Part shown: positions 1-64,000 of the stretch, piece by piece | How positions within the stretch are numbered: the first letter of the stretch is position 1 | Layout: each line of letters begins with the position of its first letter | Assembly (NCBI GenBank): GCA_025808555.1 | Contig: CP075526.1 | Span: 1,848,712-1,912,711 of the forward strand | Source: Anaerolineales bacterium | Lineage (GTDB): Bacteria > Chloroflexota > Anaerolineae > Anaerolineales > UBA11579 | Direction: 5' to 3' | Length of the DNA: 64,000 nucleotides | Program-made: the position numbers and the translations under genes | Notes under the pieces: model-generated | What the model was told of the DNA's origin: nothing | Databases searched by the model: none | Seen by the model: only the letters and a program-made list of their open reading frames with translations

Positions 1-570
1 CGCCGGCTGGAGCTGGCCCGCGGGTTGCTGCACCAACCGCAGGTGCTGTTCCTCGATGAGCCCACGGTGGGGCTTGATCCGCAGACCCGTAATGCCATAT
101 GGGACTATCTGGCGACCTTGCGCAGGGAAAGCGGCGTGACCGTCTTTTTGACCACCCATTATCTGGAAGAGGCCGAGGATTGCGATCGAGTAGCCATTAT
201 TGATCGCGGGCGCCTGGTGGCGCTGGATACATCGGCCGCGCTCAAGGCCGGGCTGGGCGGGGATGTGCTCCACATCCGCGTGGCGGATGGGCAGGCGGCC
301 AGCGCCCTGCTGCACCAGCAGGCGCAGCTGGAAGCGCAGCCCGGGCCGGACGGCCTGATGGTGGAAGTGGCCGATGGGCCGCGACGGATCCCTCAACTGG
401 TGGGCTTGCTGGAGGGAGCGGGGATTGCGGTGCAGGCGATCAATCTGCGCCGTCCTTCATTAGAGGATGTGTTCATCAAGTTGACCGGGCGGGCGATACG
501 GTCGGAGACGGCGGATACCACACAAGCGCTGGGGCGACGGATGGGCCGCGGCGGGCGAGGTGGCCGGTGA
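1..570 (+). CDS. ABC transporter ATP-binding protein, C-terminal part (5' end lies outside the window)
   Basis: Frame 1 is open from base 1. RRLELARGLLHQPQVLFLDEPTVGLDP covers the region after the ABC signature plus Walker B, and TTHYLEEAE is the H-loop. The stop overlaps the next start (GTGA at 567-570). The tail is Gly/Arg-rich. Confidence 0.85.
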   Translation, partial: RRLELARGLLHQPQVLFLDEPTVGLDPQTRNAIWDYLATLRRESGVTVFLTTHYLEEAEDCDRVAIIDRGRLVALDTSAALKAGLGGDVLHIRVADGQAASALLHQQAQLEAQPGPDGLMVEVADGPRRIPQLVGLLEGAGIAVQAINLRRPSLEDVFIKLTGRAIRSETADTTQALGRRMGRGGRGGR

Positions 571-1346
571 GCGCGCTGTATACGATATGGTTGCGCGACC
601 TGACCCGTTTCCTGCGCAACCGCTCGCGGATATTCACTTCGCTGGCACAGCCGCTGCTGTATCTGGCGATCTTTGGCAGCGGGCTGTCTGGCCTGCTATC
701 GGGCACGGCGCCGCTGGGTGGGGTGAGTTTTACGGCGTTCGTGTATCCCGGCGTGATCGGCCTGACGATCATGTTCACAGCGCTGTTCACCGCCATCTCG
801 GTGGTATATGACCGAGAGTTTGGCTTCTTGAAAGAGGTGCTTGTTTCGCCCGCGCCGCGCCTGGCGGTGGCGTTAGGCAAGGTGGCCAGCGGAACAACTA
901 TCGCGCTGCTGCAAGGCGTGCTGACCCTGCCGCTGGCCTGGCTGCTGGGGCTGCCGCTGACGCTGGGGCAGGTGGCGGTACTGCTGGGCATCATGGCGGT
1001 GCTGGCCGCGGTGTGCACGGCGCTCGGTTTGCTGGTCTCGACGCGGCTGCGCGGTATTGAAGGCTACAACGTGATCATTAATTTTCTGATGATGCCGCTG
1101 TTCCTGCTGTCCGGGGCGCTGTTCCCGCTGGCCGGGCTGCCAGTGTGGATGAATATTCTGGTGCGGGTCAACCCTATGGCGTACGCCACTGATGCGTTGC
1201 GCCAGGTGGCGCTGGCTGGGGCAGCGGAGCCAGGCTTCCTGGCCGCCAGCCGCCTGCACCCGGTGGGCGTGGATGTGCTGGTCTTGGTGGGCTTCTTTGT
1301 AGTGTTCATCGTGCCGGCGGTGCGGGCGTTCAGCAAGCCCGAATAA
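567..1346 (+). CDS. ABC-2 type transporter permease
   Basis: 259 aa with about six hydrophobic helices. The GTG start overlaps the stop of the upstream ATPase. The layout is typical of DrrA/DrrB-like exporters. Confidence 0.8.
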   Translation: MSALYTIWLRDLTRFLRNRSRIFTSLAQPLLYLAIFGSGLSGLLSGTAPLGGVSFTAFVYPGVIGLTIMFTALFTAISVVYDREFGFLKEVLVSPAPRLAVALGKVASGTTIALLQGVLTLPLAWLLGLPLTLGQVAVLLGIMAVLAAVCTALGLLVSTRLRGIEGYNVIINFLMMPLFLLSGALFPLAGLPVWMNILVRVNPMAYATDALRQVALAGAAEPGFLAASRLHPVGVDVLVLVGFFVVFIVPAVRAFSKPE

Positions 1347-1550
1347 AAGATTACATTTGAGATTAATACTTTCCCCCGTAAAGTTTGCACTTTTAACTTC
1401 CCGACGAATTGGTTAAAACTTTTTGGCATTTTCAGGCTAAAGGCGCGCGTATGATGTGTGGCAAGCAAGCACTGCCATCCCCTGATGCCTGTATAGCTCA
1501 ATTTGGAGCGGATGGGCAAGAATAAGGCTGGTTGTCAAGGAGTTGCAGAG

Positions 1551-1590
1551 AAAAAAAAAGCCCCGTTGCAAGCAGCGGGGCTTTTTGGTT
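1551..1590. terminator. Bidirectional intrinsic terminator between the convergent ABC permease and hppA
   Basis: An A9 tract is followed by the stem GCCCCGTTGC / GCAGCGGGGC (one G-U pair, 1560-1581) and then TTTTT. The hairpin reads as a terminator on both strands. Confidence 0.8.
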
Positions 1591-1602
1591 TTGCTTGCAG
1601 GC

Positions 1603-3948
1603 TTAGCGACGAGCGTTGGCCTTCTTCTTGGCAACCTTTGCGGTGCTCTTGCTGGAGAGGATGGACCAACCCAGCAGGGCCACCATGACGGCAGCAGCGG
1701 CCCATTCACCGGGGCCAAGGCTCTCGATCTGCACCACCACGGGGGCGATGATGACGGAGACCAGGTTGACCACCTTGATCATGGGGTTGAGGGCCGGGCC
1801 GGCGGTGTCCTTCAGCGGGTCACCGACGGTGTCACCGACCACGCTGGCCTTGTGGCGCTCAGAGCCTTTGCCCAGGTTCTTCTTGGGGGTCTTGGGCTCA
1901 TCTTCGATCAGTTTCTTGGCGTTATCCCAGGCGCCGCCGGCGTTGTTCATGAACACTGCCAGCAACTGGCCGGAGAGGATGATGCCAGCCAGGAAGCCAC
2001 CCAGGGCATTCACACCCAGCAGCAGACCCACCAGAATGGGAGTGACCACCGCCAGGACGGCCAGGGGAACGAGTTCCTTCTGGGCCGCGCCGGTGGAGAT
2101 GTCAACGGCCTGCTTGTAGTCAGGCTTGACCTTGCCCTTGAGCACGCCGCGGGCGAACTGGCGACGGCATTCCTCAACGATGAGGGCTGCGGCGCGGCTA
2201 ACGGCCTGGATGGCGTAGGAGGAGAACAGCCAGGGCAGGGCGCCACCGATGAGCATGCCCACGAACACCTGGGGCACGTCAATGCGGATACCGATGGATT
2301 GGATCTGTTGTGCCAGCGGCACACCTGCGGCGGCCTGGGCACGGCTTACATCAACCAGGTAAGAGCCAAACAGGGCCACGGCGGCAATGACCGCCGAGCC
2401 GATGGCGACACCCTTGGTGATGGCTTTGGTGGTGTTACCCACCGCGTCCAGATCAGCCATGATGCGCTGAGCCTTCTTGGTGGTGGCGTCGGTCTTGCCA
2501 CTCCACGACATCTCACCGATGCCGTTCGCGTTGTCTGCGATAGGGCCGAAGGAGTCCATGGCCACGTTGTTGCCCGTCAGGGTCAGCATGCCGATGCCGG
2601 TCATGGCGACGCCATACAGGATGTAGGTGATCGTCTCGGCGGGGGTGTTGCCGATGCCGCCGAAGAGCAGGATGGACGAGAAGATGGTGGCGGCGATGAC
2701 GATGGCAGCCCACACGGAGGACTCGTAGCCGACGGACAGACCCTGAAGGATCAGGGTCGCCGGGCCGGTATCAGCTGCTTTCTTGATCTCATCCACCGGC
2801 TTCTGGTGCGTGCCGGTGAAGTACTCAGTCATGCGGTCGATCAGGATGGCGAGCAGCACACCGATGGCGACGGCCGCGGGGGTGAGCCACCAGGCGCCGG
2901 GCAGGCCGGCATCCTTCAAGTAGAAGAAGGCGGCGGCGAAGAACAGCACTACCGAGATCACGGCGGAGGACAGGAAGCCGCTGAAGATGGCGCTCATGGC
3001 CTTGGCAGCGTTGCCTTCCTTGCCAGCCTTGACAGCGTAGGTGCCGATGATGGAAGAGAGCACACCCACACCGCGCACGATCAGCGGGTAGATGATCCAC
3101 TCAATGTGGCCGGTCAGGGCGTGCAAAGCCACACCCAGGATCAGGCCGGAGACGATGGTGACCTCGTAGGACTCAAAGATGTCAGCAGCCATGCCGGCAC
3201 AGTCACCCACGTTGTCACCCACCAGGTCAGCTACAACGGCGGGGTTGCGCGGGTCGTCTTCGGGGATGTCGTTCTCAACTTTGCCGACGAGGTCGGCGCC
3301 CACATCGGCGGCCTTGGTGAAAATGCCACCGCCGACGCGCATGAACAGCGCCAGCAGGGTGCCGCCGAAGCCGAAGCCCAGCAGGGCGTCAGGCGCGGCG
3401 ATGCCAAAGTAGATGAAGATGACCGTGCCGCCCAGGAGACCCAGGCCGTCGGTCAGCATGCCGGTGATGGTGCCGGCGCGGTAAGCGATCTTGAGCGCGC
3501 CGCCGAAGGAATAGCGCGCCTCAGAGGCTACGCGCACATTGGCGTTGACCGCCATGCGCATACCGATCTGGCCCACCAGCAGCGAGAACACGGCGCCCAT
3601 TACAAAGCCCACGGCGCGGCCGACACCAATGATGGTGCTGACCTGCTCAAGGCTCATGCCATGGAAGCGCTCGATAGCTTCAGGGGTGGGAGGCACAATG
3701 GCCACGGAGAGGTACATGGCCACCGTCAGGATCACGATAAGAGGCACAATGGTTCGCAGCTGGCGAACTAGGTAAGCATTTGCGCCGTCACGGATGGCGC
3801 TCCATACCTCTTGCATCTTGGGAGTGCCGGCGTCTGCCGCCATCACTTCCTTGCGCAGCCAGAGCGCATAGGCCAGGCCGAGGATGGCAACGCCAAACAC
3901 GGCCCAGATGGCTCCGACTTCAAAACTGGTCAAACCTAATTCATACAT
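1603..3948 (-). CDS. hppA: Membrane-bound H+-translocating pyrophosphatase, K+-independent type
   Basis: 781 aa and highly hydrophobic. It carries the diagnostic PPase motifs GGIFTKAADVGADLVGKVE and DNVGDCAGMAADIFESY. The motif GNTTKAITKG has Lys and Thr at the positions that distinguish K+-independent enzymes (GNTTAAxGKG in K+-dependent ones). Confidence 0.95.
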   Translation of the reverse strand: MYELGLTSFEVGAIWAVFGVAILGLAYALWLRKEVMAADAGTPKMQEVWSAIRDGANAYLVRQLRTIVPLIVILTVAMYLSVAIVPPTPEAIERFHGMSLEQVSTIIGVGRAVGFVMGAVFSLLVGQIGMRMAVNANVRVASEARYSFGGALKIAYRAGTITGMLTDGLGLLGGTVIFIYFGIAAPDALLGFGFGGTLLALFMRVGGGIFTKAADVGADLVGKVENDIPEDDPRNPAVVADLVGDNVGDCAGMAADIFESYEVTIVSGLILGVALHALTGHIEWIIYPLIVRGVGVLSSIIGTYAVKAGKEGNAAKAMSAIFSGFLSSAVISVVLFFAAAFFYLKDAGLPGAWWLTPAAVAIGVLLAILIDRMTEYFTGTHQKPVDEIKKAADTGPATLILQGLSVGYESSVWAAIVIAATIFSSILLFGGIGNTPAETITYILYGVAMTGIGMLTLTGNNVAMDSFGPIADNANGIGEMSWSGKTDATTKKAQRIMADLDAVGNTTKAITKGVAIGSAVIAAVALFGSYLVDVSRAQAAAGVPLAQQIQSIGIRIDVPQVFVGMLIGGALPWLFSSYAIQAVSRAAALIVEECRRQFARGVLKGKVKPDYKQAVDISTGAAQKELVPLAVLAVVTPILVGLLLGVNALGGFLAGIILSGQLLAVFMNNAGGAWDNAKKLIEDEPKTPKKNLGKGSERHKASVVGDTVGDPLKDTAGPALNPMIKVVNLVSVIIAPVVVQIESLGPGEWAAAAVMVALLGWSILSSKSTAKVAKKKANARR

Positions 3949-3982
3949 GCAAATTACTCCTGTGAAATGTGCTGTTTTCCTT

Positions 3983-4015
3983 AAAAAGCGCCGGTGGCGT
4001 TAGGCCGACGGCGCT
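3983..4015 (-). terminator. Probable intrinsic terminator downstream of the ABM gene
   Basis: On the minus strand the stem AGCGCCG...CGGCGCT has extra internal pairing and is followed by TTTTT. It lies 70 nt after the ABM stop codon. Confidence 0.5.
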
Positions 4016-4086
4016 AGGTTAGGCACTGCAAGGTTTGATTGTAATTTGTGGTTGGGGATTGCGTCAAGCGCAGGCGAGTGGGCCAG

Positions 4087-4401
4087 CTAGAGCCCTTTGC
4101 CGCCCAGAGTCTGCAATTCCACCCGGTCAGACATGCCTGCGATGAGCGGGCGGGCCTGGGCGATCAGGGTCTGGGTGGCTTCATCTTGCAGCGAAGCCTG
4201 ATGGGCCGCCTGGCTGGTCCATACTTCGCTGACCCAGACGGCATCGGGTTCGCCCGGCTGCCCGCTTACGATATAGATGAGGCAGGCCGGGTTTTGGCGC
4301 AAGCCTTCGGCGGCATCCAGCAGGATCTGGCGCAGGGCCGGGCCGTTGCCGGGAGTGGCGGTGAATTTGCCGTGCAAGCCATAGTGCATGGCAAGGATCA
4401 T
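4087..4401 (-). CDS. Antibiotic-biosynthesis-monooxygenase (ABM) domain protein / putative quinol monooxygenase
   Basis: 104 aa with a ferredoxin-like ABM pattern (GCL-type segment PACLIYIV, then VWVSEVWTSQAAHQASL). The size is typical of YgiN-like proteins. Confidence 0.65.
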   Translation of the reverse strand: MILAMHYGLHGKFTATPGNGPALRQILLDAAEGLRQNPACLIYIVSGQPGEPDAVWVSEVWTSQAAHQASLQDEATQTLIAQARPLIAGMSDRVELQTLGGKGL

Positions 4402-4511
4402 ACTCTAGATGAGAGGGCTCCTTTTGGGCGTCCTCATTCTTTGGGATTCTGTGCGAAAAAGGTGGAATTTTGCTCATGTAAGCCTTTGAGGAGCCTAAAA
4501 AGATTTCGTTG

Positions 4512-4541
4512 TTGACTCGGCTGTTTGATTCGCTGTATAGT
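4512..4541 (+). promoter_or_regulatory. Sigma-70-type promoter candidate upstream of rpoD
   Basis: TTGACT (4512-4517), an 18-nt spacer, then TATAGT (4536-4541). It sits in an AT-rich divergent intergenic region. Confidence 0.45.
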
Positions 4542-4569
4542 TTCTGTCCACTTGGAAAGCTAAAACAGA

Positions 4570-4599
4570 CCAGCAACAGCACCCGTTGCTGGCTTTTTA
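4570..4599 (+). terminator. Terminator-like hairpin in the rpoD leader (possible attenuator)
   Basis: Stem CCAGCAAC (4570-4577), a 7-nt loop and GTTGCTGG (4585-4592), followed by CTTTTTA. It lies between the candidate promoter and the rpoD start at 4656. Confidence 0.4.
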
Positions 4600-4655
4600 T
4601 GCCACTTTGTTTACGCAGTTCCTTGTGAGTCCCACAATCGAAAGAGCGCCTGTAA

Positions 4656-5900
4656 GTGCTGAACGAAAAACTCCTTAGCGACATCGTTGAAAACGACCAC
4701 GATCAAGACCGAGATCATCCTGCAGTTGTCCGTTTAATTGAACTAGGCCGTAAGCAAGGCTACGTCACGATTGATGACATCCTCAACTTCTTCCCTGAAG
4801 CTGAGCGTGATGTAGACAAGCTGGAAGAGGCGTTTGCCGCCCTGTTGGGCGCCGGCGTGGCTTATGTGGATGACCCTGAGGGTCTGGAACAAGTGGCCGA
4901 CGCTGAATTAAGCGACGATGACGCCGAAGAGGAAGAGAGCGAGAGCCGCCGCCAGCGAGAAGCTGACGACAACTATCTGGCCAATATCGACACCGATGAC
5001 ATGATCGGCCTGTATCTGAAGGAAGTGGGGCGGGTACCCCTGCTAACTGCTCCTGAGGAAGTCAGCCTGGCCAAGCGGATCGAGAAGGGCCGGATTGCCC
5101 GCGAGATTCTGGCCTCCGGACGGTTGGAAGAGGCTCAGCGTGGCAAGTATCGCTTCAATATTGAGGATGGCTGGGCGGCCCGTGAGCATCTGATCACGGC
5201 CAACAGCCGCCTGGTGATCAGCGTGGCCAAGAAGTACATGGGCCGCGGAGTACCGTTCCAGGACCTTATTCAGGAAGGCAATATTGGCCTGATCCGCGCC
5301 GCCAAGAAGTTCGATTATCGCCGCGGCCACAAGTTCAGCACCTATGCCACCTGGTGGATCCGCCAGGCGGTGACGCGGGCGATCGCTGACCAGGGCCGCA
5401 CCATCCGTGTGCCGGTGCACATGGGTGACCAGATCAACAAGCTGCTGCGCGTGCAGCACCAGCTGACCCAGCGCCTGGGCCGCGAACCATCGGTGGAGGA
5501 GCTGGCCGCTGCTCTGGATGTACCCGCCAAGAAGGTGGAGAACATGATCCAGGTGGCGCGCCGCCCGCTCTCGCTAGAAACCCCGACCGATGACGAAGAA
5601 GATTCGGTGTTGGGCGACTTTATTCAGGATCACGAAGCCCCGGCTCCTGACGACTCGGCCACCTACAACCTGCTGCGCCAGCATCTCGGCGAAGTATTGG
5701 ACGGGCTGCCGCCGCGCGAAGTGCGCATTCTGCAGCTTCGCTACGGTCTGCTGGATGGCCAGGCGTACACGCTGGAGGAAGTGGGCAGCAAGATGGGCGT
5801 GACGCGCGAGCGTGTGCGCCAGATCGAGGCGCAAGCCTTGAGCCGCCTGCGCCACCCGGTGGTGAGCAAGAAGCTCAAAGAATATCTGGGCGAGAACTAG
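4656..5900 (+). CDS. rpoD: Primary RNA polymerase sigma factor (sigma-70 family, group 1)
   Basis: 414 aa. The N-terminal half is acidic (region 1.1 and spacer). Region 2 reads FSTYATWWIRQAVTRAIADQGRTIRVPVHM and region 4 reads YTLEEVGSKMGVTRERVRQIEAQAL. The start codon is GTG. Confidence 0.95.
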   Translation: MLNEKLLSDIVENDHDQDRDHPAVVRLIELGRKQGYVTIDDILNFFPEAERDVDKLEEAFAALLGAGVAYVDDPEGLEQVADAELSDDDAEEEESESRRQREADDNYLANIDTDDMIGLYLKEVGRVPLLTAPEEVSLAKRIEKGRIAREILASGRLEEAQRGKYRFNIEDGWAAREHLITANSRLVISVAKKYMGRGVPFQDLIQEGNIGLIRAAKKFDYRRGHKFSTYATWWIRQAVTRAIADQGRTIRVPVHMGDQINKLLRVQHQLTQRLGREPSVEELAAALDVPAKKVENMIQVARRPLSLETPTDDEEDSVLGDFIQDHEAPAPDDSATYNLLRQHLGEVLDGLPPREVRILQLRYGLLDGQAYTLEEVGSKMGVTRERVRQIEAQALSRLRHPVVSKKLKEYLGEN

Positions 5901-5911
5901 AGCGAATCAAA

Positions 5912-5939
5912 AGACCTGCCGAGAGGCAGGTCTTTTTTT
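5912..5939. terminator. Bidirectional intrinsic terminator (rpoD / pspC-domain gene)
   Basis: Stem AGACCTGCC, loop GAGA, stem GGCAGGTCT, then a T6 tract. An A-rich tract upstream gives a U-tract on the opposite strand. Confidence 0.85.
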
Positions 5940-5955
5940 GTTTGTCGGGTCTACA

Positions 5956-6477
5956 TCACAGTACTGAATTGCTTCCATATCTAGCGAAGTATTCTTCGCG
6001 AGTAGCGACCACAGGCAGGAAGAAGGCGGCGGCGAAGTAAACGAGGATGAACGCGCCGCCGGTGACAAGGGCCAATCCAATAAAGATCGTTCGCAGCCAA
6101 TCGACATTGATATCCGAGTAGGCCGAAAACCCCTGGCAAATCCCAAGGATGTCCTGGCCTTCTTGAATGCGCACCAATCGACGCCGGCCTTTTGGAGGCG
6201 TTTGGGCTGAGGCAGGCTCGCCAGCTACGGGACCGACCTCGGCCAGGACAGCGTCAATGTCGGCAAGAGTGAGGACTTGCTCGGCGCTGCCCAGGCGGGC
6301 GGCGAGCTTATCACCGATGGATTGCTCGAGATCGCGCAGCACCTCCTCATGGTCAGGATCGGCTTGCAGGCTGTTTTTGGCCCGGTCGAGATAGCGGCGC
6401 AGCCCGTCGTAAGCATCCTGCTTGGCTTTGAAGCTGGCGGTGTGGCCGCTAAGGGTAATGAGTACTAAATTCTTCAC
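5956..6477 (-). CDS. PspC domain-containing membrane protein
   Basis: 173 aa. The C-terminal segment ILGICQGFSAYSDINVDWLRTIFIGLALVTGG matches the PspC N-terminal-domain pattern and is followed by a TM helix. It starts 3 nt downstream of padR. Confidence 0.75.
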   Translation of the reverse strand: MKNLVLITLSGHTASFKAKQDAYDGLRRYLDRAKNSLQADPDHEEVLRDLEQSIGDKLAARLGSAEQVLTLADIDAVLAEVGPVAGEPASAQTPPKGRRRLVRIQEGQDILGICQGFSAYSDINVDWLRTIFIGLALVTGGAFILVYFAAAFFLPVVATREEYFARYGSNSVL

Positions 6478-6480
6478 TGT

Positions 6481-6804
6481 CTATTCTCCTAGTTTATTGA
6501 TAAGTGTGGTCAGGTATTTCCAGTAGGCATTGAACTCAGTCAACTGCTTACGCCCAGCGGGGGTCAGCTTGTAATACTTGCGCGGCGGGCCTGAGTCCGA
6601 CTCCTGCCATTCGTAATCCAGTAGCTCATCGCGACGCATCTTGCTGAGCAGCGGGTAGAGCGTACCTTCCTGGGTGGCGAAGTCGGTCTGGCTCAGACGC
6701 TGCAGGATGTCTGCGGCATAGACCTTGCCGGCCGAAACGATCACCAGGATCAGAAATTCCAGCAAGCCCTTGCGCAAAGGGGTAAGTTTGGGGGACGTTG
6801 TCAT
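6481..6804 (-). CDS. PadR family transcriptional regulator
   Basis: I take the start at the internal ATG (6804), giving MTTSPKLTPLRKGLLEFLIL. The winged-helix PadR pattern is GTLYPLLSKMRRDELLDYEWQESDSGPPRKYYKLTPAGRK. The longer ORF to 6966 would overlap the neighbouring gene. Confidence 0.85.
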   Translation of the reverse strand: MTTSPKLTPLRKGLLEFLILVIVSAGKVYAADILQRLSQTDFATQEGTLYPLLSKMRRDELLDYEWQESDSGPPRKYYKLTPAGRKQLTEFNAYWKYLTTLINKLGE

Positions 6805-6868
6805 GCAAGCTACCTTGTTGAATAAAGGTACTATGACATATGCTAGTTTGTCAAGAGGGAATTTTGAG

Positions 6869-8431
6869 CTAGGGCAAACGTTGGTAGAGCGCCAAGCCCC
6901 CCGAGCCGTAGATGTCAGTTGGCCAGAAGTGGGTGCGCTCGTAGGCTGACTGAAAACGCGGATCAAGCAATAAGCCGGAACGGCCGTAGATCTCCAGGAT
7001 GATCACATAATCCGGCAGTTGATCCATTACCAGATCTGGTGCGACCGCGTATTGGAAGTCACCATACAAGGCGGGGTCAAGCGGATAGTAGGGCAAGGTT
7101 TCTTTTGAGTTTAGGCCCACCAGATCAAGGATGCGTGCCTCGGGCAGCTGGTAGCCCAGCACGCCCACATCCGCAGCGGCCACCGTGATCCGTTCAGCGC
7201 TGGTGTGGATAGCGGACTGCACGATCTCAGCGGCTTGGGCGTAGAGCAGCTCTAGCTCGATCCAGGCCATGTGCGGGGCCGGGCGCGCTGGCGGCTGCGC
7301 AGGGCGCAGGGTCCAGCCGTGCAGGGTGGAGAGGAACGGCAGCAGGATGAGCAAGACCGCCAAGGCGCGGGCCGGTGGGGCGTCGCCGATCCTGATGCGC
7401 GCTTTGATGCGCATGGCCAGCGTATGTACGCCCAGAGCAATGAACAAGATGTAAAACGGCAGTGGCGGCGTGAGATACCAGCGGAAGATCAACGGGTTGG
7501 CGATGGAAAAAGTTATGAAGTGCAGCCAGGGGAAGAGCACAAAGGGCCAAACCTCCGGGCGTTGCTTCAGCACAGCCCAGGCCCCGGCAATGAACAAGAA
7601 GGGGTACAGCCATAGCCCCGCGCGCAACCAGGCCGAGCCGAAAGTGAGGTGCTCCAAAAAAGGTGTGGCGAAATGATTGACAAAATTGGAAAGCACGCCC
7701 AACACTTCAGGCCGATAGGCTGTGCTTTTGGCGGCCACGGACTGAGGTAGTGGGCTACCAAAGTACAACCAGGCGAACAAGCCCCACGCCAGCAGGGGCA
7801 AAGCGAAGACGAGGATGGCTTTGCTGTTGGCGCGCCAGAAGTCCCTCCGCAGAAAATTGGGCTGCGAACGCATGGCATGCCAGGCCAGCAGCGGGCCGAC
7901 CAGCAGCACCGCATCCGGCCGGGTGAGGATGGCGGCGGCGCCCAGCCCGGCGGCCAACGGCACACGGTCGTTCAGATACGCCCACAGCATGCCTACGAGG
8001 AGCAAGACATAGACACTAGTCTCTAGCCCGCCGATGGCAAAGGTAACGCTGAAGGGGGCGATGGCCCATATGAGGGCGACGGCAACACCGGCCGGACGGC
8101 TGCCGAGTTGCCGGCCGAGTGCATACAGCAGCACGGTGGTCAGGGCATCTGCGATGGCAGACACAGCCAACGCCAGCAAGGGGAAACTGGCGTTGGCGGC
8201 GCCAAAGGGGAGGGCCAGCAGGGCCAACAGGAAAGTGAACAGCGGCGTGGTGGTGCCGAGCACCGGCTGGCTGGGATTGTAGACAAAGCCGAAGCCTTCA
8301 AGGATGTTGCGCGCATAGCGGAACGTGATGTAAGCATCGTCAATGGTGCGCGGGCCGGGCAGCAGACGGGCGAACAGTGCCAGGGCGAACAAGGCGATGA
8401 GTAGCCAGGGGACCGAAGACTTGCGCGGCAT
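6869..8431 (-). CDS. Polytopic membrane protein, putative GT-C-fold glycosyltransferase (block 1, member A)
   Basis: 520 aa with more than 10 hydrophobic helices. The acidic first-loop motif TIDDAYITFRYARNILEG is paralogous to the motif in member F. The function is tentative. Confidence 0.6.
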   Translation of the reverse strand: MPRKSSVPWLLIALFALALFARLLPGPRTIDDAYITFRYARNILEGFGFVYNPSQPVLGTTTPLFTFLLALLALPFGAANASFPLLALAVSAIADALTTVLLYALGRQLGSRPAGVAVALIWAIAPFSVTFAIGGLETSVYVLLLVGMLWAYLNDRVPLAAGLGAAAILTRPDAVLLVGPLLAWHAMRSQPNFLRRDFWRANSKAILVFALPLLAWGLFAWLYFGSPLPQSVAAKSTAYRPEVLGVLSNFVNHFATPFLEHLTFGSAWLRAGLWLYPFLFIAGAWAVLKQRPEVWPFVLFPWLHFITFSIANPLIFRWYLTPPLPFYILFIALGVHTLAMRIKARIRIGDAPPARALAVLLILLPFLSTLHGWTLRPAQPPARPAPHMAWIELELLYAQAAEIVQSAIHTSAERITVAAADVGVLGYQLPEARILDLVGLNSKETLPYYPLDPALYGDFQYAVAPDLVMDQLPDYVIILEIYGRSGLLLDPRFQSAYERTHFWPTDIYGSGGLALYQRLP

Positions 8432-8529
8432 GCGGGCAATGGTAAATCGAAAACAAGCTTGCTGTTCAAATAATCGCTAGTCAATTTCACTTAACATGAA
8501 ACAAGGGTGGATGAATTACTATTGCGCGC

Positions 8530-9984
8530 ATGTCCTTTCGTCGCATGGTTGTAGCGCTGACGTTTATCGCCATCTTTGCGATGGCGTTGCGCATTTCGAC
8601 TGATACGGATACCTGGTGGCATTTGCGGGCCGGGCAGGAGGTCGTGGAAAGCGGCGTGCCCAAGGTTGATGTGTACTCGCACACGCGGGCGGGGACGCAG
8701 TGGCTGTACCCCAGCGCCGCCTGGCTGAGCGAGGCGCAGCTGTACCTGGTGCATGCGTGGGGCGGGTTTGTCGGGCTCAACCTGTGGGTGGCGGCGCTGG
8801 TTACGCTGGCGTTCGCGTTCGTGTATGCGGCGCTGCCGCGCGGCGGCCTTTTCCTGCGCAGCGCGGTACTGCTACTGGCGGCCACCAGCTCGGCGGTGTA
8901 TTGGGCGGCGCGGCCGTATTTGTGGAGCTTTGTGTTCAGCGCGCTGTGCCTGTGGTTGCTGGAAGCGGCCCGCCGTGGCCAGCCGCGCCGCCTGCTGTGG
9001 CTGCCGCTGGTGATGCTTGCGTGGACCAACAGCCACCCGGGCTTTGCGGTGGGCTTTATCTTGCTGGGCATCTTTACCGTGGAGCGGCTGGCCGCTTGGT
9101 GGCCGGTACGCAAGCAAACCGGCAGCGCAAAACGCGCGTGGCGCGAGTGGGGGCAGTACCTGGCGCTGGCAGCGGGCGGCATGCTGTTGGCGGTGTGCAC
9201 CAACCCCTCCGGACCGGTAATGCTGCGCTATCCCTTCGATACGGTGGAGATGGGTGTGCTGCGCGGATACATCCAGGAGTGGCAATCGCCCAATTTTCAC
9301 GAAGCGCGGGTGTGGCCCTTTGCGGCACTGCTGGGTCTGACTGGATTGGCGCTGATCTTTGCGCCGCGGCGACCAGCAGTGTATGACCTGCTATTGGTAG
9401 CGACGCTTGGCGGCATGAGCCTGCTGGCGGCGCGTAACATTGCCTTGTTTGCACTGGCTGCACCGATCGTGTTGAGCCGCAACATGCCCAACGGTGTTGT
9501 GAAACTGGAGAAGAAACTGCGCTTCAGGCCGAGACCGACGCGCCTGCAAGGGGTCTTACACGCAGTCCTGCTGGTGCTGGCGCTGGCCGCCTTGGTGGCC
9601 AAGGCCAGCCGCGTGCTGCCGAAGCATTTGAACGAGCATCAGTTCAGGGCCAGCTTGCCGGTGGCGGCGGTGGAGTATATGAAAGCGCAGCAACCGCAAG
9701 GGCAAATGTTCAACTCGTATAATTGGGGCGGCTACCTTATCTGGGCGCTGCCCGAGTACCCGGTATTCGCTGACGGGCGCACTGACTTGTATGGCGATGA
9801 GCTGCTTGGCGAATGGCTGCAGATCGCGAATGCCGAGCCGGGCTGGGCCAATATGCTGGCCCAGCGCGGCGTCAAGCTGGTCTTGCTGGAGCCGGAGTGG
9901 GCGTTGAGCAAGCTGCTGCCGGCGGCAGGCTGGCAGCTTTTGTACGAAGACGAGAACACACGATTGTTTGGACAATCTGAATGA
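8530..9984 (+). CDS. Polytopic membrane protein, putative GT-C-like (block 1, member B)
   Basis: 484 aa with many TM helices. The N-terminal loop motif is TDTDTWWHLRAGQ. The C-terminal soluble part is FNSYNWGGYLIWALPEYPVFADGRTDLYGDE. It is divergent from member A. Confidence 0.55.
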   Translation: MSFRRMVVALTFIAIFAMALRISTDTDTWWHLRAGQEVVESGVPKVDVYSHTRAGTQWLYPSAAWLSEAQLYLVHAWGGFVGLNLWVAALVTLAFAFVYAALPRGGLFLRSAVLLLAATSSAVYWAARPYLWSFVFSALCLWLLEAARRGQPRRLLWLPLVMLAWTNSHPGFAVGFILLGIFTVERLAAWWPVRKQTGSAKRAWREWGQYLALAAGGMLLAVCTNPSGPVMLRYPFDTVEMGVLRGYIQEWQSPNFHEARVWPFAALLGLTGLALIFAPRRPAVYDLLLVATLGGMSLLAARNIALFALAAPIVLSRNMPNGVVKLEKKLRFRPRPTRLQGVLHAVLLVLALAALVAKASRVLPKHLNEHQFRASLPVAAVEYMKAQQPQGQMFNSYNWGGYLIWALPEYPVFADGRTDLYGDELLGEWLQIANAEPGWANMLAQRGVKLVLLEPEWALSKLLPAAGWQLLYEDENTRLFGQSE

Positions 9985-10580
9985 GCGCTGACCCCCACAA
10001 CACCACAGTCACACGCGGCCACGGCCTGCTGGAATCGTTTCTTTCACGGATGCGGGCCAACAAAGCCAATTCGCTAATTCCTGATGAGTTGCGCAAAGGC
10101 GCCATTCTGGATATTGGCTGCGGCAGCTTTCCGTACTTTTTGACGCACACAGAGTTTGAGCAGAAATTTGCCGTCGACCAGCTGGCGCCCTCGGCGCCGG
10201 ATGAAAGCATCACCTGGCATGTGCGCAACCTGAACGAAACGCCCAGCCTGCCATTTGACGACGGATCGCTGAGCGTGATCACGCTGTTGGCGGTGGCCGA
10301 GCACATCCAGCCGGAGAGCCTGGCTGGCATTCTTAAGGATGCCTACCGCGTGCTCAAGCCCGGCGGGCGGGTGATCCTGACTACGCCGGCGGGCTGGACG
10401 GATGGTTTGCTAAAGTTCATGGCGCGGGTCGGCCTGGTGAGCAGCGAAGAGATCGATGAGCATGTCATCGGCTATACCAAACCCTTGCTGGCTGAGCAAT
10501 TGGAGCGGGCAGGCTTCACAACATTCAAAGTGGGCACATTTGAATTTGGCCTCAACCTGTGGGCCATGGCCAAGCGGTAA
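9981..10580 (+). CDS. Class I SAM-dependent methyltransferase
   Basis: 199 aa. Motif I is ILDIGCGSFPY and the post-I/II region is LKPGGRVILTTP. Its ATGA start overlaps the stop of member B. Confidence 0.85.
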   Translation: MSADPHNTTVTRGHGLLESFLSRMRANKANSLIPDELRKGAILDIGCGSFPYFLTHTEFEQKFAVDQLAPSAPDESITWHVRNLNETPSLPFDDGSLSVITLLAVAEHIQPESLAGILKDAYRVLKPGGRVILTTPAGWTDGLLKFMARVGLVSSEEIDEHVIGYTKPLLAEQLERAGFTTFKVGTFEFGLNLWAMAKR

Positions 10581-10582
10581 CC

Positions 10583-11800
10583 ATGCGCACTGCCTGGCCG
10601 CGCATTGTATTGAGTGTTGCTGTGCTGGCCGTATTGGCAACTGCCCTGACGGCGGTGAACCTGCGTTTCACGCGGGTGAGCCCGGGCGGCAATGACTTTC
10701 TGCCGCGCTGGGTAGGCACGCGATTGTTCATCTCGGAACGACACAGCCCATACAGCGCCGAGACCACCGCGGCCATTCAGGACCGCATGTACGGCCGTTC
10801 AGCCGAAGAGGGCGAGGACGCGGCCTTGTTTGCGTACCCCTTCTATTCCATGCTGGTGTTTGCACCCTTCGCCATGGTGGAGGACTACCCGTTGGCGCGG
10901 GCGTTGTGGATTACTGCCCAGGAGATCGCCGTGGCGGCCACGGTGCTGGCCGCGCTGGGGTTTAGCGGCTGGCGACCCGGCCGCTGGCCTCTGGTGGCGC
11001 TGCTGCTATTCGCCTTTACCTGGTTCCATAGCGCCAAGCCGCTGGTGGACGGCAATGCGGCTGTGATGGTGAGCATGTTCATGGCGCTGGGCTTGTATGC
11101 CATGCGGCGGGGGCGGGATGGTTTGGCGGGCATGGCCTTTGCGCTCAGCACAATCAAGCCGCAGATGGTGTTGCTGCCGCTGGTGTTGATCTGTGCCTGG
11201 GCGCTCTCGCACAAGCGGCGCAGCCTGCTGGTTGCATTTGGCGTGAGCCTGCTGGCGCTGCTGGCGGCTTCGTTTGCTTTGCAGCCCAGCTGGGCGGTTG
11301 AAAATGTAGCGCAGGTCTTGCTGTACGGTGGCTACAGCCCGCCGGGCACGCTAATCAGCGTCTTCAGCGCATGGTGGGGAGACACAGGACACACTGCCGG
11401 GCTGGTGGTGAGCGCATTGCTGGGTCTGTTGCTCTTCTATGAATGGGTGAGCGCGGCGGGGCAACGTTTTGACTGGCTGCTGTGGACGCTGTGCGTGACC
11501 TTGGCGCTGAGCCCGTTGGTGGGCATGCCCTCCACAAGCTCCAACCATGTGATCTTGTTGCTGGCTGTGGTGTGGCTGCTGGCCATGTGGCAACGCCGCA
11601 CCGGGCAGCCGCGTGCAGTGTGGGTGCTACTGCCGATACTGTTTGTAGGCATTTGGGCTTTGTTCCTTTTCACGCTGGAGCAAGAGCAGGCCCAGTTCGG
11701 AGAGCATCTCAGCTTGTTGCTGACGGCGCCGGTCTTCCTGGCTGTCAATTTCTATTGGTTGCGCTGGTGGTTGCTGCGCCCGCAGGGAGTGAAAGCGTGA
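10583..11800 (+). CDS. Polytopic membrane protein, DUF2029/GT87-like putative glycosyltransferase (block 1, member C)
   Basis: I take the ATG at 10583, 2 nt after the methyltransferase stop; the track ORF begins at 10559. About 405 aa and hydrophobic throughout, with the N-terminal loop GGNDFLPRWVGTRLF. Confidence 0.6.
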   Translation: MRTAWPRIVLSVAVLAVLATALTAVNLRFTRVSPGGNDFLPRWVGTRLFISERHSPYSAETTAAIQDRMYGRSAEEGEDAALFAYPFYSMLVFAPFAMVEDYPLARALWITAQEIAVAATVLAALGFSGWRPGRWPLVALLLFAFTWFHSAKPLVDGNAAVMVSMFMALGLYAMRRGRDGLAGMAFALSTIKPQMVLLPLVLICAWALSHKRRSLLVAFGVSLLALLAASFALQPSWAVENVAQVLLYGGYSPPGTLISVFSAWWGDTGHTAGLVVSALLGLLLFYEWVSAAGQRFDWLLWTLCVTLALSPLVGMPSTSSNHVILLLAVVWLLAMWQRRTGQPRAVWVLLPILFVGIWALFLFTLEQEQAQFGEHLSLLLTAPVFLAVNFYWLRWWLLRPQGVKA

Positions 11801-13755
11801 AAGCGCGCCCGCTGCTGGCTGCCGCGGTGTTGCTGTGGTTTGCCACTGGGTTGGCGTATTACTACGCCTTCCATCGCCCGTTCACGCCCGAGTTCGCGCT
11901 GCGGGCTGTGCTGGCGGCGCGTGACCTTGCGTGCACCGCGCTGCTGTTTGCAGCTGCGGGTGGCCTGGGGCTGCGCTTGCTGCCCAGCTTGCCGCTTGCG
12001 CCGCTGGCGCGGTTGGCGGTGCGGGCCGCAGCTGGCCTGGGGCTGCTGAGCCTGGCTTATCTACTGCTGGGTTCCACATTGGGCACAGGAACAGGGCTGG
12101 CCTGGTTGTTGTTGCTGGGCCTGCTGGTGTGGCTGCGCCGCGAGGTGCTGGCCTGGTGGCATGATGCGGCCGGGCTGGGAGTGCTGTGGCAAGCCAGCGG
12201 GCGGCTGGGCCGCATACTTGCTTGGCTGAGCGGCGCGGTGGTGCTGGCCGCGCTGCCGGTAGCGCTGGCACCGCCCTTGGTATTTGATGCGCTGGTCTAT
12301 CACCTGACCCTGCCAAAGATCTATCTGTTGCAGGGCCAGGTGGGCTATGTGCCCGAGATCATGCACTGGGGCCAGCCGCAGTTGGTACACATGCTGGTGA
12401 CCTGGGCTGGCGCGCTGGGGGTGGGGCATGGTGCACTGGTGGCGTGGGGGCTGGGCGTGCTAGCGCTGCTGGGCTTATTGGGCCATGTGGCTGAGCGCTG
12501 GGGGGCGCGGCTGGGTTGGGTGGCGGTGGCAGCGCTGTTAAGCGGCGCCTCGCTGGCTGCATCGTTGAGCTCAGCGTATATGGATTGGGCCGGAGTCTTG
12601 TTCGGCTGGGGCGTGCTCCTGTTCCTGGACCTATGGCAAGAGACGCGCCAGCCGCGTTGGCTGGTTTGGGCCGGCGTCTTTTGCGGGCTGGCATTTGGGA
12701 CCAAGTACACCGCCGGCATCCTGGCTCCGTTAGGTTTACTGGCGATCATGTTCGCCGGCGGGGCAAGTTGGCGTGAAGGGTTGCGCTATCTGGCAGCTGC
12801 GCTGGCCTTGGCGTTGCCCTGGTTGGCGCGAAACTTCTTCGCCACCGGAAACCCCTTCTATCCCTTGCTGCTGCCTGGCGGCGAAATGGACGCGCTGCGG
12901 ATTGCATTGGTGCAGACGGCTACGCCGCAGGGCAACTGGCTGGACGTAATATTGCTGCCCTGGCGGGCCACCTGGCTGGGCGTGGAGTACGGCCGCGTGG
13001 GCAATGCGGCCGCTTATGACGTCTCGGTGGGGCCGTTGCTGCTGCTGTTCGGCCTGCTGGCGCTGGTGCCATGGACGCGGGCGCATGCCCACCTGCGCAA
13101 GACCGCGGCCTGGTTTGCTCTGGGTGGCATGCTGGTATGGGGGCTGCTTGGCCGTGTGAACGGGCATGCCATTCACACGCATTTGTATTTCAGTCTGTTC
13201 CCCTCGTTCGCGATACTGGCGGCGTATGGCTTTGGCGCGGTGGGCGGGCTGCGCCTGGGCGCGGTGCGCCTGCCGCGCATTGCTGCCGCGCTGGCCGTGC
13301 TGGCGCTGGGGCTGAGCGCAGTGCAAAGCAGCCTGGAGCTGGCCGAGCGCGGCGTGGCTGAACTGTGGGGCGGAGGGTTGAACGAGCAAGGCTATTCGGA
13401 ACGCAATCTGGGTCTGTATGCGCTGGTGATGGATGCCCTGCCGAAAGAGGGGCGCACGCTGATGCTGTGGGAGGCGCGCGGCCTGGCCTGCGCACCGTTG
13501 TGTGACCCCGACGAGGTGATCGATCGCTGGCAACACGACCTCGCACTGCTTGGTTCTCCCGAAGCGGTGATCGACAGTTGGCGCACAGCAGGCTACGAAT
13601 TCGTGCTGTATTACCGCCTTGGCGCAGAGTTCGTATACAACGATGCTGAGCGCTTTCATGCGTTTGATATGGGCCAGTTGGAGGCCGCGTTGGCACAATT
13701 ACCCGTAGTGCAGAATTACAACGGCGACTACGTGCTCTACGCGCTGAAGCCATGA
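11797..13755 (+). CDS. Polytopic membrane protein, PMT_2/ArnT-like putative GT-C glycosyltransferase (block 1, member D)
   Basis: I take the GTG at 11797, which overlaps the member C stop (GTGA); the track ORF 11482-13755 has a 5' extension lying inside member C. About 652 aa. It has the loop motif FDALVYHLTLPKIY and a C-terminal soluble domain. Confidence 0.6.
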   Translation: MKARPLLAAAVLLWFATGLAYYYAFHRPFTPEFALRAVLAARDLACTALLFAAAGGLGLRLLPSLPLAPLARLAVRAAAGLGLLSLAYLLLGSTLGTGTGLAWLLLLGLLVWLRREVLAWWHDAAGLGVLWQASGRLGRILAWLSGAVVLAALPVALAPPLVFDALVYHLTLPKIYLLQGQVGYVPEIMHWGQPQLVHMLVTWAGALGVGHGALVAWGLGVLALLGLLGHVAERWGARLGWVAVAALLSGASLAASLSSAYMDWAGVLFGWGVLLFLDLWQETRQPRWLVWAGVFCGLAFGTKYTAGILAPLGLLAIMFAGGASWREGLRYLAAALALALPWLARNFFATGNPFYPLLLPGGEMDALRIALVQTATPQGNWLDVILLPWRATWLGVEYGRVGNAAAYDVSVGPLLLLFGLLALVPWTRAHAHLRKTAAWFALGGMLVWGLLGRVNGHAIHTHLYFSLFPSFAILAAYGFGAVGGLRLGAVRLPRIAAALAVLALGLSAVQSSLELAERGVAELWGGGLNEQGYSERNLGLYALVMDALPKEGRTLMLWEARGLACAPLCDPDEVIDRWQHDLALLGSPEAVIDSWRTAGYEFVLYYRLGAEFVYNDAERFHAFDMGQLEAALAQLPVVQNYNGDYVLYALKP

Positions 13756-15266
13756 AGACGAAGAGCTATCTCACGTTGGGGCTGGCTGGGCTGCTGGTCT
13801 TTGTGGTTGCGGCGAGCCTGCAGCGCAGCCCCGGCTATATGGATGCGGAATATTACTTGCTGACCGGGCAGCAGCTGGCCGCCGGCCGCGGCTTCACCGA
13901 GCCGGTGCTGTGGAACTATCTGGATGCGCCGGCCGGCTTGCCGCATCCATCGCACGCGTACTGGATGCCGCTGCCGTCGCTATTGGCGGCGCTGGGCGCA
14001 GCGCTGTTTGGTGAGAGCTTCAGCGCCGGGCGGGTGCTGTTCATTTTGGTCGCCGCCCTGCTGCCGCCGTTGACCGCCAAGCTGTGCATGCAGCTGACCG
14101 GGCGGCGCGGCTCGGCGCGGCTGGCGGGCGCGCTGGCTTTGTTGCCTGGTTTCTATCTGCCCTTCCTCACCACCACGGATAGCTTTGCCATTTGCATGCT
14201 CCTGGGCGCAGCCTTCTTTATATGCATGACGCGCGAGGACAAGCCTGCCTGGTGGAGTGTGATGCTGGGTGTGCTGGCTGGCCTTCTGCACTTGGCGCGC
14301 GCCGAAGGCCCGCTGTGGCTGCTGCTGGCTTTCGTCGCAGCCTGGCGGATGAAAGGCCGCGGGGCTGCCAGCCAGGCTGGGTTGGGCTATTTGCTGGTGA
14401 TGCTGCCGTGGTTCGTGCGCAACTGGCTGGCCTTCAGCAGCCCGCTGGCGCACGGCGCGGGCAGCAGCCTGTGGCTAACCGAATATGACGAGCTGTTCAG
14501 CTTCCCGGCCAGCCTGCTGACCTTCGACGCGTGGGTAGCCAGCGGCATCGGCGCTATCCTGGCGGCGCGGCTTTCCGCGTTGGGCCAGAACCTGGCCAGC
14601 GCGGTGGTGGTGAGCGGGCTGGTGGCGCTGGCCCCGCTGGTGGTATGGGGTGCATGGCGCTTGCGCGGTCACTTCGCCGTACGCCTGGGCGCGGCGGCCT
14701 GGCTGGCCTTGCTGCTGGTGTTCAGTTTTGTGTTCCCGTTCTCTGGGGCGCGGGGCGGCTTCTTCCACGCTGCGGCGGTTTTGCAGCCGCTGGTGTGGGC
14801 ATTGGCGGCGGCGGGTTTGCACGCGGCCTTGGAGTGGGGCAGCGCGGCGCGCGGTTGGCAGGTAACGCGGGCCGGGCACATCTTCTCGATCGGCATATTG
14901 ATAGTGGCGTTGGCGCTTAGCGCGTATGCGGTGCAGCAGCGCGTGCTGGCCGGTGGTTGGGATGCGAGTGCGCAGAATGCCGCAGCTTTGCACGCACGTT
15001 TGAGTGCGCTGGGCGTGGGAGAAGATGAGATTGTCATGGTGAATAACCCGCCAGGTTTTAGCCTGGTTAGTGGCAGGCCTGCGATCGTCATCCCGCATGG
15101 CGGGCTGCAGGCCGGCATGCAGGCGGCGCGGCAATACGGCGCCAGCATCCTGTTGCTGAAGGCGGGGCAGCCCGGTTGGAGCGATATCTATGAAGCTGGA
15201 CCGCTCTTGAGTAGCCTGCAATACTTGGATGAAGTGGATGGCACGCGCATCTTCCGCCTTCCGTAG
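13752..15266 (+). CDS. Polytopic membrane protein, GT39/ArnT-like putative glycosyltransferase (block 1, member E)
   Basis: 504 aa. Its ATGA start overlaps the stop of member D. The first-loop motif is SPGYMDAEYYLLTGQQLAAGRGF, followed by many TM helices. Confidence 0.65.
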   Translation: MKTKSYLTLGLAGLLVFVVAASLQRSPGYMDAEYYLLTGQQLAAGRGFTEPVLWNYLDAPAGLPHPSHAYWMPLPSLLAALGAALFGESFSAGRVLFILVAALLPPLTAKLCMQLTGRRGSARLAGALALLPGFYLPFLTTTDSFAICMLLGAAFFICMTREDKPAWWSVMLGVLAGLLHLARAEGPLWLLLAFVAAWRMKGRGAASQAGLGYLLVMLPWFVRNWLAFSSPLAHGAGSSLWLTEYDELFSFPASLLTFDAWVASGIGAILAARLSALGQNLASAVVVSGLVALAPLVVWGAWRLRGHFAVRLGAAAWLALLLVFSFVFPFSGARGGFFHAAAVLQPLVWALAAAGLHAALEWGSAARGWQVTRAGHIFSIGILIVALALSAYAVQQRVLAGGWDASAQNAAALHARLSALGVGEDEIVMVNNPPGFSLVSGRPAIVIPHGGLQAGMQAARQYGASILLLKAGQPGWSDIYEAGPLLSSLQYLDEVDGTRIFRLP

Positions 15267-16707
15267 GCAGGCGCTCATTCTTAGCGTGTTGGCCGCGCTG
15301 AGCATGGCGGGGTACGCCCTGTATAGCAATCTGCAACATGGGCCGGGCTTTCCCTTGGATGATGCCTGGATCCATGCGACCTATGCGCGCAATTTGGCGC
15401 AGTATGGCGAGTGGGCTTTTATCCCTGGGCAGCCTTCGAGCGCGGCGACCAGCGTCGTGTGGGTGCTGCTGCTGGCGCCGGGCGCTTGGCTTGGCCTGGC
15501 GCCGACCCTGTGGGCTTGGTTGCTGGGCTGGCTGGCGCTGTGGTTGACTGGCGTGATGGGCATGGCGGTGATTGCACAACTGGCGCCGCAGCAGGCACGC
15601 TGGGCTCCGTGGGTTGGCGCACTGCTGGTGCTTGAATACCACCTGGTGTGGGCGGCGCTGTCAGGCATGGAGACGGTGCTGTTTGCCGCGTTGTGCTTGA
15701 CGGCACTACACCTGGCGCTGCGACCCGTAGCGCACGCGGTGGCTGCAGGCGCGCTGGCTGGGCTGGCCATGCTGGTGCGGCCCGAAGGGCTGACCCTGCT
15801 GGTGCCGCTGGCGGTTGCCGTGCTGGCTATGCGGCGAAACAGGTTGAGGAGCTTGCTGCAATTGGCGGTGGGCCTTCTTCTCTTTCTTGTTCCGTATTTA
15901 TTTTTCAATCACAGCTTGTCTGGCACCTGGTGGCCTAGCACGCTGTATGCCAAGCAAGCCGAGTATGCGGCCTTACTGGCACAGCCCGTGTGGCTACGTT
16001 GGGCGGCGCAGGCTGCCGCACCGCTGACCGGCTTGGGCCTGGTGGCGTTGCCGGGTTTTGTGTTGCTCGTAGTGGATGCGATCAGGCAGCGTACCTGGCT
16101 GCGACTGGCCTGGGTAGCCTGGGTGTTGGGCTTCCTGCTCTTGTTTGCGCTGCGCCTGCCGGTGGTGTACCAGTACGGCCGCTACGCCATGCCGGTGTTG
16201 CCCGTCTACCTTGTGCTGTCGGTGGCCGGAGCGGCCAGCGCGCTGACACATATGCGCAACCCAGCCTGGCGGCGCAGGCTGGCCGCCGCGTGGCTGGCAA
16301 GCGCGGCCCTGGTGGCGGTAGCCTTCTACGCGCTGGGGGCGCGAGCCTTCCAGCGCGATGTTGCCTTCATCGAAACCCAGATGGTGGCCACGGCCCGCTG
16401 GGTGGCGGCCAACACCGCCACCGACGCGCGCCTGGCCGCGCATGATATTGGCGCGCTGGGCTACTTTGCGCCGCGGCTTTTGATGGACCTGGCTGGCCTC
16501 GTTACGCCAGAGCTTGTGCCGTTCATGCAGGATGAGACCCAACTGGCCGCTTATCTTGATCAGGCCGGCGTGGAGTATCTGGTGGCGTTCCCTCACTGGT
16601 ACGACCAACTTCCCGCAGGGCAGGAACTGTTGTATCGAGCGCAAGCCTATGCAGATGAAGCTGGGTTGGGGCGGCTGAGCGTCTACCGTTGGGTTGGAGC
16701 GCCTTAA
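15229..16707 (+). CDS. Polytopic membrane protein, putative GT-C glycosyltransferase, paralog of member A (block 1, member F)
   Basis: 492 aa. The motif FPLDDAWIHATYARNLAQYG parallels DDAYITFRYARNILEG in member A. The start is uncertain (15229 or 15238) and overlaps the 3' end of member E. Confidence 0.6.
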   Translation: MKWMARASSAFRRQALILSVLAALSMAGYALYSNLQHGPGFPLDDAWIHATYARNLAQYGEWAFIPGQPSSAATSVVWVLLLAPGAWLGLAPTLWAWLLGWLALWLTGVMGMAVIAQLAPQQARWAPWVGALLVLEYHLVWAALSGMETVLFAALCLTALHLALRPVAHAVAAGALAGLAMLVRPEGLTLLVPLAVAVLAMRRNRLRSLLQLAVGLLLFLVPYLFFNHSLSGTWWPSTLYAKQAEYAALLAQPVWLRWAAQAAAPLTGLGLVALPGFVLLVVDAIRQRTWLRLAWVAWVLGFLLLFALRLPVVYQYGRYAMPVLPVYLVLSVAGAASALTHMRNPAWRRRLAAAWLASAALVAVAFYALGARAFQRDVAFIETQMVATARWVAANTATDARLAAHDIGALGYFAPRLLMDLAGLVTPELVPFMQDETQLAAYLDQAGVEYLVAFPHWYDQLPAGQELLYRAQAYADEAGLGRLSVYRWVGAP

Positions 16708-16773
16708 GGCTGCAAATCATGCCTATGCTATACTGCGCTTGAATCGATACTTGTGAGCGAACGAAACAGCACA

Positions 16774-17451
16774 ATGTCAAAAATCAATGTCGTGGTTGTT
16801 GAAGACCATCCCATCTTCCGGCAGGGGCTTATCGATTCTTTCTCGCTTGAGAAGGACCTGCATGTGATTGGGCAAGCCGCCGAGGGCCACGAAGGGCTGA
16901 CGCTCATCAAGAAGCTGATGCCGGATGTGGCGGTGTTGGATGTAAACCTGCCCAACATCAACGGCCAGCAACTGACCCGCCAACTCAAAGGTGATAAGAA
17001 AGTCAGCACGCGCGTGGTTCTGCTTACCGCCTATGACGACAGCTCACAGGTCATTCATGCCATGGCGGCAGGGGCGGCGGCCTACTGCGTCAAGGATATT
17101 GACCCGGCCAAACTGGTCGAGATCGTACGGGCGGTGGCCAACGGCAGCTTCGTGGTGGGCGAGCAGGTGATGGACCAGGGCGCGTTGCAGCGCTGGCTGG
17201 GGGAACGCAGCGAAGTCTCCGGCCGCGCCTATAGCGACCCGGGCGATCCGTTCGAGCCGCTCTCCAGCCGGGAGATGGAAGTCTTGGAATGCGTGACGCG
17301 AGGCATGAGCAACAAGGAGATCGCCACTCATCTGGATATCAGCCACCAGACCGTCAAGAACCATGTGACCGCGGTATTGCGCAAACTGAATGTAGAGGAC
17401 CGCACGCAGGCCGCCGTGTACGCACTGCGGCGTGGCTGGGTAAGATTGTAG
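16774..17451 (+). CDS. Response regulator, NarL/FixJ (LuxR-type HTH) family
   Basis: The REC domain reads INVVVVEDHPIF ... DVAVLDVNLP, and the C-terminal HTH reads LSSREMEVLECVTRGMSNKEIATHLDISHQTVKNHV. The start could instead be the GTG at 16753. Confidence 0.9.
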   Translation: MSKINVVVVEDHPIFRQGLIDSFSLEKDLHVIGQAAEGHEGLTLIKKLMPDVAVLDVNLPNINGQQLTRQLKGDKKVSTRVVLLTAYDDSSQVIHAMAAGAAAYCVKDIDPAKLVEIVRAVANGSFVVGEQVMDQGALQRWLGERSEVSGRAYSDPGDPFEPLSSREMEVLECVTRGMSNKEIATHLDISHQTVKNHVTAVLRKLNVEDRTQAAVYALRRGWVRL

Positions 17452-17478
17452 GCATGAAGACCTCACCCTGGAGCGAGT

Positions 17479-18540
17479 GTGGCCATATCTGAGAAAGATG
17501 GAGCGTTTGCAGGCTCCATGAGCAGCGGCTCTGCCATGGAAGAGCTGGACCTGGAGATCACCCAGACCCAGCGCGAGCTGGCTGAGATCGACCTGCTTCT
17601 GACGCAAAGCAAGGGCGAGCTGGACAAGCTCACCCAGCGCAACGCCACCATCACAGCCCACCTGCAACAGATCCAGAACCAGATCGATGATGTGCCCGCG
17701 CCGGATATCCGCGTGGCATACGATGCCGCGCTGGAGGCGCAGCAGCGCCTGGTGGTGATGCGCGGCCAGTTTGAAAAATTACACAGCGACAAAGCGCGCC
17801 TGGAACGCCAGTTACAGGTGCTGAAGAAGGTCAAGGACACCGGCGCTACAGAAACCAAGCCGCAGGAGAGCGCACGCAATACCCAAAGCTCGATCGAAGT
17901 CATGATCCAGGCGCAGGAGCAGGAGCGCCAGCGCCTGTCACGCCAGATGCATGATGGGCCGGCTCAGGCGCTCTCTAACTTCATTTTGCAGACTGAGATC
18001 GCGCTGCGCTTGTTCGAGGTGGACCAGGAACAGGCCCGCCAGGAGCTCAACAGCCTGAAGTCGGCTGCCTCCAGCACCTTCCAAAAGGTGCGCGACTTTA
18101 TTTTTGACCTACGCCCGATGATGCTGGATGATCTGGGTCTGGTTCCGACGATCAAGCGCTATGCGGATTATTTGGCTGAGAAGCTGGGTACGGAGATTGC
18201 GGTGAGCGTCACCGGGTCTGAGCGCCGCCTGGAGCCCTATATTGAAGTCGTCGTGTTCCGCGCTGTGCAGGAGTTGCTGAGCAACAATGCCCTGCACAGC
18301 CAGGCCACCAGCATCAAAGTTCAGTTGGACATTAGCCAGCACCAGGTGCGTGCAAGTGTTGAAGACAACGGCCGCGGTTTTGACGCCCATGCCGTGCCGG
18401 CGGAGGCTGAACTGACGCTAAAAGCCATCCGTGAGCGTATGGATCTGTTGGGTGGCACTTTTGACATGGATAGCGCCCCAGGGCAGGGTGCCCGCTTTGC
18501 TTTTGTAGTGCCGGCTGAGGCCAAGGCGCCCGTTCCTTAG
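17479..18540 (+). CDS. Soluble DegS-like sensor histidine kinase (HisKA_3 + HATPase_c)
   Basis: 353 aa with no TM segment and a long N-terminal coiled coil. The H-box is ERQRLSRQMHDGPAQALSN and the ATP-binding motifs are VEDNGRGF and GGTFDMDSAPGQGARF. An alternative ATG start lies at 17518. Confidence 0.85.
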   Translation: MAISEKDGAFAGSMSSGSAMEELDLEITQTQRELAEIDLLLTQSKGELDKLTQRNATITAHLQQIQNQIDDVPAPDIRVAYDAALEAQQRLVVMRGQFEKLHSDKARLERQLQVLKKVKDTGATETKPQESARNTQSSIEVMIQAQEQERQRLSRQMHDGPAQALSNFILQTEIALRLFEVDQEQARQELNSLKSAASSTFQKVRDFIFDLRPMMLDDLGLVPTIKRYADYLAEKLGTEIAVSVTGSERRLEPYIEVVVFRAVQELLSNNALHSQATSIKVQLDISQHQVRASVEDNGRGFDAHAVPAEAELTLKAIRERMDLLGGTFDMDSAPGQGARFAFVVPAEAKAPVP

Positions 18541-18567
18541 AAAAAGCGCATTAGTACTCAAATTCTA

Positions 18568-18596
18568 TTGCGTAAAAAAGCCCTCATTTCTATAAT
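18568..18596 (+). promoter_or_regulatory. Sigma-70-type promoter candidate for flp
   Basis: TTGCGT (18568-18573), a 17-nt spacer, then a consensus TATAAT (18591-18596). It lies about 50 nt upstream of the flp start. Confidence 0.55.
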
Positions 18597-18646
18597 TTAT
18601 TCACCCTGCATTGGCAGGGTAGCTGTGAGGAAAGGAGGAACTCCTA

Positions 18647-18787
18647 ATGTTCAACTCTCAAAAGGGTCAAGGGCTCGTAGAATACGCGCTGATCTTGGTG
18701 CTGGTCGCCATTGTGGTCATCGTGATCGTGTCCCTGCTCGGCGGATCTATTGGTAACGTATTCAGCAACATCATCTCCAACATCTAA
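18647..18787 (+). CDS. flp: Flp family type IVb pilin (prepilin, 46 aa), not in the supplied ORF track
   Basis: The strong RBS AGGAAAGGAGGA ends 6 nt before the ATG. The translation is MFNSQKGQGLVEYALILVLVAIVVIVIVSLLGGSIGNVFSNIISNI. It contains the Flp processing motif G-x4-EY (G7...E12 Y13) followed by a hydrophobic helix. Confidence 0.9.
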   Translation: MFNSQKGQGLVEYALILVLVAIVVIVIVSLLGGSIGNVFSNIISNI

Positions 18788-18811
18788 TCGTTTCGGAGAC
18801 CTTTCATTTGT

Positions 18812-18843
18812 AATGCAGCCCTGGCGATTGCCAGGGCTGCATT
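18812..18843 (+). terminator. Perfect 14-bp hairpin after flp (partial terminator or RNA stabiliser)
   Basis: Stem AATGCAGCCCTGGC, loop GATT, stem GCCAGGGCTGCATT. There is no clean U-tract (TCGTCTCT follows). It lies between the pilin gene and the assembly genes. Confidence 0.5.
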
Positions 18844-18972
18844 CGTCTCTCGCCCATGGCGCGGCTTAAATGCATAGCCCCAGGGCGGGATTGGCAAATT
18901 GGCTTGTTATCATGTAGACTACTTCTGCGCCTGGCCTGCGGGCTTATTTAGAGGCGGCGAAAGGGTTTAACT

Positions 18973-20124
18973 ATGCGTGTAGGAAGACTGTTGATCGTGC
19001 TGGCCATCCTGGTGATCCTGGCTTTGGTGGCACTATATGCAGTACTGAATCTGGATAACGCCAACGGCGGCCAGGAGCAACCTGCCAGCACCGTAGACAT
19101 TGTCATCGTCGTGCAGCCCATCGCCCGCGGCGCACTGATCACGGCCGAGCACCTGGGCCTGCTGGCTTATCCGGCTGACCAGACCATTGAAGGTATGTTC
19201 ACCAGCATTACGGATGTGGCCGGCCGCCGTTCGCGCTATGACCTGACACCCGGCACGCCGCTCAACGCCAGTATGCTGGCTGAGGACAATGAAGTGGTGG
19301 AGGCGGGCGGCTCTGACACTGCGCTGCTCATCCCTTCGGGCATGGTGGCTTTCCCGATCCCGATCGATCGCTTCTCCAGCCTCGCCTATGGTTTGCGGGC
19401 CGGCGACCACGTCAACGTGATCGCCACCCTGCTGCTGGTTGAACTGGATCAGTCTTTTCAGACTCAGACGCCAAACAACACGGCGGGAATTATTGAGCCG
19501 GGCAGTGCATTGGTGACCGGTGGGCAAAACACTGGCGAAGAAGCCAGCTCGAGCCTGCAGGTTGATGAACTGCTTAATGTTTTGACGGCACAGGTTGTGA
19601 ATGGCGGTCCCAGCGCACAATTGGGTACCGGCTTTGTGGATGAACAGACTGGTCAGCCCTTCTATTCGGTACCCTCTGAGCCGCAGCGTCCGCGCTTGGT
19701 AAGCCAAACCCTGTTGCAGGACATTGTGGTCCTTCATGTGGGCAATCATCTGTATACGGATAGCGCTGGCAATGAAGTTGAGCAGCCAACTACCACGACT
19801 ATTGACCCTAATACTGGCGCCGAAGTTGAAGTGCCGGCCGCGGCGGCCCCGCCTGACATCATTACATTGGTCGTTACGCCTCAGGATGCGGTGACCTTGA
19901 ACTATCTGATTTACACCGGCGCCCAACTGAACCTGGCGCTGCGAGCAACGGGCGATGACAGCCTAATCACCACGGAGGCTGTAACACTAGAATTCCTGTT
20001 GAATACCTACAATATTCCTGTGCCCACCAAGCTGCCCTTTGGGTTGAGCCCGCGTATTGATTTGCTAATTTCACCCTCCCAGCAAGACGAGCGGCAACAG
20101 CAAACTCTGCCTGCTCAGCCCTAA
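18973..20124 (+). CDS. cpaB: Flp pilus assembly protein CpaB/RcpC-like
   Basis: 383 aa with the N-terminal TM anchor LLIVLAILVILALVALYAV, a SAF-like segment (VVQPIARGALITAEHL) and a position directly after flp. It is longer than typical CpaB proteins. Confidence 0.75.
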   Translation: MRVGRLLIVLAILVILALVALYAVLNLDNANGGQEQPASTVDIVIVVQPIARGALITAEHLGLLAYPADQTIEGMFTSITDVAGRRSRYDLTPGTPLNASMLAEDNEVVEAGGSDTALLIPSGMVAFPIPIDRFSSLAYGLRAGDHVNVIATLLLVELDQSFQTQTPNNTAGIIEPGSALVTGGQNTGEEASSSLQVDELLNVLTAQVVNGGPSAQLGTGFVDEQTGQPFYSVPSEPQRPRLVSQTLLQDIVVLHVGNHLYTDSAGNEVEQPTTTTIDPNTGAEVEVPAAAAPPDIITLVVTPQDAVTLNYLIYTGAQLNLALRATGDDSLITTEAVTLEFLLNTYNIPVPTKLPFGLSPRIDLLISPSQQDERQQQTLPAQP

Positions 20125-20154
20125 CGCTAGGCAGAGGCATGTAGGACAAAAAGG

Positions 20155-21384
20155 ATGGCTGAAGAAAAAATACGCGTCCTTATTGTGGATGATGTCGCCG
20201 AGACACGCGAGAACATTCGCAAACTTTTGCAGTTCGATGCTCAGATCGAAGTGGTTGGTGCCTCGCGCAACGGGCTTGAAGGCGTAGACCTGGCGATCGA
20301 AACCCAGCCGGATGTTGTGTTGATGGATATCAACATGCCGGATATGGACGGCATCAGTGCCACAGAAGCCATTCGCAAAAAAGTCCCGCATACCCAGATC
20401 GTCATCTTGTCGGTGCAGGGTGATTCCAACTATATGCGCCGCGCCATGCTGGCCGGGGCGCGTGACTTCCTCACCAAGCCGATAGATGTAGACGAGCTCA
20501 CCGCCGCCATCCGCCGCGCCGGCCGGGTGGCCTGGAACGAGAAAGAGAAGCTCACTTCGAGCGGCTTCAGTGGACAGGCGGGCGGTGCGGGCGGCAGCGG
20601 CACGCTGCTACCGGGCGACCAGGGCCATGTCATCACCGTATTCAGCCCCAAGGGTGGCACCGGCAAAACCACGCTGACGGCCAATCTGGCGGTGAGCATG
20701 CGCCAGCAGGGTCAGACAGTGGTGGCGGTTGACGGCAATCTGCAGTTTGGCGATCTCTCGTTCTTTTTCAATGAACAGGGACGTAACAATGTGGCTGACC
20801 TGGCGCCGCGTGCCGATGAGCTGGACCGCGAAGTGGTCAGCGAGGTGCTGGTGCACCATGAGGCATCCGGCGTGCACATTCTGGCCGCGCCCATGCGCCC
20901 TGAGCAAGCGGACGCCGTGGGCGGCGAACAGTTTGGAGCGGTGGTGAGCTACCTGAGCCGCATGTACCCGTATGTCCTGGTGGACACCGGCTCGACATTA
21001 AATGACCTGACCTTGGCTGCCCTGGATGCAGCCAGCATGGTGGTGCTCTTGATCACTCAAGACATACCTTCCATCAAGAACGCGCGGCTCTTCCTTGACC
21101 TGGCCGAGGGGCTGGGAATTTCCAAGGACCAGATCGTTCTGGTGATGAATCGCTTTGATAAACGCCGTAGCATTACGGCAGAGCGCGTGCGTGATAACTT
21201 CAAAAAAGAAGTGGCTGCGATCATCCCCCTGGAAGAAAAGATCGTGGTGCCCGCCATGGACCGTGGCGAACCCTTCGTGCTGCGCAACAGCAGTACTCCC
21301 GTAGCAAAGGCTGTTGCCGATCTGGCCAGCATGCTGGTGACCAGGCTGAAAGCGAAAGTGCCCAACCAGCTTGAGGTTGGCTAG
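20155..21384 (+). CDS. cpaE: CpaE/TadZ-like ParA/MinD-family ATPase with an N-terminal receiver (REC) domain
   Basis: The REC domain is complete: D12-D13, D58 in VVLMDINMP, and K in FLTKP. After a linker comes the deviant Walker A region VFSPKGGTGKTTLTANLA. Confidence 0.85.
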   Translation: MAEEKIRVLIVDDVAETRENIRKLLQFDAQIEVVGASRNGLEGVDLAIETQPDVVLMDINMPDMDGISATEAIRKKVPHTQIVILSVQGDSNYMRRAMLAGARDFLTKPIDVDELTAAIRRAGRVAWNEKEKLTSSGFSGQAGGAGGSGTLLPGDQGHVITVFSPKGGTGKTTLTANLAVSMRQQGQTVVAVDGNLQFGDLSFFFNEQGRNNVADLAPRADELDREVVSEVLVHHEASGVHILAAPMRPEQADAVGGEQFGAVVSYLSRMYPYVLVDTGSTLNDLTLAALDAASMVVLLITQDIPSIKNARLFLDLAEGLGISKDQIVLVMNRFDKRRSITAERVRDNFKKEVAAIIPLEEKIVVPAMDRGEPFVLRNSSTPVAKAVADLASMLVTRLKAKVPNQLEVG

Positions 21385-21404
21385 GTAGGCAGGAGAACTG
21401 AAGC

Positions 21405-22847
<1,443 letters not shown>

Positions 22848-22850
22848 CCC

Positions 22851-23819
22851 ATGCCTGTTTGGATCCTTTGGTCTGGAATTGCTGTAGCGGTCACCCTATT
22901 TATTATTGGGCTGGTGGTCACGCTGCGCAGCGAACGCTCGCTGGTGGACAAGCGTTTGGAAGGCTACCTGGCTGAGAAAGAGATCAAGCTTGAGCAGGCT
23001 GAGCTTGGCCAGGGCAAGAATTCGATTCTGACGAATTGGCTCAATGAACGCGTCGCCACAACCAGCTATGGCGACAATATCTCGCGTGAACTTGCGCGGG
23101 CGGACATTAAACTCAAGTCTGGCGAGTACATAATCCTGATGATGTTCTCGAGCGTTTTTACGGCGCTGTTCTCTTTCTTCTTCTTTGACGGCTCGTGGCT
23201 GTTCGCCATTTTCGGCCTGATCTTTGGCCTGTTCATTCCGCGCATTTTTGTGGGCCTCCGGCAGGCCAAGCGTCTGCAAAAGTTCAATGACCAACTGCCG
23301 GATATGCTCAACTTGATGGTCAATGGTTTGCGCACCGGCTTCTCTGCCTTGCAGGCCATGGAGGCGGTGAGCCGTGAGTTGCCGGCCCCGATCAGCGATG
23401 AGTTCCGCCGTGTGGTGCAGGAGATGCAGCTGGGCGTTTCGATGGAAACGGCATTGGAGAACCTGCAGCGCCGCATCGCCAGTGAGGACTTGGATCTGGC
23501 GGTCACCGCCATCAACATCCAGCGAGAAGTGGGTGGCAACCTAGCCGAAATTCTGGACACCATCTCGCATACCGTGCGCGAGCGTATTCGTATCCAGGGT
23601 GAAATGCGGGCGATCACTGCGCAGGTCAAATATTCTGGCCGCTTCCTGGCGCTGATGCCGGTGGGGTTGGGCCTGGCGTTGTGGGGCCTGAACCGTGAAT
23701 ACATGATGGAATTCTTTCAGGAGCCGGTGTTGTGCGGCTATCTGATGCTGGGTGTATCCGGCATCATGCTCGTCATCGGCTACTTCGTTCTCGATAAAGT
23801 GGGTACGGTAGAGATCTAG
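22851..23819 (+). CDS. tadB: Type II secretion system F family protein (TadB)
   Basis: 322 aa. It has an N-terminal TM helix, a central cytoplasmic T2SS-F domain (PDMLNLMVNGLRTGFSALQAME) and C-terminal TM helices. Confidence 0.85.
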   Translation: MPVWILWSGIAVAVTLFIIGLVVTLRSERSLVDKRLEGYLAEKEIKLEQAELGQGKNSILTNWLNERVATTSYGDNISRELARADIKLKSGEYIILMMFSSVFTALFSFFFFDGSWLFAIFGLIFGLFIPRIFVGLRQAKRLQKFNDQLPDMLNLMVNGLRTGFSALQAMEAVSRELPAPISDEFRRVVQEMQLGVSMETALENLQRRIASEDLDLAVTAINIQREVGGNLAEILDTISHTVRERIRIQGEMRAITAQVKYSGRFLALMPVGLGLALWGLNREYMMEFFQEPVLCGYLMLGVSGIMLVIGYFVLDKVGTVEI

Positions 23820-23821
23820 CC

Positions 23822-24763
23822 ATGATGTGGATCGCGCTGTCACTCCTGTTCATTGTCATCGTTGGCGCCATCACCCTGGTGGTATTGGGCCTGCGCGAAA
23901 GCCGCGGGGGCGACACACTCTCGCGCCGACTGGCAGAGTATGCCGAGCGCGGCGAGATCACCAGCCTGGAGGAGATCGAGCTCTCGCAGCCATTCATGGA
24001 ACGCGTGGTGTACCCGGCCGCCCAGCGTTTTGGCGAACTGGCCCAGCGTTTTACTCCGCAAAATGCGATTACCGAGACACGCCGCCAACTGGACATGGCC
24101 GGCACTCCGCGTTGGCTGGAGCCAACCGTGTTCCTGGCTTCGCGCCTGATCTTTGGCCTCGGCTTAGGCGCTCTGATGTTCTTTGTATTTTCGCTTTCGC
24201 CCACTACTTCGCCGTTTGCGTTGACTTCCATGCTTATTACCGGCGGGTCGATATTCATTGGCTTCTTTTTGCCAAACATGCTGCTCAACCGCAGTGTGCG
24301 CCGCCGCCAATCTGAAGTCACCAAAGCCATGCCAGATGCGATGGACCTGCTGACCATCTGCGTAGAAGCCGGCCTGGGCTTTGACGCCGCCATGCGCAAG
24401 GTGGTGGAGAAGTGGGACAACGACCTGGCGCGTGCGTTTGGCCGCGTGCTACAGGAGATCCAGCTGGGCAAGCTGCGCCGCGAAGCGCTGCGAGACATGT
24501 CTGCCCGCCTGGGTGTGGATGAGATCAACACCTTTGTGGCAGCAGTGATCCAAAGCGAGCAGTTGGGTGTCAGCATGGCACGCGTGTTGCGTGTGCAGTC
24601 AGACGCCATGCGCGTCAAGCGCCGCCAGCGGGCGGAAGAGAATGCCCAGAAGGCGCCGGTGAAAATGCTGTTGCCCATGGCGTTTCTGATCTTCCCGACC
24701 ATCATGATCATTCTGCTTGGGCCAGCTGTCCTGCAGATCATGCGCTCGGGCGCGTTCTTCTAG
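23822..24763 (+). CDS. tadC: Type II secretion system F family protein (TadC)
   Basis: 313 aa with the same architecture as TadB (MPDAMDLLTICVEAGLGFDAAM). It starts 2 nt after tadB ends. Confidence 0.85.
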   Translation: MMWIALSLLFIVIVGAITLVVLGLRESRGGDTLSRRLAEYAERGEITSLEEIELSQPFMERVVYPAAQRFGELAQRFTPQNAITETRRQLDMAGTPRWLEPTVFLASRLIFGLGLGALMFFVFSLSPTTSPFALTSMLITGGSIFIGFFLPNMLLNRSVRRRQSEVTKAMPDAMDLLTICVEAGLGFDAAMRKVVEKWDNDLARAFGRVLQEIQLGKLRREALRDMSARLGVDEINTFVAAVIQSEQLGVSMARVLRVQSDAMRVKRRQRAEENAQKAPVKMLLPMAFLIFPTIMIILLGPAVLQIMRSGAFF

Positions 24764-24766
24764 CTG

Positions 24767-25453
24767 ATGCTTCACCGAATAGGGGCTGCTGCCACGGGCT
24801 GGCTGTTTCCGGCCCGCTGCGCGGGTTGCGGCAGCTTGGGCGCGGTGTGGTGCGCTGAGTGTAAAGCACAGACTGCAGTCTTGCATCCTCCGCTATGCGG
24901 CCACTGCGGCTATCCACTGCCTGACCCGCAGGCCGAGTGCCCAGCCTGCCAGGGACGCCATTTTGCTTTCACACAGGCGCGTGCTTGGGGCGCCTATGCT
25001 GGGCCGTTGCGTAAGGCCATTTTGAAGCTCAAGCACAAACGCAATCGCGAGCTGGGTCTTGTGCTCAGCCAGCATATGGCTGAGGTGTTACCGCCCCGTT
25101 GGGGTGCCGAGCTTATAGTGCCTGTACCACTCAGCGCGCGGCGCTTGGCGCAGCGCGGCTACAATCCGGTGGACCTGCTCGCCGGGCCGTTGGCAAACCA
25201 GCTCGGTCTGCCCCTGGCGGCAGATGCTCTGCAGCGGCAGCGTGACACGCGACCGCAAATGGATTTGCAGGTCGAGCAGCGTTGGGCCAATGTGCATGGC
25301 GCGTTTGTGGGCCAGGCCGCGGCCGCTGGCTGCCGCGTGCTGCTAGTGGACGACATCATCACGACGGGCGCAACCGTACACGCCGCCGCACGCGCCCTAA
25401 GGGCGGCTGGAGCTACGTCTGTGTATGTCCTTGCGCTGGCAAGAACCTTGTGA
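24767..25453 (+). CDS. comF: ComF family protein (phosphoribosyltransferase-like, ComFC type)
   Basis: 228 aa. The N-terminal zinc-finger cysteines are CAGCG...CAEC...CGHCG...CPAC, and the PRTase loop is VLLVDDIITTGATV. It starts 3 nt after the tadC stop. Confidence 0.85.
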   Translation: MLHRIGAAATGWLFPARCAGCGSLGAVWCAECKAQTAVLHPPLCGHCGYPLPDPQAECPACQGRHFAFTQARAWGAYAGPLRKAILKLKHKRNRELGLVLSQHMAEVLPPRWGAELIVPVPLSARRLAQRGYNPVDLLAGPLANQLGLPLAADALQRQRDTRPQMDLQVEQRWANVHGAFVGQAAAAGCRVLLVDDIITTGATVHAAARALRAAGATSVYVLALARTL

Positions 25454-25530
25454 CAATTGCACTTTGTTGGCGCCAGCCCCGTTTTGGTACACTAGTTTTA
25501 GAGAATTCCAACCACTCCCTGGAGGCTGCC

Positions 25531-26091
25531 GTGCTAAACGTAGAACTCTTCGGCCATGATCTGAATATTGATGATGCCTTGAACGAATATGTGGAATCGC
25601 GGGCTGCCAAGCTTGACCGCTACATTGATCTGGAGGAAGCGCGGATTGACCTGAGCCACCGTCCTTCGGCGCGTGAGGCGGCACACCGTTACAAAGCACA
25701 GATCACCCTGCGCGGCAAGAAGTTTGTGCTGCGTTCGGAAGATAAGAGCGACCAGATCCAAACCGCGTTTGATTCCGCATTGGAACGCATCCAGCGCCAG
25801 ATCGAGCGCTACAAGGGCAAGCACTACCGCGGCAAGGGTGACGGCGCCTCGCTTAGTGATGAGGCTAGAGCAGAAGTGGAAGCCTTGTATGAGGAAGAAG
25901 CTGAAGAGCAGGTGGTGCGCCGCAAGAAATTCCTTCTGCATCCCATGACGGAGGCAGAAGCGATCGAGCAGATGCGCCTGCTGGGTCATCAGAATTTCTT
26001 TATTTTCTATGACATGGAGGCCAGCAGCGTGAGCGTGTTGTACCGCCGCGGTGATGGTGACTATGGCCTTATCAATACGGAGCTGGCCTAA
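25531..26091 (+). CDS. hpf: Ribosome hibernation promoting factor, long form
   Basis: I take the GTG at 25531, preceded by GGAGG with a 5-nt spacer; the track ORF from 25282 is a 5' extension into comF. 186 aa. The N-terminal S30AE domain begins [28 protein letters not shown] and the C-terminal dimerisation domain contains [26 protein letters not shown]. Confidence 0.9.
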
Positions 26092-26095
26092 GACG

Positions 26096-26725
26096 ATGAG
26101 TTCAGCCAAACGAGTCTACGACGCTGCCCAGCTGCTGGATGGCGAGGTTAAACAGGCTACGATCGAGGATGCGGTCAGCAAGATCCTGGCCGCGGTGGGC
26201 GAGGACCCGCAGCGCGAAGGACTGCAAGGCACGCCGGGCCGCGTGGCGCGGGCTTACACGGAGCTACTGTCCGGTTACCGCACCGACCCCGTCAAGCTGA
26301 TCAACAATGCCTTGTTCGAGGTTGAATACGATGACATGGTCATCGTGCGGGATATCGAGTTCTTCAGTCTTTGCGAGCACCATATGTTGCCTTTCCTCGG
26401 ACGGGCGCATGTGGCCTACATCCCGCGTGGCAAGGTGATCGGCCTTTCCAAGATCCCGCGCATTGTGGACATGTTCTCGCGCCGCCTGCAGGTGCAAGAG
26501 CGCCTGACGCGCCAGATCGCCGATTTTCTATGCGGGGCGATCGATCCGCTGGGGGCGGGCGTGGTGGTGGAGGCGCTGCACATGTGCTCCATGATGCGCG
26601 GCGTCAAAAAGCACGATGCCCGCATGACCACTTCCACTATGGTGGGCAGCTTCCGCGCCAACCCTTCCACCCGTCAGGAGTTTCTGGATAATCTGGCGCG
26701 CGGCGCGGAACGCCTGAATTTCTAA
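26096..26725 (+). CDS. folE: GTP cyclohydrolase I
   Basis: I take the ATG at 26096, 4 nt after the hpf stop. The FolE motifs are [27 protein letters not shown] and [12 protein letters not shown]. Confidence 0.95.
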
Positions 26726-26801
26726 CCTGCAATTCGGTGGCAGAGGATGAGCGGTGTAGTATTATGGTATTGGCACTCGTTTTTATTTGCCCGGAGTCTA
26801 A

Positions 26802-26948
26802 ATGAAGACCAAAAGTGAACTCGGACAAGGTTTGGTGGAATACGCCGTTATCATCGTGTTCCTGGCCATCCTCAGTATTGTTGCGCTAACCTTTCTTTCG
26901 GACGGCATAACCAACAGCTTGTATGACCAGGTTATTAGTAACCTGTAG
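26802..26948 (+). CDS. flp: Second Flp family pilin (48 aa), orphan and not in the supplied ORF track
   Basis: GGAG lies upstream of the ATG. The translation is MKTKSELGQGLVEYAVIIVFLAILSIVALTFLSDGITNSLYDQVISNL. It has the same GQGLVEYA processing motif as the first flp and is followed by a strong terminator. Confidence 0.85.
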   Translation: MKTKSELGQGLVEYAVIIVFLAILSIVALTFLSDGITNSLYDQVISNL

Positions 26949-26974
26949 AATTAACCTGCACAACCTGCAAAAGC

Positions 26975-27002
26975 AAAAGGCCCGCTCTAGCGGGCCTTTT
27001 TT
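26975..27002. terminator. Bidirectional intrinsic terminator (flp2 / folK)
   Basis: AAAA, stem GGCCCGC, loop TCTA, stem GCGGGCC, then TTTTTT. It lies between the convergent flp2 and folK genes. Confidence 0.85.
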
Positions 27003-27003
27003 A

Positions 27004-27492
27004 TTACTCTGTGAGCTGCTGCCTAGTACGTTTGGCGCGTTGGTTCTCCAGCAGGCGCGATGCGGCGTCGGTCAGGGTCTCGCCAGTTACGGTGCTCTTG
27101 TATGCGGGCAGCAATTCGCTGAGCGGGGCAGCAATATGGGCAGCATCCCATATATCGCGGTCCATCTCCTGCCCGTCATAGAGCAAGAGGTCCAGATCCA
27201 GCGTGCGCGGGGCGTTGCGATCCTCGCTGCGTAGGCGGCCTTGCGCAGCCTCCAGGCTGCGCAAGTGGCTGCGCAGCTCGTCGGCGCCGAGCTGGGTATG
27301 AAGCTCGGCCGCGGCGTTGAGGAACTGCGGCCCTTCGCTGCCCAATGGGGGCGACTTCCAAACAGAACTTACTGCGGTCAGACGCGTGTTGCCGGGCTGG
27401 CCTGCGGCTGCCAGCGCTTGCGCGGCCTGCTTGAGGTTCGCCTCTGGCTTGATGTTGGAACCCAGGCCAATGTAGGCCAGGAACTCAGTCAC
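27004..27492 (-). CDS. folK: 2-amino-4-hydroxy-6-hydroxymethyldihydropteridine diphosphokinase
   Basis: I take the GTG at 27492, which overlaps the folB stop (GTGACTGA). The motifs are AYIGLGSNI and RTLDLDLLLYD. The track ORF extends to 27531. Confidence 0.9.
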   Translation of the reverse strand: MTEFLAYIGLGSNIKPEANLKQAAQALAAAGQPGNTRLTAVSSVWKSPPLGSEGPQFLNAAAELHTQLGADELRSHLRSLEAAQGRLRSEDRNAPRTLDLDLLLYDGQEMDRDIWDAAHIAAPLSELLPAYKSTVTGETLTDAASRLLENQRAKRTRQQLTE

Positions 27493-27841
27493 TGGCCTCC
27501 CGTTTGATCTCGGCGCCAACCGAAGCGGCAAAACGCAATGCGCCGGGCTTCTCCACGCGCACTTTGGCGGCGCGCGCCCCGGGCTGCGCCAAACAGATGC
27601 GGGCGATATCTTCGGCCAGGGCCTCGACCGTCAGGCGGGCCGCTGTTTCAGTGTGCGCAATGACCTGCTTGGCCACCGTGCGGTAGTTCACGCTGTCGTT
27701 GATGTCGTCGCTCTCGCCGGCTTTCTTCAGATCAGCCTTGATCTCGATGTTGATCAGAATGTCCTGTGGAGTGGTGCGCTCCCAGTCATTAATGCCAATG
27801 ATGCCGCGTACCAGCAGGTCTTTAATAATGAGCTTGTCCAT
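27485..27841 (-). CDS. folB: Dihydroneopterin aldolase
   Basis: 118 aa. The FolB pattern is DKLIIKDLLVRGIIGINDWERTTPQDILINIEI ... VNYRTV. It lies directly upstream of folK. Confidence 0.9.
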   Translation of the reverse strand: MDKLIIKDLLVRGIIGINDWERTTPQDILINIEIKADLKKAGESDDINDSVNYRTVAKQVIAHTETAARLTVEALAEDIARICLAQPGARAAKVRVEKPGALRFAASVGAEIKREASD

Positions 27842-27844
27842 GGC

Positions 27845-28567
27845 TTACACCAGGTGGCGTCCTCCGTCCAAGTGAATGATCTCTCCGGTAATGTAGGCAG
27901 GCCCTGACAACAGAAAGATCAGGGTCTGGGCCAGTTCGTCGAGCTCTGCCCATCGGCCGGCAGGCACATTGTCAAGAATACCGCTGGGCTGGCGGCCATC
28001 GCTGGGCGGCAGAATGGCGCCCAGCGCGATGCCATTGACGGTGATGTTAGGCGCGATGGCGGCAGCCAGCGAACGGGTCAGCCCGGCCAGGCCCACTTTG
28101 CTGATGGTGTAGGGCAGGTGGTCGGTGCCAGGGCGCAAGGCGCGCCAATCCAGCAGGTTGATGATGCGCCCGGGTTGTTTGCCGGCGGCCTTCCAGAAAG
28201 CCTGACTGAGCAGGAAGGGAGCGGTGAGATTAATGTCCAAGTGACGCTGCCAATCAGCCAGTTCGGTAGTGCGCAGGTTGATGTCTTCGAACACAGAGGC
28301 GCTGTTCACCAGGGCGAACAGCGGGCCGTGCTGGCTGGCGCGCTCGATCAGCTGGCCGGCTTGCTGCAAGTCGCTCAGGTCGGCTTGAAGCAGGTGAGCG
28401 TTTGCGCCCTCCTGCTGCAGTTCAGCCTGCAAGGCCTCGGCTTCGGCACGGGAGCCGTTGTAATGGATCAGCACGTTGCCGCCCTCGGCGGCAACGCTGC
28501 GGGCCATTACGGCACCCAGGCGCACGGCTGCGCCGGTGATCAGCACATTTTTGCCCTTTAACTTCAT
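27845..28567 (-). CDS. SDR family oxidoreductase (possibly a pteridine or dihydromonapterin reductase, from its operon context)
   Basis: 240 aa. The Rossmann motif is VLITGAAVRLG and the catalytic YxxxK is YTISK. It is the first gene of an SDR-folB-folK operon. Confidence 0.7.
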   Translation of the reverse strand: MKLKGKNVLITGAAVRLGAVMARSVAAEGGNVLIHYNGSRAEAEALQAELQQEGANAHLLQADLSDLQQAGQLIERASQHGPLFALVNSASVFEDINLRTTELADWQRHLDINLTAPFLLSQAFWKAAGKQPGRIINLLDWRALRPGTDHLPYTISKVGLAGLTRSLAAAIAPNITVNGIALGAILPPSDGRQPSGILDNVPAGRWAELDELAQTLIFLLSGPAYITGEIIHLDGGRHLV

Positions 28568-28688
28568 GCACGTATTCTAACTCCATGGATTTTGGGCTCA
28601 GAAGGCAGAGTTTTGCTGAAATTAGATTTCAGTTAGACCGTGTTGGAGAGCGCACATCTGGACAGCCCCACGGGTTACTATTTCTGCG

Positions 28689-29291
28689 ATGGTACAAGTT
28701 CAATCGTCTACTTTTTTTTCATCACCCCTCGGCCGCGTACTGGCGGTTGCGGGTTTGCTACTGGTTTCGCTGCCGCTTGCGGCTTGTGCCGGCCAAATGC
28801 CGATTTTGCCGGAGGGCCAGATTCAACTGCAAAGCGGCACCAGCGAGGTGCCGCCCCCATCCACTGCGGTCGAAAGCCCGACGGCGCGGGCAGTATTGGA
28901 CTTGAGCACGGAAGTTAGCACCGAAGGCGGAGAGGCGGCTTTGCCGATCATCCGCCCGGGTAGCCCTGATTTTCACGCCAGCCATCCCGACGAATTCAGA
29001 CTGGCGTCTGGCCGCGTGCAGTTGGTCGAGTTCTTTGCCTACTGGTGCGCGGTGTGCAAGGCGGTAGCGCCCACCGTGCATGGTCTGGAGAACATGTACG
29101 GTGACCAGGTGGCGTTTGTCTACCTTGACCGTGATGACCCGCGCACACTGCCGATCCAAGAGCAGCTCGGCTACACCTACCAGCCGCACTTTTTCCTTAT
29201 CGATGCCAACGGGGTAGTGATCGGGCAATGGCGCGGCTACATTGATGGCCCTGAATTACAGCAAGCCCTTATCGACGCAACCAACGAGTGA
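28689..29291 (+). CDS. Thioredoxin-fold lipoprotein (TlpA/DsbE-like)
   Basis: 200 aa. The signal peptide has the lipobox LPLAAC, and the active site is FFAYWCAVCKAV (CxxC). Confidence 0.75.
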   Translation: MVQVQSSTFFSSPLGRVLAVAGLLLVSLPLAACAGQMPILPEGQIQLQSGTSEVPPPSTAVESPTARAVLDLSTEVSTEGGEAALPIIRPGSPDFHASHPDEFRLASGRVQLVEFFAYWCAVCKAVAPTVHGLENMYGDQVAFVYLDRDDPRTLPIQEQLGYTYQPHFFLIDANGVVIGQWRGYIDGPELQQALIDATNE

Positions 29292-29293
29292 TC

Positions 29294-29322
29294 AAAAAGC
29301 CCGCCAACTGGCGGGCTTTTTG
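29294..29322 (+). terminator. Intrinsic terminator
   Basis: Stem AGCCCGCC, loop AACT, stem GGCGGGCT, then TTTTT. It lies directly after the thioredoxin-lipoprotein stop. Confidence 0.85.
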
Positions 29323-29356
29323 ATTATTAGCCCAGCAAACGCATACAATACAGTCC

Positions 29357-29950
29357 ATGACGATCAAAGCAATAATCTGGGATTTCGGCGGTGTGCTGGT
29401 GCGCACTGACCCTGACAACCAGCGCGATGCGCTGGCAACGCGTTTGGGCATCACGCGCCGGGAGCTTGAGGCGCGTGTTTTTGACGGCGAGAACCGCCGC
29501 CAAGCGCAGATAGGCGGCGTGGATGGAGAGCAGTACCTGCAGGAAGTTTCGGCTGAATTTGGCATGACAGTGGGGGAGCTGCGCGAAGCCTTCTTCGGCT
29601 CAGACCATCTTGACCATAAGCTCATGGCCTATATCCGCGCCTTGCGTCCGAAGTACAAGACCGGCCTGCTTAGCAACGCCATGAACAATTTGCGCGCCGC
29701 ACTGACCGACCAGTATCCGATCCTGGATGCTTTTGATGCGGTGGTGATCTCGGGCGAGGTGGGGGTGATGAAGCCGCATCCAGCCATTTACCTGCTGGCG
29801 GCTGAGCGCTTGGGTGTTCAGTCCGGTGAGTGCGTGTTTGTGGACGATTTCATCCAGAATGTGCGCGGTGCGCAGGAAGCCGGCATGCAGGCAGTGCTCT
29901 TCGCTGACCGAGAGCAGACCCTGGCTGACCTGCAAGTCCTCTTAGCCTAA
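29357..29950 (+). CDS. HAD family hydrolase (subfamily IA)
   Basis: 197 aa. Motif I is IIWDFGGVL, motif II is LLSN, and motif IV is FVDDFIQNVRGAQEAGM. Confidence 0.8.
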   Translation: MTIKAIIWDFGGVLVRTDPDNQRDALATRLGITRRELEARVFDGENRRQAQIGGVDGEQYLQEVSAEFGMTVGELREAFFGSDHLDHKLMAYIRALRPKYKTGLLSNAMNNLRAALTDQYPILDAFDAVVISGEVGVMKPHPAIYLLAAERLGVQSGECVFVDDFIQNVRGAQEAGMQAVLFADREQTLADLQVLLA

Positions 29951-29973
29951 CTCTCCATTTTATTTTTCAAGGC

Positions 29974-30002
29974 TTGCCACTACCCTGAGGGCATGCTATA
30001 CT
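29974..30002 (+). promoter_or_regulatory. Sigma-70-type promoter candidate of the csoR-copZ-copA operon
   Basis: TTGCCA (29974-29979), a 17-nt spacer, then TATACT (29997-30002). Confidence 0.55.
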
Positions 30003-30008
30003 TTCCCC

Positions 30009-30035
30009 ATACCCACCCCCTGGGGGAGGGGGTAT
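30009..30035 (+). promoter_or_regulatory. CsoR-type operator candidate (GC-rich pseudo-palindrome)
   Basis: In ATACCCACCCCCTGGGGGAGGGGGTAT, 10 of 13 positions pair around the centre. It has the ATACCC...GGGTAT shape known for CsoR operators. It lies just downstream of the -10 element and upstream of the csoR RBS. Confidence 0.55.
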
Positions 30036-30046
30036 GAGGAGGAAGC

Positions 30047-30316
30047 ATGAACCGAGAACGTGCAAGCAAGCGGCTTAAAACCATTGAGGGCCATGTGCGC
30101 GGTATCCAGCGCATGGTGGATGATGGCGCGTATTGCATTGACGTCATTCGCCAGATCCAGGCCACCCAGGCTGCCTTGAACAAGGTCAGCCAGATGGTGC
30201 TGGAGGAGCACATGCATTCCTGCGTCATAACGGCTGTACGCGGCAATGATGCCGATGAACGCGAACGCGTGCTGGCAGAAATTGCCGAAGTCTATCAAGC
30301 AGCAACCAAGGTTTAA
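30047..30316 (+). CDS. csoR: Copper-sensing transcriptional repressor, CsoR family
   Basis: 89 aa. It reads RLKTIEGHVRGIQRMVDDGAYCIDVIRQIQA and carries the C-H-C ligand set (C in YCID, H and C in HMHSC). Confidence 0.9.
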   Translation: MNRERASKRLKTIEGHVRGIQRMVDDGAYCIDVIRQIQATQAALNKVSQMVLEEHMHSCVITAVRGNDADERERVLAEIAEVYQAATKV

Positions 30317-30337
30317 AAACCGAAAGGAAATCCAAAA

Positions 30338-30541
30338 ATGAACACCATTGTGTATAGCGTTCCCAAGATCCACTGCGGCCATTGCACCCAGACCATCGAG
30401 AATGAGCTGGCTGAAATGCCTGGCGTTGAAGCTGTTAAAGCCAGCCTGGACGAGAGAAAAGTGATGGTGCGTTTCAGCGAGCCGGCCACCGATGACTCGG
30501 TGAAGGCGTTGCTGGCCGAGATCAACTACCCGGCCGAATAG
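30338..30541 (+). CDS. copZ: Heavy-metal-associated domain copper chaperone
   Basis: 67 aa with an HMA fold and the metal site IHCGHC (CxxC). Confidence 0.85.
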
Positions 30542-30558
30542 AACCACAAGGAACCAAC

Positions 30559-32976
30559 ATGGCTGTAGCAAGCAAGCAATACAATCTGCCCATCCTGGGG
30601 ATGACCTGTGCCAACTGTGTCTCTACGGTGGAGCGCAACCTGTACAAGGTGCCTGGCGTCTCGCATGCCAGCGTAAACTTGTCCAATGAGCGCGCCGCGG
30701 TCGAGTTTGACCCTGGGCAGGCCGACTTGCAGGCCATGTTGGCGCGCATTCGCAAAGCTGGCTACGACGTAGCCAGCGGCGAAGCGCGCCTGCAGGTGCA
30801 ACATCTGCATGACCCGGCGGATGCCCGCCGCCTGGATGTAGCCTTGGGCGCACTGGACGGTGTGCTGCAGTCGAACATCAATCCCGTCACCGGCGAAGTG
30901 CGTATTCAGTACGTACCCACCATCACCAGCGAGGTTGAGTTGCGGGCCGCCGCGGCCCAGGCAGGTTTTGAGCTGGCCGCCGCCGAGGCGGGCGAGGATG
31001 TGGAAGCCGGTGTGCGCCGCAGTGAGATCCAGAAGCAGCGCAATCTGATGTGGTTCAGTGTGCTCTTCACGCTGCCACTCTTTATTCTCTCGATGGGGCG
31101 CGACTTTGGGTTGCTGGGGCACTGGGCGCATGCCGCCTGGGTGGACTGGCTGTTCTTCGCCCTGGCCACGCCTGTGCAGTTCGTCGCCGGTTGGAGCTAC
31201 TACGTCAACGGTTACAAGTCGCTACGCAATGGCAGCGCCAACATGGATGTGCTGGTGGCGCTGGGTTCGTCTGTGGCGTACTTTTACTCCGTAGCGCTGC
31301 TGCTCGGCTTGTTTACCGGGCACGGCTACTTTGAAACTTCCGCCGCCATCATCACGCTGATCCGCGTAGGCAAGTACCTGGAAGTGAACGCCCGCGGCCG
31401 CACCGGCGACGCCATCCGCAAGCTGATGGGTTTGCAGCCCAAGCTGGCGCGGGTGCTGCGCGGCGGCCAGGAAGTCGAAATTCCCAGCGCAGAAGTGCTG
31501 GTGGGTGACCACGTGGTTGTGCGTCCCGGTGAGAAGTTCCCGGCGGATGGCCGTGTGATGGAAGGCCATAGCGCCGCCGACGAGTCCATGATCAGCGGTG
31601 AATCGATGCCGGTCAGCAAGACGCCGGGTGACGAAGTCATCGGCGCTACACTGAACAAGCAGGGCCGGATTGTGTTCGAGGCCACCAAGGTGGGTAAGAC
31701 CACCGCGCTGGCGCAGATCGTGCGCTTGGTAGAGAACGCCCAGAGCACTCGTCCGCCCATCCAGAAGCTGGGCGACCGTATCTCTGAGATCTTTGTGCCC
31801 GTAGTGATCCTTATTGCCACGCTCACTTTCCTGGCCTGGTACTTTGTGTTTCCGGCAAGCGCGCCGGACGCCACGCTGACCCGCGCCCTGATCAATACGG
31901 CCGCCGTGCTGTTGATTGCCTGCCCCTGCGCCATGGGCCTGGCCACGCCCACGGCCGTGATGGTGGGCAGCGGGCGCGGCGCCGAGATGGGCGTGCTGAT
32001 CAAATCCGGCGAGGCGCTGGAGCGTGCCTCCGGCATATCGATGGTTCTACTCGACAAGACCGGCACCCTAACCCGCGGCCAGCCCTCGCTGACCGACATT
32101 CTGCTGGCCGAAGGCCAAAACGAAGACGAGTTGCTGCGTGTCGCGGCCAGCGTGGAGCATGCCAGCGAACACCTGTTGGGCGAGGCAATCGTGGCCGCTG
32201 CCAATGAGCGCCAACTCGCGCTGGCGGTGCCGGAGCGCTTTGAAGCGCTGACTGGCCGCGGCGTGGCGGCGGATATGAACGAAGCGCAAGTGCTGATCGG
32301 CAATGTGCGCTTGATGAATGAGCACAACATTACCCTGGGTAGCCTGACCGCTGCTGGCGAGCGCCTGCACGCCGACGGCAAGACCGCCATCTATGTCGCC
32401 GTTGACGGCACGCTGGCTGGTGTGCTGGGCGTGGCCGATACCCTCAAGGACAATGCCCGCGAAGTGATTGATAGCTTGCACCGCATGGGCTTGAAAGTGG
32501 GCATGATCACGGGCGATGCACGCGGCGTTGCCGATGCGGTGGCTCGCCAGCTGGGTCTGGACTATGTGCTGGCCGAGGTGCTGCCCGAGCAAAAGGCAGC
32601 TGAGGTGACGCAGTTGCAGGCTGCCGGGCATAAGGTGGCCATGGTGGGCGATGGCATTAACGACGCGCCCGCGTTGGCGCAGGCCGATCTCGGCATTGCC
32701 ATCGGCACCGGCACGGATGTGGCCATGGCCACCGCTCCGGTGGTGCTGATGACCGATGATCTGCGCGGCGTGCCGAAGGCGATCGCGCTCTCCAAGCGCA
32801 CGCTGAGCACCATCCGCCAGAATTTGTTCTGGGCCTTTATCTACAACATCTTGCTCATCCCCGCCGCTGCGCTGGGCTTCCTGAGCCCGATCCTGGCGGC
32901 TGGAGCGATGGCGCTGAGCGACATTTTTGTCATTGGCAACAGCCTGCGTCTGCGCAAAGTACCGCTGAAATCCTAA
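30559..32976 (+). CDS. copA: Copper-translocating P1B-type ATPase
   Basis: 805 aa. The N-terminal HMA site is GMTCANC. The TM metal site is CPCAMG, the phosphorylation site is DKTGTLT, and the hinge is GDGINDAP. Confidence 0.95.
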
Positions 32977-33058
32977 ATATTAGAAGCGCGCCATGCTAGT
33001 GGCGCACTCTACAGTTTGGGCTCATTTTGGTTTCATGCTGCCGCGATAAAATACCGCC

Positions 33059-34174
33059 ATGTCCAACCCATCCCCACTCAGCAGACGAGATTTTCTGAAA
33101 CTTGGCAGCCTGGGCCTGGGCGCGGCGGCCCTGGGGCCGCTGGCTGGCCCGGGTTTGAAGGTCAACCCGCGCTACTTGCTGCAGGAGCCTTTTCCGCAGG
33201 CCGAGCGCCTGGGCCGCGTGGTGGAGGAGTTGGATCGCTTCGTCTATTTGCGCGCCGCCCCCAGCCGCGAGGCGGCGGAGGTGGGCCAGCTGATGGGCGA
33301 TGCAGTCGTGCCATGGATCCGCGAAGTGGTGGGCAGCGCCAGCGGCCTGCGCAACCAGCGCTGGATCGAAACGCCGCAAGGCTATGTATGGGCCCCATTT
33401 TTGCAGCCAGTCAAGAACATCACCAATACTCCGCTGACTGCATTGCCGGATTATGGCAACGGCCCCGGCATGTGGATGGAAGTCACTCAGCCCTATGTCG
33501 AGGTGCAGCTGGCAAACGCCAGCGCACCCTACGGTCACCGTATCCGCTTTCTGGTGCAGAGCAACTGGCCCATCCGTTTGTATTACGGCCAGGTGATGTG
33601 GGTTGACGAGATCCGCACCAACGATGCGGGTCAAGTTGAATACCATGTGTATGATTTGTACGGCAGCCTTGGCGATCACTTCTGGGCGCCGGCGCACGCC
33701 TTCAAGCCCATCCACCCTGAGGACATAGCTCCCATCTCGCCTGAGGTGGAGAACAAAGAGCTCGTCATCAATATTGCGCGCCAAACCATGTCTTGTTTTG
33801 AGGATGGCCGCGAGGTGTATTTTTCGCGTGTCTCCACAGGACGCGATGATGAAGATGGAGTGGGATTCACGCCGGTGAGTGATTATCTACGGGTGTACAT
33901 GAAGTACATCTCGACCACCATGACGGGCGGCACCTCCGGCGCCGGCTACGATCTGGCAGGCATTGGCTGGTGCACTTTCATCGCCACCGGTGGCATTGCG
34001 GTGCATACTTGTTATTGGCACAACAACTATGGCGAGCGCACTTCGGCGGGCTGCATCAACGCCACACAGGATGATGCCAAGTTCATCTTCCGCTGGACTG
34101 CGCCGCAGGTGGAGTATTACCCGGGCAAGATCGATCAAGTAGCGGGCACGAGTGTGCGCGTCGTGCAGGGCTAA
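33059..34174 (+). CDS. L,D-transpeptidase family protein with a Tat signal peptide
   Basis: 371 aa. The twin-arginine signal is SRRDFLKLGSLGLGAAA. The C-terminal YkuD-like catalytic region is HTCYWHNNYGERTSAGCINAT (a His ... SxGC pattern). Confidence 0.7.
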   Translation: MSNPSPLSRRDFLKLGSLGLGAAALGPLAGPGLKVNPRYLLQEPFPQAERLGRVVEELDRFVYLRAAPSREAAEVGQLMGDAVVPWIREVVGSASGLRNQRWIETPQGYVWAPFLQPVKNITNTPLTALPDYGNGPGMWMEVTQPYVEVQLANASAPYGHRIRFLVQSNWPIRLYYGQVMWVDEIRTNDAGQVEYHVYDLYGSLGDHFWAPAHAFKPIHPEDIAPISPEVENKELVINIARQTMSCFEDGREVYFSRVSTGRDDEDGVGFTPVSDYLRVYMKYISTTMTGGTSGAGYDLAGIGWCTFIATGGIAVHTCYWHNNYGERTSAGCINATQDDAKFIFRWTAPQVEYYPGKIDQVAGTSVRVVQG

Positions 34175-34180
34175 GCCGGC

Positions 34181-35067
34181 ATGATACCGGCGCCCAGCGT
34201 AGGGTTGGCCTTCCTGGCTGGTTTGGCTTCCTTCCTCTCCCCGTGCGTATTTGCTCTGGTGCCGGTGTACGTGGGCTACCTGAGTGGCCGCGTGGCAGGG
34301 GTACAAGGACAGCCCGACACATGGCGCAGCTTTTTGCACGGGCTGGCTTTCGTGATCGGCTTCAGCTTCATTTTCATTTTGCTTGGCTTGTTTTCGGCGG
34401 CCTTAGGCCAGTTCATGTTCTCTTTCACGCGCCTGCTGTCACAGGTGGGCGGCGTCATTGTTATTCTCTTCGGTTTACATCTCAGTGGAATACTGCGCAT
34501 ACGCTGGCTGGATTACGAGTTGCGCGCCCAATCCAGCTTGCGATCGCAGCGCGGTTATCTTTCATCCGCTATGATGGGCGTATTCTTCTCGGCGGGGTGG
34601 GTGCCGTGCGTGGGCCCGGTGTTAGGCTCCATCCTCACCTTGGCCTTCAACAGCGCCGAGCTAAGCCAGGGTGCGGTGCTGCTCAGCGCCTATTCCGCCG
34701 GGTTGGCCATTCCCTTTTTGATTGCAGCCACCCAGGTCAGCTGGATCACGAATGTGGTGCGCCGCTACGCGCGCCTGAGTCATTATGTGGAGCGCATCAC
34801 CGGCCTGGTGCTGGTGGCGCTGGGCTTGCTGCTGCTCAGCGGCCGTTTTCAAACCCTGGCCAGCCTGGGCTTCTTCTTCACCACATTCGAGGAGGGCCGC
34901 ATTGGCCTGCACATGCTGCTGGCCATTCTGGCCAGCCTATTGTTGGGCCTCGGCGTAGGCGCCGTGGCCCAACGTCGCGGCCAGCCGTTCGGTCAGTGGT
35001 GGTTCATTGGCAGCGGCGCCAGCCTGCTGATGATCGTGGCACTGTACGCGCTGGGCGCACTCTCTCC

Positions 35068-35071
<4 letters not shown>
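34181..35071 (+). CDS. ccdA: Cytochrome c biogenesis protein CcdA (DsbD-family thiol-disulfide transporter)
   Basis: 296 aa and polytopic. The conserved cysteines lie in FLSPCVFALVPVY and GWVPCVGPVLG. Confidence 0.85.
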
Positions 35072-35550
<479 letters not shown>

Positions 35551-35555
35551 CCATT

Positions 35556-36542
35556 ATGATCACCGTCACCCTGTACACCAAAGACAACTGCTCGCTATGC
35601 GAGACTGCCAAGCAGGATTTGCAGGCGCTGCAGGACAAAATCCCACATAACCTGGCGCTCGTTAATATTGAGAAAGACCCTGACCTCAAGGCCGCCTATG
35701 GTACGCGTGTGCCCGTGGTGCAGGTTGGCCCGTATGTGGTCGAAGCCCCTTTTGACCGCCGCAAACTGGAGATGACCATGGCCGCAGCCCGAGATCGCGT
35801 TGAGCAAATTGAAGGCGACCCCAAGTATGCAAAGCGCAAAGCGCGCGGCGCCAAGGTGACCGGCTCTGACCGCTTGGCCCAGTTTCTCGGCCGCCATTAT
35901 CTGGCTTTACTCAACTTGATCGTGTTCTTGTATGTGGGTCTACCGTTCCTGGCTCCCGCGTTGATGAACGCTGGCTATCCTGGCCTGGCGCGGCCGATCT
36001 ACTCGACCTATGGGGCCGTGTGTCATCAAATGGCGTTCCGCTCCTGGTTCTTGTTTGGCGACCAACCGGTCTACCCGCGCGCCGCGGCGGGCTTGCAAGA
36101 GTACGTCAGCTATGAAGCTGCCACCGGGCTGAACAGCGATGACATGCTGGATGCCCGTCGCTTTATTGGCAATGAGCAGGTTGGTTACAAAGTTGCCTTC
36201 TGCCAGCGCGATGTTGCCATCTACGGTGCAATATTAGTGTTTGGCCTGCTCTATGCGGCCACCGGTCGGCGCATCAAGCCGTTGCATTGGATGCTGTGGA
36301 TCGCACTGGGCTTTGTGCCCATTGGCCTGGATGGGTTCAGCCAGTTGCTCAGCCAGATACCCAACTGGAGCTTCTGGGAATACCGCGAGAGTACGCCGCT
36401 GCTGCGTACGCTGACCGGCGCCATTTTTGGCTTCACCACGGCTTGGTTCGGCATTCCGTTGCTTGAAGAGTCGTTCCAGGATGTGCGCGTGCAGACAGCT
36501 TCCAAGAAAGCCCGCATCGAAGGCGCCAAGAAAAAGCAATAA
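35556..36542 (+). CDS. Glutaredoxin-like domain fused to a DUF2085-type membrane domain
   Basis: 328 aa. The N-terminal roughly 80 aa have a Grx/Trx fold (ITVTLYTKDNCSLCETAK ... VPVVQV). A basic linker follows, then 4-6 TM helices with the Cys/His motifs CHQMAFRSWF and FCQRDVAIYG typical of DUF2085. Confidence 0.65.
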   Translation: MITVTLYTKDNCSLCETAKQDLQALQDKIPHNLALVNIEKDPDLKAAYGTRVPVVQVGPYVVEAPFDRRKLEMTMAAARDRVEQIEGDPKYAKRKARGAKVTGSDRLAQFLGRHYLALLNLIVFLYVGLPFLAPALMNAGYPGLARPIYSTYGAVCHQMAFRSWFLFGDQPVYPRAAAGLQEYVSYEAATGLNSDDMLDARRFIGNEQVGYKVAFCQRDVAIYGAILVFGLLYAATGRRIKPLHWMLWIALGFVPIGLDGFSQLLSQIPNWSFWEYRESTPLLRTLTGAIFGFTTAWFGIPLLEESFQDVRVQTASKKARIEGAKKKQ

Positions 36543-37330
36543 TGCCGTTTCAGCAAACTGACGGCCTGCGCTATTACACCTTTGAGAAGCTACACGCGGC
36601 TGGCGTCAAACATGCTGTCTTCACCCGCCAAGGTGGGGTCAGTGCTGCGCCGTATGATTCGCTCAATGTGGGCAGCACCGTTGGCGATGAGCTGGCAGAT
36701 GTGCGCCAGAACCTACAGCGTGCATTTACGGCGGTGGGCCGTAGGCCTGAGAGCATGTTCGATAGCTGGCTAGTGCACGGCGTCGATGTGCACGTTGCCC
36801 ACGCCCCGCGCCCGGCTGACTGGGCGCGCCCGCCCAAAGCCGACATCATCATCACTGATCAGCCTGAGGTCACGCTGTTCATGCGCTATGCCGATTGTGT
36901 GCCAATTGTGCTGTATGACCCGCGGCAACGTGCCGTTGCGCTGGCGCATGCCGGTTGGCGCGGCACGGTAGCGCGCGTGCCTGCGGTCGCCGTGGCAGCG
37001 CTCAGCCAGCATTACGGCAGCCGCCCGCAGGACCTGCTGGCCGCCATCGGCCCCGCCATCTCCGCCGAGCGCTACGAGGTGGGCGAAGAGGTTGTGCAGC
37101 AGGTGCAGGCTGCGTTCGGCGGCCAGGCGAGCGGGCTGCTGCCGGCTTATGGTGAGAGTTCGCACTTTGACCTGGTGGCTGCCAACCAGCTTGTCTTGCA
37201 GCAGGCTGGTGTGCAGAACATCGAAATGGCCGACCTGTGTACGGCTGGCAATCCGCAAGACTGGTTCTCGCATCGCGGCTCTGCTGGGCGCACTGGCCGC
37301 TTTGGCGCATTGATTACACTTGGTGCATGA
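36542..37330 (+). CDS. pgeF: Peptidoglycan editing factor PgeF (YfiH / laccase-domain, DUF152 family)
   Basis: 262 aa. The motifs are FTRQGGVS, RYADCVPIVLYDP, ALAHAGWRGT and CTAGNPQDWFSHR. Confidence 0.85.
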   Translation: MPFQQTDGLRYYTFEKLHAAGVKHAVFTRQGGVSAAPYDSLNVGSTVGDELADVRQNLQRAFTAVGRRPESMFDSWLVHGVDVHVAHAPRPADWARPPKADIIITDQPEVTLFMRYADCVPIVLYDPRQRAVALAHAGWRGTVARVPAVAVAALSQHYGSRPQDLLAAIGPAISAERYEVGEEVVQQVQAAFGGQASGLLPAYGESSHFDLVAANQLVLQQAGVQNIEMADLCTAGNPQDWFSHRGSAGRTGRFGALITLGA

Positions 37331-38040
37331 GCTATTCGCAACGCCTTGCTCACAACCTGGCCGAAGTGCGCCAGAAAATGGACGCCGCAGCCAGCCAGGC
37401 CGACCGGGACGTCTCCGACGTGCACATGGTCGCTGTTACCAAGGGTCATCCCGCCGAGGCTATTCAGACGTTGCTTGACCTGGGCGTCACTGATATTGGC
37501 GAGAGTTATCTCACCGAGGCGCGTGAGAAGCAGGATGCGCTGGCGGCAGCAAGCAAACTGGACTGGCATATGATCGGCCATGTGCAAAGCCGGAAAGCGC
37601 GCGAAGTAGCCCAGCATTTCTCGATCGTCCATTCCCTGGATAGTCTCAAGCTGGCCGAACGCTTGCACCGCTTTGCGCAAGAGGCCGGGCATGTTCTGCC
37701 GGTGCTGCTGGAATGCAATGTCAGCGGAGAGATCACCAAGCAGGGCTGGGATTGTCATCAGGACGCCAGCGAATTCTTTGCCGATGCACAGGTCATCGCT
37801 GGCCTGCCGGGGCTTGAGGTGCGCGGCTTGATGAGCATGGCGCCCATCACAGCCCGCCTGGCAGAAGCCCGCCCATATTTTGAGCGCACCCGCCAACTGC
37901 GTGATACATTGGCAGAACGCCTGAACATGGCTTTGCCCGACCTCTCGATGGGTATGAGCAATGATTACGAAGCCGCTATTCTGGAAGGGGCGACCATGGT
38001 GCGCATCGGCGAAGGGCTGATGGGTCCGCGGCCGAAGTAA
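37327..38040 (+). CDS. yggS: YggS family pyridoxal-phosphate homeostasis protein
   Basis: I take the ATG at 37327, which overlaps the pgeF stop (ATGA). The motifs are VAVTKGHP (PLP lysine), WHMIGHVQSRK and LSMGMSNDYEAAI. Confidence 0.9.
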   Translation: MSYSQRLAHNLAEVRQKMDAAASQADRDVSDVHMVAVTKGHPAEAIQTLLDLGVTDIGESYLTEAREKQDALAAASKLDWHMIGHVQSRKAREVAQHFSIVHSLDSLKLAERLHRFAQEAGHVLPVLLECNVSGEITKQGWDCHQDASEFFADAQVIAGLPGLEVRGLMSMAPITARLAEARPYFERTRQLRDTLAERLNMALPDLSMGMSNDYEAAILEGATMVRIGEGLMGPRPK

Positions 38041-38048
38041 AGGAGTGT

Positions 38049-38291
38049 ATGGAGCAAGCAATCGCACTGATCTTTGATCTGCTGAGCTGGATCGTCATCA
38101 TTGATATTCTGCTGGGTTACTTCATGGATCCATATCACCCCGTGCGCCAGGCGCTGGACCGTATTGTTGAGCCTATGCTGGCGCCCATCCGCCGCATTTT
38201 GCCGCCCACCGGTATGCTGGATTTCAGCCCTCTGGTATTGCTGATCCTGCTGCAGATCCTCAGCGCGGTCGTCATCAACGCGTTCCGCTAA
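38049..38291 (+). CDS. yggT: YggT family membrane protein
   Basis: 80 aa with two TM helices and the motif RIVEPMLAPIRRILPPTGMLDFSPLV. Confidence 0.85.
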   Translation: MEQAIALIFDLLSWIVIIDILLGYFMDPYHPVRQALDRIVEPMLAPIRRILPPTGMLDFSPLVLLILLQILSAVVINAFR

Positions 38292-38294
38292 GCC

Positions 38295-38600
38295 ATGGCA
38301 CGCCACAAACTGACCGACGGACGCGGCGGAGCTGCCCTTGCCATTCGGGTGACCCCGCGGGCCAGCCGCAACGAGATCGTCGAGATCCTGCCTGACCACA
38401 CGATCAAGATCCGCTTGACGGCCCCGCCAGTGGATGGCAAGGCCAATGAGGCGTTGATCGATTTTCTTTCCAAAGTGCTATCTGTCCCCAGATCGCGCAT
38501 TGAGATCGTTGCCGGCCAAACCGGGCGCGACAAACTCGTCACCATTATTGACATGGATAGCAGCGAAGCCCAGGATCTAATTCTCAAACAGTTGGAATAG
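38295..38600 (+). CDS. DUF167 (YggU) family protein
   Basis: 101 aa. The sequence LAIRVTPRASRNEIVEI ... IRLTAPPVDGKANEALIDFLSKVL is the canonical DUF167 pattern. Confidence 0.85.
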   Translation: MARHKLTDGRGGAALAIRVTPRASRNEIVEILPDHTIKIRLTAPPVDGKANEALIDFLSKVLSVPRSRIEIVAGQTGRDKLVTIIDMDSSEAQDLILKQLE

Positions 38601-39299
38601 CTAACCGTACAAGATGCGCTTGCAGTTATCGCAGCGCGTCAGCTCCTCGGCAGAACGGGCCGCCTGGGCACGCGCCGCCGAGAGCTCGGCCCCGCAGGCG
38701 GAGCAGGTGCCGCCTTGCACTTTGGCTACCGCAGTGCCCGCCTTGCTGCCGCGCAAGGCGGTGTATGTTTCCATGTCTGCGGCAGTTACTGCTCCAGCGG
38801 CGGTTTCGCGCTCTGTGCGCAGGCGCTCGCTCTGTTGGCGCAGTTCAGTTTGTTCAGCAAACAAGGCCTTGTGCTCGCCAGCCAGTTTCGCTTCCACTTC
38901 TGCCAACGCCGAGTCCGCGAGGGCCTTGCTGGCTTGTTGCTGCTCGTGAGCGGCCATTGCTTCCAACTGAACATCTTCCAGCTCGCTTAGACGGCGAGCC
39001 AGACTCTCAGATTCCATTTGCAGGTCTTGCAATTCTTTGGGGTTGGTGACCGAGCCGCCGTAAAGGCTGGCCTGGTTCTGCTCGATGCGTTTTTGTTGAG
39101 CAGCCACCTCTTCTTCGGCGGCACGCAGCGCGGTATGGGCGGTATGCAACGCGGCCTGAGCCTGCTGCTGCGCCTGGCTGGCTGCCTGGTGAGCTTGATT
39201 GTCACCTAGAATGCGCTCGATCTCGGTCAGACGCGCCGCGGCTTGGTCCAGCTTGGTGTCTGCTTGCTGCAAACGATACAGGGAGAAGGCGCGGCTCAT
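38601..39299 (-). CDS. Zinc-ribbon / coiled-coil protein (COG1579-like, C4-type)
   Basis: 232 aa. A long Ala/Gln/Glu-rich coiled coil is followed by the C-terminal C4 ribbon CSACGAELS ... CDNCKRILY. Its stop codon directly abuts the DUF167 stop. Confidence 0.7.
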   Translation of the reverse strand: MSRAFSLYRLQQADTKLDQAAARLTEIERILGDNQAHQAASQAQQQAQAALHTAHTALRAAEEEVAAQQKRIEQNQASLYGGSVTNPKELQDLQMESESLARRLSELEDVQLEAMAAHEQQQASKALADSALAEVEAKLAGEHKALFAEQTELRQQSERLRTERETAAGAVTAADMETYTALRGSKAGTAVAKVQGGTCSACGAELSAARAQAARSAEELTRCDNCKRILYG

Positions 39300-39344
39300 G
39301 CATTGATTATAAGGTAGCCAGGTGGGGCTTTGCTAAAATACAGC

Positions 39345-40829
39345 ATGCGCCGCCAGCTGCCTATTGTACTTTTGGTATTTGTGTTCCTTTTGCTGCAATC
39401 GCTGCCTTTTTTTTCGGCCCAAGTTGCTGCCGATGCGCAGCATCAGTTTGCCGGCTTTCTACTCAATCCAACCGATGGGTTCAGCTACTTGGCCAAAATA
39501 CGCCAGGGCTTCGATGGGCAGTGGAGTTTTGTGATGCCCTATACGGCTCAACCTGGCGAGGGCGCGGCAATCAATCTGTATTACTTATTTCTGGGGCATG
39601 TGGCTCGCTGGGCGGGTTTGGGTCTGGCTTTCACGCTGAACGCGGCGCGTATCGTTGGTGCGGCGGCGCTGTGTGCAGCGCTGTATCGGCTTATCGTCGC
39701 TACCCCGCCCGAGCGGCTCCGTCTGTGGGTATTTGGCTTGGCTCTGTTTGGTTCCGGGGTGGGTTGGTTGGCGGTGCTATTTGGTGGCTTCACAAGTGAC
39801 TTCTGGGTGGCCGAGGCCTATCCGTTCTTGGCCGCGCTGGCCAATGCACACTTCCCGCTAGGGCTCGCTTTGCAGATCTATCTGCTCACACCCGTCGCAA
39901 CCCCGCGGCCGGTTGCCTGGGCGCTGACATCCCTTGCCTTGGTAATGGTCTACCCGTTTGGCTGGGCAGTGGCCGTGGTGGTACTGCTAGGTACGGCGGC
40001 GCTGGCGCAGCTGTGGGAGCAGGCAGCCCGCAGCCGCTGGCAGCAGGCCGCTTGCGTGCTGGTGGCCGGCGCGCCGTATGCACTGTATACATTGTGGGTG
40101 GTGAGTACGCATCCAGTGCTGACCGGCTGGAGCGCGCAGAACCTCACCCCCGCCATGCCCCTCTGGGATTTTGTAGTTTCGTTCTCGCCCGCGCTTTTGC
40201 TGGCCGTGCCGGGCATCTATCTCGCATTCAAACAACGCAGTATTAACCTGGGCCTGTTCGCAGTGTGGGGCATCGCCTGTTTTGTGCTCTTGTATATGCC
40301 CTTTGGCCTGCAGCGCCGTTTGATCAGCGGCATGTATGTTCCGCTGACTGCTTTGGCCGTTGTGGCTGCCGCACACATTTTCGGTTCACGTTTGAAGCTT
40401 GGCTTGACCGCCTTGGCTTTGCTGGCCTTGCCTACGAACTTGCTCGTGTTGCTGGGCATGGCGCAGGCAGTGCAACAGCAGCAGCCTGCGCTGTATCTCC
40501 AAGCAGATGAGCTGGCAGCCTATGCGTGGCTCGATGAGCACGCCGCGCCGGGCGCCTTGGTCTTGGCGCCGGAGCGCAACAGCTTGCATCTGCCCGCGTT
40601 TGCGGATGTGCGCGTCTGGTATGGGCATCCCTTTGAAACTGTGCAGGCATCCCAGCGCCAGGCGGAGGTGCAAGCTTTCTTCGAACAACCATCCGGCGAT
40701 TGGCTGACTGAATGGAAAGTGGAATACGTGCTATTGAATAGCGCCAGCGAGTTTACGAACTCCATCGAAGGCTGGGGCAGCGTGTTCAGTCAGAACAGTA
40801 TAGAGATCTTGGCACGGCATGGGCAATAG
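39345..40829 (+). CDS. Polytopic membrane protein, putative GT-C-like (block 2, member G; paralog of member I)
   Basis: I take the ATG at 39345; the track ORF begins at a TTG at 39330. About 494 aa with more than 10 TM helices. The N-terminal loop FAGFLLNPTDGFSYLAKIRQGFDGQW aligns with member I. Confidence 0.55.
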   Translation: MRRQLPIVLLVFVFLLLQSLPFFSAQVAADAQHQFAGFLLNPTDGFSYLAKIRQGFDGQWSFVMPYTAQPGEGAAINLYYLFLGHVARWAGLGLAFTLNAARIVGAAALCAALYRLIVATPPERLRLWVFGLALFGSGVGWLAVLFGGFTSDFWVAEAYPFLAALANAHFPLGLALQIYLLTPVATPRPVAWALTSLALVMVYPFGWAVAVVVLLGTAALAQLWEQAARSRWQQAACVLVAGAPYALYTLWVVSTHPVLTGWSAQNLTPAMPLWDFVVSFSPALLLAVPGIYLAFKQRSINLGLFAVWGIACFVLLYMPFGLQRRLISGMYVPLTALAVVAAAHIFGSRLKLGLTALALLALPTNLLVLLGMAQAVQQQQPALYLQADELAAYAWLDEHAAPGALVLAPERNSLHLPAFADVRVWYGHPFETVQASQRQAEVQAFFEQPSGDWLTEWKVEYVLLNSASEFTNSIEGWGSVFSQNSIEILARHGQ

Positions 40830-42807
40830 ACTGCGGGCCTGCCTGGCGGAGTACTGGCCCTTCATGCTGCCCGTGCTCCTCTTGCTGCCTGGCCTGAGCG
40901 GCTTCATCTATCCCGGCTCCGGCGCGCTTTTCTCGGATATGGCCGTGACACATTATCCCAACGCGTTGTTCCTGCAGCGCGCCGTGGGTCACAGCGAAGT
41001 GCCCTTGTGGTCTCCGCAAATATTGTCTGGCTTTCCATTTGTTGCTCATCCGTATTCGGGCTTTTGGTATCCGCCATATTGGCTGGTGCTGCTGTTCCCC
41101 TTGCCATTGGGGCTCAACCTTGTGCTCGCCGTACACATCTTGCTCGCTGGCGTAGGCATGTATTGCTTTCTGTGCCAGCGAGGCTTTGCGCGCCAAGCCG
41201 CCATGATCGGCGGCCTGGCTTTTCAGGCTGCGCCGCGGCTTTTTGGCCATGTGGGTGCCGGGCATGTGATGCTGGTGATGGCCGTATGCCTGACGCCCTG
41301 GCTGTTGTGGGCCAGCGGGCAGCGCCGCCTGCCGGCCGCAATGCTACTGGCCCTGATCGCCGCAGCAGACCCGCGCTGGGCGCTGTACGCCGCGGTCCTG
41401 TGGGGCGCATGGCTACTGTGGCAGCGACGTGTACGCCATTTGGTGGAGCAAGCTGCCTTGGCAAGCTTGCTGGCCCTGCCCGCGCTGTGGCTGTATTGGC
41501 AATACGGCCAACTCTCGACCCGCGCCAGCCTCAGCGCAGCCGAAATATTGGAGCTCTCGCTGCCGCCTGCGAGCCTGCTGGGCTTGCTGCTGCCGCAATG
41601 GGGTGGAGCGCATGAATGGATTGTGTACTCAGGCATTGTGCTGCTCCTGCTGGTGCTTGTGGCACATCCCTGGCAGCCAAAGACACGCTTTTGGTTTGCG
41701 GTGATAGTGGCTTGCCTGCTCATTGCACTGGGCAGCCATATCCCTGGTGCGGATCGGCTGGCCGGGTTGCCCGGCTTCTCGCAACTGCGCATCCCGACGC
41801 GCGCTTTGTTGTTGGCTGCGTTTGCGTGGGCGGTGCTGTCCGCCGCCGCGATCCAGCAACTGACCCTGAGTGGTGCACCCCGTCGTGGGTTGCGCTTGCT
41901 ACATGCCGGCGTGTTCGCACTGTTGCTCGCTATTGGCGTGCTGGCCTGGCTGCAAGACGCCCCGCTGTGGCGGCCAGCCTTGTTTGCCGCCGTGCTCACG
42001 GCGGCAGCCTGGCTGGCGCACGAGCGATTGGCGGGCCAACGCCTGACGCTTGTGCTCGGCGGGCTGCTGCTGGCTGACCTGCTCATCGCCTCTGCCAGCT
42101 TGCTGCGCTTCCGGCCGGCGGATGATGTGCTGGCCGAAGGCAGCCACGTGGCCGGGTTCCTCGCTGTGGATGAGGAACCCTTCCGCGTCTATTCGCCAGA
42201 CTACAGCCTACCGCAGCAAACCGCTGCGTTCTACGGCGTGGAGCTTGCCAGCGGGGTGGATCCGCTGCAACTGCAAAGTTACGTTAGCTTCCTTGCCACC
42301 GCAGGAGGCTATCCAGACGAGGGATACAGCGTGGTGCAACCACCGTTGAATGCAAATATTGATTTGGATATTGCGCTGCTAAGCCAGCTCAATGTCAAAT
42401 ACATTGTTTCGGCCCAGCCTGTGTCTGCTGATGGTCTTGGGCAGGTGCAAGTTGAGCCCTATATCTATTTCAACCCCGCGTACCGGCCACGCGCCTGGGT
42501 GGAGCAAGGCGGCGTGGCGCAGCCCGCCACCGTGCTGGATGCGCAGGCCAACCGGATGACGGTGCATGCGTATGGACCCGGCCTGTTGATCCTGGCTGAA
42601 GTGCAGTATCCCGGCTGGCGTTTGTTTGTGGACAGGCAGCCAGCTGAATTCGCCTCGTCTGACGGCCCGTTGCGTACAGTGGCTTTGCCCGACGGCGAGC
42701 ATGAGATCGTACTGCACTTCATGCCGGATGCGCTGCGTTTCGGCGTGCCGATCGCCGCACTGGCTTGGCTGGCATGCATTGGTATCTTGGTGCGGAGGCG
42801 CGCATGA
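40819..42807 (+). CDS. YfhO-like GT-C family membrane protein (block 2, member H)
   Basis: 662 aa. The N-terminal pattern EVPLWSPQILSGFPFVAHPYSGFWYPPYWL and the C-terminal pattern YPGWRLFVDRQPA resemble the YfhO family. It overlaps the end of member G by 11 nt. Confidence 0.65.
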   Translation: MGNRLRACLAEYWPFMLPVLLLLPGLSGFIYPGSGALFSDMAVTHYPNALFLQRAVGHSEVPLWSPQILSGFPFVAHPYSGFWYPPYWLVLLFPLPLGLNLVLAVHILLAGVGMYCFLCQRGFARQAAMIGGLAFQAAPRLFGHVGAGHVMLVMAVCLTPWLLWASGQRRLPAAMLLALIAAADPRWALYAAVLWGAWLLWQRRVRHLVEQAALASLLALPALWLYWQYGQLSTRASLSAAEILELSLPPASLLGLLLPQWGGAHEWIVYSGIVLLLLVLVAHPWQPKTRFWFAVIVACLLIALGSHIPGADRLAGLPGFSQLRIPTRALLLAAFAWAVLSAAAIQQLTLSGAPRRGLRLLHAGVFALLLAIGVLAWLQDAPLWRPALFAAVLTAAAWLAHERLAGQRLTLVLGGLLLADLLIASASLLRFRPADDVLAEGSHVAGFLAVDEEPFRVYSPDYSLPQQTAAFYGVELASGVDPLQLQSYVSFLATAGGYPDEGYSVVQPPLNANIDLDIALLSQLNVKYIVSAQPVSADGLGQVQVEPYIYFNPAYRPRAWVEQGGVAQPATVLDAQANRMTVHAYGPGLLILAEVQYPGWRLFVDRQPAEFASSDGPLRTVALPDGEHEIVLHFMPDALRFGVPIAALAWLACIGILVRRRA

Positions 42808-44345
42808 GCGCCGCGGAGCGCCGCTGGGCGCTGGGCTTCGCCGCCTTTGTGGCGGCGCTGACCAGCCTCCCCTATCTGCTTGCCTTGCTTCCTCAGCCGC
42901 ATACTTTTACTGGCTTCCTGATCGGCGTGGAGGATGGCAACTCGTACATCGCCAAGATGCTGCAGGGCGCGGTCGGCGACTGGCTGTTTCACAGCCCTTA
43001 TAGTACGCAGCCGCAAGTTGGCGCGCTGCTGTATCTGCCATACATCGTGTTGGGCAAGCTGCTGGGTTTGGGGGCCAGCCATCTGGCCTACGTGATCGCG
43101 TTCCATCTCTTTCGCATCCTCAGCATCGGCCTCTTGTGCTTTGCGCTGTATGCCTTTCTGGCAGAGTTTGTAAGCAGCCAGCCGCTGCGTCGCCTTGGCA
43201 CGGCGTTGGCCTTGCTGGGCGGCGGACTGGGCTGGGTACTGCTGCTGTTTGGCCGCAGCGAGATGTTTGGCTCCATGCCGCTGGATTTTTATTCGCCAGA
43301 GACATTCGGCTATCTGGCGGTGTTTGGGTTGCCGCACCTCGTGCTGGCGCGGGCGCTGTTGTTGTATGGCTTGCTTGGCGTGTTGCGCGGAGAGTCTGCC
43401 CGCCATGTGACAATGTTGTGGCTGGCGATGGCGTTGGTGCACTTGCTGACGGCTGCGTTGGGCTTGGTGCTGCTGGCTCTGTATTGTGCGGCGCTGTGGC
43501 TGCGGCATGTGCCAGGCTGGCAAGCCCAATTACGCTCGGTCGTGTGGGCTGTGGCCGGGGCAGCCATCCCGCTGGCCTACAACGCCTGGGCTTATGCAAG
43601 CGACCCGTATTTGCGTGCCTGGGCTAACCAAAACCTGATCCTGGCTCCGCATCCTGCGCATTATTTGCTGGCTTACGGCTGGCTGCTGCCGTTTGCGTAT
43701 CTGGGCTGGCGTGCATTGCGCGCTCGGCCAAATCTTGCAACCCTGAGCGAGGTTTGGCTCCTGGCATTGCCAGTGCTGCTATACCTGCCGGTGGGTTTGC
43801 AGCGCCGCTTTGCGGAGGGTGCCTGGGTGCTACTGCTGGCGTTGACGCTGCGCTATCTGGAGACACGGCCGGCGGCCCAGATACGCCGCGGCGCCTGGCT
43901 GTTCGTGTTGGCGCTGCCGAGCACGCTGCTGTTGTGGTGGGGCGCTATGCAGGCCGCGCTGCATCCGGCCACTCCTGCGTTCCGTCCCGCGGATGAAGTA
44001 TCCATATTCGAAACTTTGCGAACGCGGCCAGATGCGCGCGGCGCGATCGCCCTCGCTGGCTACGACACGGGCAATGCGCTGCCAGCCTGGGTGCCGGTGC
44101 GAGTGATGATTGGCCACGGGCCGGAGACCGTGGGGCTGGAGGCGTTGGGTGCGGAAGTGTTCGCTTTTTACGCCATCGAAATGACGGACAATGAGCGCCT
44201 GGCCTTTTTGCGCCAGCACAGGGTGGATTATGTTGTGTGGGGGCCGGAGCAGGTTGCCTTGCGCCGCTGGTTCCCAAGTTCCGCCCCCTTTATGCAAACG
44301 GTTGCCGTGTATGGTCTCTATGAACTCCTGCGTGTGCTCCCTTAG
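42804..44345 (+). CDS. Polytopic membrane protein, putative GT-C-like (block 2, member I; paralog of member G)
   Basis: I take the ATG at 42804, which overlaps the member H stop (ATGA); the track ORF starts at 42765. 513 aa with the loop motif FTGFLIGVEDGNSYIAKMLQGAVGDW. Confidence 0.55.
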   Translation: MSAAERRWALGFAAFVAALTSLPYLLALLPQPHTFTGFLIGVEDGNSYIAKMLQGAVGDWLFHSPYSTQPQVGALLYLPYIVLGKLLGLGASHLAYVIAFHLFRILSIGLLCFALYAFLAEFVSSQPLRRLGTALALLGGGLGWVLLLFGRSEMFGSMPLDFYSPETFGYLAVFGLPHLVLARALLLYGLLGVLRGESARHVTMLWLAMALVHLLTAALGLVLLALYCAALWLRHVPGWQAQLRSVVWAVAGAAIPLAYNAWAYASDPYLRAWANQNLILAPHPAHYLLAYGWLLPFAYLGWRALRARPNLATLSEVWLLALPVLLYLPVGLQRRFAEGAWVLLLALTLRYLETRPAAQIRRGAWLFVLALPSTLLLWWGAMQAALHPATPAFRPADEVSIFETLRTRPDARGAIALAGYDTGNALPAWVPVRVMIGHGPETVGLEALGAEVFAFYAIEMTDNERLAFLRQHRVDYVVWGPEQVALRRWFPSSAPFMQTVAVYGLYELLRVLP

Positions 44346-44354
44346 AATACGCTT

Positions 44355-46535
44355 GTGAGCTTAGCGAAGCGATTCTCCCCGCAGGTTCTGATTTGGCTTG
44401 CTCCGTTTGTATTGCTCACCCCGGTGTGGTTGAGCGGGCAAGCCTTGTACTGGGGCACGCCTTCGACCCAGTTTGTGCCATGGTGGTGGCAAGCTTGGCG
44501 TACGTTGCTGGGCGGCGAGTTGCCGCTGTGGAACCCGCTGCTGGGCATGGGCGCGCCGCTGGTGGCTAATTACCAATCGGCCTTGTTCTATCCGCCGCAT
44601 TGGTTGTATTTCGTGCTGGCGGCGGTCGGCGGACTGCCGCTGATGGCCTGGGGCCAGGCGCTGCTGGTGGCGGCCCACCTGGGTCTGGCTGGCGCCGGCA
44701 TGCTGCGGTTGCTGCGCGTTCTGGGGGCGAGCGTGCAAGGCCAACTGGTGGGTGCACTGGCATTCTCGCTGTCGGGCTATTTGGTGACGCGGGCGCACTT
44801 TCTCAGCATCAATGCCAGCTTGGCCTGGCTGCCGTGGATCCTGCTGGCCATGTATCGGTTGGCGCAGGCGCCTGGCCGTGGCACTGTATTGCGCTTGGCT
44901 GCACTGCTGGCCTTGCAGTGGCTGGCGGGCCACGCGCAAATGGCCTGGTATACGGCGCTGCTGGCCGGCGCCTGGCTGCTGTTCTGGGTCTGGCCATCCG
45001 GCGAGCGTTGGCGGGCGCTGGCCGGCTTTGTGGCCGCCGGCGCATTGGCGCTGGCGCTGAGCGCGGTGCAGCTGTTGCCCACGGCGGAATATCTGCTGCA
45101 GTCGCAGCGCGCCAGCCAAGTGGACCCCGCGCTGGCGATGACGTATTCGCTGTGGCCGTGGCGTTTGCTGACTCTGCTGGCGCCGCACTTGTTCGGCTCG
45201 CCGGCGGGCGGTGACTTTGCTGGCTACGGAAACTTTTGGGAAGATGCGATCTATATTGGCGTGCTGCCCTTGCTGCTGGCCGTGCTGGCGCTGAGGAAAG
45301 CGCAGCCGCGCCGGCTGGTGTGGTTCCTGCTGGGCGTGGTGGCCGTGTCCTTGTTGCTGGCGCTGGGCAAGAATACGCCGGTCTTCTCCTGGTTGTTCGC
45401 GCATATCCCTACCTTTGATATGTTCCAAGGCCCGACGCGCTTCAGCCTGTGGACGGTGCTGGCGCTCAGCCTGCTGACTGGGCTGGGCGTAGAGCGCTGG
45501 CGCGCTGCGCAAGGGAGTTCGCCCCAAGGGCGTGGCCTGTACTGGAGCCGGCTGGCGGTGGCAGGTGCGGTGGCCGTGATGGCCGGCGGGGTGGTGGGCA
45601 TGTTGTTGCGCACAGACCCGCGTTTCGAGATAGCAGCCAGCTACTCGCGGGCCGTTTGGCTGCTTGGCCTGACCTTGCTTGCAGTGAGTTTGCTCAACTT
45701 GCGCGGCTGGCAGTTCGCGCAAGGCAAGCGCACCTGGCTGCTGGGCATATTTGTGGCCGGCGAGCTGCTGGTGGCGGGCTGGGGGCAAAACCCAGGCGCA
45801 CCTCTGGCCTTGTATGCTGAACAGCCCATGCACGCAGATCTGCAAACTCAGCTTGATGGCGGGCGGCTGTATATGCCGGCGGAGGATGAGCGCGCGCTGA
45901 AGTTCGAGCATCTGTTTCGCTTTGATACCTTCCATAGTGCTGACCCGCTGGACGTGCGCGCCGGCTTGTTGCCAAATACCAGCCTGCTGGAAGGTTTGCC
46001 GAGCGCCAACAACTTTGACCCGCTGCTGCCGGCGCGCTACACGGCCTGGATCGAGGCACTGGAGAACGCAGATCCGGAGACGCGGGCCAGCATGCTGACT
46101 TTGATGAACGTGAGCGTGTTGCAGCATGTGCTGCCGGATGGGCAAGGGCGCTTTGAGAGCGTGCCAGCTTTGCCGCGTGTCCAGTTGTACGCTTGCCAGC
46201 CGCCTGTGGCGCTGGCCGCCGAGCTGCCCGCCTGCCCGCTGGCTGGCGAGGCCAACATCGTGCAAAGCAGCGCCAACCGCGTGCGCATCCGGGTGGATGT
46301 GGCGCAGGGCGGCTGGCTGCTGCTGGCCGATACGTATTACCCCGGCTGGCACGCCGAGATTGACAGCGTGCCAGCCGATATTCAGCCAGCCTATGGCGTG
46401 TTCCGTGCTGTGCAAGTGCCAGCCGGTGTACATCAGGTTGAGTTTGTGTATCGGCCCCTCTCTTTTACTATTGGCCAGGTCAGCACGTTGCTGACCTGGC
46501 CGTTGTGGTTGGTTGCATGGCGGCGCAGCCTATGA
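44355..46535 (+). CDS. YfhO-like GT-C family membrane protein (block 2, member J; paralog of member H)
   Basis: 726 aa with a GTG start. The N-terminal pattern is ELPLWNPLLGMGAPLVANYQSALFYPPHWL and the C-terminal pattern is YYPGWHAEIDSVPA. Confidence 0.7.
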   Translation: MSLAKRFSPQVLIWLAPFVLLTPVWLSGQALYWGTPSTQFVPWWWQAWRTLLGGELPLWNPLLGMGAPLVANYQSALFYPPHWLYFVLAAVGGLPLMAWGQALLVAAHLGLAGAGMLRLLRVLGASVQGQLVGALAFSLSGYLVTRAHFLSINASLAWLPWILLAMYRLAQAPGRGTVLRLAALLALQWLAGHAQMAWYTALLAGAWLLFWVWPSGERWRALAGFVAAGALALALSAVQLLPTAEYLLQSQRASQVDPALAMTYSLWPWRLLTLLAPHLFGSPAGGDFAGYGNFWEDAIYIGVLPLLLAVLALRKAQPRRLVWFLLGVVAVSLLLALGKNTPVFSWLFAHIPTFDMFQGPTRFSLWTVLALSLLTGLGVERWRAAQGSSPQGRGLYWSRLAVAGAVAVMAGGVVGMLLRTDPRFEIAASYSRAVWLLGLTLLAVSLLNLRGWQFAQGKRTWLLGIFVAGELLVAGWGQNPGAPLALYAEQPMHADLQTQLDGGRLYMPAEDERALKFEHLFRFDTFHSADPLDVRAGLLPNTSLLEGLPSANNFDPLLPARYTAWIEALENADPETRASMLTLMNVSVLQHVLPDGQGRFESVPALPRVQLYACQPPVALAAELPACPLAGEANIVQSSANRVRIRVDVAQGGWLLLADTYYPGWHAEIDSVPADIQPAYGVFRAVQVPAGVHQVEFVYRPLSFTIGQVSTLLTWPLWLVAWRRSL

Positions 46536-47629
46536 GCCTGCGCCGCCTGCTTTCGCCGACGCTGGTGACCCTGCTGGCGGCGCTGCTGGTGCTGGGTGCA
46601 GTGCTGGCCCGGGCCGGCTGGGACGTGAATGAGCTCATCCGTCCCGGCACGCAGTTCACGCAGGGTGAACCAAATGGCAGCGAAGGCTACGATGGGCAGT
46701 TCTTCTATGCCATCGCTCGCTATGCGGATCCGCAGGAAGCGGCGCAGTATCTGGATGTGCCGGCCTACCGTTACCAGCGCATCCTGCTGCCGCTGCTGGC
46801 GCGCGGCGTAAGCTTTGGCAACCCCAGCCTGCTGGCCTGGATGCTGCCACTGGTGGCGCTGGTGGCGCATCTCGTCGGCGTTCAACTGCTGGGGCAGCTG
46901 TTGCAACGCTGGAGCCAAAGCCGCTGGTATGCGCTGGGCTACGGCCTGCTGCTGGGCTGCCTGCTCTCCATCCGTTTGGCGCTGCCCGAGACGCTGGCGT
47001 TTGCGCTGGTGATCGCGGCGGTGTGGTGCGAAGAGCGCGGGCGCACTCCACTCAATTGGTTGTTGCTCTCACTGGCCGTGTTCGCCAAGGAGACCGCGCT
47101 GCTGTTCGTGGCGGCGCAAGGGCTGAGCTACCTCTTCGCCCGTCGCTGGCGGGATGCGGCCGGCCTGGCGCTGGTGGTGGGCCTGCCACTGGCCGCGTTC
47201 AGGCTGTGGCTGCTGGGCCAGTTTGGCAGCCTGGGGTTCGGGTTGGGTGGGGCGAATGCGACTGGCCTGGAGTGGATACCCTTCGCGGGCTGGTGGCGCA
47301 TCGGCGAGTACAACCAAGTTTGGATGCTGGTAGTTGGCCTGCTGTATATGCCCACGATCTTTATGCCCACCTTGTGGGGCTTGTGGGCTGGGCTGCGTGC
47401 GTGGTTGCGCCAGCAGGCCGACTTTAGCGCGCTGGCGCTTTTGGCGCACGCGGCCATCTTTCCGTTCATGACGTTGGCTTTGTATATAGAGCCGTATGGG
47501 GCGGTGCGGCTGGCGGTGGGCCTGCAGCTGGCGGCGCTGCTGTTCGCCGGGCGGCATGGAGTGCGGCGGGTGCTTGCATACGGAGTGCTGTTCACGCTGA
47601 TGAGCCTGTGGCTGTTTGTGCCGGAATAG
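46532..47629 (+). CDS. Polytopic membrane protein of unknown function (block 2, member K)
   Basis: I take the ATG at 46532, which overlaps the member J stop (ATGA); alternative starts lie at 46505 and 46517. About 365 aa. It has the loop motif GYDGQFFYAIARYADP ... YRYQRILLPLLAR and about 9 TM helices. Confidence 0.55.
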   Translation: MSLRRLLSPTLVTLLAALLVLGAVLARAGWDVNELIRPGTQFTQGEPNGSEGYDGQFFYAIARYADPQEAAQYLDVPAYRYQRILLPLLARGVSFGNPSLLAWMLPLVALVAHLVGVQLLGQLLQRWSQSRWYALGYGLLLGCLLSIRLALPETLAFALVIAAVWCEERGRTPLNWLLLSLAVFAKETALLFVAAQGLSYLFARRWRDAAGLALVVGLPLAAFRLWLLGQFGSLGFGLGGANATGLEWIPFAGWWRIGEYNQVWMLVVGLLYMPTIFMPTLWGLWAGLRAWLRQQADFSALALLAHAAIFPFMTLALYIEPYGAVRLAVGLQLAALLFAGRHGVRRVLAYGVLFTLMSLWLFVPE

Positions 47630-47965
47630 TGCGCTGCTGCTTGACCGGACAGGAAGTTATTATGCGCGGCAGGGGGTGGGGGTTAAAACTTATAAGTAAC
47701 AACTTTAAGCCTGCGATCAAGTGGAATGTTAGAGAGGCGGGCAGGGCATATAAGGAAGATGTGTCCATAAGATCCCTCGCTAATTGTGGGTTCGTGTTGT
47801 CGATACCTGCTAGGAATGGCCGAGGCGAAGATGTTGTTCGTTTTGTGGGTGGGGGCATCCCGTGCAACTGAAAAGATATCTGGCGTTTAGCGCTCATTCG
47901 TGTGAGTTGGGTATATCCGACAATCAGAATGGGCTGCGAAAATGGATCCGATTGTCAAGGAAAGC

Positions 47966-47993
47966 AAAAACGGCCAGCGTACGCTGGCCGTTT
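47966..47993 (-). terminator. Intrinsic terminator downstream of tRNA-Gln
   Basis: The palindrome AAACGGCCAGCG-TA-CGCTGGCCGTTT is followed by TTTTT on the minus strand. It begins 5 nt after the tRNA 3' end. Confidence 0.8.
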
Positions 47994-47997
47994 AGTG

Positions 47998-48071
47998 TGG
48001 ATGCGGATCCTGGGCTCGAACCAGGGCTTTCTGAGTCAGAGTCAGACGTCCTACCACTAGACGAATCCGCA
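47998..48071 (-). tRNA. tRNA-Gln (anticodon CUG)
   Basis: The minus strand reads TGCGGAT-TC-GTCT-AGTGGTA-GGAC-G-TCTGA-CTCTGAC-TCAGA-AAGC-CCTGG-TTCGAGC-CCAGG-ATCCGCA-T-CCA (74 nt). It folds into a full cloverleaf, has the U1-A72 pair typical of bacterial tRNA-Gln, and encodes its CCA. Confidence 0.92.
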
Positions 48072-48129
48072 CTGCAAGTAGCCATTTTAACACGCCATGG
48101 TGAGAGCGTCTAGCGTTGTGTCAGGCTGG

Positions 48130-48816
48130 CTAGCGTTGTTCGGGGTTGAGGACGACCCAGAGGGCGCGCATGGGGGCGCTGCCATTGTTGGTGAGGCGGT
48201 GGGGCGTGCTGGAGTCGAAGATGATGCTGTCGCCCGCGGCCAGGGTATAGGTTTCGAAGCCGAGTTCGACCATAAGCTGGCCCTCCAGCACCAGGCCAAA
48301 CTCACGGCCGGTGTGGCTGGACATATTCTTGCCGGATTCAGCGCCGGGGGCGTACTGGATCTCGAGGAATTCGGTATCCTGCTCGGCGGTGGCGGTGAGG
48401 CGCGCCCAAGTGATGCCGCTGTTGAGCTCCAGGGTGGGGCGGGCGGCGGCGGGCACGATGGGCGCCTTGTGGGTGGTGGGGAAGCTAACCACCGCTTCGC
48501 TCGTCTCGCTGGTAAGCAGGGCTTCGCGCATCTGGCTGGCGGTCAGCTCGCTGCTGTTGACCGCGCCGTTCATCGGGGATGGATTGCTATCATCTTCGGC
48601 GGGGAAGAAGTAATCCACAGAAACGCCCAGAGCAGCGGCGATCTTGTAGAGAGAGCGCACTGAGGGGAAGGCCTTGCCGGTTTCGATCTGGCTCAGCATG
48701 CTGGCGCTGATCTCGGCGGCGCGAGCGAGATCGCGCAGGCTCATTTTGTGTTTTTGGCGGGCGGCCCACAGCTTGCGGCCGATTTCGCTGGGATTTTGTT
48801 CAATCAAGTCAGACAT
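48130..48816 (-). CDS. XRE family HTH transcriptional regulator with a C-terminal cupin domain
   Basis: I take the ATG at 48816 (MSDLIEQNPSEIGRKLWAARQKHKMSLRDLA...SMLSQIETGK). The C-terminal cupin reads GREFGLVLEGQLMVELG...GDSIIFDSSTPHRLTN. The track ORF extends to 49173. Confidence 0.85.
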   Translation of the reverse strand: MSDLIEQNPSEIGRKLWAARQKHKMSLRDLARAAEISASMLSQIETGKAFPSVRSLYKIAAALGVSVDYFFPAEDDSNPSPMNGAVNSSELTASQMREALLTSETSEAVVSFPTTHKAPIVPAAARPTLELNSGITWARLTATAEQDTEFLEIQYAPGAESGKNMSSHTGREFGLVLEGQLMVELGFETYTLAAGDSIIFDSSTPHRLTNNGSAPMRALWVVLNPEQR

Positions 48817-49027
48817 GGTAATGGATTTGTACAGTCTAATACAGGAGGGCCATTTTTGCCACGCCAAATATTGTTCAGTGCGTTCAATCCTGGTTGACAG
48901 AGTGCTGTTTGCCACTATAATGCGTTCAATTACACGAAACATAACTTGCGAGGCTTTTGAAGCTTTACGCAAGGTGGTGCACGCCAGCAAGCGATCTCTT
49001 TGCAGTTCCTTTTGAAAGGATGGCAAC

Positions 49028-50410
49028 ATGGATTTGCGAACGTACGGAACAATGGGTGTGGATTGGGAGCAACGTGTTGATTTCGACCGGTTGCGTACGG
49101 AGCGTCTGGCGCGCATCAAGGCCAAACTGAAAGAATCCAACATCGGAGCACTGCTGTGCTTCGACATGAACAATATCCGCTATATCACCAACACCACCAT
49201 TGGCACCTGGGCGATCGACAAACTGGGTCGCTTCTGCCTGCTGCCGCAGGACGACGAGCCGATCAACTGGGACTTTGGCTCGGCGGCCAAGCACCACACT
49301 TTGTACGCGCCCTGGCTGGGCGAGGGACGGTCGCGGGCGGGCATCTCGACCCTGCGTGGCGCCATGCCGCCGGGGGCGATGCGGGCCGAGGACGTTGCGC
49401 GCAAGATTCGTATTGAGTTGGAAGAGCGCGGCCTGCTGAACGAGCCGGTCGGCATCGACATGGTGGAGCCGCCGGTGCTGTTCGCCCTGCAGAAGGAAGG
49501 CATCAACGTAGTGGATGGGCAGCAGTTGCTGCAGGATGCCCGTGTCATCAAGACCCAGGATGAAGTTACTTTGCTCAACATGGCCTGCATGATGGTGGAT
49601 GCGGCCTACGAAGAGCTGTACCGCTTTATGAAGCCCGGCGTGAAGGAAAGCGAAGCCGTGGCCCTGGTCAACAAGGTGCTGTACGAATTGGGCTCGGAGC
49701 ATGTGGAGGGCGTCAACGCCATCTCCGGCGAGCGCTGCAGCCCGCACCCGCATATTTTTAGTGACCGTGTGATGCGCCCGGGTGACCCGGCCTTCTACGA
49801 TATTTTGCATTCCTACATGGGCTACCGCACCTGCTATTATCGCACCTTTGCGATCGGCTCAGCCTCGCAGGCCCAGGTGGATGCGTATAAACGCTGCCGC
49901 TATTACCTGGATGCAGCGATCGACGCCATTCGCCCTGGTGTGACCACGGCGGACGTGGTTAAGCTGTGGCCCAAGGCGCAGGAATTTGGCTTCCCCAACG
50001 AAGAAGCCTGCTTTGCATTGCAATACGGCCACGGTGTAGGCCTTGCGATCTGGGAGAAGCCGGTGTTCAGCCGCCTGGTGTCGTTCGACAGCCCGCAAGA
50101 GATCGAAGAGGGCATGGTGTTCGCGCTCGAAACCTATTGGCCCGCCAGCGACGGCTGGTCGGCGGCGCGCATTGAAGAGCAGATGGTGGTGACCAAGACA
50201 GGTGTGGAAGTGATCACACGCTTCCCGGCCGAGGAGTTGATGGTGGCAGGCAAGCGCTATTTCACCACCAATGGCTGGCTATCCACGACGCGTGACACAC
50301 AGTCGCACCGCAACATTGACTACAGCGGTGTGGACTACGGCGGTGCGGGCTTGCCGGACGAAAGCCCCAACGGTGCGGAGGAACGCAGCGCCAAGAAAGC
50401 CAAGAAGTAA
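49028..50410 (+). CDS. M24 family metallohydrolase (creatinase/prolidase fold; possibly the DddP-like subgroup)
   Basis: 460 aa. The N-terminal creatinase-like domain contains LLCFDMNNIRYITNTT. The pita-bread domain carries metal ligands in FYDILHSYMGY, HGVGLAIWE, FALETY and RIEEQ. A C-terminal tail of about 60 aa ends in a Lys-rich stretch. Confidence 0.7.
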   Translation: MDLRTYGTMGVDWEQRVDFDRLRTERLARIKAKLKESNIGALLCFDMNNIRYITNTTIGTWAIDKLGRFCLLPQDDEPINWDFGSAAKHHTLYAPWLGEGRSRAGISTLRGAMPPGAMRAEDVARKIRIELEERGLLNEPVGIDMVEPPVLFALQKEGINVVDGQQLLQDARVIKTQDEVTLLNMACMMVDAAYEELYRFMKPGVKESEAVALVNKVLYELGSEHVEGVNAISGERCSPHPHIFSDRVMRPGDPAFYDILHSYMGYRTCYYRTFAIGSASQAQVDAYKRCRYYLDAAIDAIRPGVTTADVVKLWPKAQEFGFPNEEACFALQYGHGVGLAIWEKPVFSRLVSFDSPQEIEEGMVFALETYWPASDGWSAARIEEQMVVTKTGVEVITRFPAEELMVAGKRYFTTNGWLSTTRDTQSHRNIDYSGVDYGGAGLPDESPNGAEERSAKKAKK

Positions 50411-50422
50411 CCAGGTACGCAG

Positions 50423-51271
50423 ATGCATAGCACCACCAGCCTACACAATTTGCCCGGCGGGGTGCCCGCAGGGTACAAGGATAAGAGCGACGGCTTTTCG
50501 CGCCAGACCTATGTTGACCATACCATGGGCTCAGTCCATATGGGCACTGGTATCAGCCAGCTGGAAGCGGGCGGCCACATCAGCCATCACCTGCACGCGT
50601 TCGAGGAAAGCTTCTATATCTTGGAGGGCAGCCTGCTCTGCCAGATCGGTGAGGCGGTTTACGAGTTGGGGCCGGGGCACTATGGCCTGATCCCCACGGG
50701 CGCGCCGCATGCCTGGCAGAACAAGGGCAGCGTGGCAGCGCGCTGGGTCGAAATGCAGGCACCGCAACCAAGACCGGATGGCAGCGATACATTCTTCGTA
50801 GATGGTGAGCTGGCCGCCAGCGGCCAGGCGCCAGACCCGGCGCGGGCCGCGGAGATGATGGTGGGCCACTTCGACGAAGGGCAGCTGCCCAAGCCCGGCG
50901 AGCCGGGGCAGATGGAAGGTTTCAATGCCACCACGGGTGTGGCGATCAAAATGTTCGTAGACCGCTCATCTGGGGCTACGCATCAATCCCTGTTTCTTAT
51001 TCAGTATCAACCCGGCGCCAAGATCGATGCGCATGACCACACCTTCGAAGAGTCGTATTACATTGTCAGCGGGCGCGTGAAGGCGACCGCGGATGGCCAG
51101 ACCTATGAACTCGGCCCGGGCGACTCGATCTGGACCAGCGTGGGTTGCATTCACAGCTTTGAGCAGGTGGGCGACGAGCCGGTGCGCTGGATCGAGACCC
51201 AAGCGCCGCTGCCGCCGGCTAAGGAAGCGTTTCGATTTGAAAGAGACTGGTCTGGCAAGTACGCCGGCTAG
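50423..51271 (+). CDS. Bicupin protein (two cupin domains), substrate unknown
   Basis: 282 aa with two cupin cores: GHISHHLHAFEESFYILEG...APHAW and IDAHDHTFEESYYIVSG...GCIHSF. Confidence 0.7.
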   Translation: MHSTTSLHNLPGGVPAGYKDKSDGFSRQTYVDHTMGSVHMGTGISQLEAGGHISHHLHAFEESFYILEGSLLCQIGEAVYELGPGHYGLIPTGAPHAWQNKGSVAARWVEMQAPQPRPDGSDTFFVDGELAASGQAPDPARAAEMMVGHFDEGQLPKPGEPGQMEGFNATTGVAIKMFVDRSSGATHQSLFLIQYQPGAKIDAHDHTFEESYYIVSGRVKATADGQTYELGPGDSIWTSVGCIHSFEQVGDEPVRWIETQAPLPPAKEAFRFERDWSGKYAG

Positions 51272-51284
51272 TTTGGAGAGATAG

Positions 51285-52160
51285 ATGGCAAATGTTGGAT
51301 TTATTGGCTTAGGGGTGATGGGCAGCCGCATGGTTACGCGGTTGATGGCCGCCGGCCACACCGTGACCGGCTACAACCGCACCAAGGCCAAGGCGCAAGA
51401 GCTCCTGGATGCGGGGATGGCCTGGGGCGACACGCCGGGGGCGGTGACCGAAGCCTCTGAGATCGTTTTCAGCATCGTCAGCGATACGGCCGCATTGCGC
51501 CAGATCGCTGAAGGGCCGGACGGCGTGCTGACCGCCCTGGCGGCGGGCAAGACCTGGGTGGAAATGAGCACGGTCAGCCCCGCGGCCAGCCGCGAACTGG
51601 CGGCCAAGGCCGCCGCGGCCGGGTCGCAGATGCTGGATTGCCCGGTCTCGGGCAGCATTGCTACACTGGAGGCTGGCCAGCTGACCATGATGGTGGGCGG
51701 CGACGAGGCTGCATTCAAGGCGGTAGAGCCGGTGCTGCTGGCAATCGGCTCCAAGGCCACCTATGTAGGCGCCAGCGGCCTGGCGGTTTCCATGAAGGTG
51801 GCGACGAATTTGAGCGTCGGCGTGCAGGTGCTGGCGCTGGCTGAGTCGATCCTGTTGGCTGAAGCGGCGGGCATTCCCCGCAGTACTGCCATCGAGGTGC
51901 TGACCAACAGCGTCATCGGCTCGCCGCTGGTGAAGTACAAGGCCCCGCAGTTGGTGACCCTGCCGGATGTGGCCTGGTACCCTGTGGATATGATGCAGAA
52001 AGACATCAAGCTGGCCCAGGAACTGGGGGTTGAGCTGGGAGTATCGCTGCCCACAACTGAAACGGCGCAGCGCGTGCTGGCCTTTGCCCAAGAGAAGGGC
52101 TGGGGCGAGAAAGACTTTGCGATCTTGATCGAAGCTGTCAAGCACATGGGAGCGAAGTAA
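51285..52160 (+). CDS. NAD(P)-dependent oxidoreductase, 3-hydroxyisobutyrate / tartronate-semialdehyde reductase family
   Basis: 291 aa. The Rossmann motif is VGFIGLGVMGSRM, and the HIBADH-type central and C-terminal helices follow (SVGVQVLALAESILLAE). Confidence 0.8.
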   Translation: MANVGFIGLGVMGSRMVTRLMAAGHTVTGYNRTKAKAQELLDAGMAWGDTPGAVTEASEIVFSIVSDTAALRQIAEGPDGVLTALAAGKTWVEMSTVSPAASRELAAKAAAAGSQMLDCPVSGSIATLEAGQLTMMVGGDEAAFKAVEPVLLAIGSKATYVGASGLAVSMKVATNLSVGVQVLALAESILLAEAAGIPRSTAIEVLTNSVIGSPLVKYKAPQLVTLPDVAWYPVDMMQKDIKLAQELGVELGVSLPTTETAQRVLAFAQEKGWGEKDFAILIEAVKHMGAK

Positions 52161-53179
52161 TGGCGAAAGCAAAAAGCACCAAAGCCAAAAGCACCAAGCC
52201 TGCCGGCAAACCGGCGGGCACTGAGGATGTCGAAGACCTGCTGCAGATGTACGAGCAGATGGTGCGCATCCGTGAATTTGAAGACAAGGTGAATGAGCTG
52301 TACACCTCGGCCAAGATGCCGGGTTTGGCTCATCTGTATATTGGTGAAGAAGCCATCGCGGTGGGCGTGTGCGAAGCGCTGAACGGCGATGATTACATCA
52401 CCAGCACACACCGCGGCCACGGCCACTGCATCGCCAAGGGCGCTGCGGTGGACATCATGTTCGCCGAGCTGCTGGGCAAGGCCGCCGGCTATTGCGGCGG
52501 CAAGGGCGGCTCGATGCACATCGCCGACCAGGCCAACGGCAACCTGGGCGCCAACGCCATCGTGGGCGGCAGCGCTGGCATCGCCGCCGGGGCCGCCTTC
52601 AGCGCCAAGCGGCTGGGCACCGGCCAGGTGGCGGTGTGCTTCTTCGGCGAAGGCGCGCTGGGGCAGGGCCTGCTGTACGAGACGATGAATATGGCCCAGC
52701 TCTGGAAGCTGCCGGTTATTTTTGTATGTGAGAACAACATGTACAACGAGTACACCCACTACAACGAGACCGCCGCCGGTACGCTGGCGGGGCGGGCGGA
52801 AGCTTTTGGCATCCACACCGAAGAGATCGACGGCCAGGACGCCCGCGTGGTGAACGAAGCGGCCAAGCGCCTGGTGGAGCGAGCGCGTAAGGGCGAGGGG
52901 CCTTCTTTCCTGATATGCAATACGTATCGATATCACGGCCATCATGTCGGCGACATTGACCGGGCCTACTACCGCCCGAAAGAAGAAGAGCTCGAATGGC
53001 AGCAGCGTGACCCAATCACCATTTTGGCGGATTGGATCATTGGCCAGAAGCTGTCAGACCAGAGTGTGCTCGACCACATCAAGGCGGATGTGAAGAGCGA
53101 AGTGGCGCGTGGCGCAGAGTTTGCGCTGAACGCGCCGTACCCGGACCCCAGCGAGGTGGATACGAATGTCTACGCCTAA
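52160..53179 (+). CDS. Thiamine-diphosphate-dependent 2-oxoacid (pyruvate/acetoin-type) dehydrogenase E1 alpha subunit
   Basis: 339 aa. The motifs are YIGEEAIAVG, HRGHGHCIAKG, GGKGGSMH and FFGEGALGQG...NNMYN. The start overlaps the upstream stop (TAATG). Confidence 0.85.
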   Translation: MAKAKSTKAKSTKPAGKPAGTEDVEDLLQMYEQMVRIREFEDKVNELYTSAKMPGLAHLYIGEEAIAVGVCEALNGDDYITSTHRGHGHCIAKGAAVDIMFAELLGKAAGYCGGKGGSMHIADQANGNLGANAIVGGSAGIAAGAAFSAKRLGTGQVAVCFFGEGALGQGLLYETMNMAQLWKLPVIFVCENNMYNEYTHYNETAAGTLAGRAEAFGIHTEEIDGQDARVVNEAAKRLVERARKGEGPSFLICNTYRYHGHHVGDIDRAYYRPKEEELEWQQRDPITILADWIIGQKLSDQSVLDHIKADVKSEVARGAEFALNAPYPDPSEVDTNVYA

Positions 53180-54167
53180 CGGCAACGGCCGTGTGATCAC
53201 GATGGGCCAGGCCATCAAAGAGGCCCTGGCCGAAGAACTGCGCCGCGACCCGACGGTATACGTGATGGGCGAGGACGTGGCCGAAGCCGGCACCGCCTTC
53301 AAGGTGCTCAAGGGGCTGGTGGACGAGTTCGGGACGGACCGCGTGATCGATTCGCCCATCTCCGAGCCGGGCATTACCGGCTTGGGCGTAGGCGCGGCTA
53401 TGACCGGCATGCGCCCGGTGGTGGATATCATGTTCGGAGATTTCAGCACCCTGATCATGGACCAGATGGTCAACCAAGCCGCTAAGATCCATTACATGTC
53501 GGGCGGCAAGCTCAAAGTGCCGATGGTGTTGCGCACCACGATGGGCGCTACGCGCCGCTCGGCGGCGCAGCACTCGCAGTCGCTGCATGCGTGGTTCAGC
53601 CATGTGCCGGGCGTTAAAGTGGTTATCCCATCGACCCCGTATGACGCCAAGGGCTTGCTCAAGACCGCCATCCGCGACGACAACCCGGTGGTGTTCTTTG
53701 AAGACAAGATGATGTACCAGCTCAAGGGCGAAGTGCCTGAAGAGGAATACACCATTCCGCTGGGCGTGGCTGATATCAAGCGCGAAGGCAGCGACATCAC
53801 CATCGTGGCCACCAGCAGCATGGTGCAAGTCTCGCTGGCGGCGGCCGACATGCTGGCCGAGATCGGTATCAGCGCCGAGGTGGTTGACCCGCGTTGCACC
53901 TTCCCCCTGGACAAGGAGGCCTTGATCAACTCGGCCAAGAAGACCAGCCGCGCCATCGTGGTGGACGAAGGCTACGAGCGTTACGGCGTCACGGCCGAGA
54001 TGGCTTCGGTGATCGCGGATGGCGCGTTCTATTATCTGGATGCTCCGGTGAAACGCATGGGCGCCATGGACGTGCCCATCCCGTTCTCGCCGGTGCTGGA
54101 AGACCTGACCGTGCCGACGCCCGACACGGTGTTCGAGATGGCCAAGACCCTGTGCGGCGCGAACTAG
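53166..54167 (+). CDS. 2-oxoacid dehydrogenase E1 beta subunit
   Basis: 333 aa. It contains ITMGQAIKEALAEELRRDPTVYVMGEDV and PISEPGITGLGVGAAMTGMRPV, followed by the transketolase C-terminal domain. Confidence 0.88.
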   Translation: MSTPNGNGRVITMGQAIKEALAEELRRDPTVYVMGEDVAEAGTAFKVLKGLVDEFGTDRVIDSPISEPGITGLGVGAAMTGMRPVVDIMFGDFSTLIMDQMVNQAAKIHYMSGGKLKVPMVLRTTMGATRRSAAQHSQSLHAWFSHVPGVKVVIPSTPYDAKGLLKTAIRDDNPVVFFEDKMMYQLKGEVPEEEYTIPLGVADIKREGSDITIVATSSMVQVSLAAADMLAEIGISAEVVDPRCTFPLDKEALINSAKKTSRAIVVDEGYERYGVTAEMASVIADGAFYYLDAPVKRMGAMDVPIPFSPVLEDLTVPTPDTVFEMAKTLCGAN

Positions 54168-54194
54168 GAGGCCCGGCTGGCTACTAAAGTCATC

Positions 54195-55586
54195 ATGCCC
54201 GCGCTGGGAATGGCGCAAGAGACCGGCAAGCTGCTCGCCTGGTTCAAGCAGGAAGGCGACACAATTGCCAAGGGCGAACCCTTGATGGAGATCGAAACCG
54301 ATAAGGTGACGGTTTCGATCGACGCAACCGAAAGCGGCGTGCTGGCCAATATTGTTGCCAGCGCCGGGCAGGATATTCCCGTTGGGCATGCGATAGCGCT
54401 GATCCTGGCGGAGGGTGAGCAAGCCCCGCCCCGTGAAGAGCTGCTGGCGGCGCTCAAAGCTGCTGCGGCCCCGGCCGCCAGTGCGCCCGCAGCTGCCCCG
54501 CGGCCAGCAACTGCTGGCCGACCGGCGCCAGCAGTCAGGCAACAAGCCGCGCCTGCGGCCGGCTACGCTCCCGTGGGCGCAGTGGTGGTGAACGCCAGCC
54601 CGATCGCGCTGCGCATCGCCGCTGAGCACGGCGTGGACCTGGCGCAGGTGCGCCCGTCGGGCGGGCGCATCAGCAAGGATGATGTGCGTGAGTACCTGCG
54701 CACACGTGGCGCTGGCCCGGCTGGCGGTTTTGCGCCGATAGTGCGCGGGGCGGGCGAGAAGGTGCTCGCTTCGCCCAAAGCCAAACGGCTGGCGCAGGAG
54801 ATGGGTATTGACCTGGCGCTATTGCGCGGCAGCGGCCCCGAAGGGGCCGTGCTGGCGATCGATGTTTTGAACGGCGACGTGCCAGTTGCTGCGGCGCAGC
54901 CAGCGCACGAGCCAGCTGGCCCACCGCTGAGCAGCCTATGGAAAGTGATGGCTGAGCACGTCACCGAAAGCTGGCAGGACATCCCCCATTTTGTATTGAG
55001 CCGTGAAGTGGACGCCACCAACATGATGGCGGCGCGCAAGGCGGCGCAGGCCGCGGCGGGCGAAACCAAGATCACCTTCACTGACCTGCTGGTCAAATAT
55101 TGTGCGGCGGCGCTGGCGCAGCACCCGAATGTCAACGCCACCTGGCGCAGTCGCACCATCTGGCCCAACGAGCACATCAATATTGGGCTGGCGGTGGGTG
55201 TGGAAGACGGCCTGGTGGCGCCAGTGGTGGCAGATGCAGACAAGCTGAGCCTGCAAGACGTGGCCTTACGCCGTGCTGAGCTGGTGCAGAAAGCCAATAG
55301 CAGATCGCTGCTGCCCGCCGATATTCAGGGCGGCACGTTTACGATAAGCAATCTGGGCATGTACGCCATCGATAGCTTCACCGCCATCGTCAATGCGCCC
55401 AACGCCGCCATTCTGGCGGTTGGGCGCATTGTGGAGCGAGTAGTGCCGGTGGACGGCCAGCCGGCCATCCGGCCGATGCTGGCGCTGACGCTCTCGTGCG
55501 ATCACCGCGTGCTGGATGGTTTGCGCGGGGCACAATTCTTGGACACACTGGCCGGGCTGATTGAAGCCGCGGAGCTTAAGGAGTAA
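54195..55586 (+). CDS. Dihydrolipoamide acyltransferase (E2) with one lipoyl domain and two E3/E1-binding (PSBD) domains
   Basis: The lipoyl site is EIETDKV. The two PSBD-like segments are ASPIALRIAAEHGVDLAQVRPSGGRISKDDV and ASPKAKRLAQEMGIDLALLRGSGPEGAVLAIDV. The catalytic motif is SCDHRVLDG. The true start may be the upstream CTG at 54177 (see findings). Confidence 0.88.
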   Translation: MPALGMAQETGKLLAWFKQEGDTIAKGEPLMEIETDKVTVSIDATESGVLANIVASAGQDIPVGHAIALILAEGEQAPPREELLAALKAAAAPAASAPAAAPRPATAGRPAPAVRQQAAPAAGYAPVGAVVVNASPIALRIAAEHGVDLAQVRPSGGRISKDDVREYLRTRGAGPAGGFAPIVRGAGEKVLASPKAKRLAQEMGIDLALLRGSGPEGAVLAIDVLNGDVPVAAAQPAHEPAGPPLSSLWKVMAEHVTESWQDIPHFVLSREVDATNMMAARKAAQAAAGETKITFTDLLVKYCAAALAQHPNVNATWRSRTIWPNEHINIGLAVGVEDGLVAPVVADADKLSLQDVALRRAELVQKANSRSLLPADIQGGTFTISNLGMYAIDSFTAIVNAPNAAILAVGRIVERVVPVDGQPAIRPMLALTLSCDHRVLDGLRGAQFLDTLAGLIEAAELKE

Positions 55587-55590
55587 TTGC

Positions 55591-57081
55591 ATGGCTGAAG
55601 AGATCAAACGTTTACGGGGCTCGGAGGCCCGCAAGGCGACCGGTGGCAGCTCCGAGTTGGGCGAGTATGGCGCGCTGCTGAACGGCCAGTGGGTCAAGAC
55701 CGGCGATGCCATCGAAGTGCGCAGCCCGTACAACGACGCCCTCGTGGCCGTTGTGCACCGCGCCGGCCCCAAGGAGATCGAGCAGGCCATTGCGGATGCG
55801 ACGCGTGCCTTCCAGGTGACGCGCAAGCTGCCCTCGTGGAAGAAGGCCGAAATGTTGATGAAGGTCAGCGAAGGTATTCTGGCGCGCCGCGAAGATCTGG
55901 CGCGCACAATCGCGCTCGAAGCTGGCAAACCGATCCGCACGGCTCGTTTGGAAGTCGACCGGGCCGCGTACACCTTCCAGGTGGCGGCCGAGGAATCCAA
56001 GCGGCACTATGGCGAAATTGTGCCGCTGGACTGGCTGCCGGGCACCGAGAATCGCGTGGCGCATATCCACCGCGTGCCGCTTGGCCCCATCGCTGGCATT
56101 GCCCCGTTCAACTTCCCGCTTAATCTGGTGGCGCACAAGGTGGCGCCAGCCATGGCGGCTGGAAACCCCATCGTATTGCGCCCGGCCAGCGCGACCCCTG
56201 TGAGCGCGCTCAAGCTGGGCGAGATCATCCAGGAGGCCGGCTGGCCGGATGGCGGCTATTCTGTCGTTACCTCGGCGACCAAGGACGCTGCGCCGCTGAT
56301 CGAGGACCCGCGCATAAAGCTGCTCACCTTCACGGGCAGCCCGGCGGTGGGTTGGAGCCTGAAGGGCAAGGCGGGCATGAAGCGCGTCACACTGGAGCTG
56401 GGCGGCAATGCCGGCGTCATCGTGCACGATGACGCCGACGTCAAGTACGCTGCCGAGCGCGTGGCGTGGGGTGGCTTTTCGTACGCGGGGCAATCCTGCA
56501 TTTCGGTGCAGCGCGTATACGCCTCGGCCAAGATCTACGAAGACTTTGTGGATGACCTGATCCCGCGCGTCAAGGCGCTGGTGGTGGGTGACCCGCTGGA
56601 TGAGAAGACAGACGTCGGCCCCGTGATCGACAGCGGGGCGGCCGACCGCGTCGAGGAATGGCTGGCGGAGGCCAAGGCGGGTGGCGCCGAAGTGCTGGCG
56701 GGCGGCAAGCGAGACGGCAACCTTGTGGAACCGACCGTGCTGGCCTCGCTAAAGGAAGACATGAACGTCTCGTGCCAGGAAGTGTTTGGCCCGTTGGTGG
56801 GCTTGTTCCAGTACACCGACGTCAATCAAGCCATCCATTCGGTGGGTGCGTCTGATTTTGGTTTGCAGGCGGGCATCTTTACGCAGGACATGAACATCGT
56901 CAACAAGGCCTTCGAGGAAATCGAAGTGGGCGGCCTGATGGTCAACGACGTCTCGACCTTTCGCATTGACCATATGCCGTATGGAGGCGTGAAACAGTCT
57001 GGTTTTGGCCGCGAAGGGCTGCGCTATGCCATCGAGGAGATGACTGAGCTCAAGCTGGTGACGTTTAACAATCGCGAATAA
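55591..57081 (+). CDS. NAD(P)-dependent aldehyde dehydrogenase
   Basis: I take the ATG at 55591, 4 nt after the E2 stop; the track ORF begins at a TTG at 55561. The motifs are FNFPLNL, FTGSPAVGW, ELGGNAG (catalytic Glu) and GQSCISVQR (catalytic Cys). Confidence 0.88.
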   Translation: MAEEIKRLRGSEARKATGGSSELGEYGALLNGQWVKTGDAIEVRSPYNDALVAVVHRAGPKEIEQAIADATRAFQVTRKLPSWKKAEMLMKVSEGILARREDLARTIALEAGKPIRTARLEVDRAAYTFQVAAEESKRHYGEIVPLDWLPGTENRVAHIHRVPLGPIAGIAPFNFPLNLVAHKVAPAMAAGNPIVLRPASATPVSALKLGEIIQEAGWPDGGYSVVTSATKDAAPLIEDPRIKLLTFTGSPAVGWSLKGKAGMKRVTLELGGNAGVIVHDDADVKYAAERVAWGGFSYAGQSCISVQRVYASAKIYEDFVDDLIPRVKALVVGDPLDEKTDVGPVIDSGAADRVEEWLAEAKAGGAEVLAGGKRDGNLVEPTVLASLKEDMNVSCQEVFGPLVGLFQYTDVNQAIHSVGASDFGLQAGIFTQDMNIVNKAFEEIEVGGLMVNDVSTFRIDHMPYGGVKQSGFGREGLRYAIEEMTELKLVTFNNRE

Positions 57082-57130
57082 CAGGGTCGAGCAGTGCAGT
57101 AACTGCTCAGACAGCAGCAGAATGGAGACA

Positions 57131-57160
57131 AAAAGAGCGCCGTATGGCGCTCTTTTGTTT
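57131..57160 (+). terminator. Intrinsic terminator after the aldehyde dehydrogenase gene
   Basis: Stem AAAAGAGCGCC, loop GTAT, stem GGCGCTCTTTT, then GTTT. It lies inside the 5' end of the track ORF 57122-58921, which argues for a later start of that gene. Confidence 0.8.
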
Positions 57161-57187
57161 ATACTGGCGGTCATTCAGGACGGTTTG

Positions 57188-58921
57188 ATGACGCTTAATC
57201 CAGCAAGCATCCAAGACTGGCTGCGCCGCGACGCGGCGGTCATCCTTGCGTACCTGCTTGCCACGGTGGTTGTTACCTATCCCCTCGTACTGAATCTGGG
57301 GGGAAGTTCAATGCCGATAGGCGGCGATGCCTTTATGAAGTTGTGGGATGTCTGGTGGCTGGAGCGGATGGTGGCCACCGGGCAACCCTTTCATTACAGC
57401 AGGGATCTGTTCTATCCGGTTGGGCTGGACTTGTCTTTTCATCCAGCATCATGGACGACCACTGCTGTCATCTGGCTACTGGGTCAGTTCATGGGGGTGT
57501 TTAGCGCCTACAAAGTGATGATACTTGTGGGCGTCTTTTCGAGCGCATATGCGGCCTATCTGCTGGCGTTCTGGCTGACCAAGAACCGGGTAGCGGCCTG
57601 GTTTGGCGGAGCCATTTTTTCCTTCGCTCCCTATCATATTGGCGATCTGCGCGGCCACCCCGACCTGGCCCAGCTGGCCTTCATCCCCCTGGCTGTGCTT
57701 TGTGTGCTGATCGGGCTGAGGCATAGACGCATTGGGATGGCTGCGCTGGCCGGGGTCTTGCTGGGCTTGGTGGCGTGGACCGGCCTGTATCTTTTCGGAT
57801 TCGCGGCCATCACACTGGCGATGTTACTGGCCTATGAGGGCTTGCTCGAGCGCGGCTGGCGTGAAAAATACTTCTGGCGGTTTCTGGGGCTGTTTGTGCT
57901 GGCCGCCAGTGTGTTTGTGGCGCCGCGGCTTTTGCCAATATTTGATGACCGCGCCAGCCTCTCTTTTGTGATCGAAAACAAGTTCACTGCCTATGAGAGC
58001 CAGGTGGACTTGCTGTCGTATTTCGTACCGCCGCCTGCCAACCCACTGCTGACCCCGTTGCTGGGTGAGCTGAGTGACAAGATCGCGCAGAGTGTGTCAG
58101 TGTATTCTTCCCCGTATTTGGGGTGGGTGGCGCTAATCGCAAGCCTGTCTGCGGTGCTCTTCGCGAAAGACCGCAAAACCATATGGTTGTGGGCGGTCAT
58201 TGCGGCGTTGTTTCTGACCCTTAGCCTAGGGCCAGCACTCAGGTTTGCCGGCAGGGTTTATATGCAAGTGCCGCTGCCTGCCTGGCTGCTGATGCGTAGG
58301 TTCGAAATTTTCAGAAGTGTGCATCCGATCCTGTTTCACATAGGTGTGCTGCTGCCACTGAGCGTGCTGGCTTCGTTTGGCTTGAGTGGGTGGCTTGAGG
58401 GGTTACAGGGCAAGCCGCAGATCCGTGCCGGGGTGGTTTTGCTGCTGGCTCTGGCGCTGTTTGTGGAATATTGGAACGGGGAGTTTTGGGTTGCGCCTCT
58501 GGAGGCACCCGCGATCTACCGGGATATTGCCAATGATCCGGACGAGTTTGCAGTCATTGACCTGCCAATGGGCTACAGCCCTTCCAAATATTATCTATTT
58601 CTACAGACCGTCCATGGAAAGCCGATCGTTGAGGGCATGACCAGCCGCATGCCGCCGAATGCTTTTGACTATATCGACAGCAATTTGCTGCTGAGTCTGT
58701 GGCGGGCCGAGGAATCGCTGGACTGCACTGACTTCAAGATGGCAAGCATTACGGGGGCGATCGATATGCTGAGCGCGGATGGCTTCAAGTATGTCTTTGT
58801 ACACGAGCCGGATATGTATGCCGATTATTTCCAAGGCGTACCTGTAACAGCAGCCGATGGGTCTGTGACGATGTATGCGCTCACAGATCTGAGGGATTTC
58901 TTCCCCTGTGCTAACCGCTGA
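57188..58921 (+). CDS. Polytopic membrane protein, putative GT-C/YfhO-like (twelfth member, stand-alone)
   Basis: I take the ATG at 57188, downstream of the terminator. About 577 aa. The N-terminal pattern is YPLVLNLGGSSMPIGGDAFMKLWDVWW, followed by many TM helices and a C-terminal soluble part. Confidence 0.5.
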   Translation: MTLNPASIQDWLRRDAAVILAYLLATVVVTYPLVLNLGGSSMPIGGDAFMKLWDVWWLERMVATGQPFHYSRDLFYPVGLDLSFHPASWTTTAVIWLLGQFMGVFSAYKVMILVGVFSSAYAAYLLAFWLTKNRVAAWFGGAIFSFAPYHIGDLRGHPDLAQLAFIPLAVLCVLIGLRHRRIGMAALAGVLLGLVAWTGLYLFGFAAITLAMLLAYEGLLERGWREKYFWRFLGLFVLAASVFVAPRLLPIFDDRASLSFVIENKFTAYESQVDLLSYFVPPPANPLLTPLLGELSDKIAQSVSVYSSPYLGWVALIASLSAVLFAKDRKTIWLWAVIAALFLTLSLGPALRFAGRVYMQVPLPAWLLMRRFEIFRSVHPILFHIGVLLPLSVLASFGLSGWLEGLQGKPQIRAGVVLLLALALFVEYWNGEFWVAPLEAPAIYRDIANDPDEFAVIDLPMGYSPSKYYLFLQTVHGKPIVEGMTSRMPPNAFDYIDSNLLLSLWRAEESLDCTDFKMASITGAIDMLSADGFKYVFVHEPDMYADYFQGVPVTAADGSVTMYALTDLRDFFPCANR

Positions 58922-58927
58922 TCAGAG

Positions 58928-60220
58928 CTAGGCCGGCGCGGCGACGCCGAGGACGCGCTCGCGCGTGGCGCCGGTGAGCGCTTGCAGCCTGGCGAGATCG
59001 CAGTTGAGCAACTCGCCGTGGCGCTTGAGGAACTTTCCGGCGACCATCACTGAGTCGATGTTGCTGCAGTCCATAGCCCACACCACCGCGCCGATGGGAT
59101 CATTCACGGGCATGACATTGATATGGTGCTGGCGCAGCAGGACGATATCGGCCTGCTTGCCGGGGGTCAGGGTGCCGATCTCGTCCTGCATGCCCAGGGT
59201 CTGGGCGCCATATACATTGACGAACTGAATAATGTCGCGGGTGGTCATCATGCGGTCGGCGAAGATGCTGCCGGCCAGCTTCTTGTCAAAGCGCATGGCG
59301 TGCTGCATGGAGATGGCATTGCGCATCTGGCTGAACATATCGCCGCGGTTGGCGATCTCGGTGTCGATGCCCAGGCCGGGGTTGAGACCTGCGTCGAGGA
59401 AACGCTGGACGGTGGGTGCGCCATAGCCTTGCATCATCTCGGCGGCGGGAGCGCTGGCCACTGCGGCGCGGGCGTCTCGGATGGCGCTAAGATCGCGGTC
59501 TGAAAGAGTGTTGCCATGGGCAAACATCAGGTCGGGCCCGAGCAGCTTGGCCTTGTTGAGCTCACTGAGCTGGTCGCCCGGTTTAGTGCCCATGCCTACT
59601 TGGGCCGAGATGCGCAAGCTCAGGCTGCGAGCCAACTCCCACTCGGATTGAAGATCGGCCAGGCTGCTGGTTTGCGGGTCAGAGGAGGCGAGGGCAAGCC
59701 GGCTGCGCTCGGCGGGCAGGGAGGCGTGTAACTCTTCCAGCCCGGCCTTGCCCAGGTTGGCGGGGGCGGCCAGCACGGTGCGCAGGCCGGCTTCGGCCAG
59801 CGCCTTGGCGTTGGCGGCCAGGTGATCGGCAGTGGGTAGGTTGGCATGGTCAAGCACGGTGGTGATGCCGGCATCGATGGCGTTGATGGCGCTGGCCAGC
59901 GTGCTGGCGTAGACATCCTCAGGGCTGAAGCTGTCCGCCAGGGTGGCTTGCCTGGTGCCGTCGAAGACTTGCTGGCTGACCATATATTCGGCGCCCATGT
60001 TGCGCAGCACGCCCAGCCACATGTGATGGTGGGCGTCCACAAAGCCGGGCATGGCCAGCATGCCGGAGCCGTCGATCTCTTCGGCTCCGGCGTCATAGAT
60101 GCCGCGGGCCACCTGAACGATCTTGTCGCCCTCGATCAGGATGTCATAGTTAAGTTGGTTGCCCACCTGCGGGTCCATGCTGAGCACGGCGGCGGACTTA
60201 ATGAGCTTGCGGTTTTCCAT
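58928..60220 (-). CDS. Amidohydrolase family protein (metal-dependent deaminase/chlorohydrolase type)
   Basis: I take the ATG at 60220 (MENRKLIKSAAVLSMD...). The motifs are MPGFVDAHHHMW (HxH metal site), FAHGN and DIVLL. About 430 aa. Confidence 0.8.
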   Translation of the reverse strand: MENRKLIKSAAVLSMDPQVGNQLNYDILIEGDKIVQVARGIYDAGAEEIDGSGMLAMPGFVDAHHHMWLGVLRNMGAEYMVSQQVFDGTRQATLADSFSPEDVYASTLASAINAIDAGITTVLDHANLPTADHLAANAKALAEAGLRTVLAAPANLGKAGLEELHASLPAERSRLALASSDPQTSSLADLQSEWELARSLSLRISAQVGMGTKPGDQLSELNKAKLLGPDLMFAHGNTLSDRDLSAIRDARAAVASAPAAEMMQGYGAPTVQRFLDAGLNPGLGIDTEIANRGDMFSQMRNAISMQHAMRFDKKLAGSIFADRMMTTRDIIQFVNVYGAQTLGMQDEIGTLTPGKQADIVLLRQHHINVMPVNDPIGAVVWAMDCSNIDSVMVAGKFLKRHGELLNCDLARLQALTGATRERVLGVAAPA

Positions 60221-60526
60221 CGAACAGCACCTCTGCGCGTTGTCTATGACGAAATGTGAGGCCAAAGCTTCGTCATAAGCTAGCTTACATTGTAATAGCG
60301 TTTAGCATTATCAAACAGATAGCGGAGTTTCTGGCTTTTCTAATCTTGAATGTTCAATAGGTGCCCCGAAATGTCAAATAGCGGTGAACATTTCTAGGGG
60401 CTGTGTTTGATGGGGCTTGACTAAATGTGCTTATTTGTTTATAAACAGACAAATCCCCCTAGGCTTTGCACAGCAAAAGAATGAACCCTCGCCTCATTTC
60501 ACTGGAGTACTGTACCTAAGGGCAGA

Positions 60527-61549
60527 ATGCTAAAAAGCAAAACAAACCAGGGCTTTACCGAATTCCTCACTTCCGTCGTCATCTCATCGCGTTATATCCC
60601 TGTGTGGATCGCGATGTGTATTTTGCTTGTAGCCGCTTATTTCGTAGCCCCCGCAACCCTTTCCGCCGCTTCCTTCACCGCAGTACTCCCCCTCACCGCA
60701 TTTTTAGTCATTGTCAGCCTGGGCCAGATGTTGGTGGTCATGACCGGCGGTATTGACCTCTCTACACCCGGCATCATGACGCTGGCTGCGTTCGTAACCG
60801 TGGGCGTAGGTGCAGGCCAGAATGAAAACATCCTCAAGGGTTTGGCGATGGCGCTGGCCGTCTCAGCCCTGATCGGTTTTACCAACGGCTTCCTGGTGGG
60901 CGTGTTCCGTCTGAATGCGCTGATCGTGACGCTGGCGATCGGCCAGATCACCCGCGGGGCGCTGCTGAAGTATGCGACCCAGATCGCCAATGAGGCTTCG
61001 GTACCCAGCGGGCTTTCGCGTTGGGCCATCAGCCAGGTGTATGGCGTTGGCTGGATCTTCTGGATCGCAGTGATCGTGACCCTGGCGCTGACCATTATTC
61101 TGACCTACACGGGGGTCGGGCGCCGCTTCCGCGCCGTGGGCGCCAACCAGATCGCAGCCCGCATCAGCGGCCTGCGCGTGACGGTCTACGTAGTATCGGC
61201 TTATGTGATCGCCGCCATGATGTACGGCCTGGCGGGCTTTCTGTTGGCAGCATTTATTCGCAGCCCAACCCAGGGTCTGGGTGCGGCATACCTTCTTGGC
61301 CCGATTGCTGCTGTTGTGATCGGCGGCGCATCTTTGAGCGGTGGCCTGGCGAGCGTATTCTCCACTGCGCTGGCAGCCTTCTTCCTGACGGTGCTTGATC
61401 AGATGCTTAGAGTGATGGGGTTGCCCACTTCTTTGCAGTTTGTTGTTTTTGGCGTTGCCATTATCGGCGGCATGGCCGTATCCGGTGATCGGATCGTGGA
61501 CATGGTCGAGGGGCTGTTTCAACGGCGTTTTGCCAAAGCTGAGGAATAA
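60527..61549 (+). CDS. Sugar-type ABC transporter permease (RbsC/AraH-like)
   Basis: 340 aa with about 9-10 TM helices. The motifs are GGIDLSTPG and RAVGANQIAARISGL. Confidence 0.85.
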   Translation: MLKSKTNQGFTEFLTSVVISSRYIPVWIAMCILLVAAYFVAPATLSAASFTAVLPLTAFLVIVSLGQMLVVMTGGIDLSTPGIMTLAAFVTVGVGAGQNENILKGLAMALAVSALIGFTNGFLVGVFRLNALIVTLAIGQITRGALLKYATQIANEASVPSGLSRWAISQVYGVGWIFWIAVIVTLALTIILTYTGVGRRFRAVGANQIAARISGLRVTVYVVSAYVIAAMMYGLAGFLLAAFIRSPTQGLGAAYLLGPIAAVVIGGASLSGGLASVFSTALAAFFLTVLDQMLRVMGLPTSLQFVVFGVAIIGGMAVSGDRIVDMVEGLFQRRFAKAEE

Positions 61550-61670
61550 CGATACCGGTTTACAGAAGGAGGTTATGGCGACAAAACGGTCAATCGACAG
61601 AATCGTCGCGGATCGTATCGTTCAACTAAAGCAATAATGCAAAAAGAAGGAAAAAAGGAGAAGTCGAAAG

Positions 61671-62936
61671 ATGAAACTTAGCAAACTACAAACGATTGCC
61701 TTCCTCATCGCCATGTTGGCGCTGGTGTTGGCAGCCTGTGGCGGCGGCACCCCGGCAGCCACTGCGGCTCCGGCAACTTCGGCGCCGTCCACTGGCGGCG
61801 ATGATGCCCCCACGGATGAGGCGACCGGGTCTGAGGAGATCTTTGACGCAGACCCTGAAGTCTTGATGAAGACGATGGGCGTGTCTGACGCCTCTCAGGT
61901 GAACGATGTTGTGCTGGCGGCCATGTACCGCGCTGGCCAGCCCGTGAGCGATGAGATGGCTGCCAAGGCCCTGGAATGCTGGCGCGAGAAGGTGTGTGAC
62001 ACCGGCACCGGCGGCCCCATCACCGTGGCTTTGGCTGACGGTTTTGGTGAGAACCTGTGGCGCGAAGTGACCCACATGGAAATGGTGCTGCAGGCCCTGA
62101 CCTACCCTGAGATCGGCCGCATCATCTACACCACCGCCATGTTCGACACCCAGCAGGCGATCGCTGACATCCGCGGTTTGATCGCCGAAGGTGTTGACGT
62201 CATCGTCGGTTTCCCGGATGCGGGCGATGCTTTGCTGCCCGTGGTACAGGAAGCCACTGACGCCGGCGTGATCTACGTGACCCACTCCTATGGTGTGTTG
62301 GGTGACGGCAGCGCCTACTTCTCCTCGATCTCTGAGGATGTATGTCTGCTGGGCCAGGAATTTGCCCGCATCCTCAACGAGGAAGTTGGCACCGGCAAGG
62401 TGGCCTTCCTAGGTGGTACTCCGGGTAACCCGCTGTCTGCTTACTGGCAGAGTTGCGAAGAGCCTGAGCTGGGCGATGGCATCGAGCTGGTCGGCGCGGC
62501 TGACACCTTCTGGACCCGTGAGGGCACCTTCGAGGCCATGTCTGGCTTCCTGAGCGCCCACCCCGATCTGGCGGGTGTGAGCTACGAAGCGGCTGGTTCC
62601 TTCATGGGTGGCTTGAGCGCCTATGAGGCTGCTGGCCTGCCGGTGAACCTGGTGCTGACCCTGCGCACGGACGAGACTGTGCTGTTCTGTGAGTGGGTTG
62701 AGATGGGCCAGCCGGATGACTTCAAGATCTTCTTTGGCTCCGGTGGCAACTACCAGTCCCGCATTGCGCTGACTGCGGCCATGATGCACCTGAACGGCTA
62801 CGACGTGCCGAACAGCATCGTGATCCCGCCGTACATCCAGCCGGTCAACCCCAGCCACTGCTACCCTGACCTGCCGGACGATGCTTCCATCTCCTCCATG
62901 GTTCCGCATGATGTCGTGCGGGCGATGTACCCCTAA
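61671..62936 (+). CDS. ABC transporter substrate-binding lipoprotein (periplasmic-binding-protein type I fold)
   Basis: 421 aa. The lipobox is LVLAACGGG, followed by an Ala/Thr/Pro linker and then a PBP-like alternating alpha/beta pattern. Confidence 0.75.
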   Translation: MKLSKLQTIAFLIAMLALVLAACGGGTPAATAAPATSAPSTGGDDAPTDEATGSEEIFDADPEVLMKTMGVSDASQVNDVVLAAMYRAGQPVSDEMAAKALECWREKVCDTGTGGPITVALADGFGENLWREVTHMEMVLQALTYPEIGRIIYTTAMFDTQQAIADIRGLIAEGVDVIVGFPDAGDALLPVVQEATDAGVIYVTHSYGVLGDGSAYFSSISEDVCLLGQEFARILNEEVGTGKVAFLGGTPGNPLSAYWQSCEEPELGDGIELVGAADTFWTREGTFEAMSGFLSAHPDLAGVSYEAAGSFMGGLSAYEAAGLPVNLVLTLRTDETVLFCEWVEMGQPDDFKIFFGSGGNYQSRIALTAAMMHLNGYDVPNSIVIPPYIQPVNPSHCYPDLPDDASISSMVPHDVVRAMYP

Positions 62937-62986
62937 TTCCGGGCACATTCGCACACTGAATTCGGAACAGGAAACTCTGGTCTAGA

Positions 62987-64000
62987 GTGACTGACAAGAA
63001 TCAGAACCCCAGCAGCGAGAGCTTCGCGCTCTCGCTGCTGGGAGTTTCTAAACGCTATGGCACAGTGCAAGCCCTGAAGGGCATGGACCTGCAAGTTTTG
63101 CCTGGGGAAGTTCACGCCGTAGTCGGCGAGAACGGCTCAGGCAAATCCACGTTGCTGGGCATAGCCAGTGGCTTTGTGGAGCAGGACGAAGGCACTGTGC
63201 ACATCATGGGCAAACCGCTCACCACGGATTCGCCAGCCAAGGCCCGCGAACTGGGCCTGGGGATGGCCTATCAGGACATCTCGCAAGTGGCCGGCATGAC
63301 CGTGGCTGAGAACCTGTACTTATCTGCGTCAAAAGACGCCCGTCCGTCTACCTATTGGCGACTGAAGGACTGGGCCATTCAAATTCTGGCGCGCTTTGAA
63401 CTGGATGACATTTTTGCTGAAGCTCCGATCGGCGCATTGGCGTTGGCCGAGCGCCAGTTGTTGGAAGTAGCCAAAGCCCTGCTGTCTGACCCCAAGGTTT
63501 TGCTGCTGGATGAACCCACCACGGCCATGGGCCCCTCCGAGGTGGAGTGGCTGCAGCGCACGATCAAAGAGCACACTGCGCGGGGCGTGGCCGTGGTGTA
63601 TGTAAGCCACCGCCTGCCCGAAGTGCTGGGCCTGGCCGACCGCATCACGGTATTGCGCGACGGCCAGAACCAGGGCACGTATGAAGCAGACAAGATAACT
63701 GAAAAAGAGATCGTGGAGCTGATGATCGGCCGCCCGCTGGAATCAGCCTTTCCGACCCGTTTGGAGATCACCGAAGATACCGAAACCGTGTTGAAGGTGA
63801 CCGACCTGCATGGCGAATACTTCGGCCCGGTGAGTTTTAGCGTACGCCGCGGCGAAGTGATTGGCATTGCCGGTGTGGAGGGTAATGGGCAGGGTGATCT
63901 TTTCTGGACGCTGTGCGGCGCCATCCCGCCCAAGGGTGGGCAGGTGCAGGTGTTTGACAAACACGTCAATCTGACTTCGCCCACCGGCGCGCTCAACTCC
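62987..64000 (+). CDS. Sugar-type ABC transporter ATP-binding protein, tandem-ATPase type (3' end outside the window), not in the supplied ORF track
   Basis: The GTG at 62987 directly follows an in-frame TAG. Walker A is GENGSGKST and the signature/Walker B region is LALAERQLLEVAKALLSDPKVLLLDEPT. A second domain begins at GEVIGIAGVEGNGQ. The frame stays open to base 64000. Confidence 0.85.
   Translation, partial: MTDKNQNPSSESFALSLLGVSKRYGTVQALKGMDLQVLPGEVHAVVGENGSGKSTLLGIASGFVEQDEGTVHIMGKPLTTDSPAKARELGLGMAYQDISQVAGMTVAENLYLSASKDARPSTYWRLKDWAIQILARFELDDIFAEAPIGALALAERQLLEVAKALLSDPKVLLLDEPTTAMGPSEVEWLQRTIKEHTARGVAVVYVSHRLPEVLGLADRITVLRDGQNQGTYEADKITEKEIVELMIGRPLESAFPTRLEITEDTETVLKVTDLHGEYFGPVSFSVRRGEVIGIAGVEGNGQGDLFWTLCGAIPPKGGQVQVFDKHVNLTSPTGALNS

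Follow-up and report, generated by a model that had tools for sequence, protein, structure and literature searches.

A conserved block of six GT-C-type membrane proteins with a possible role in extracytoplasmic envelope glycan assembly in Anaerolineales

Seven tightly packed genes

The window analyzed here is a stretch of DNA of 64,000 nucleotides, in which positions 6869-16707 hold seven genuine genes: A on the minus strand, followed on the plus strand by B, a methyltransferase gene (MT), C, D, E, and F. All seven open reading frames (ORFs) and the six short acidic motifs listed in a first-pass annotation of the sequence were recovered. That the genes are real is clear from their homologues, which number in the hundreds to thousands for each gene; at E ≤ 1e-3, the counts are 1,799 (A), 1,526 (B), and 3,016 (F). 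The product of F shows 100% identity to KIT08_09295, an NCBI protein from an Anaerolineales metagenome-assembled genome, and on sequence identity the host is an uncultured member of the Anaerolineales, phylum Chloroflexota.

Gene A (6869-8431, minus strand) encodes an AftB-like GT-C protein of 520 amino acids and is divergent from B (8530-9984, plus strand), whose product is a GT-C-fold protein of 484 amino acids. Judging from the gene layout, the 98 bp between them (8432-8529) presumably form a shared promoter region. We found one weak sigma-70-like match there (8447-8474, plus strand), and such matches were no more numerous in this region than in shuffled sequence. The remaining genes all lie on the plus strand: MT (9981-10580, 199 amino acids), a class I SAM-dependent methyltransferase; C, a GT87 protein with an ORF at 10559-11800 (413 amino acids from GTG 10559); D (11797-13755, 652 amino acids) and E (13752-15266, 504 amino acids), both PMT_2-type GT-Cs; and F, an AftB/ArnT-like GT-C with an ORF at 15229-16707 (492 amino acids, or 489 from the NCBI start at 15238). 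For C, translation most likely begins at ATG 10583, giving 405 amino acids, because the orthologues open with MRTAWPR.

Start and stop codons overlap at 9981 (ATGA, between B and MT), 11797 (GTGA), and 13752 (ATGA), consistent with the gene coordinates, and E and F share 29-38 nt. The tight packing described in the first-pass annotation therefore stands, but the stoichiometric co-expression read into the overlapping codons was an overstatement. The large proteins, described in that annotation as hydrophobic almost end to end, are not hydrophobic throughout: the models of B and F show a mixed helix/strand domain after the last long helix, and C-terminal nonhydrophobic regions of roughly 100-145 amino acids are also found in A, D, and E. 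A C-terminal soluble domain is absent from C.

A LuxR-type response regulator gene (16753-17451, plus strand; Pfam Response_reg and GerE) lies 45 bp 3′ of F, and the gap holds no convincing terminator-like site. The regulator is possibly co-transcribed with the block, and whether it is part of the system is uncertain. It is followed by a DegS-like histidine kinase gene (17479-18540, plus strand; Pfam DegS, HisKA_3, and HATPase_c), in whose product we saw no hydrophobic stretch upon reading the sequence.

GT-C identity and orientation of the membrane proteins

All six large proteins proved to be of GT-C type, as originally suggested, by the profile match of A to AftB, the GT87 match of C, the PMT_2 matches of D and E, the structural matches of B and F, and profile links among A, F, E, and D. 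The family profile of A matched AftB (PDB 9dlf) with an E value of 6.2e-9, aligning D31-D32 with the DD motif of AftB (catalytic D62) and R171 with its phosphate-binding R221. Among 36 homologues of A, D31 is invariant and D32 is kept in at least 90%. A was rejected as an AftB orthologue, scoring 23.8 bits against the 1050-bit cut-off of the AftB equivalog model. The model of F (pLDDT 93.3) retrieved ArnT (4e-7), STT3 (8e-7), and AftB (TM 0.61, rmsd 5.5) in Foldseek searches, and D44, D45, R184, and P185 are invariant in F orthologues. A and F had been called clear paralogs. By BLASTP they gave only two short matches with 33% identity (E 6e-5 and 1e-3); hhalign aligned them over 424 columns with 99.5% probability (E 7.5e-23), and this profile-profile comparison is decisive for their homology at the profile level. 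The same program linked the E family to F (95.7%), A (91.5%), and D (91.3%).

C matched Pfam GT87 with 42.5 bits (cut-off 25, E 8.2e-11), and its GG-x-D motif, Asp included, does not vary across 12 orthologues. Against Pfam PMT_2, D and E scored 27.7 and 28.1 bits, only about 2 bits over the threshold of 26.1, and A fell below it with 18 bits. Across 14 orthologues of E, the PGYMDAxYY motif shows no variation at P27, G28, Y29, D31, A32, and Y34. The FD-x-L-x-YH motif of D is kept in five orthologues, and precomputed annotation assigns PF26626 (DUF8201) to D orthologues. D is extended at its N terminus by about 135 amino acids, and its acidic motif does not lie in the first loop, as had been stated, but after about five hydrophobic segments when the sequence is read by eye. 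Profile searches by sequence found no solved structure for C or E.

B itself matched no Pfam or NCBIfam model, and its 36 homologues gave no convincing Pfam match. Its AlphaFold2 model (pLDDT 92.3, pTM 0.92) retrieved only GT-C enzymes at high probability, with STT3 first (E 6.5e-8, TM about 0.6), followed by DPY19, AglB, PglB, ALG12, AftA, EmbB, and AftB. Similarity to STT3 was not detectable at the sequence level, and B has no WWDYG motif, its conserved counterpart NSYNWGGY containing no Asp. The residues D25 and D27 and the motifs WxARP, NSH, EW, and DGRTDLY are invariant in B orthologues. The family comprises 22,618 representatives of 50%-identity clusters (E ≤ 1e-10). Going by its modeled fold, B is a GT-C member of a very large family that lacks a Pfam or NCBIfam model.

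In the Foldseek lists of both B and F, every match with a probability of about 0.8 or more was a GT-C or GT-C-like membrane protein, while transporters appeared only at probabilities of 0.2 or less with TM below 0.2. The acidic motifs are invariant or nearly so in orthologues. None of the observations that the first-pass annotation had named as contrary to its reading (placement in transporter or unrelated families, or loss of the motifs or of the gene order in other genomes) was made. In the models of B and F, the conserved Asp residues occupy the tip of the first juxtamembrane helix, after TM1, which is where the catalytic Asp is found in all GT-C_A enzymes (PMC12041299). Lys or Arg precedes TM1 at each of the six N termini, which fits an outward-facing motif, and we infer that the acidic motifs face outward.

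Gene order and gene content in related genomes

The order A | B..C-D-E-F recurs outside this genome, in dozens of metagenome contigs with 37-50% identity. Each of the six families is kept separately and in the same order in L001, L005, and L006, which are close relatives, and in locus L008. Of the 21 metagenome loci whose sequence continues for 9 kb or more downstream of B, 16 contain C, 16 contain E, 13 contain D, and 12 contain F. In 20 of 32 related loci, B has an A homologue upstream on the opposite strand, and beyond A a sigma-70 gene of the primary type (regions 1.1 to 4) occurs in 15 of 18 loci, which points to a core-genome setting. On the other flank, the response regulator/kinase pair after F and then the Tad pilus genes form a conserved arrangement; of the 11 related loci that extend far enough, 10 have a homologous regulator or kinase after F. 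Much of the neighborhood is syntenic, including an H+-pyrophosphatase gene without an obvious functional link, so part of the conserved order may be due to slow rearrangement of this region and not to functional coupling. Co-localization alone is no proof of one shared product.

The content of the cluster differs between genomes. PadR and PspC genes adjoin A here and in L005. MT, which matched Methyltransf_23 (7.9e-11) and Methyltransf_11 (6.7e-9) and has neither a hydrophobic segment nor a TM-like peak, is present in the three close relatives and in L008; of 64 metagenome loci, however, only 7 have a gene of the same family at most 2 kb from B. By this distribution, MT is best regarded as an accessory gene of the cluster and not as the core part for which it had been taken.

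Among the scanned ORFs of the window we found no GT-A or GT-B enzyme, no Wzx or Wzy, and no polyprenyl-phosphate-sugar synthase, in line with the first-pass annotation, and the window holds no flippase or priming enzyme; it does include an ABC-2 permease at 567-1346. The lack of cytoplasmic glycosylation machinery describes the window and should not be extended to the system, as related clusters sometimes carry such enzymes. The L007 cluster has two GT4 enzymes, and in L071 a GT2 enzyme, a methyltransferase, and a YdjC deacetylase directly follow the B homologue, a set that resembles the Francisella FlmF2/NaxD/FlmK arrangement. NAD-dependent epimerase/dehydratases and Wzy_C-TPR proteins each occur in 3 loci, and the inserted genes mainly encode additional GT-Cs along with enzymes for sugar precursors and lipid-linked glycans. 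GT-C donors are often produced by genes elsewhere.

Weak matches linked A to AZOBR_p60025 (E 6e-6), F to LA_3751/LA_3752 (E 3e-7), and D to LIC_10190 (E 1e-7), all far below the family cut-offs, and membership was rejected. These NCBIfam families are putative GT-Cs by annotation only, the first associated with cell-surface glycopolymer formation and the others with Leptospira. A full member of AZOBR_p60025 (171.6 bits, cut-off 150) is encoded at 46505-47629, in the second membrane-protein block of the window.

Possible functions of the block

On balance, and with moderate confidence, we favor the reading that the block is a core, vertically inherited operon shared by Anaerolineales and their relatives in the Chloroflexota, whose products form an extracytoplasmic assembly line for a conserved glycoconjugate of the envelope. 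Six different GT-Cs (the AftB-like A and F, C of GT87, the PMT_2-type D and E, and B from its unmodeled family) would reside in the cytoplasmic membrane with the catalytic Asp on the outer face. Each would probably take a sugar from a polyprenyl-phosphate-linked donor and, under a fixed division of labor, add it to one shared glycan, anchored to a lipid or to the wall. The lipid-linked donors, flippases, and primer would come from genes outside the block, and the soluble MT, confined to a subclade, would most plausibly modify a donor or precursor on the cytoplasmic side.

The earlier statement that the locus matches no textbook pathway was too strong, since multi-GT-C assembly lines are known from mycobacterial LM/LAM/arabinogalactan synthesis and from the ALG and GPI pathways of the ER lumen. 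The GT-Cs of Corynebacteriales include PimE, MptA/B/C, and AftC (GT87), AftB (GT89), AftA, AftD, and EmbA/B/C; they work one after another on the outer face and draw on polyprenyl-phosphate sugars supplied by genes located elsewhere. By analogy, the block would follow the same logic: C falls into GT87, and A and F are AftB-like with a DD motif and a phosphate-binding Arg. In contrast to that system, the host belongs to the Chloroflexota, all GT-Cs are gathered into a single compact block that contains hardly any other genes, the surroundings lack Emb-type, GlfT-type, and DPA-synthesis genes, and B has no counterpart among the enzymes listed. In the ER lumen, ALG3/9/12/6/8/10 and then STT3 (N-glycan) and PIG-M/V/B/Z (GPI) serially extend a lipid-linked glycan on the noncytoplasmic face from polyprenyl(dolichyl)-phosphate sugars. 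STT3 subunits are the best structural matches of B, and ALG9 and ALG12 are among the Foldseek matches; however, sequence-level kinship to STT3 or the ALG enzymes was not found, and the WWDYG motif is missing. En bloc transfer as in the ER pathway would be pure speculation.

It seems unlikely that the block instead glycosylates secreted or surface proteins, with D and E in the role of protein O-mannosyltransferases and B in that of an oligosaccharyltransferase, the targets possibly being a surface-layer protein or the Flp pilins encoded next to the block with the Tad pilus. The PMT_2 matches of D and E would agree with this, but PMT_2 is a broad model that also takes in lipid- and glycan-acting enzymes such as ArnT. 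STT3, AglB, and PglB are the best structural matches of B, whose C-terminal domain resembles the globular domain of AglB (3vu0); yet B has neither the signature motif nor detectable sequence similarity of STT3, and STT3 ranks high for F as well, so that the match reflects a shared fold. Although cluster, two-component system, and Tad pilus genes keep a conserved arrangement and two Flp pilin genes lie nearby, the mature pilins are only about 36 amino acids long, with no N-x-S/T sequon and few Ser/Thr. Moreover, six to ten distinct transferases would be many for simple protein O-glycosylation, and A and F resemble a polysaccharide-acting enzyme.

Slightly less likely again is that the GT-Cs are co-regulated but independent envelope modifiers without a common product, each acting on a different acceptor (lipid, teichoic-acid-like polymer, or polysaccharide, as for ArnT, YfhO, and GtrC) and clustered by shared regulation, for instance through the adjacent two-component system or envelope-stress genes. 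The variable cluster content, PadR/PspC beside A, and the regulator and kinase after F are consistent with this, as is the fact that most known bacterial GT-Cs from outside Corynebacteriales work alone, each within a three-component modification system (PMC11127046). Such systems (GtrA/GtrB/GtrC, ArnC/ArnT, CsbB/GtcA/YfhO, and the GT136 pentofuranose system of PMC11127046) share with our reading an extracytoplasmic GT-C and a polyprenyl-phosphate monosaccharide donor, but in them one GT-C with its own synthase and flippase modifies a preexisting glycan, whereas the six GT-Cs of the window are accompanied by no synthase and no flippase. The six orthologous families in the same order across distant genomes and the overlapping codons also argue against independent action. 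Last, it is very improbable that these polytopic proteins are transporters or polymerases with a superficial GT-C likeness, as the missing family annotation of B and the marginal Pfam scores of A, D, and E might suggest, given that the high-probability structural matches of B and F are all GT-C or GT-C-like, the catalytic Asp position is invariant, and the A profile aligns with both D62 and R221 of AftB.

The layers of the Chloroflexota envelope are of unestablished composition and possibly consist of polysaccharide (PMC13319060). If the block is an extracytoplasmic assembly line, as we favor, it would build, outside the cytoplasm, a glycoconjugate of the cell surface that is either a lipoglycan or a polysaccharide of the wall.

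Gene content of block 1 and the GT-C assignment of its membrane proteins

An ORF scan reproduced the seven genes of block 1 at the positions reported by the first-pass annotation. A lies on the minus strand (6869-8431, 520 aa) and is followed on the plus strand by B (8530-9984, 484 aa), the methyltransferase MT (9981-10580, 199 aa), C (10559-11800, 413 aa), D (11797-13755, 652 aa), E (13752-15266, 504 aa), and F (15229-16707, 492 aa). The proposed stop/start overlaps at 9981, 11797, and 13752 are consistent with these coordinates, and all six of the acidic motifs quoted for the membrane proteins were found in A to F. Alignments of orthologues suggest that C starts at the ATG at 10583. F, which matches KIT08_09295 from an Anaerolineales metagenome-assembled genome (MAG) with 100% identity, starts at 15238 in the NCBI annotation; this match bears out the assignment to Chloroflexota made in the first-pass annotation.

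All six large membrane proteins are GT-C enzymes, that is, membrane-embedded glycosyltransferases, with support of differing strength. Each contains many hydrophobic segments. Against Pfam, C passed the GT87 model of PimE-type mannosyltransferases comfortably (PF09594, 42.5 bits; gathering cut-off 25), while D (27.7 bits) and E (28.1 bits) passed PMT_2, the ArnT/PMT-like model (GT39/GT83), marginally (PF13231, cut-off 26.1). A scored 18.0 bits with PMT_2, under the same cut-off; its profile matched the structure of the mycobacterial enzyme AftB. B and F had no Pfam match, and C had none with PMT_2. All-against-all hhalign comparison linked F to E (95.7%), A to E (91.5%), and E to D (91.3%), with B and C unlinked to the other block 1 families. 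In searches of the PDB, the E profile found nothing, and no solved structure, not even that of PimE, matched the C profile at E<=1; the relationship between C and PimE is thus distant. The assignment of C and E as GT-C enzymes rests on Pfam and profile-profile links.

Structural models were built for B and F, the two proteins lacking a Pfam match, while A, C, D, and E were assessed on sequence and profile evidence. Both models were of high confidence (pLDDT 92.3 for B and 93.3 for F) and showed about 11 long helices and, after them, a C-terminal domain of mixed helices and strands, in agreement with the GT-C_A architecture of 7-13 transmembrane (TM) helices, usually with an extracytoplasmic domain. 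When they were compared to the PDB with Foldseek, every high-probability match was a GT-C or GT-C-like membrane protein; for F these included ArnT (4e-7), STT3, AftB (TM 0.61, rmsd 5.5), ALG9, AftA, AftD, and Pmt4. The earlier description of the six proteins as GT-C-like was therefore borne out by Pfam, the A profile, the hhalign links, and the Foldseek results for B and F. Their description as hydrophobic almost end to end was an overstatement, because B and F are predicted to carry the C-terminal domain after the last long helix and the C-terminal regions of A, D, and E are non-hydrophobic.

GT-C enzymes, among them ArnT, PMT, AftB, PimE, STT3, and those of Gtr-type systems, act on the non-cytoplasmic face of the membrane with polyprenyl-phosphate-linked donors (PMC11127046; PMC12041299). 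For A to F, we infer the use of such donors solely from the fold class. In every GT-C_A enzyme, the first juxtamembrane helix, in the first extracytoplasmic loop, bears a catalytic Asp at its tip (PMC12041299). Alignments of orthologues showed that the acidic motifs are conserved in all six families. Across 36 aligned sequences per family, the invariant residues included D25 and D27 of B, D44 and D45 of F, and D31 of A; D32 of A was kept in at least 90% of the sequences. The motifs GGxD of C, FDxLxYH of D, and GYMDAxYY of E were conserved among 5 to 14 orthologues per family, the Asp of GGxD being invariant (12/12). In both models, the helix that follows TM1 (26-41 in B, 44-59 in F) has the conserved Asp residues at its start. 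An outward-facing acidic motif fits the Lys/Arg residues that precede TM1 in each of the six proteins; we infer the topology otherwise. The motif of D appears to come after about five hydrophobic segments, since this protein has an N-terminal extension of ~135 aa.

Base composition shifts over the GT-C genes. At 10001-16000, the coding strand is markedly richer in T than in A (AT skew -0.2 to -0.31), and GC is raised (0.62-0.65). The same T excess and raised GC recur over block 2, a second run of five large membrane-protein genes (39330-47629, plus strand), and we read the shift as the codon content of hydrophobic membrane proteins rather than a sign of foreign origin. Block 2 comprises two YfhO-like paralogues (40819-42807 and 44355-46535, the latter matching Pfam YfhO at 4.5e-30), a pair of paralogues without family match that are 31% identical (39330-40829 and 42765-44345), and a full member of the NCBIfam family AZOBR_p60025, "cell surface glycopolymer formation" (46505-47629; 171.6 bits, cut-off 150), all on the plus strand. 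None of the block 2 proteins reached an hhalign probability >20% against the six block 1 profiles; thus, the two blocks are not simple duplicates.

AftB-like enzymes and the B family

The arabinosyltransferase AftB (from M. chubuense) depends on D62, its essential catalytic Asp, and on R221, an essential phosphate ligand (PMC12041299). The profile of A, built from 36 sequences, matched the AftB structure (9dlf_C, hmmsearch) with an E value of 6.2e-9. The alignment sets TIDDAY over IADDGL and TRPD over VRPE, which holds R221, and so places D31-D32 of A on the DD motif of AftB and R171 on R221. The same DD and Arg features are present in F, where D44, D45, R184, and P185 are invariant. The PDB alignment was limited to residues 28-258 of the A profile, and A scored 23.8 bits with the NCBIfam AftB equivalog NF041481, over residues 30-151 only, against a cut-off of 1050. 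A and F are AftB-like enzymes rather than AftB itself, the terminal beta-1,2-arabinofuranosyltransferase of CAZy GT89. Among the window ORFs scanned, we found no genes of the pathway to decaprenyl-phospho-arabinose (DPA), the donor used by AftB (UbiA-type phosphoribosyltransferase, DprE1/DprE2). A and F had been called clear paralogues; the link was weak by BLASTP, and profile-profile comparison established them as homologues (99.5% probability, E 7.5e-23, 424 columns).

B is the most novel component of the cluster. No Pfam or NCBIfam model matches its family, and a search of 1.84 billion cluster representatives (50%-identity clusters) with the B profile retrieved 32,731 relatives at E<=1e-3, of which 22,618 had E<=1e-10. 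The Foldseek matches of the B model comprised STT3, DPY19, AglB, PglB, ALG12, AftA, EmbB, and AftB, with the GT66 oligosaccharyltransferases STT3 (E 6.5e-8, TM 0.59-0.61), AglB, and PglB at the top and the AglB C-terminal domain 3vu0 at TM 0.52. STT3 was also the second match of F, an AftB-like protein, and the STT3 signal of B therefore comes largely from the fold class that both share.

We considered whether B might be a divergent oligosaccharyltransferase. Three of its motifs align by eye, in order, with yeast STT3: DTWWHLR with DPWFNYR, IQEWQSP with SVSEHQP, and NSYNWGGY...DGRTD with WWDYGY...DNNT. The WWDYG motif is absent from the start of the C-terminal domain of B, which instead carries a conserved NSYNWGGY without Asp; that this position is the counterpart of WWDYG is our reading of the sequences and not an alignment result. 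Pfam STT3 matched none of 36 B homologues at E<=5, the B profile aligned to yeast STT3 (sequence verified as identical to 6c26_A) with an hhalign probability of 0.2%, and neither the full-length nor the C-terminal B profile found an oligosaccharyltransferase in the PDB. Given these results and the high rank of STT3 for F as well, the candidate was dropped. The likeness of the modelled B to oligosaccharyltransferases is kept at the level of the fold, and we classify B as a new GT-C_A family, not an oligosaccharyltransferase. The analysis thus brings to light a very large, unmodelled family of membrane proteins, for which a confident predicted structure indicates a glycosyltransferase.

Conservation of the gene order and its flanks

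The gene order is kept outside this genome. The arrangement of A opposite B-MT-C-D-E-F, flanking genes included, recurs in two Anaerolineales MAGs from NCBI and a JGI contig, in which A is 77%, 71%, and 57% identical to that of the window. In a more distant contig (L008; B 47% identical), A, B, and MT-C-D-E-F are again found, with an insertion of three extra GT-C paralogues. A scan of GTDB genomes with the single A sequence gave two loci. When metagenome contigs were scanned with the B alignment, 80 loci were retrieved in which B is 37-51% identical; these were searched with profile HMMs of the seven block 1 families. Among those with enough sequence, A was upstream of B on the opposite strand in 20/32; downstream of B, C and E were each found in 16/21, D in 13/21, and F in 12/21, while all four were missing in a single locus (1/21). 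MT lay within 2 kb of B in only 7 of 64. Thus, the GT-C core is conserved and MT is an accessory of a subclade, not the integral member that the first-pass annotation had assumed.

Most genes inserted into the clusters of relatives encode more GT-Cs (two PMT_2 families, GT87, a PIG-V-like protein, and YfhO). Occasional insertions belong to sugar pathways: an NAD-dependent epimerase/dehydratase in three loci and two GT4 enzymes in one (L007). Among the loci whose inserts were scanned, one (L071) has three genes at 11494-14442 (plus strand), immediately behind its B homologue, for a GT2 (236 aa), a Methyltransf_11 protein (255 aa), and a YdjC-family deacetylase (339 aa), a layout that we take to resemble lipid-linked amino-sugar donor pathways such as Francisella FlmF2/NaxD/FlmK. 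The claim that cytoplasmic glycosylation genes are absent consequently holds for the scanned ORFs of this window but not for the system as it appears across relatives, which include carriers of GT2, GT4, and epimerase genes. In another related locus (L002; ENA contig_6440, a 1.9-Mb contig), apparent frameshifts break the B homologue at 6240-7701 into several ORFs, and its neighbors look fragmented too; assembly errors seem more likely than pseudogenes.

The flanks are conserved as well. A sigma-70 gene (regions 1.1 to 4) lies beyond A in 15/18 loci, and after F a LuxR-type response regulator or a DegS-like kinase was present in 10/11. In the window, the regulator and the histidine kinase are succeeded by genes of a Tad pilus (CpaB, TadZ, CpaF, and two TadB/C-like genes), all within 16753-24763 (plus strand); CpaB, TadZ, and CpaF follow the regulator/kinase in at least five loci, the arrangement being seen in the distant metagenome contigs L031, L051, L054, L075, and L077. 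The regulator starts 45 bp 3' of F. A promoter/terminator scan gave nothing over shuffled background that helps to define transcripts, and no convincing terminator was found between F and the regulator, so the two may be co-transcribed. On the other side, the genes for an H+-translocating pyrophosphatase and sigma-70 (1603-5900) are syntenic with the cluster (L001, L002, L005, L006, L009, L031, and others), sigma-70 in 29 loci and the pyrophosphatase in 14, which suggests an unusually stable stretch of the genome backbone. As the pyrophosphatase is syntenic too, part of the conservation may reflect this backbone rather than functional coupling.

Several other features lie nearby. Two Flp-type pilin genes (18647-18787, between the kinase and CpaB, and 26802-26948; both plus strand) encode proteins of 46 and 48 aa that share GQGLVEYA at the site of Flp prepilin cleavage. 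Both lack an N-x-S/T sequon. Glycosylation of these tiny, sequon-free pilins was set aside as an unlikely purpose of the cluster, with nothing positive in its support. Directly downstream of A, on the same strand, are genes for a PadR-family regulator and a PspC-domain membrane protein (5956-6810, minus strand), a pairing linked to envelope stress. The pair also adjoins A in one relative (L005) and not in more distant loci. As the listed PadR ORF (6481-6966) runs into the end of A, the gene probably starts further downstream; the PadR of L005 is 109 aa long. Finally, an ABC-2-type permease gene (567-1346, plus strand), preceded by a 181-aa ORF (region 25-1346), lies 5.5 kb from the cluster. 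In four relatives (L002, L006, L007, and L008), the corresponding transporter includes an ABC_transp_aux/DUF7088 protein, which we read as GldG-like and not Wzt-type. With this partner, the transporter looks gliding-associated, or like some other exporter, and not like a Wzm/Wzt polysaccharide exporter.

What the cluster may build

Three-component systems of the Gtr/Arn/YfhO type encode a polyprenyl-phosphate-sugar synthase (GT2) and a flippase together with the GT-C, whereas neither was found in block 1 or among the window ORFs scanned. Block 1 also differs from Wzx/Wzy- or ABC-dependent loci, as it contains no initiating phosphoglycosyltransferase, cytoplasmic GT-A/GT-B enzyme, Wzx/Wzy, or Wzm/Wzt; just three related loci have Wzy_C-TPR proteins within the cluster. 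The conclusion that such a composition matches no textbook pathway did not stand, because pathways with multiple GT-Cs are textbook knowledge in mycobacteria and the ER. Functionally, the nearest parallel is the LM/LAM/arabinogalactan machinery of mycobacteria, in which GT87, AftB-type, and other GT-Cs work with donors made elsewhere in the genome. Sequential GT-C enzymes that build an envelope glycan are thus already known; new here are the lineage in which they occur, their layout as a GT-C-only operon, the conservation of its synteny, and a B family that has no model. Our literature search turned up no description of either the cluster or the B family. A survey of sponge-associated Chloroflexi lists GT83 as one of their most abundant GT families (PMC6306507).

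On balance, we favor, with moderate confidence, the view that the cluster encodes an extracytoplasmic line for the assembly or decoration of a conserved envelope glycoconjugate. Six orthologously conserved families, a fixed order, and overlapping codons point to distinct steps toward one defined product rather than a strain-variable antigen. Where MT is present, it would most plausibly modify a donor or precursor on the cytoplasmic side, as a soluble methyltransferase cannot reach an extracytoplasmic product.

A system for protein glycosylation, the other possibility raised in the first-pass annotation, is unlikely: the PMT_2 matches, the oligosaccharyltransferase-like fold of B, and the neighboring Tad pilus locus speak for it, but B lacks WWDYG and the pilins are small and sequon-free. 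Less probable again is a co-regulated set of enzymes that each perform an independent modification; the fixed order and overlapping codons favor a single product. A function other than glycosyltransferase is highly improbable, transporters having appeared in the Foldseek lists of B and F only at a probability of 0.2 or less.

The assembly-line view has a more far-reaching form, which we regard as doubtful. The operon would then be a complete extracytoplasmic line for a Chloroflexota-specific envelope glycan, with an origin separate from the mycobacterial arabinogalactan/LAM system, and this glycan would be the material of the unexplained outer layers in bacteria without an LPS-containing outer membrane. 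B, with its oligosaccharyltransferase-like architecture, would be the founder of a new GT family. Rather than simply adding a monosaccharide, it would perform a different kind of step, such as ligating the glycan made by A, C, D, E, and F or transferring it en bloc. If all this were true, the operon would be a bacterial analogue of the ER-luminal extension of lipid-linked oligosaccharides followed by STT3.

Chloroflexota lack genes for LPS and outer-membrane assembly, yet have several envelope layers that are thought to consist of polysaccharide or protein (PMC13319060). The operon described here provides a concrete, testable genetic candidate for a builder of these layers: six to ten GT-Cs, kept in order across divergent Anaerolineae-type genomes and located beside a primary-type sigma-factor gene in a conserved block. 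Should the operon prove to make a lipoglycan or wall polysaccharide outside the cell, this strategy would reach well beyond Corynebacteriales, to our knowledge the one bacterial group in which it is established. Anaerolineae-type bacteria are abundant filaments in activated sludge, digesters, and sediments, and their surface chemistry therefore matters for flocculation and bulking.

Follow-up and report, generated by a model that had tools for sequence, protein, structure and literature searches.

What do five consecutive genes for polytopic membrane proteins, G-H-I-J-K, do in an Anaerolineales genome, and do their products act in pairs or one after another? These genes form block 2 of a 64-kb window (by which we mean the whole stretch of DNA analyzed). 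They had been described as a two-gene module repeated twice and capped by K, each pair being suspected to form an obligate two-component transferase. The envelopes of Chloroflexota are poorly understood, and the operon provides a genetic handle on a glycan built outside the membrane. Chloroflexota are without genes for lipopolysaccharide and outer-membrane protein assembly, and their extra envelope layers are "suggested to be composed of polysaccharides or proteins" (PMC13319060). The data showed that block 2 is a single operon encoding five polytopic GT-C-fold proteins in a row, which would act as separate steps rather than as fixed pairs.

Organization of the operon

The gene junctions were read from the sequence and were as originally described: G and H overlapped by 11 nt, H/I and J/K were joined by ATGA, and I and J were separated by 9 nt. 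A zinc-ribbon gene lies upstream of G on the minus strand (38601-39299), and the presumed promoter was placed between the two genes because of gene layout alone (Table 1); a scan of this region for a sigma-70-type consensus gave no match. A perfect hairpin was detected 30 nt ahead of the J stop and K start, and the 80-nt stretch containing it gave -41.5 kcal/mol in RNAfold. Similar hairpins were present in the closest relatives only (L001-L003), with none in more distant loci, and the structure may be incidental.

The operon is located in a conserved envelope-related block (YkuD L,D-transpeptidase, DsbD, PgeF, YggS and YggT) and adjoins peptidoglycan- and division-related genes. Another part of the window, block 1, was found to encode a GT87 protein, two PMT_2 proteins, an LA_3751-like protein, one unassigned polytopic protein and a methyltransferase. 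The gene at 57122 matched J weakly (E=8e-4). With these, the earlier count of 12 genes of this kind in the 64-kb window was roughly right. No GT-A polyprenyl-phosphate sugar synthase and no GtrA/Wzx flippase was found in the operon, among the window ORFs scanned, or within 10 kb on either side of the operon in a 73%-identical relative; genes for the donor synthase and flippase may lie at other genomic sites.

Table 1. Coordinates of the genes and sequence features of the operon within the window
Feature	Position	Strand	Description
Presumed operon promoter region	39300-39344		45-nt divergent intergenic region between the zinc-ribbon gene and G
G	39345-40829	+	494 aa
DGFSYLAK motif of G	39474-39497	+	Residues 44-51; D44 proposed catalytic base, Y48 at +4
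H	40819-42807	+	662 aa
Loop-1 Asp of H, D40	40936-40938	+	Invariant, first extracytoplasmic loop
I	42804-44345	+	513 aa
EDGNSYIAK motif of I	42933-42935 (D44)	+	Same motif as in G
J	44355-46535	+	726 aa, GTG start
Thr35 of J	44457-44459	+	Equivalent of H D40, from alignment
E296-D297 of J	45240-45245	+	Invariant; later loop, predicted extracytoplasmic
Hairpin	46472-46502	+	14-bp perfect, within the 3' end of J; sequence scan
K	46532-47629	+	365 aa
EGYDGQF motif of K, loop 1	46691-46693 (D54)	+	31-sequence alignment

Predicted fold and conserved motif of G and I

BLASTP aligned G and I over 465 aa with 31% identity (E=8e-28), and H and J were aligned over 679 columns with 27% identity (E=7e-22). 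Both alignments were almost full length, which showed that the paralogy claimed for the two pairs goes beyond shared hydrophobic composition. G had no sequence match in Pfam, NCBIfam or PDB, and I was without a Pfam family. A search with the G-family profile retrieved nothing from the PDB at E values up to 10, and no entry existed for the exact sequence of the G protein from GenBank.

The AlphaFold2 model of G (pLDDT 95.2, pTM 0.93) contained about 11 transmembrane helices and, from residue ~380 to the C-terminus at 494, a soluble alpha/beta domain that is predicted to be periplasmic. When this model was compared with the PDB using Foldseek, every one of the best 25 matches was a GT-C enzyme, and 23 had E<=1e-3. 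The top match was STT3 (E=1.7e-8, TMq 0.57), followed by AftA, AglB, DPY19, PglB, ArnT, ALG12, AftD and EmbB. The predicted fold agreed with the GT-C-like character suggested for G, and I probably has the same fold because of its full-length identity to G. By this predicted fold, G and I represent a new, unannotated GT-C family. It is a large family, comprising about 7,480 clusters when grouped at 50% identity, and lies outside the coverage of Pfam, NCBIfam and PDB. The GT-C fold and a candidate catalytic motif can now be attributed to it.

Next to this fold stands a conserved motif. D44, Y48, A50 and K51 were invariant in 32 sequences, and the residues conserved to at least 95% among both 80 G-family and 48 I-family sequences were D44, Y48, E157, H169, Q323-R324-R325, H428 and E431. 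DSSP analysis of the G model assigned TM1 to residues 5-28 and the next helix to residues 42-56, which places D44 16 residues past TM1, where the first loop helix of the predicted structure begins. In PimE, the catalytic D58 is located at the tip of JM1 and is hydrogen-bonded by Y62 (PMC12041525). From the model, we propose D44 as the catalytic base of G, and Q323-R324-R325 together with H169 are possible phosphate ligands in both G and I. A role of G as an accessory protein was not borne out, because G and I show what is expected of a GT-C enzyme that works by itself: the GT-C fold, the invariant Asp-x3-Tyr in the loop that follows TM1, the conserved Arg and His residues and a C-terminal soluble domain of their own.

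The YfhO-family proteins H and J

J matched the Pfam family YfhO (PF09586) with 105.1 bits (cut-off 28.5; E=4.5e-30; residues 83-478). The H protein of the window gave a C-terminal match of 15.5 bits, below the cut-off of this family. However, when this H and 24 orthologs were scanned, each of the 25 sequences matched PF09586 with E<=0.01 (lowest value 1.4e-15). Judged by these orthologs and by its homology to J, H is a divergent YfhO homolog, and the placement of both proteins in the YfhO (GT-C) lineage was upheld. The C-terminus of J also gave weak NCBIfam matches to PgfM2 (5.6e-7) and PgfM1, which fell far short of the equivalog cut-offs (1400-1500 bits), and a search of J against PDB sequences gave nothing useful.

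YfhO-type enzymes transfer sugars from C55-P-sugars to teichoic acids (PMC5836110, PMC8035078). Two YfhO paralogs encoded in one operon, PgfM1 and PgfM2, take part in the same pathway of protein O-glycosylation, in which loss of PgfM2 shifts the mobility of PrsA and so suggests a later step (10.1101/2024.05.05.592596). A full-text literature search for YfhO together with Chloroflexi retrieved no paper. To our knowledge, no teichoic acids have been reported from the Chloroflexota lineage.

We compared the first extracytoplasmic loop of the two proteins. D40 was present in all 54 H-family sequences and aligned with an Asp in loop 1 of two outside proteins annotated as YfhO (Microvirga, Bacteroides), a small reference set; a profile search with these proteins for more references returned close Microvirga relatives only. 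However, the equivalent position of J, residue 35, was T in 45 of 51 orthologs and D or E in none, and no conserved acidic residue was found anywhere in loop 1 of these 51 sequences. At least one of the five proteins may thus be something other than a conventional enzyme. Its invariant E296-D297 pair and other conserved loop residues could, from the alignment, form an alternative active site, and the conserved R252, R362 and H108 of H/J are possible phosphate ligands. H and J form a natural pair with and without the loop-1 Asp, and provide a test of the role of that residue in YfhO-type enzymes.

The small protein K

K was assigned to NCBIfam NF046093 (AZOBR_p60025 family, "cell surface glycopolymer formation protein") with 171.7 bits against a cut-off of 150 (E=1.4e-50), covering profile positions 3-232 of 232. 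The predicted model of K (pLDDT 90.4) was compared using Foldseek, and the best 20 matches were all GT-C-fold proteins, glycosyltransferases except for PIG-U, with weak E values of about 1e-2 and with probabilities of 0.95-1.0 for the best 14 and down to 0.72 for the others. They included GPI mannosyltransferase I, ALG9, PimE, PIG-U, ALG12, AftB, ArnT and Pmt4. K is therefore predicted to have a GT-C fold and belongs to a small, PimE/PIG-M-like family, AZOBR_p60025. This likeness to GT87 (PimE-like) and GT50 (PIG-M) is at the level of fold only, because no Pfam match, these two families included, was obtained at E<=1. A search of the K profile against PDB sequences gave nothing useful, and no paper was found in a full-text search for AZOBR_p60025. 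In 31 sequences, G52, Y53, D54, G55, Q56 and F57 of K were invariant and E51 was conserved in at least 90%, and D54 is a candidate catalytic Asp in the predicted structure.

Profile-profile comparison detected no sequence-level relation of the G family to the H family (0.8% probability) or to the K family (5% probability); the G/I, H/J and K families are joined by fold only. In four of the five proteins (G, I, H and K), the first extracytoplasmic loop contained an invariant Asp, and the same region houses the catalytic Asp of PimE, ArnT, PglB and ALG6 (PMC12041525).

Age of the duplication and conservation of the locus

The alternating order G-H-I-J fits the duplication of a two-gene module, as had been predicted. 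Phylogenetic analysis showed that the duplication is not recent and precedes the radiation of the sampled Anaerolineae. The two members of each pair, G/I and H/J, were reciprocally monophyletic, with the I orthologs in a clade of their own, and identity within families (42-46%) was higher than that between families (27% for G/I, 23% for H/J). Recent duplication or gene conversion was rejected, since G/I and H/J pairs from the same locus were no closer than pairs from different genomes.

The operon recurred among 80 loci examined, each from the genome of a different Anaerolineae species, and relatives of G were found in 305 species genomes overall. Among the 53 informative loci, each with at least 7.5 kb of downstream sequence, the gene order was G-H-I-J(-K) in 36, G-H-J in 10, G-I-J in five and G-J in two, so that G and J were the two genes present in every one. 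Genes can thus be dropped singly, which would be expected if they encode separate steps and not fixed pairs. Some relatives carry additional genes in the I-J or H-J interval, and a sixth member of the pathway was expected there, but the inserts were unrelated (HhH-GPD, nitroreductase, LysE, histidine kinase, OmpR-type regulator, SDR and DUF166).

The adjacency of G-type and YfhO-type genes was confirmed. Of 71 related loci, 70 had an H-, I- or J-type gene next to G at a distance of no more than 600 bp, and in 64 of the 71 the gene directly after G was of the YfhO type (H in 61, J in three). Since the whole 15-20 kb region, including the upstream housekeeping genes, is syntenic across Anaerolineae, this adjacency is one inherited arrangement and not many independent associations. 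Co-evolution was then analyzed by the mirror-tree (distance-matrix) method in 23 loci, with control for five upstream housekeeping proteins. G, H, I and J all co-varied beyond these controls (partial r 0.29-0.62). The values were 0.62 for H-J, 0.59 for H-I, 0.53 for I-J and 0.51 for G-H, with the lowest, 0.29, for G-J, and no signal specific to G-H or I-J was seen in the 23 loci. The proposal of an obligate two-component transferase was not supported, given the enzyme-like features of G and I themselves, loci of the G-H-J, G-I-J and G-J types, in which members lack the proposed partner, the lack of pair-specific co-evolution, and the single inherited origin of the adjacency.

Proposed function and alternative explanations

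The operon probably encodes a sequential pathway for glycan assembly outside the membrane, and it is a good candidate for building the sugar layer of the Anaerolineae envelope. Working stepwise, the five proteins would make or decorate a single glycopolymer or glycoconjugate of the envelope. The G-H/I-J alternation goes back to a single ancient duplication of two adjacent genes before the sampled Anaerolineae split, and the duplicated copies later specialized, which would provide different donor, acceptor or linkage specificities. From folds, motifs and gene layout, we infer that the proteins are enzymes which use lipid-linked donors and act in sequence on an acceptor of this kind.

A heteromeric GT-C machine, made of G+H and I+J or of one larger complex, is an unlikely alternative; in it, J would be a non-catalytic binder of acceptor or lipid that serves a catalytic subunit of the G/I type, comparable to PIG-U, a GT-C-fold subunit without catalytic function. 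EmbA-EmbB and Pmt1-Pmt2 are GT-C heterodimers. This version is kept alive because J misses the loop-1 acidic residue that H and the YfhO proteins of Microvirga and Bacteroides have, although the reference set for this residue is small and E296-D297 might take its place. The overlapping and ATGA-coupled junctions imply tight translational coupling, which would also fit a protein complex, as would the constant presence of G and J and the co-variation of all four proteins beyond the controls. PIG-U has a GT-C fold and is non-catalytic (PMC12041525), and a review raises the possibility that acceptor recognition by small GT-C enzymes may require a second protein (PMC8035078). However, G-J gave the lowest correlation, G-H and I-J did not exceed H-J and H-I, and the G-H-J and G-I-J variants break the 1:1 pairing. 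In addition, no fusions were found among the 150 best family representatives, all of 476-580 aa, and the soluble domain of G is its own. A more specific form, in which G/I is a new GT-C family within a multi-subunit glycan machine with YfhO-type proteins, J is a non-catalytic bacterial counterpart of PIG-U, and the product is the outer envelope layer of Anaerolineae, is rather doubtful.

Protein O-glycosylation, by which the five enzymes would modify Ser/Thr-rich regions of surface or membrane proteins on the model of PgtC2, PgfM1 and PgfM2, differs from the favored pathway in the acceptor only, and we regard it as quite unlikely. PgfM2 and PgfM1 were the sole NCBIfam matches of the J C-terminus, streptococcal YfhO-family enzymes act on Ser/Thr-rich disordered regions (10.1101/2024.05.05.592596), and G was structurally nearest to the oligosaccharyltransferases STT3, AglB and PglB and to the protein C-mannosyltransferase DPY19. 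However, the PgfM matches lie far below their cut-offs, G and I have neither the WWD motif of STT3/PglB/AglB nor a sequence match to any solved oligosaccharyltransferase, no candidate Ser/Thr-rich acceptor gene was found at the locus, and the family name of K points to glycopolymer formation. It is very improbable that the proteins are not glycosyltransferases at all, their GT-C-like folds serving lipid handling, transport or scaffolding and their Asp being non-catalytic. GT-C folds with other roles exist, PIG-U being an example (PMC12041525), and none of the five proteins has been characterized. Yet four of them keep the invariant Asp in the canonical catalytic region, the significant structural neighbors of G are all enzymes, and the family of H and J has genetically proven transferase roles.

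Comparison with known systems

In comparison with multi-component glycosylation systems of the GT-A, flippase and GT-C type, the operon is without cognate GT-A and GtrA/Wzx genes. STT3, PglB and AglB (GT66) were the best structural matches to G, with TM-scores of 0.5-0.6, and share with it a transmembrane core followed by a C-terminal soluble domain. However, assignment of G and I to GT66 was rejected, since neither has the WWD motif and the G profile retrieves no PDB chain; the C-terminal domain of G, at ~115 aa, is also much smaller.

The YfhO family includes YfhO of B. subtilis, S. aureus and L. monocytogenes, PgtC2 of S. pyogenes, and PgfM1/PgfM2 of S. mutans, and J lies well above its Pfam threshold. 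Known members are polytopic, have a large C-terminal extracytoplasmic part and use a C55-P-sugar donor outside the membrane, and S. mutans likewise has two YfhO paralogs in one operon. Unlike in the known systems, no CsbB/GtrB-type GT-A or GtcA flippase gene is next to H and J. The two proteins are very divergent, the window's H being below the Pfam cut-off and J lacking the loop-1 Asp, and their genes alternate with those of a second GT-C family, G/I, to which they are unrelated, and precede K, a member of a third.

In the synthesis of lipomannan, lipoarabinomannan and arabinogalactan, several mycobacterial GT-C enzymes act stepwise, and PgfM1 and PgfM2 do the same in streptococcal protein O-glycosylation. 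The mycobacterial and corynebacterial enzymes PimE, MptA/B/C, AftA-D and EmbC-EmbA-EmbB belong to several GT-C families thought to act sequentially outside the membrane, with polyprenyl-P-sugars as donors and a single lipid- or wall-linked glycan as target. The Anaerolineae proteins come from another lineage, have no detectable sequence homology to these enzymes, and are encoded by five genes in one tightly packed operon. However, the mycobacterial pathways also have tandem duplicated GT-C genes, the predicted fold of G resembles AftA, AftD and EmbB and that of K resembles PimE and AftB, and the Asp-x3-Tyr of G and I has the same spacing as D58/Y62 of PimE.

Layout and paralogy of the five-gene operon

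The five consecutive membrane-protein genes G, H, I, J, and K carry GenBank locus tags KIT08_09445 to KIT08_09465, in a source MAG annotated 'Anaerolineales bacterium'. Reading of the sequence reproduced the junctions described originally: G and H overlap by 11 nt, H and I join at ATGA, I and J are separated by a 9-nt gap, and J and K join at ATGA. A divergently transcribed zinc-ribbon gene lies upstream of G, with a spacing of only 45 nt. The proposed paralogy also held, as G and I showed 31% identity over 465 residues (E=8e-28), and H and J 27% identity over 679 columns (E=7e-22). Judged from these alignments, the likeness within both pairs is genuine paralogy and not common hydrophobicity. 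The likeness to YfhO, proposed for both H and J, was confirmed for J (105 bits, threshold 28.5); H of the window scored only 15.5 bits, yet its family matches, and PF09586 was found at E<=0.01 in all 25 H-family sequences scanned (this H and 24 orthologs; best 1.4e-15).

A perfect 14-bp hairpin with 9 G-C pairs and without a clear U-tract lies inside J, in its final 60 nt and shortly before the J/K ATGA junction; its conservation is weak and extends to the closest relatives only. A 690-aa ORF rich in Arg, Gln, and Pro runs antisense to J and is wholly covered by it, and we take it to be spurious, of a kind common in high-GC DNA.

Coordinates of the operon and associated features (window positions unless a locus is named)
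Feature	Position	Strand	Description
G	39345-40829	+	ORF
G, first 63 codons	39345-39533		Missing from GenBank call
H	40819-42807	+	ORF
H D40 codon	40936-40938		Loop 1
I	42804-44345	+	ORF
J	44355-46535	+	ORF, GTG start
J Thr35 codon	44457-44459		D40 position
Antisense ORF	44361-46433	-	690 aa
Hairpin	46472-46502		J 3' end
K	46532-47629	+	ORF
Upstream block	33059-39299
Zinc-ribbon/CT398-like gene	38601-39299	-
Block 1	8530-18540
Tad/Flp-type pilus gene set	18973-24763
599-aa polytopic protein	57122-58921
NTPase/HEAT protein	L013 6597-9227	-
NTPase/HEAT protein	L020 6500-9136	-
H-J intervening gene	L016 13930-14718
H-J intervening gene	L019 12500-13276
G-type gene region	L066 4259-11356		Contig ends at gene

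GT-C-type families of the operon

No Pfam family was found for G, I, or K, and no NCBIfam family for G or I; the G-family and K-family profiles gave no sequence match to solved structures. The AlphaFold2 model of G (32 homologs; pLDDT 95.2, pTM 0.93) was compared with solved structures, and the best 25 matches were all GT-C glycosyltransferases, lower matches being noise. Yeast and human STT3 were the top matches (E=1.7e-8, TM-score 0.57-0.61), and AftA, AglB, DPY19, PglB, ArnT, ALG12, AftD, and EmbB were also matched. The C-terminus of G forms a soluble domain of its own of about 115 residues. Lacking the WWD motif, G is not an oligosaccharyltransferase of the STT3 type.

The DG-x-SY-x-AK motif of G starts 16 residues past TM1, where the first loop helix begins. 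Its D44 and Y48 are invariant or at least 95% conserved among 80 G-type and 48 I-type sequences, and E157, H169, W262/Q265/N266, Q323-R324-R325, and G427-H428-x-x-E431 are likewise conserved in G and I. The catalytic base of GT-C enzymes sits in the first loop; in PimE, this base is D58 at the tip of JM1, which forms a hydrogen bond with Y62 and corresponds to the catalytic Asp of ALG6, ArnT, and PglB (PMC12041525). The Asp-x3-Tyr spacing of PimE D58/Y62 is the same in G and I. By model and motif, G and I look like complete GT-C enzymes with a candidate catalytic motif. In a search space of 1.84 billion proteins, the G/I profile matched 7,480 cluster representatives (50% identity) at E<=1e-3 and 3,001 at E<=1e-30; the source-named matches of the first protein search were all labeled 'hypothetical protein'.

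The GenBank G protein (KIT08_09445) is 431 aa long and begins at Met64, and this annotated start drops TM1 and the DG-x-SY-x-AK motif. Because the orthologs have 494-500 aa and residues 21-62 are conserved, a start at 39345, or at the TTG at 39330, appears better supported than Met64.

K was assigned to NCBIfam NF046093, 'AZOBR_p60025 family cell surface glycopolymer formation protein' (171.7 bits, cut-off 150). The best 20 structural matches of its model (pLDDT 90.4) were all GT-C-fold proteins, including GPI mannosyltransferase I, ALG9, PimE, PIG-U, ALG12, AftB, ArnT, and Pmt4, but the E-values were weak, about 1e-2. In loop 1, the first extracytoplasmic loop, K carries the motif EGYDGQF, of which G52-F57, including D54, is invariant and E51 nearly invariant. 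Profile-profile comparison of the G/I, H/J, and K families detected no sequence relation; the five GT-C-type proteins of the operon therefore come from three families that are not related in sequence.

Distribution and age of the arrangement

When one genome per species was scanned, relatives of G turned up in 305 genomes, the best 80 of which were all Chloroflexota, mostly Anaerolineales, Anaerolineaceae, Bellilinea, Longilinea, and Anaerolinea; the operon is present in MAGs assigned to the last three genera. Gene orders were determined by tblastn of G to K on 80 loci (L001-L080) and counted where at least 7.5 kb lay downstream (n=53). The order was G-H-I-J in 20 loci, G-H-I-J-K in 16, G-H-J in 10, G-I-J in 5, and G-J in 2, and G and J were the only two genes found in all 53. 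An H-, I-, or J-type gene followed G within 600 bp in 70 of 71 loci. The conserved adjacency is one vertically inherited arrangement and not many independent associations, because the upstream genes (YkuD, DsbD, DUF2085, PgeF, YggS, DUF167, and the zinc-ribbon gene) were equally syntenic (49-75 of 80 loci).

The orthologs of G and I fell into two clades separated by a long branch, as did those of H and J. Identity was 42-46% within families, compared with 27% (G/I) and 23% (H/J) between them. Because the clades are separate and the G/I and H/J pairs of one locus are no closer than pairs across genomes, the module duplication is ancient, older than the sampled radiation, and gene conversion has not occurred. 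A single duplication of a G-H unit would fit the alternating order and the similar divergence of the two pairs, though these cannot prove it.

One sub-lineage without I has an extra gene between H and J. In the two loci scanned (L016 and L019) it encodes an OmpR-type response regulator, and L028, L031, and L044 have a gap of like size at the same position. The only match labeled outside Anaerolineae among L001-L080 was a G-type gene with 43% identity in L066, a MAG labeled Ca. Aquidulcis (Limnocylindria); upstream of this gene are instead an ABC transporter, ABC_transp_aux, DUF4340, and then rpoD.

Candidate catalytic residues and the two-component model

D40 in loop 1 of H, within 'SD..xHYP', was invariant in 54 of 54 sequences. 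Annotated YfhO proteins from Microvirga ('WDSKNQFYP...GELPLWNP') and Bacteroides, a small reference set limited to these proteins, have their loop-1 Asp at the aligned position. At this position J has Thr35; Thr was present in 45 of 51 sequences and Asp or Glu in none of the 51, and no conserved acidic residue was found throughout loop 1 of J in these sequences. E296-D297, in a later loop predicted to be extracytoplasmic, is invariant in J, where H has E266-W.

The original prediction of an obligate pair, in which an uncharacterized polytopic protein works with each YfhO-like protein, was not borne out. Not only do G and I themselves resemble complete enzymes, but in the G-H-J, G-I-J, and G-J variants some members have no proposed partner at the locus, and 0 fused proteins were found among the best 150 family representatives. 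A mirror-tree analysis of 23 loci, a weak test with five upstream housekeeping proteins as controls, gave no excess for the proposed pairs G-H and I-J. G, H, I, and J all co-varied, with partial r of 0.62 for H-J, 0.59 for H-I, 0.53 for I-J, 0.51 for G-H, 0.46 for G-I, and 0.29 for G-J. A different heteromeric arrangement is conceivable, in which J may be a pseudo-enzyme or non-catalytic partner of the other GT-C-type proteins, by analogy with PIG-U, a non-catalytic protein with a GT-C fold (PMC12041525). The retention of D40 in H and its replacement in J leave room for such a role, as does the presence of J, together with G, at every informative locus. However, the invariant E296-D297 could mean instead that J uses a different catalytic arrangement, with an alternative active site.

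Neighboring regions

Across Anaerolineae, the upstream block (upstream of about 10000 in L001-L080) was conserved to the same degree as the operon, and it forms a long syntenic region related to envelope and division. Its order is YkuD L,D-transpeptidase, DsbD, thioredoxin-like, Glrx-like/DUF2085, PgeF, YggS, YggT, DUF167 (ending at 38600), and zinc-ribbon/CT398-like. In many relatives, an 830-880-aa membrane-anchored protein with a P-loop NTPase (AAA_22/NACHT) and HEAT repeats is encoded between DUF167 and the zinc-ribbon gene (L013 and L020; same position in L032, L042, L060, and L080); the lineage of the window is without it. Directly after the operon, L013 has a MoxR-type AAA ATPase and a DUF58 protein (Pfam), and ORFs with similar N-terminal sequence occupy this position in L007, L021, L032, L042, and L080. 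In the lineage of the window, an XRE/cupin regulator and an M24 peptidase are found downstream.

Block 1 is a second polytopic GT-C-type cluster, containing a 484-aa protein without assignment, a SAM methyltransferase, GT87, two PMT_2 proteins, and an LA_3751/2-like protein, and is followed by a NarL-type response regulator and a histidine kinase. The pilus set comprises RcpC/CpaB, a response-regulator-ParA/CpaE-like ATPase, a T2SSE ATPase, and two T2SSF proteins. The 599-aa polytopic protein had no Pfam or NCBIfam family; its local alignment with J was weak (25% over 105 aa, E=8e-4), and it may be a distant GT-C or YfhO-like protein.

Proposed pathway and comparison with known systems

The data established the fold, the motifs, and the layout of the operon, and showed that these are conserved. 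Its most likely function is a pathway for the extracytoplasmic assembly or decoration of a glycan; the activity of the enzymes, their donor, the order in which they act, and the product are inferred. The neighbors are envelope-related (L,D-transpeptidase, DsbD/thioredoxin, peptidoglycan editing factor PgeF, YggS, and YggT). No donor synthase or flippase was found in the operon, in 10 kb flanks in one relative, or among the window ORFs scanned.

GT-C enzymes working outside the membrane, YfhO included, are already known, and our findings contradict nothing in current understanding. What is new is a large unannotated GT-C family (G/I) with a candidate catalytic motif, the gathering of five GT-C-type genes of three families in one operon widely conserved in sampled Anaerolineae, the ancient age of the module duplication, and the absence of the loop-1 Asp from J-type YfhO proteins. 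The operon is a good entry point into the envelope chemistry of Chloroflexota. Mycobacterial multi-GT-C pathways are a precedent for several GT-C enzymes in one pathway (see also PMC12041525). The family name of K points to a cell-wall-associated glycopolymer, and the known CsbB-GtcA-YfhO systems target teichoic acids (PMC5836110, PMC8035078). It is possible that the acceptor is a glycoprotein rather than a glycopolymer. A further precedent is the Pgf system of streptococci, a protein O-glycosylation pathway in which two YfhO paralogs take part: GalNAc transfer needs PgfM1, and loss of PgfM2 raises PrsA mobility, suggesting a later step (10.1101/2024.05.05.592596).
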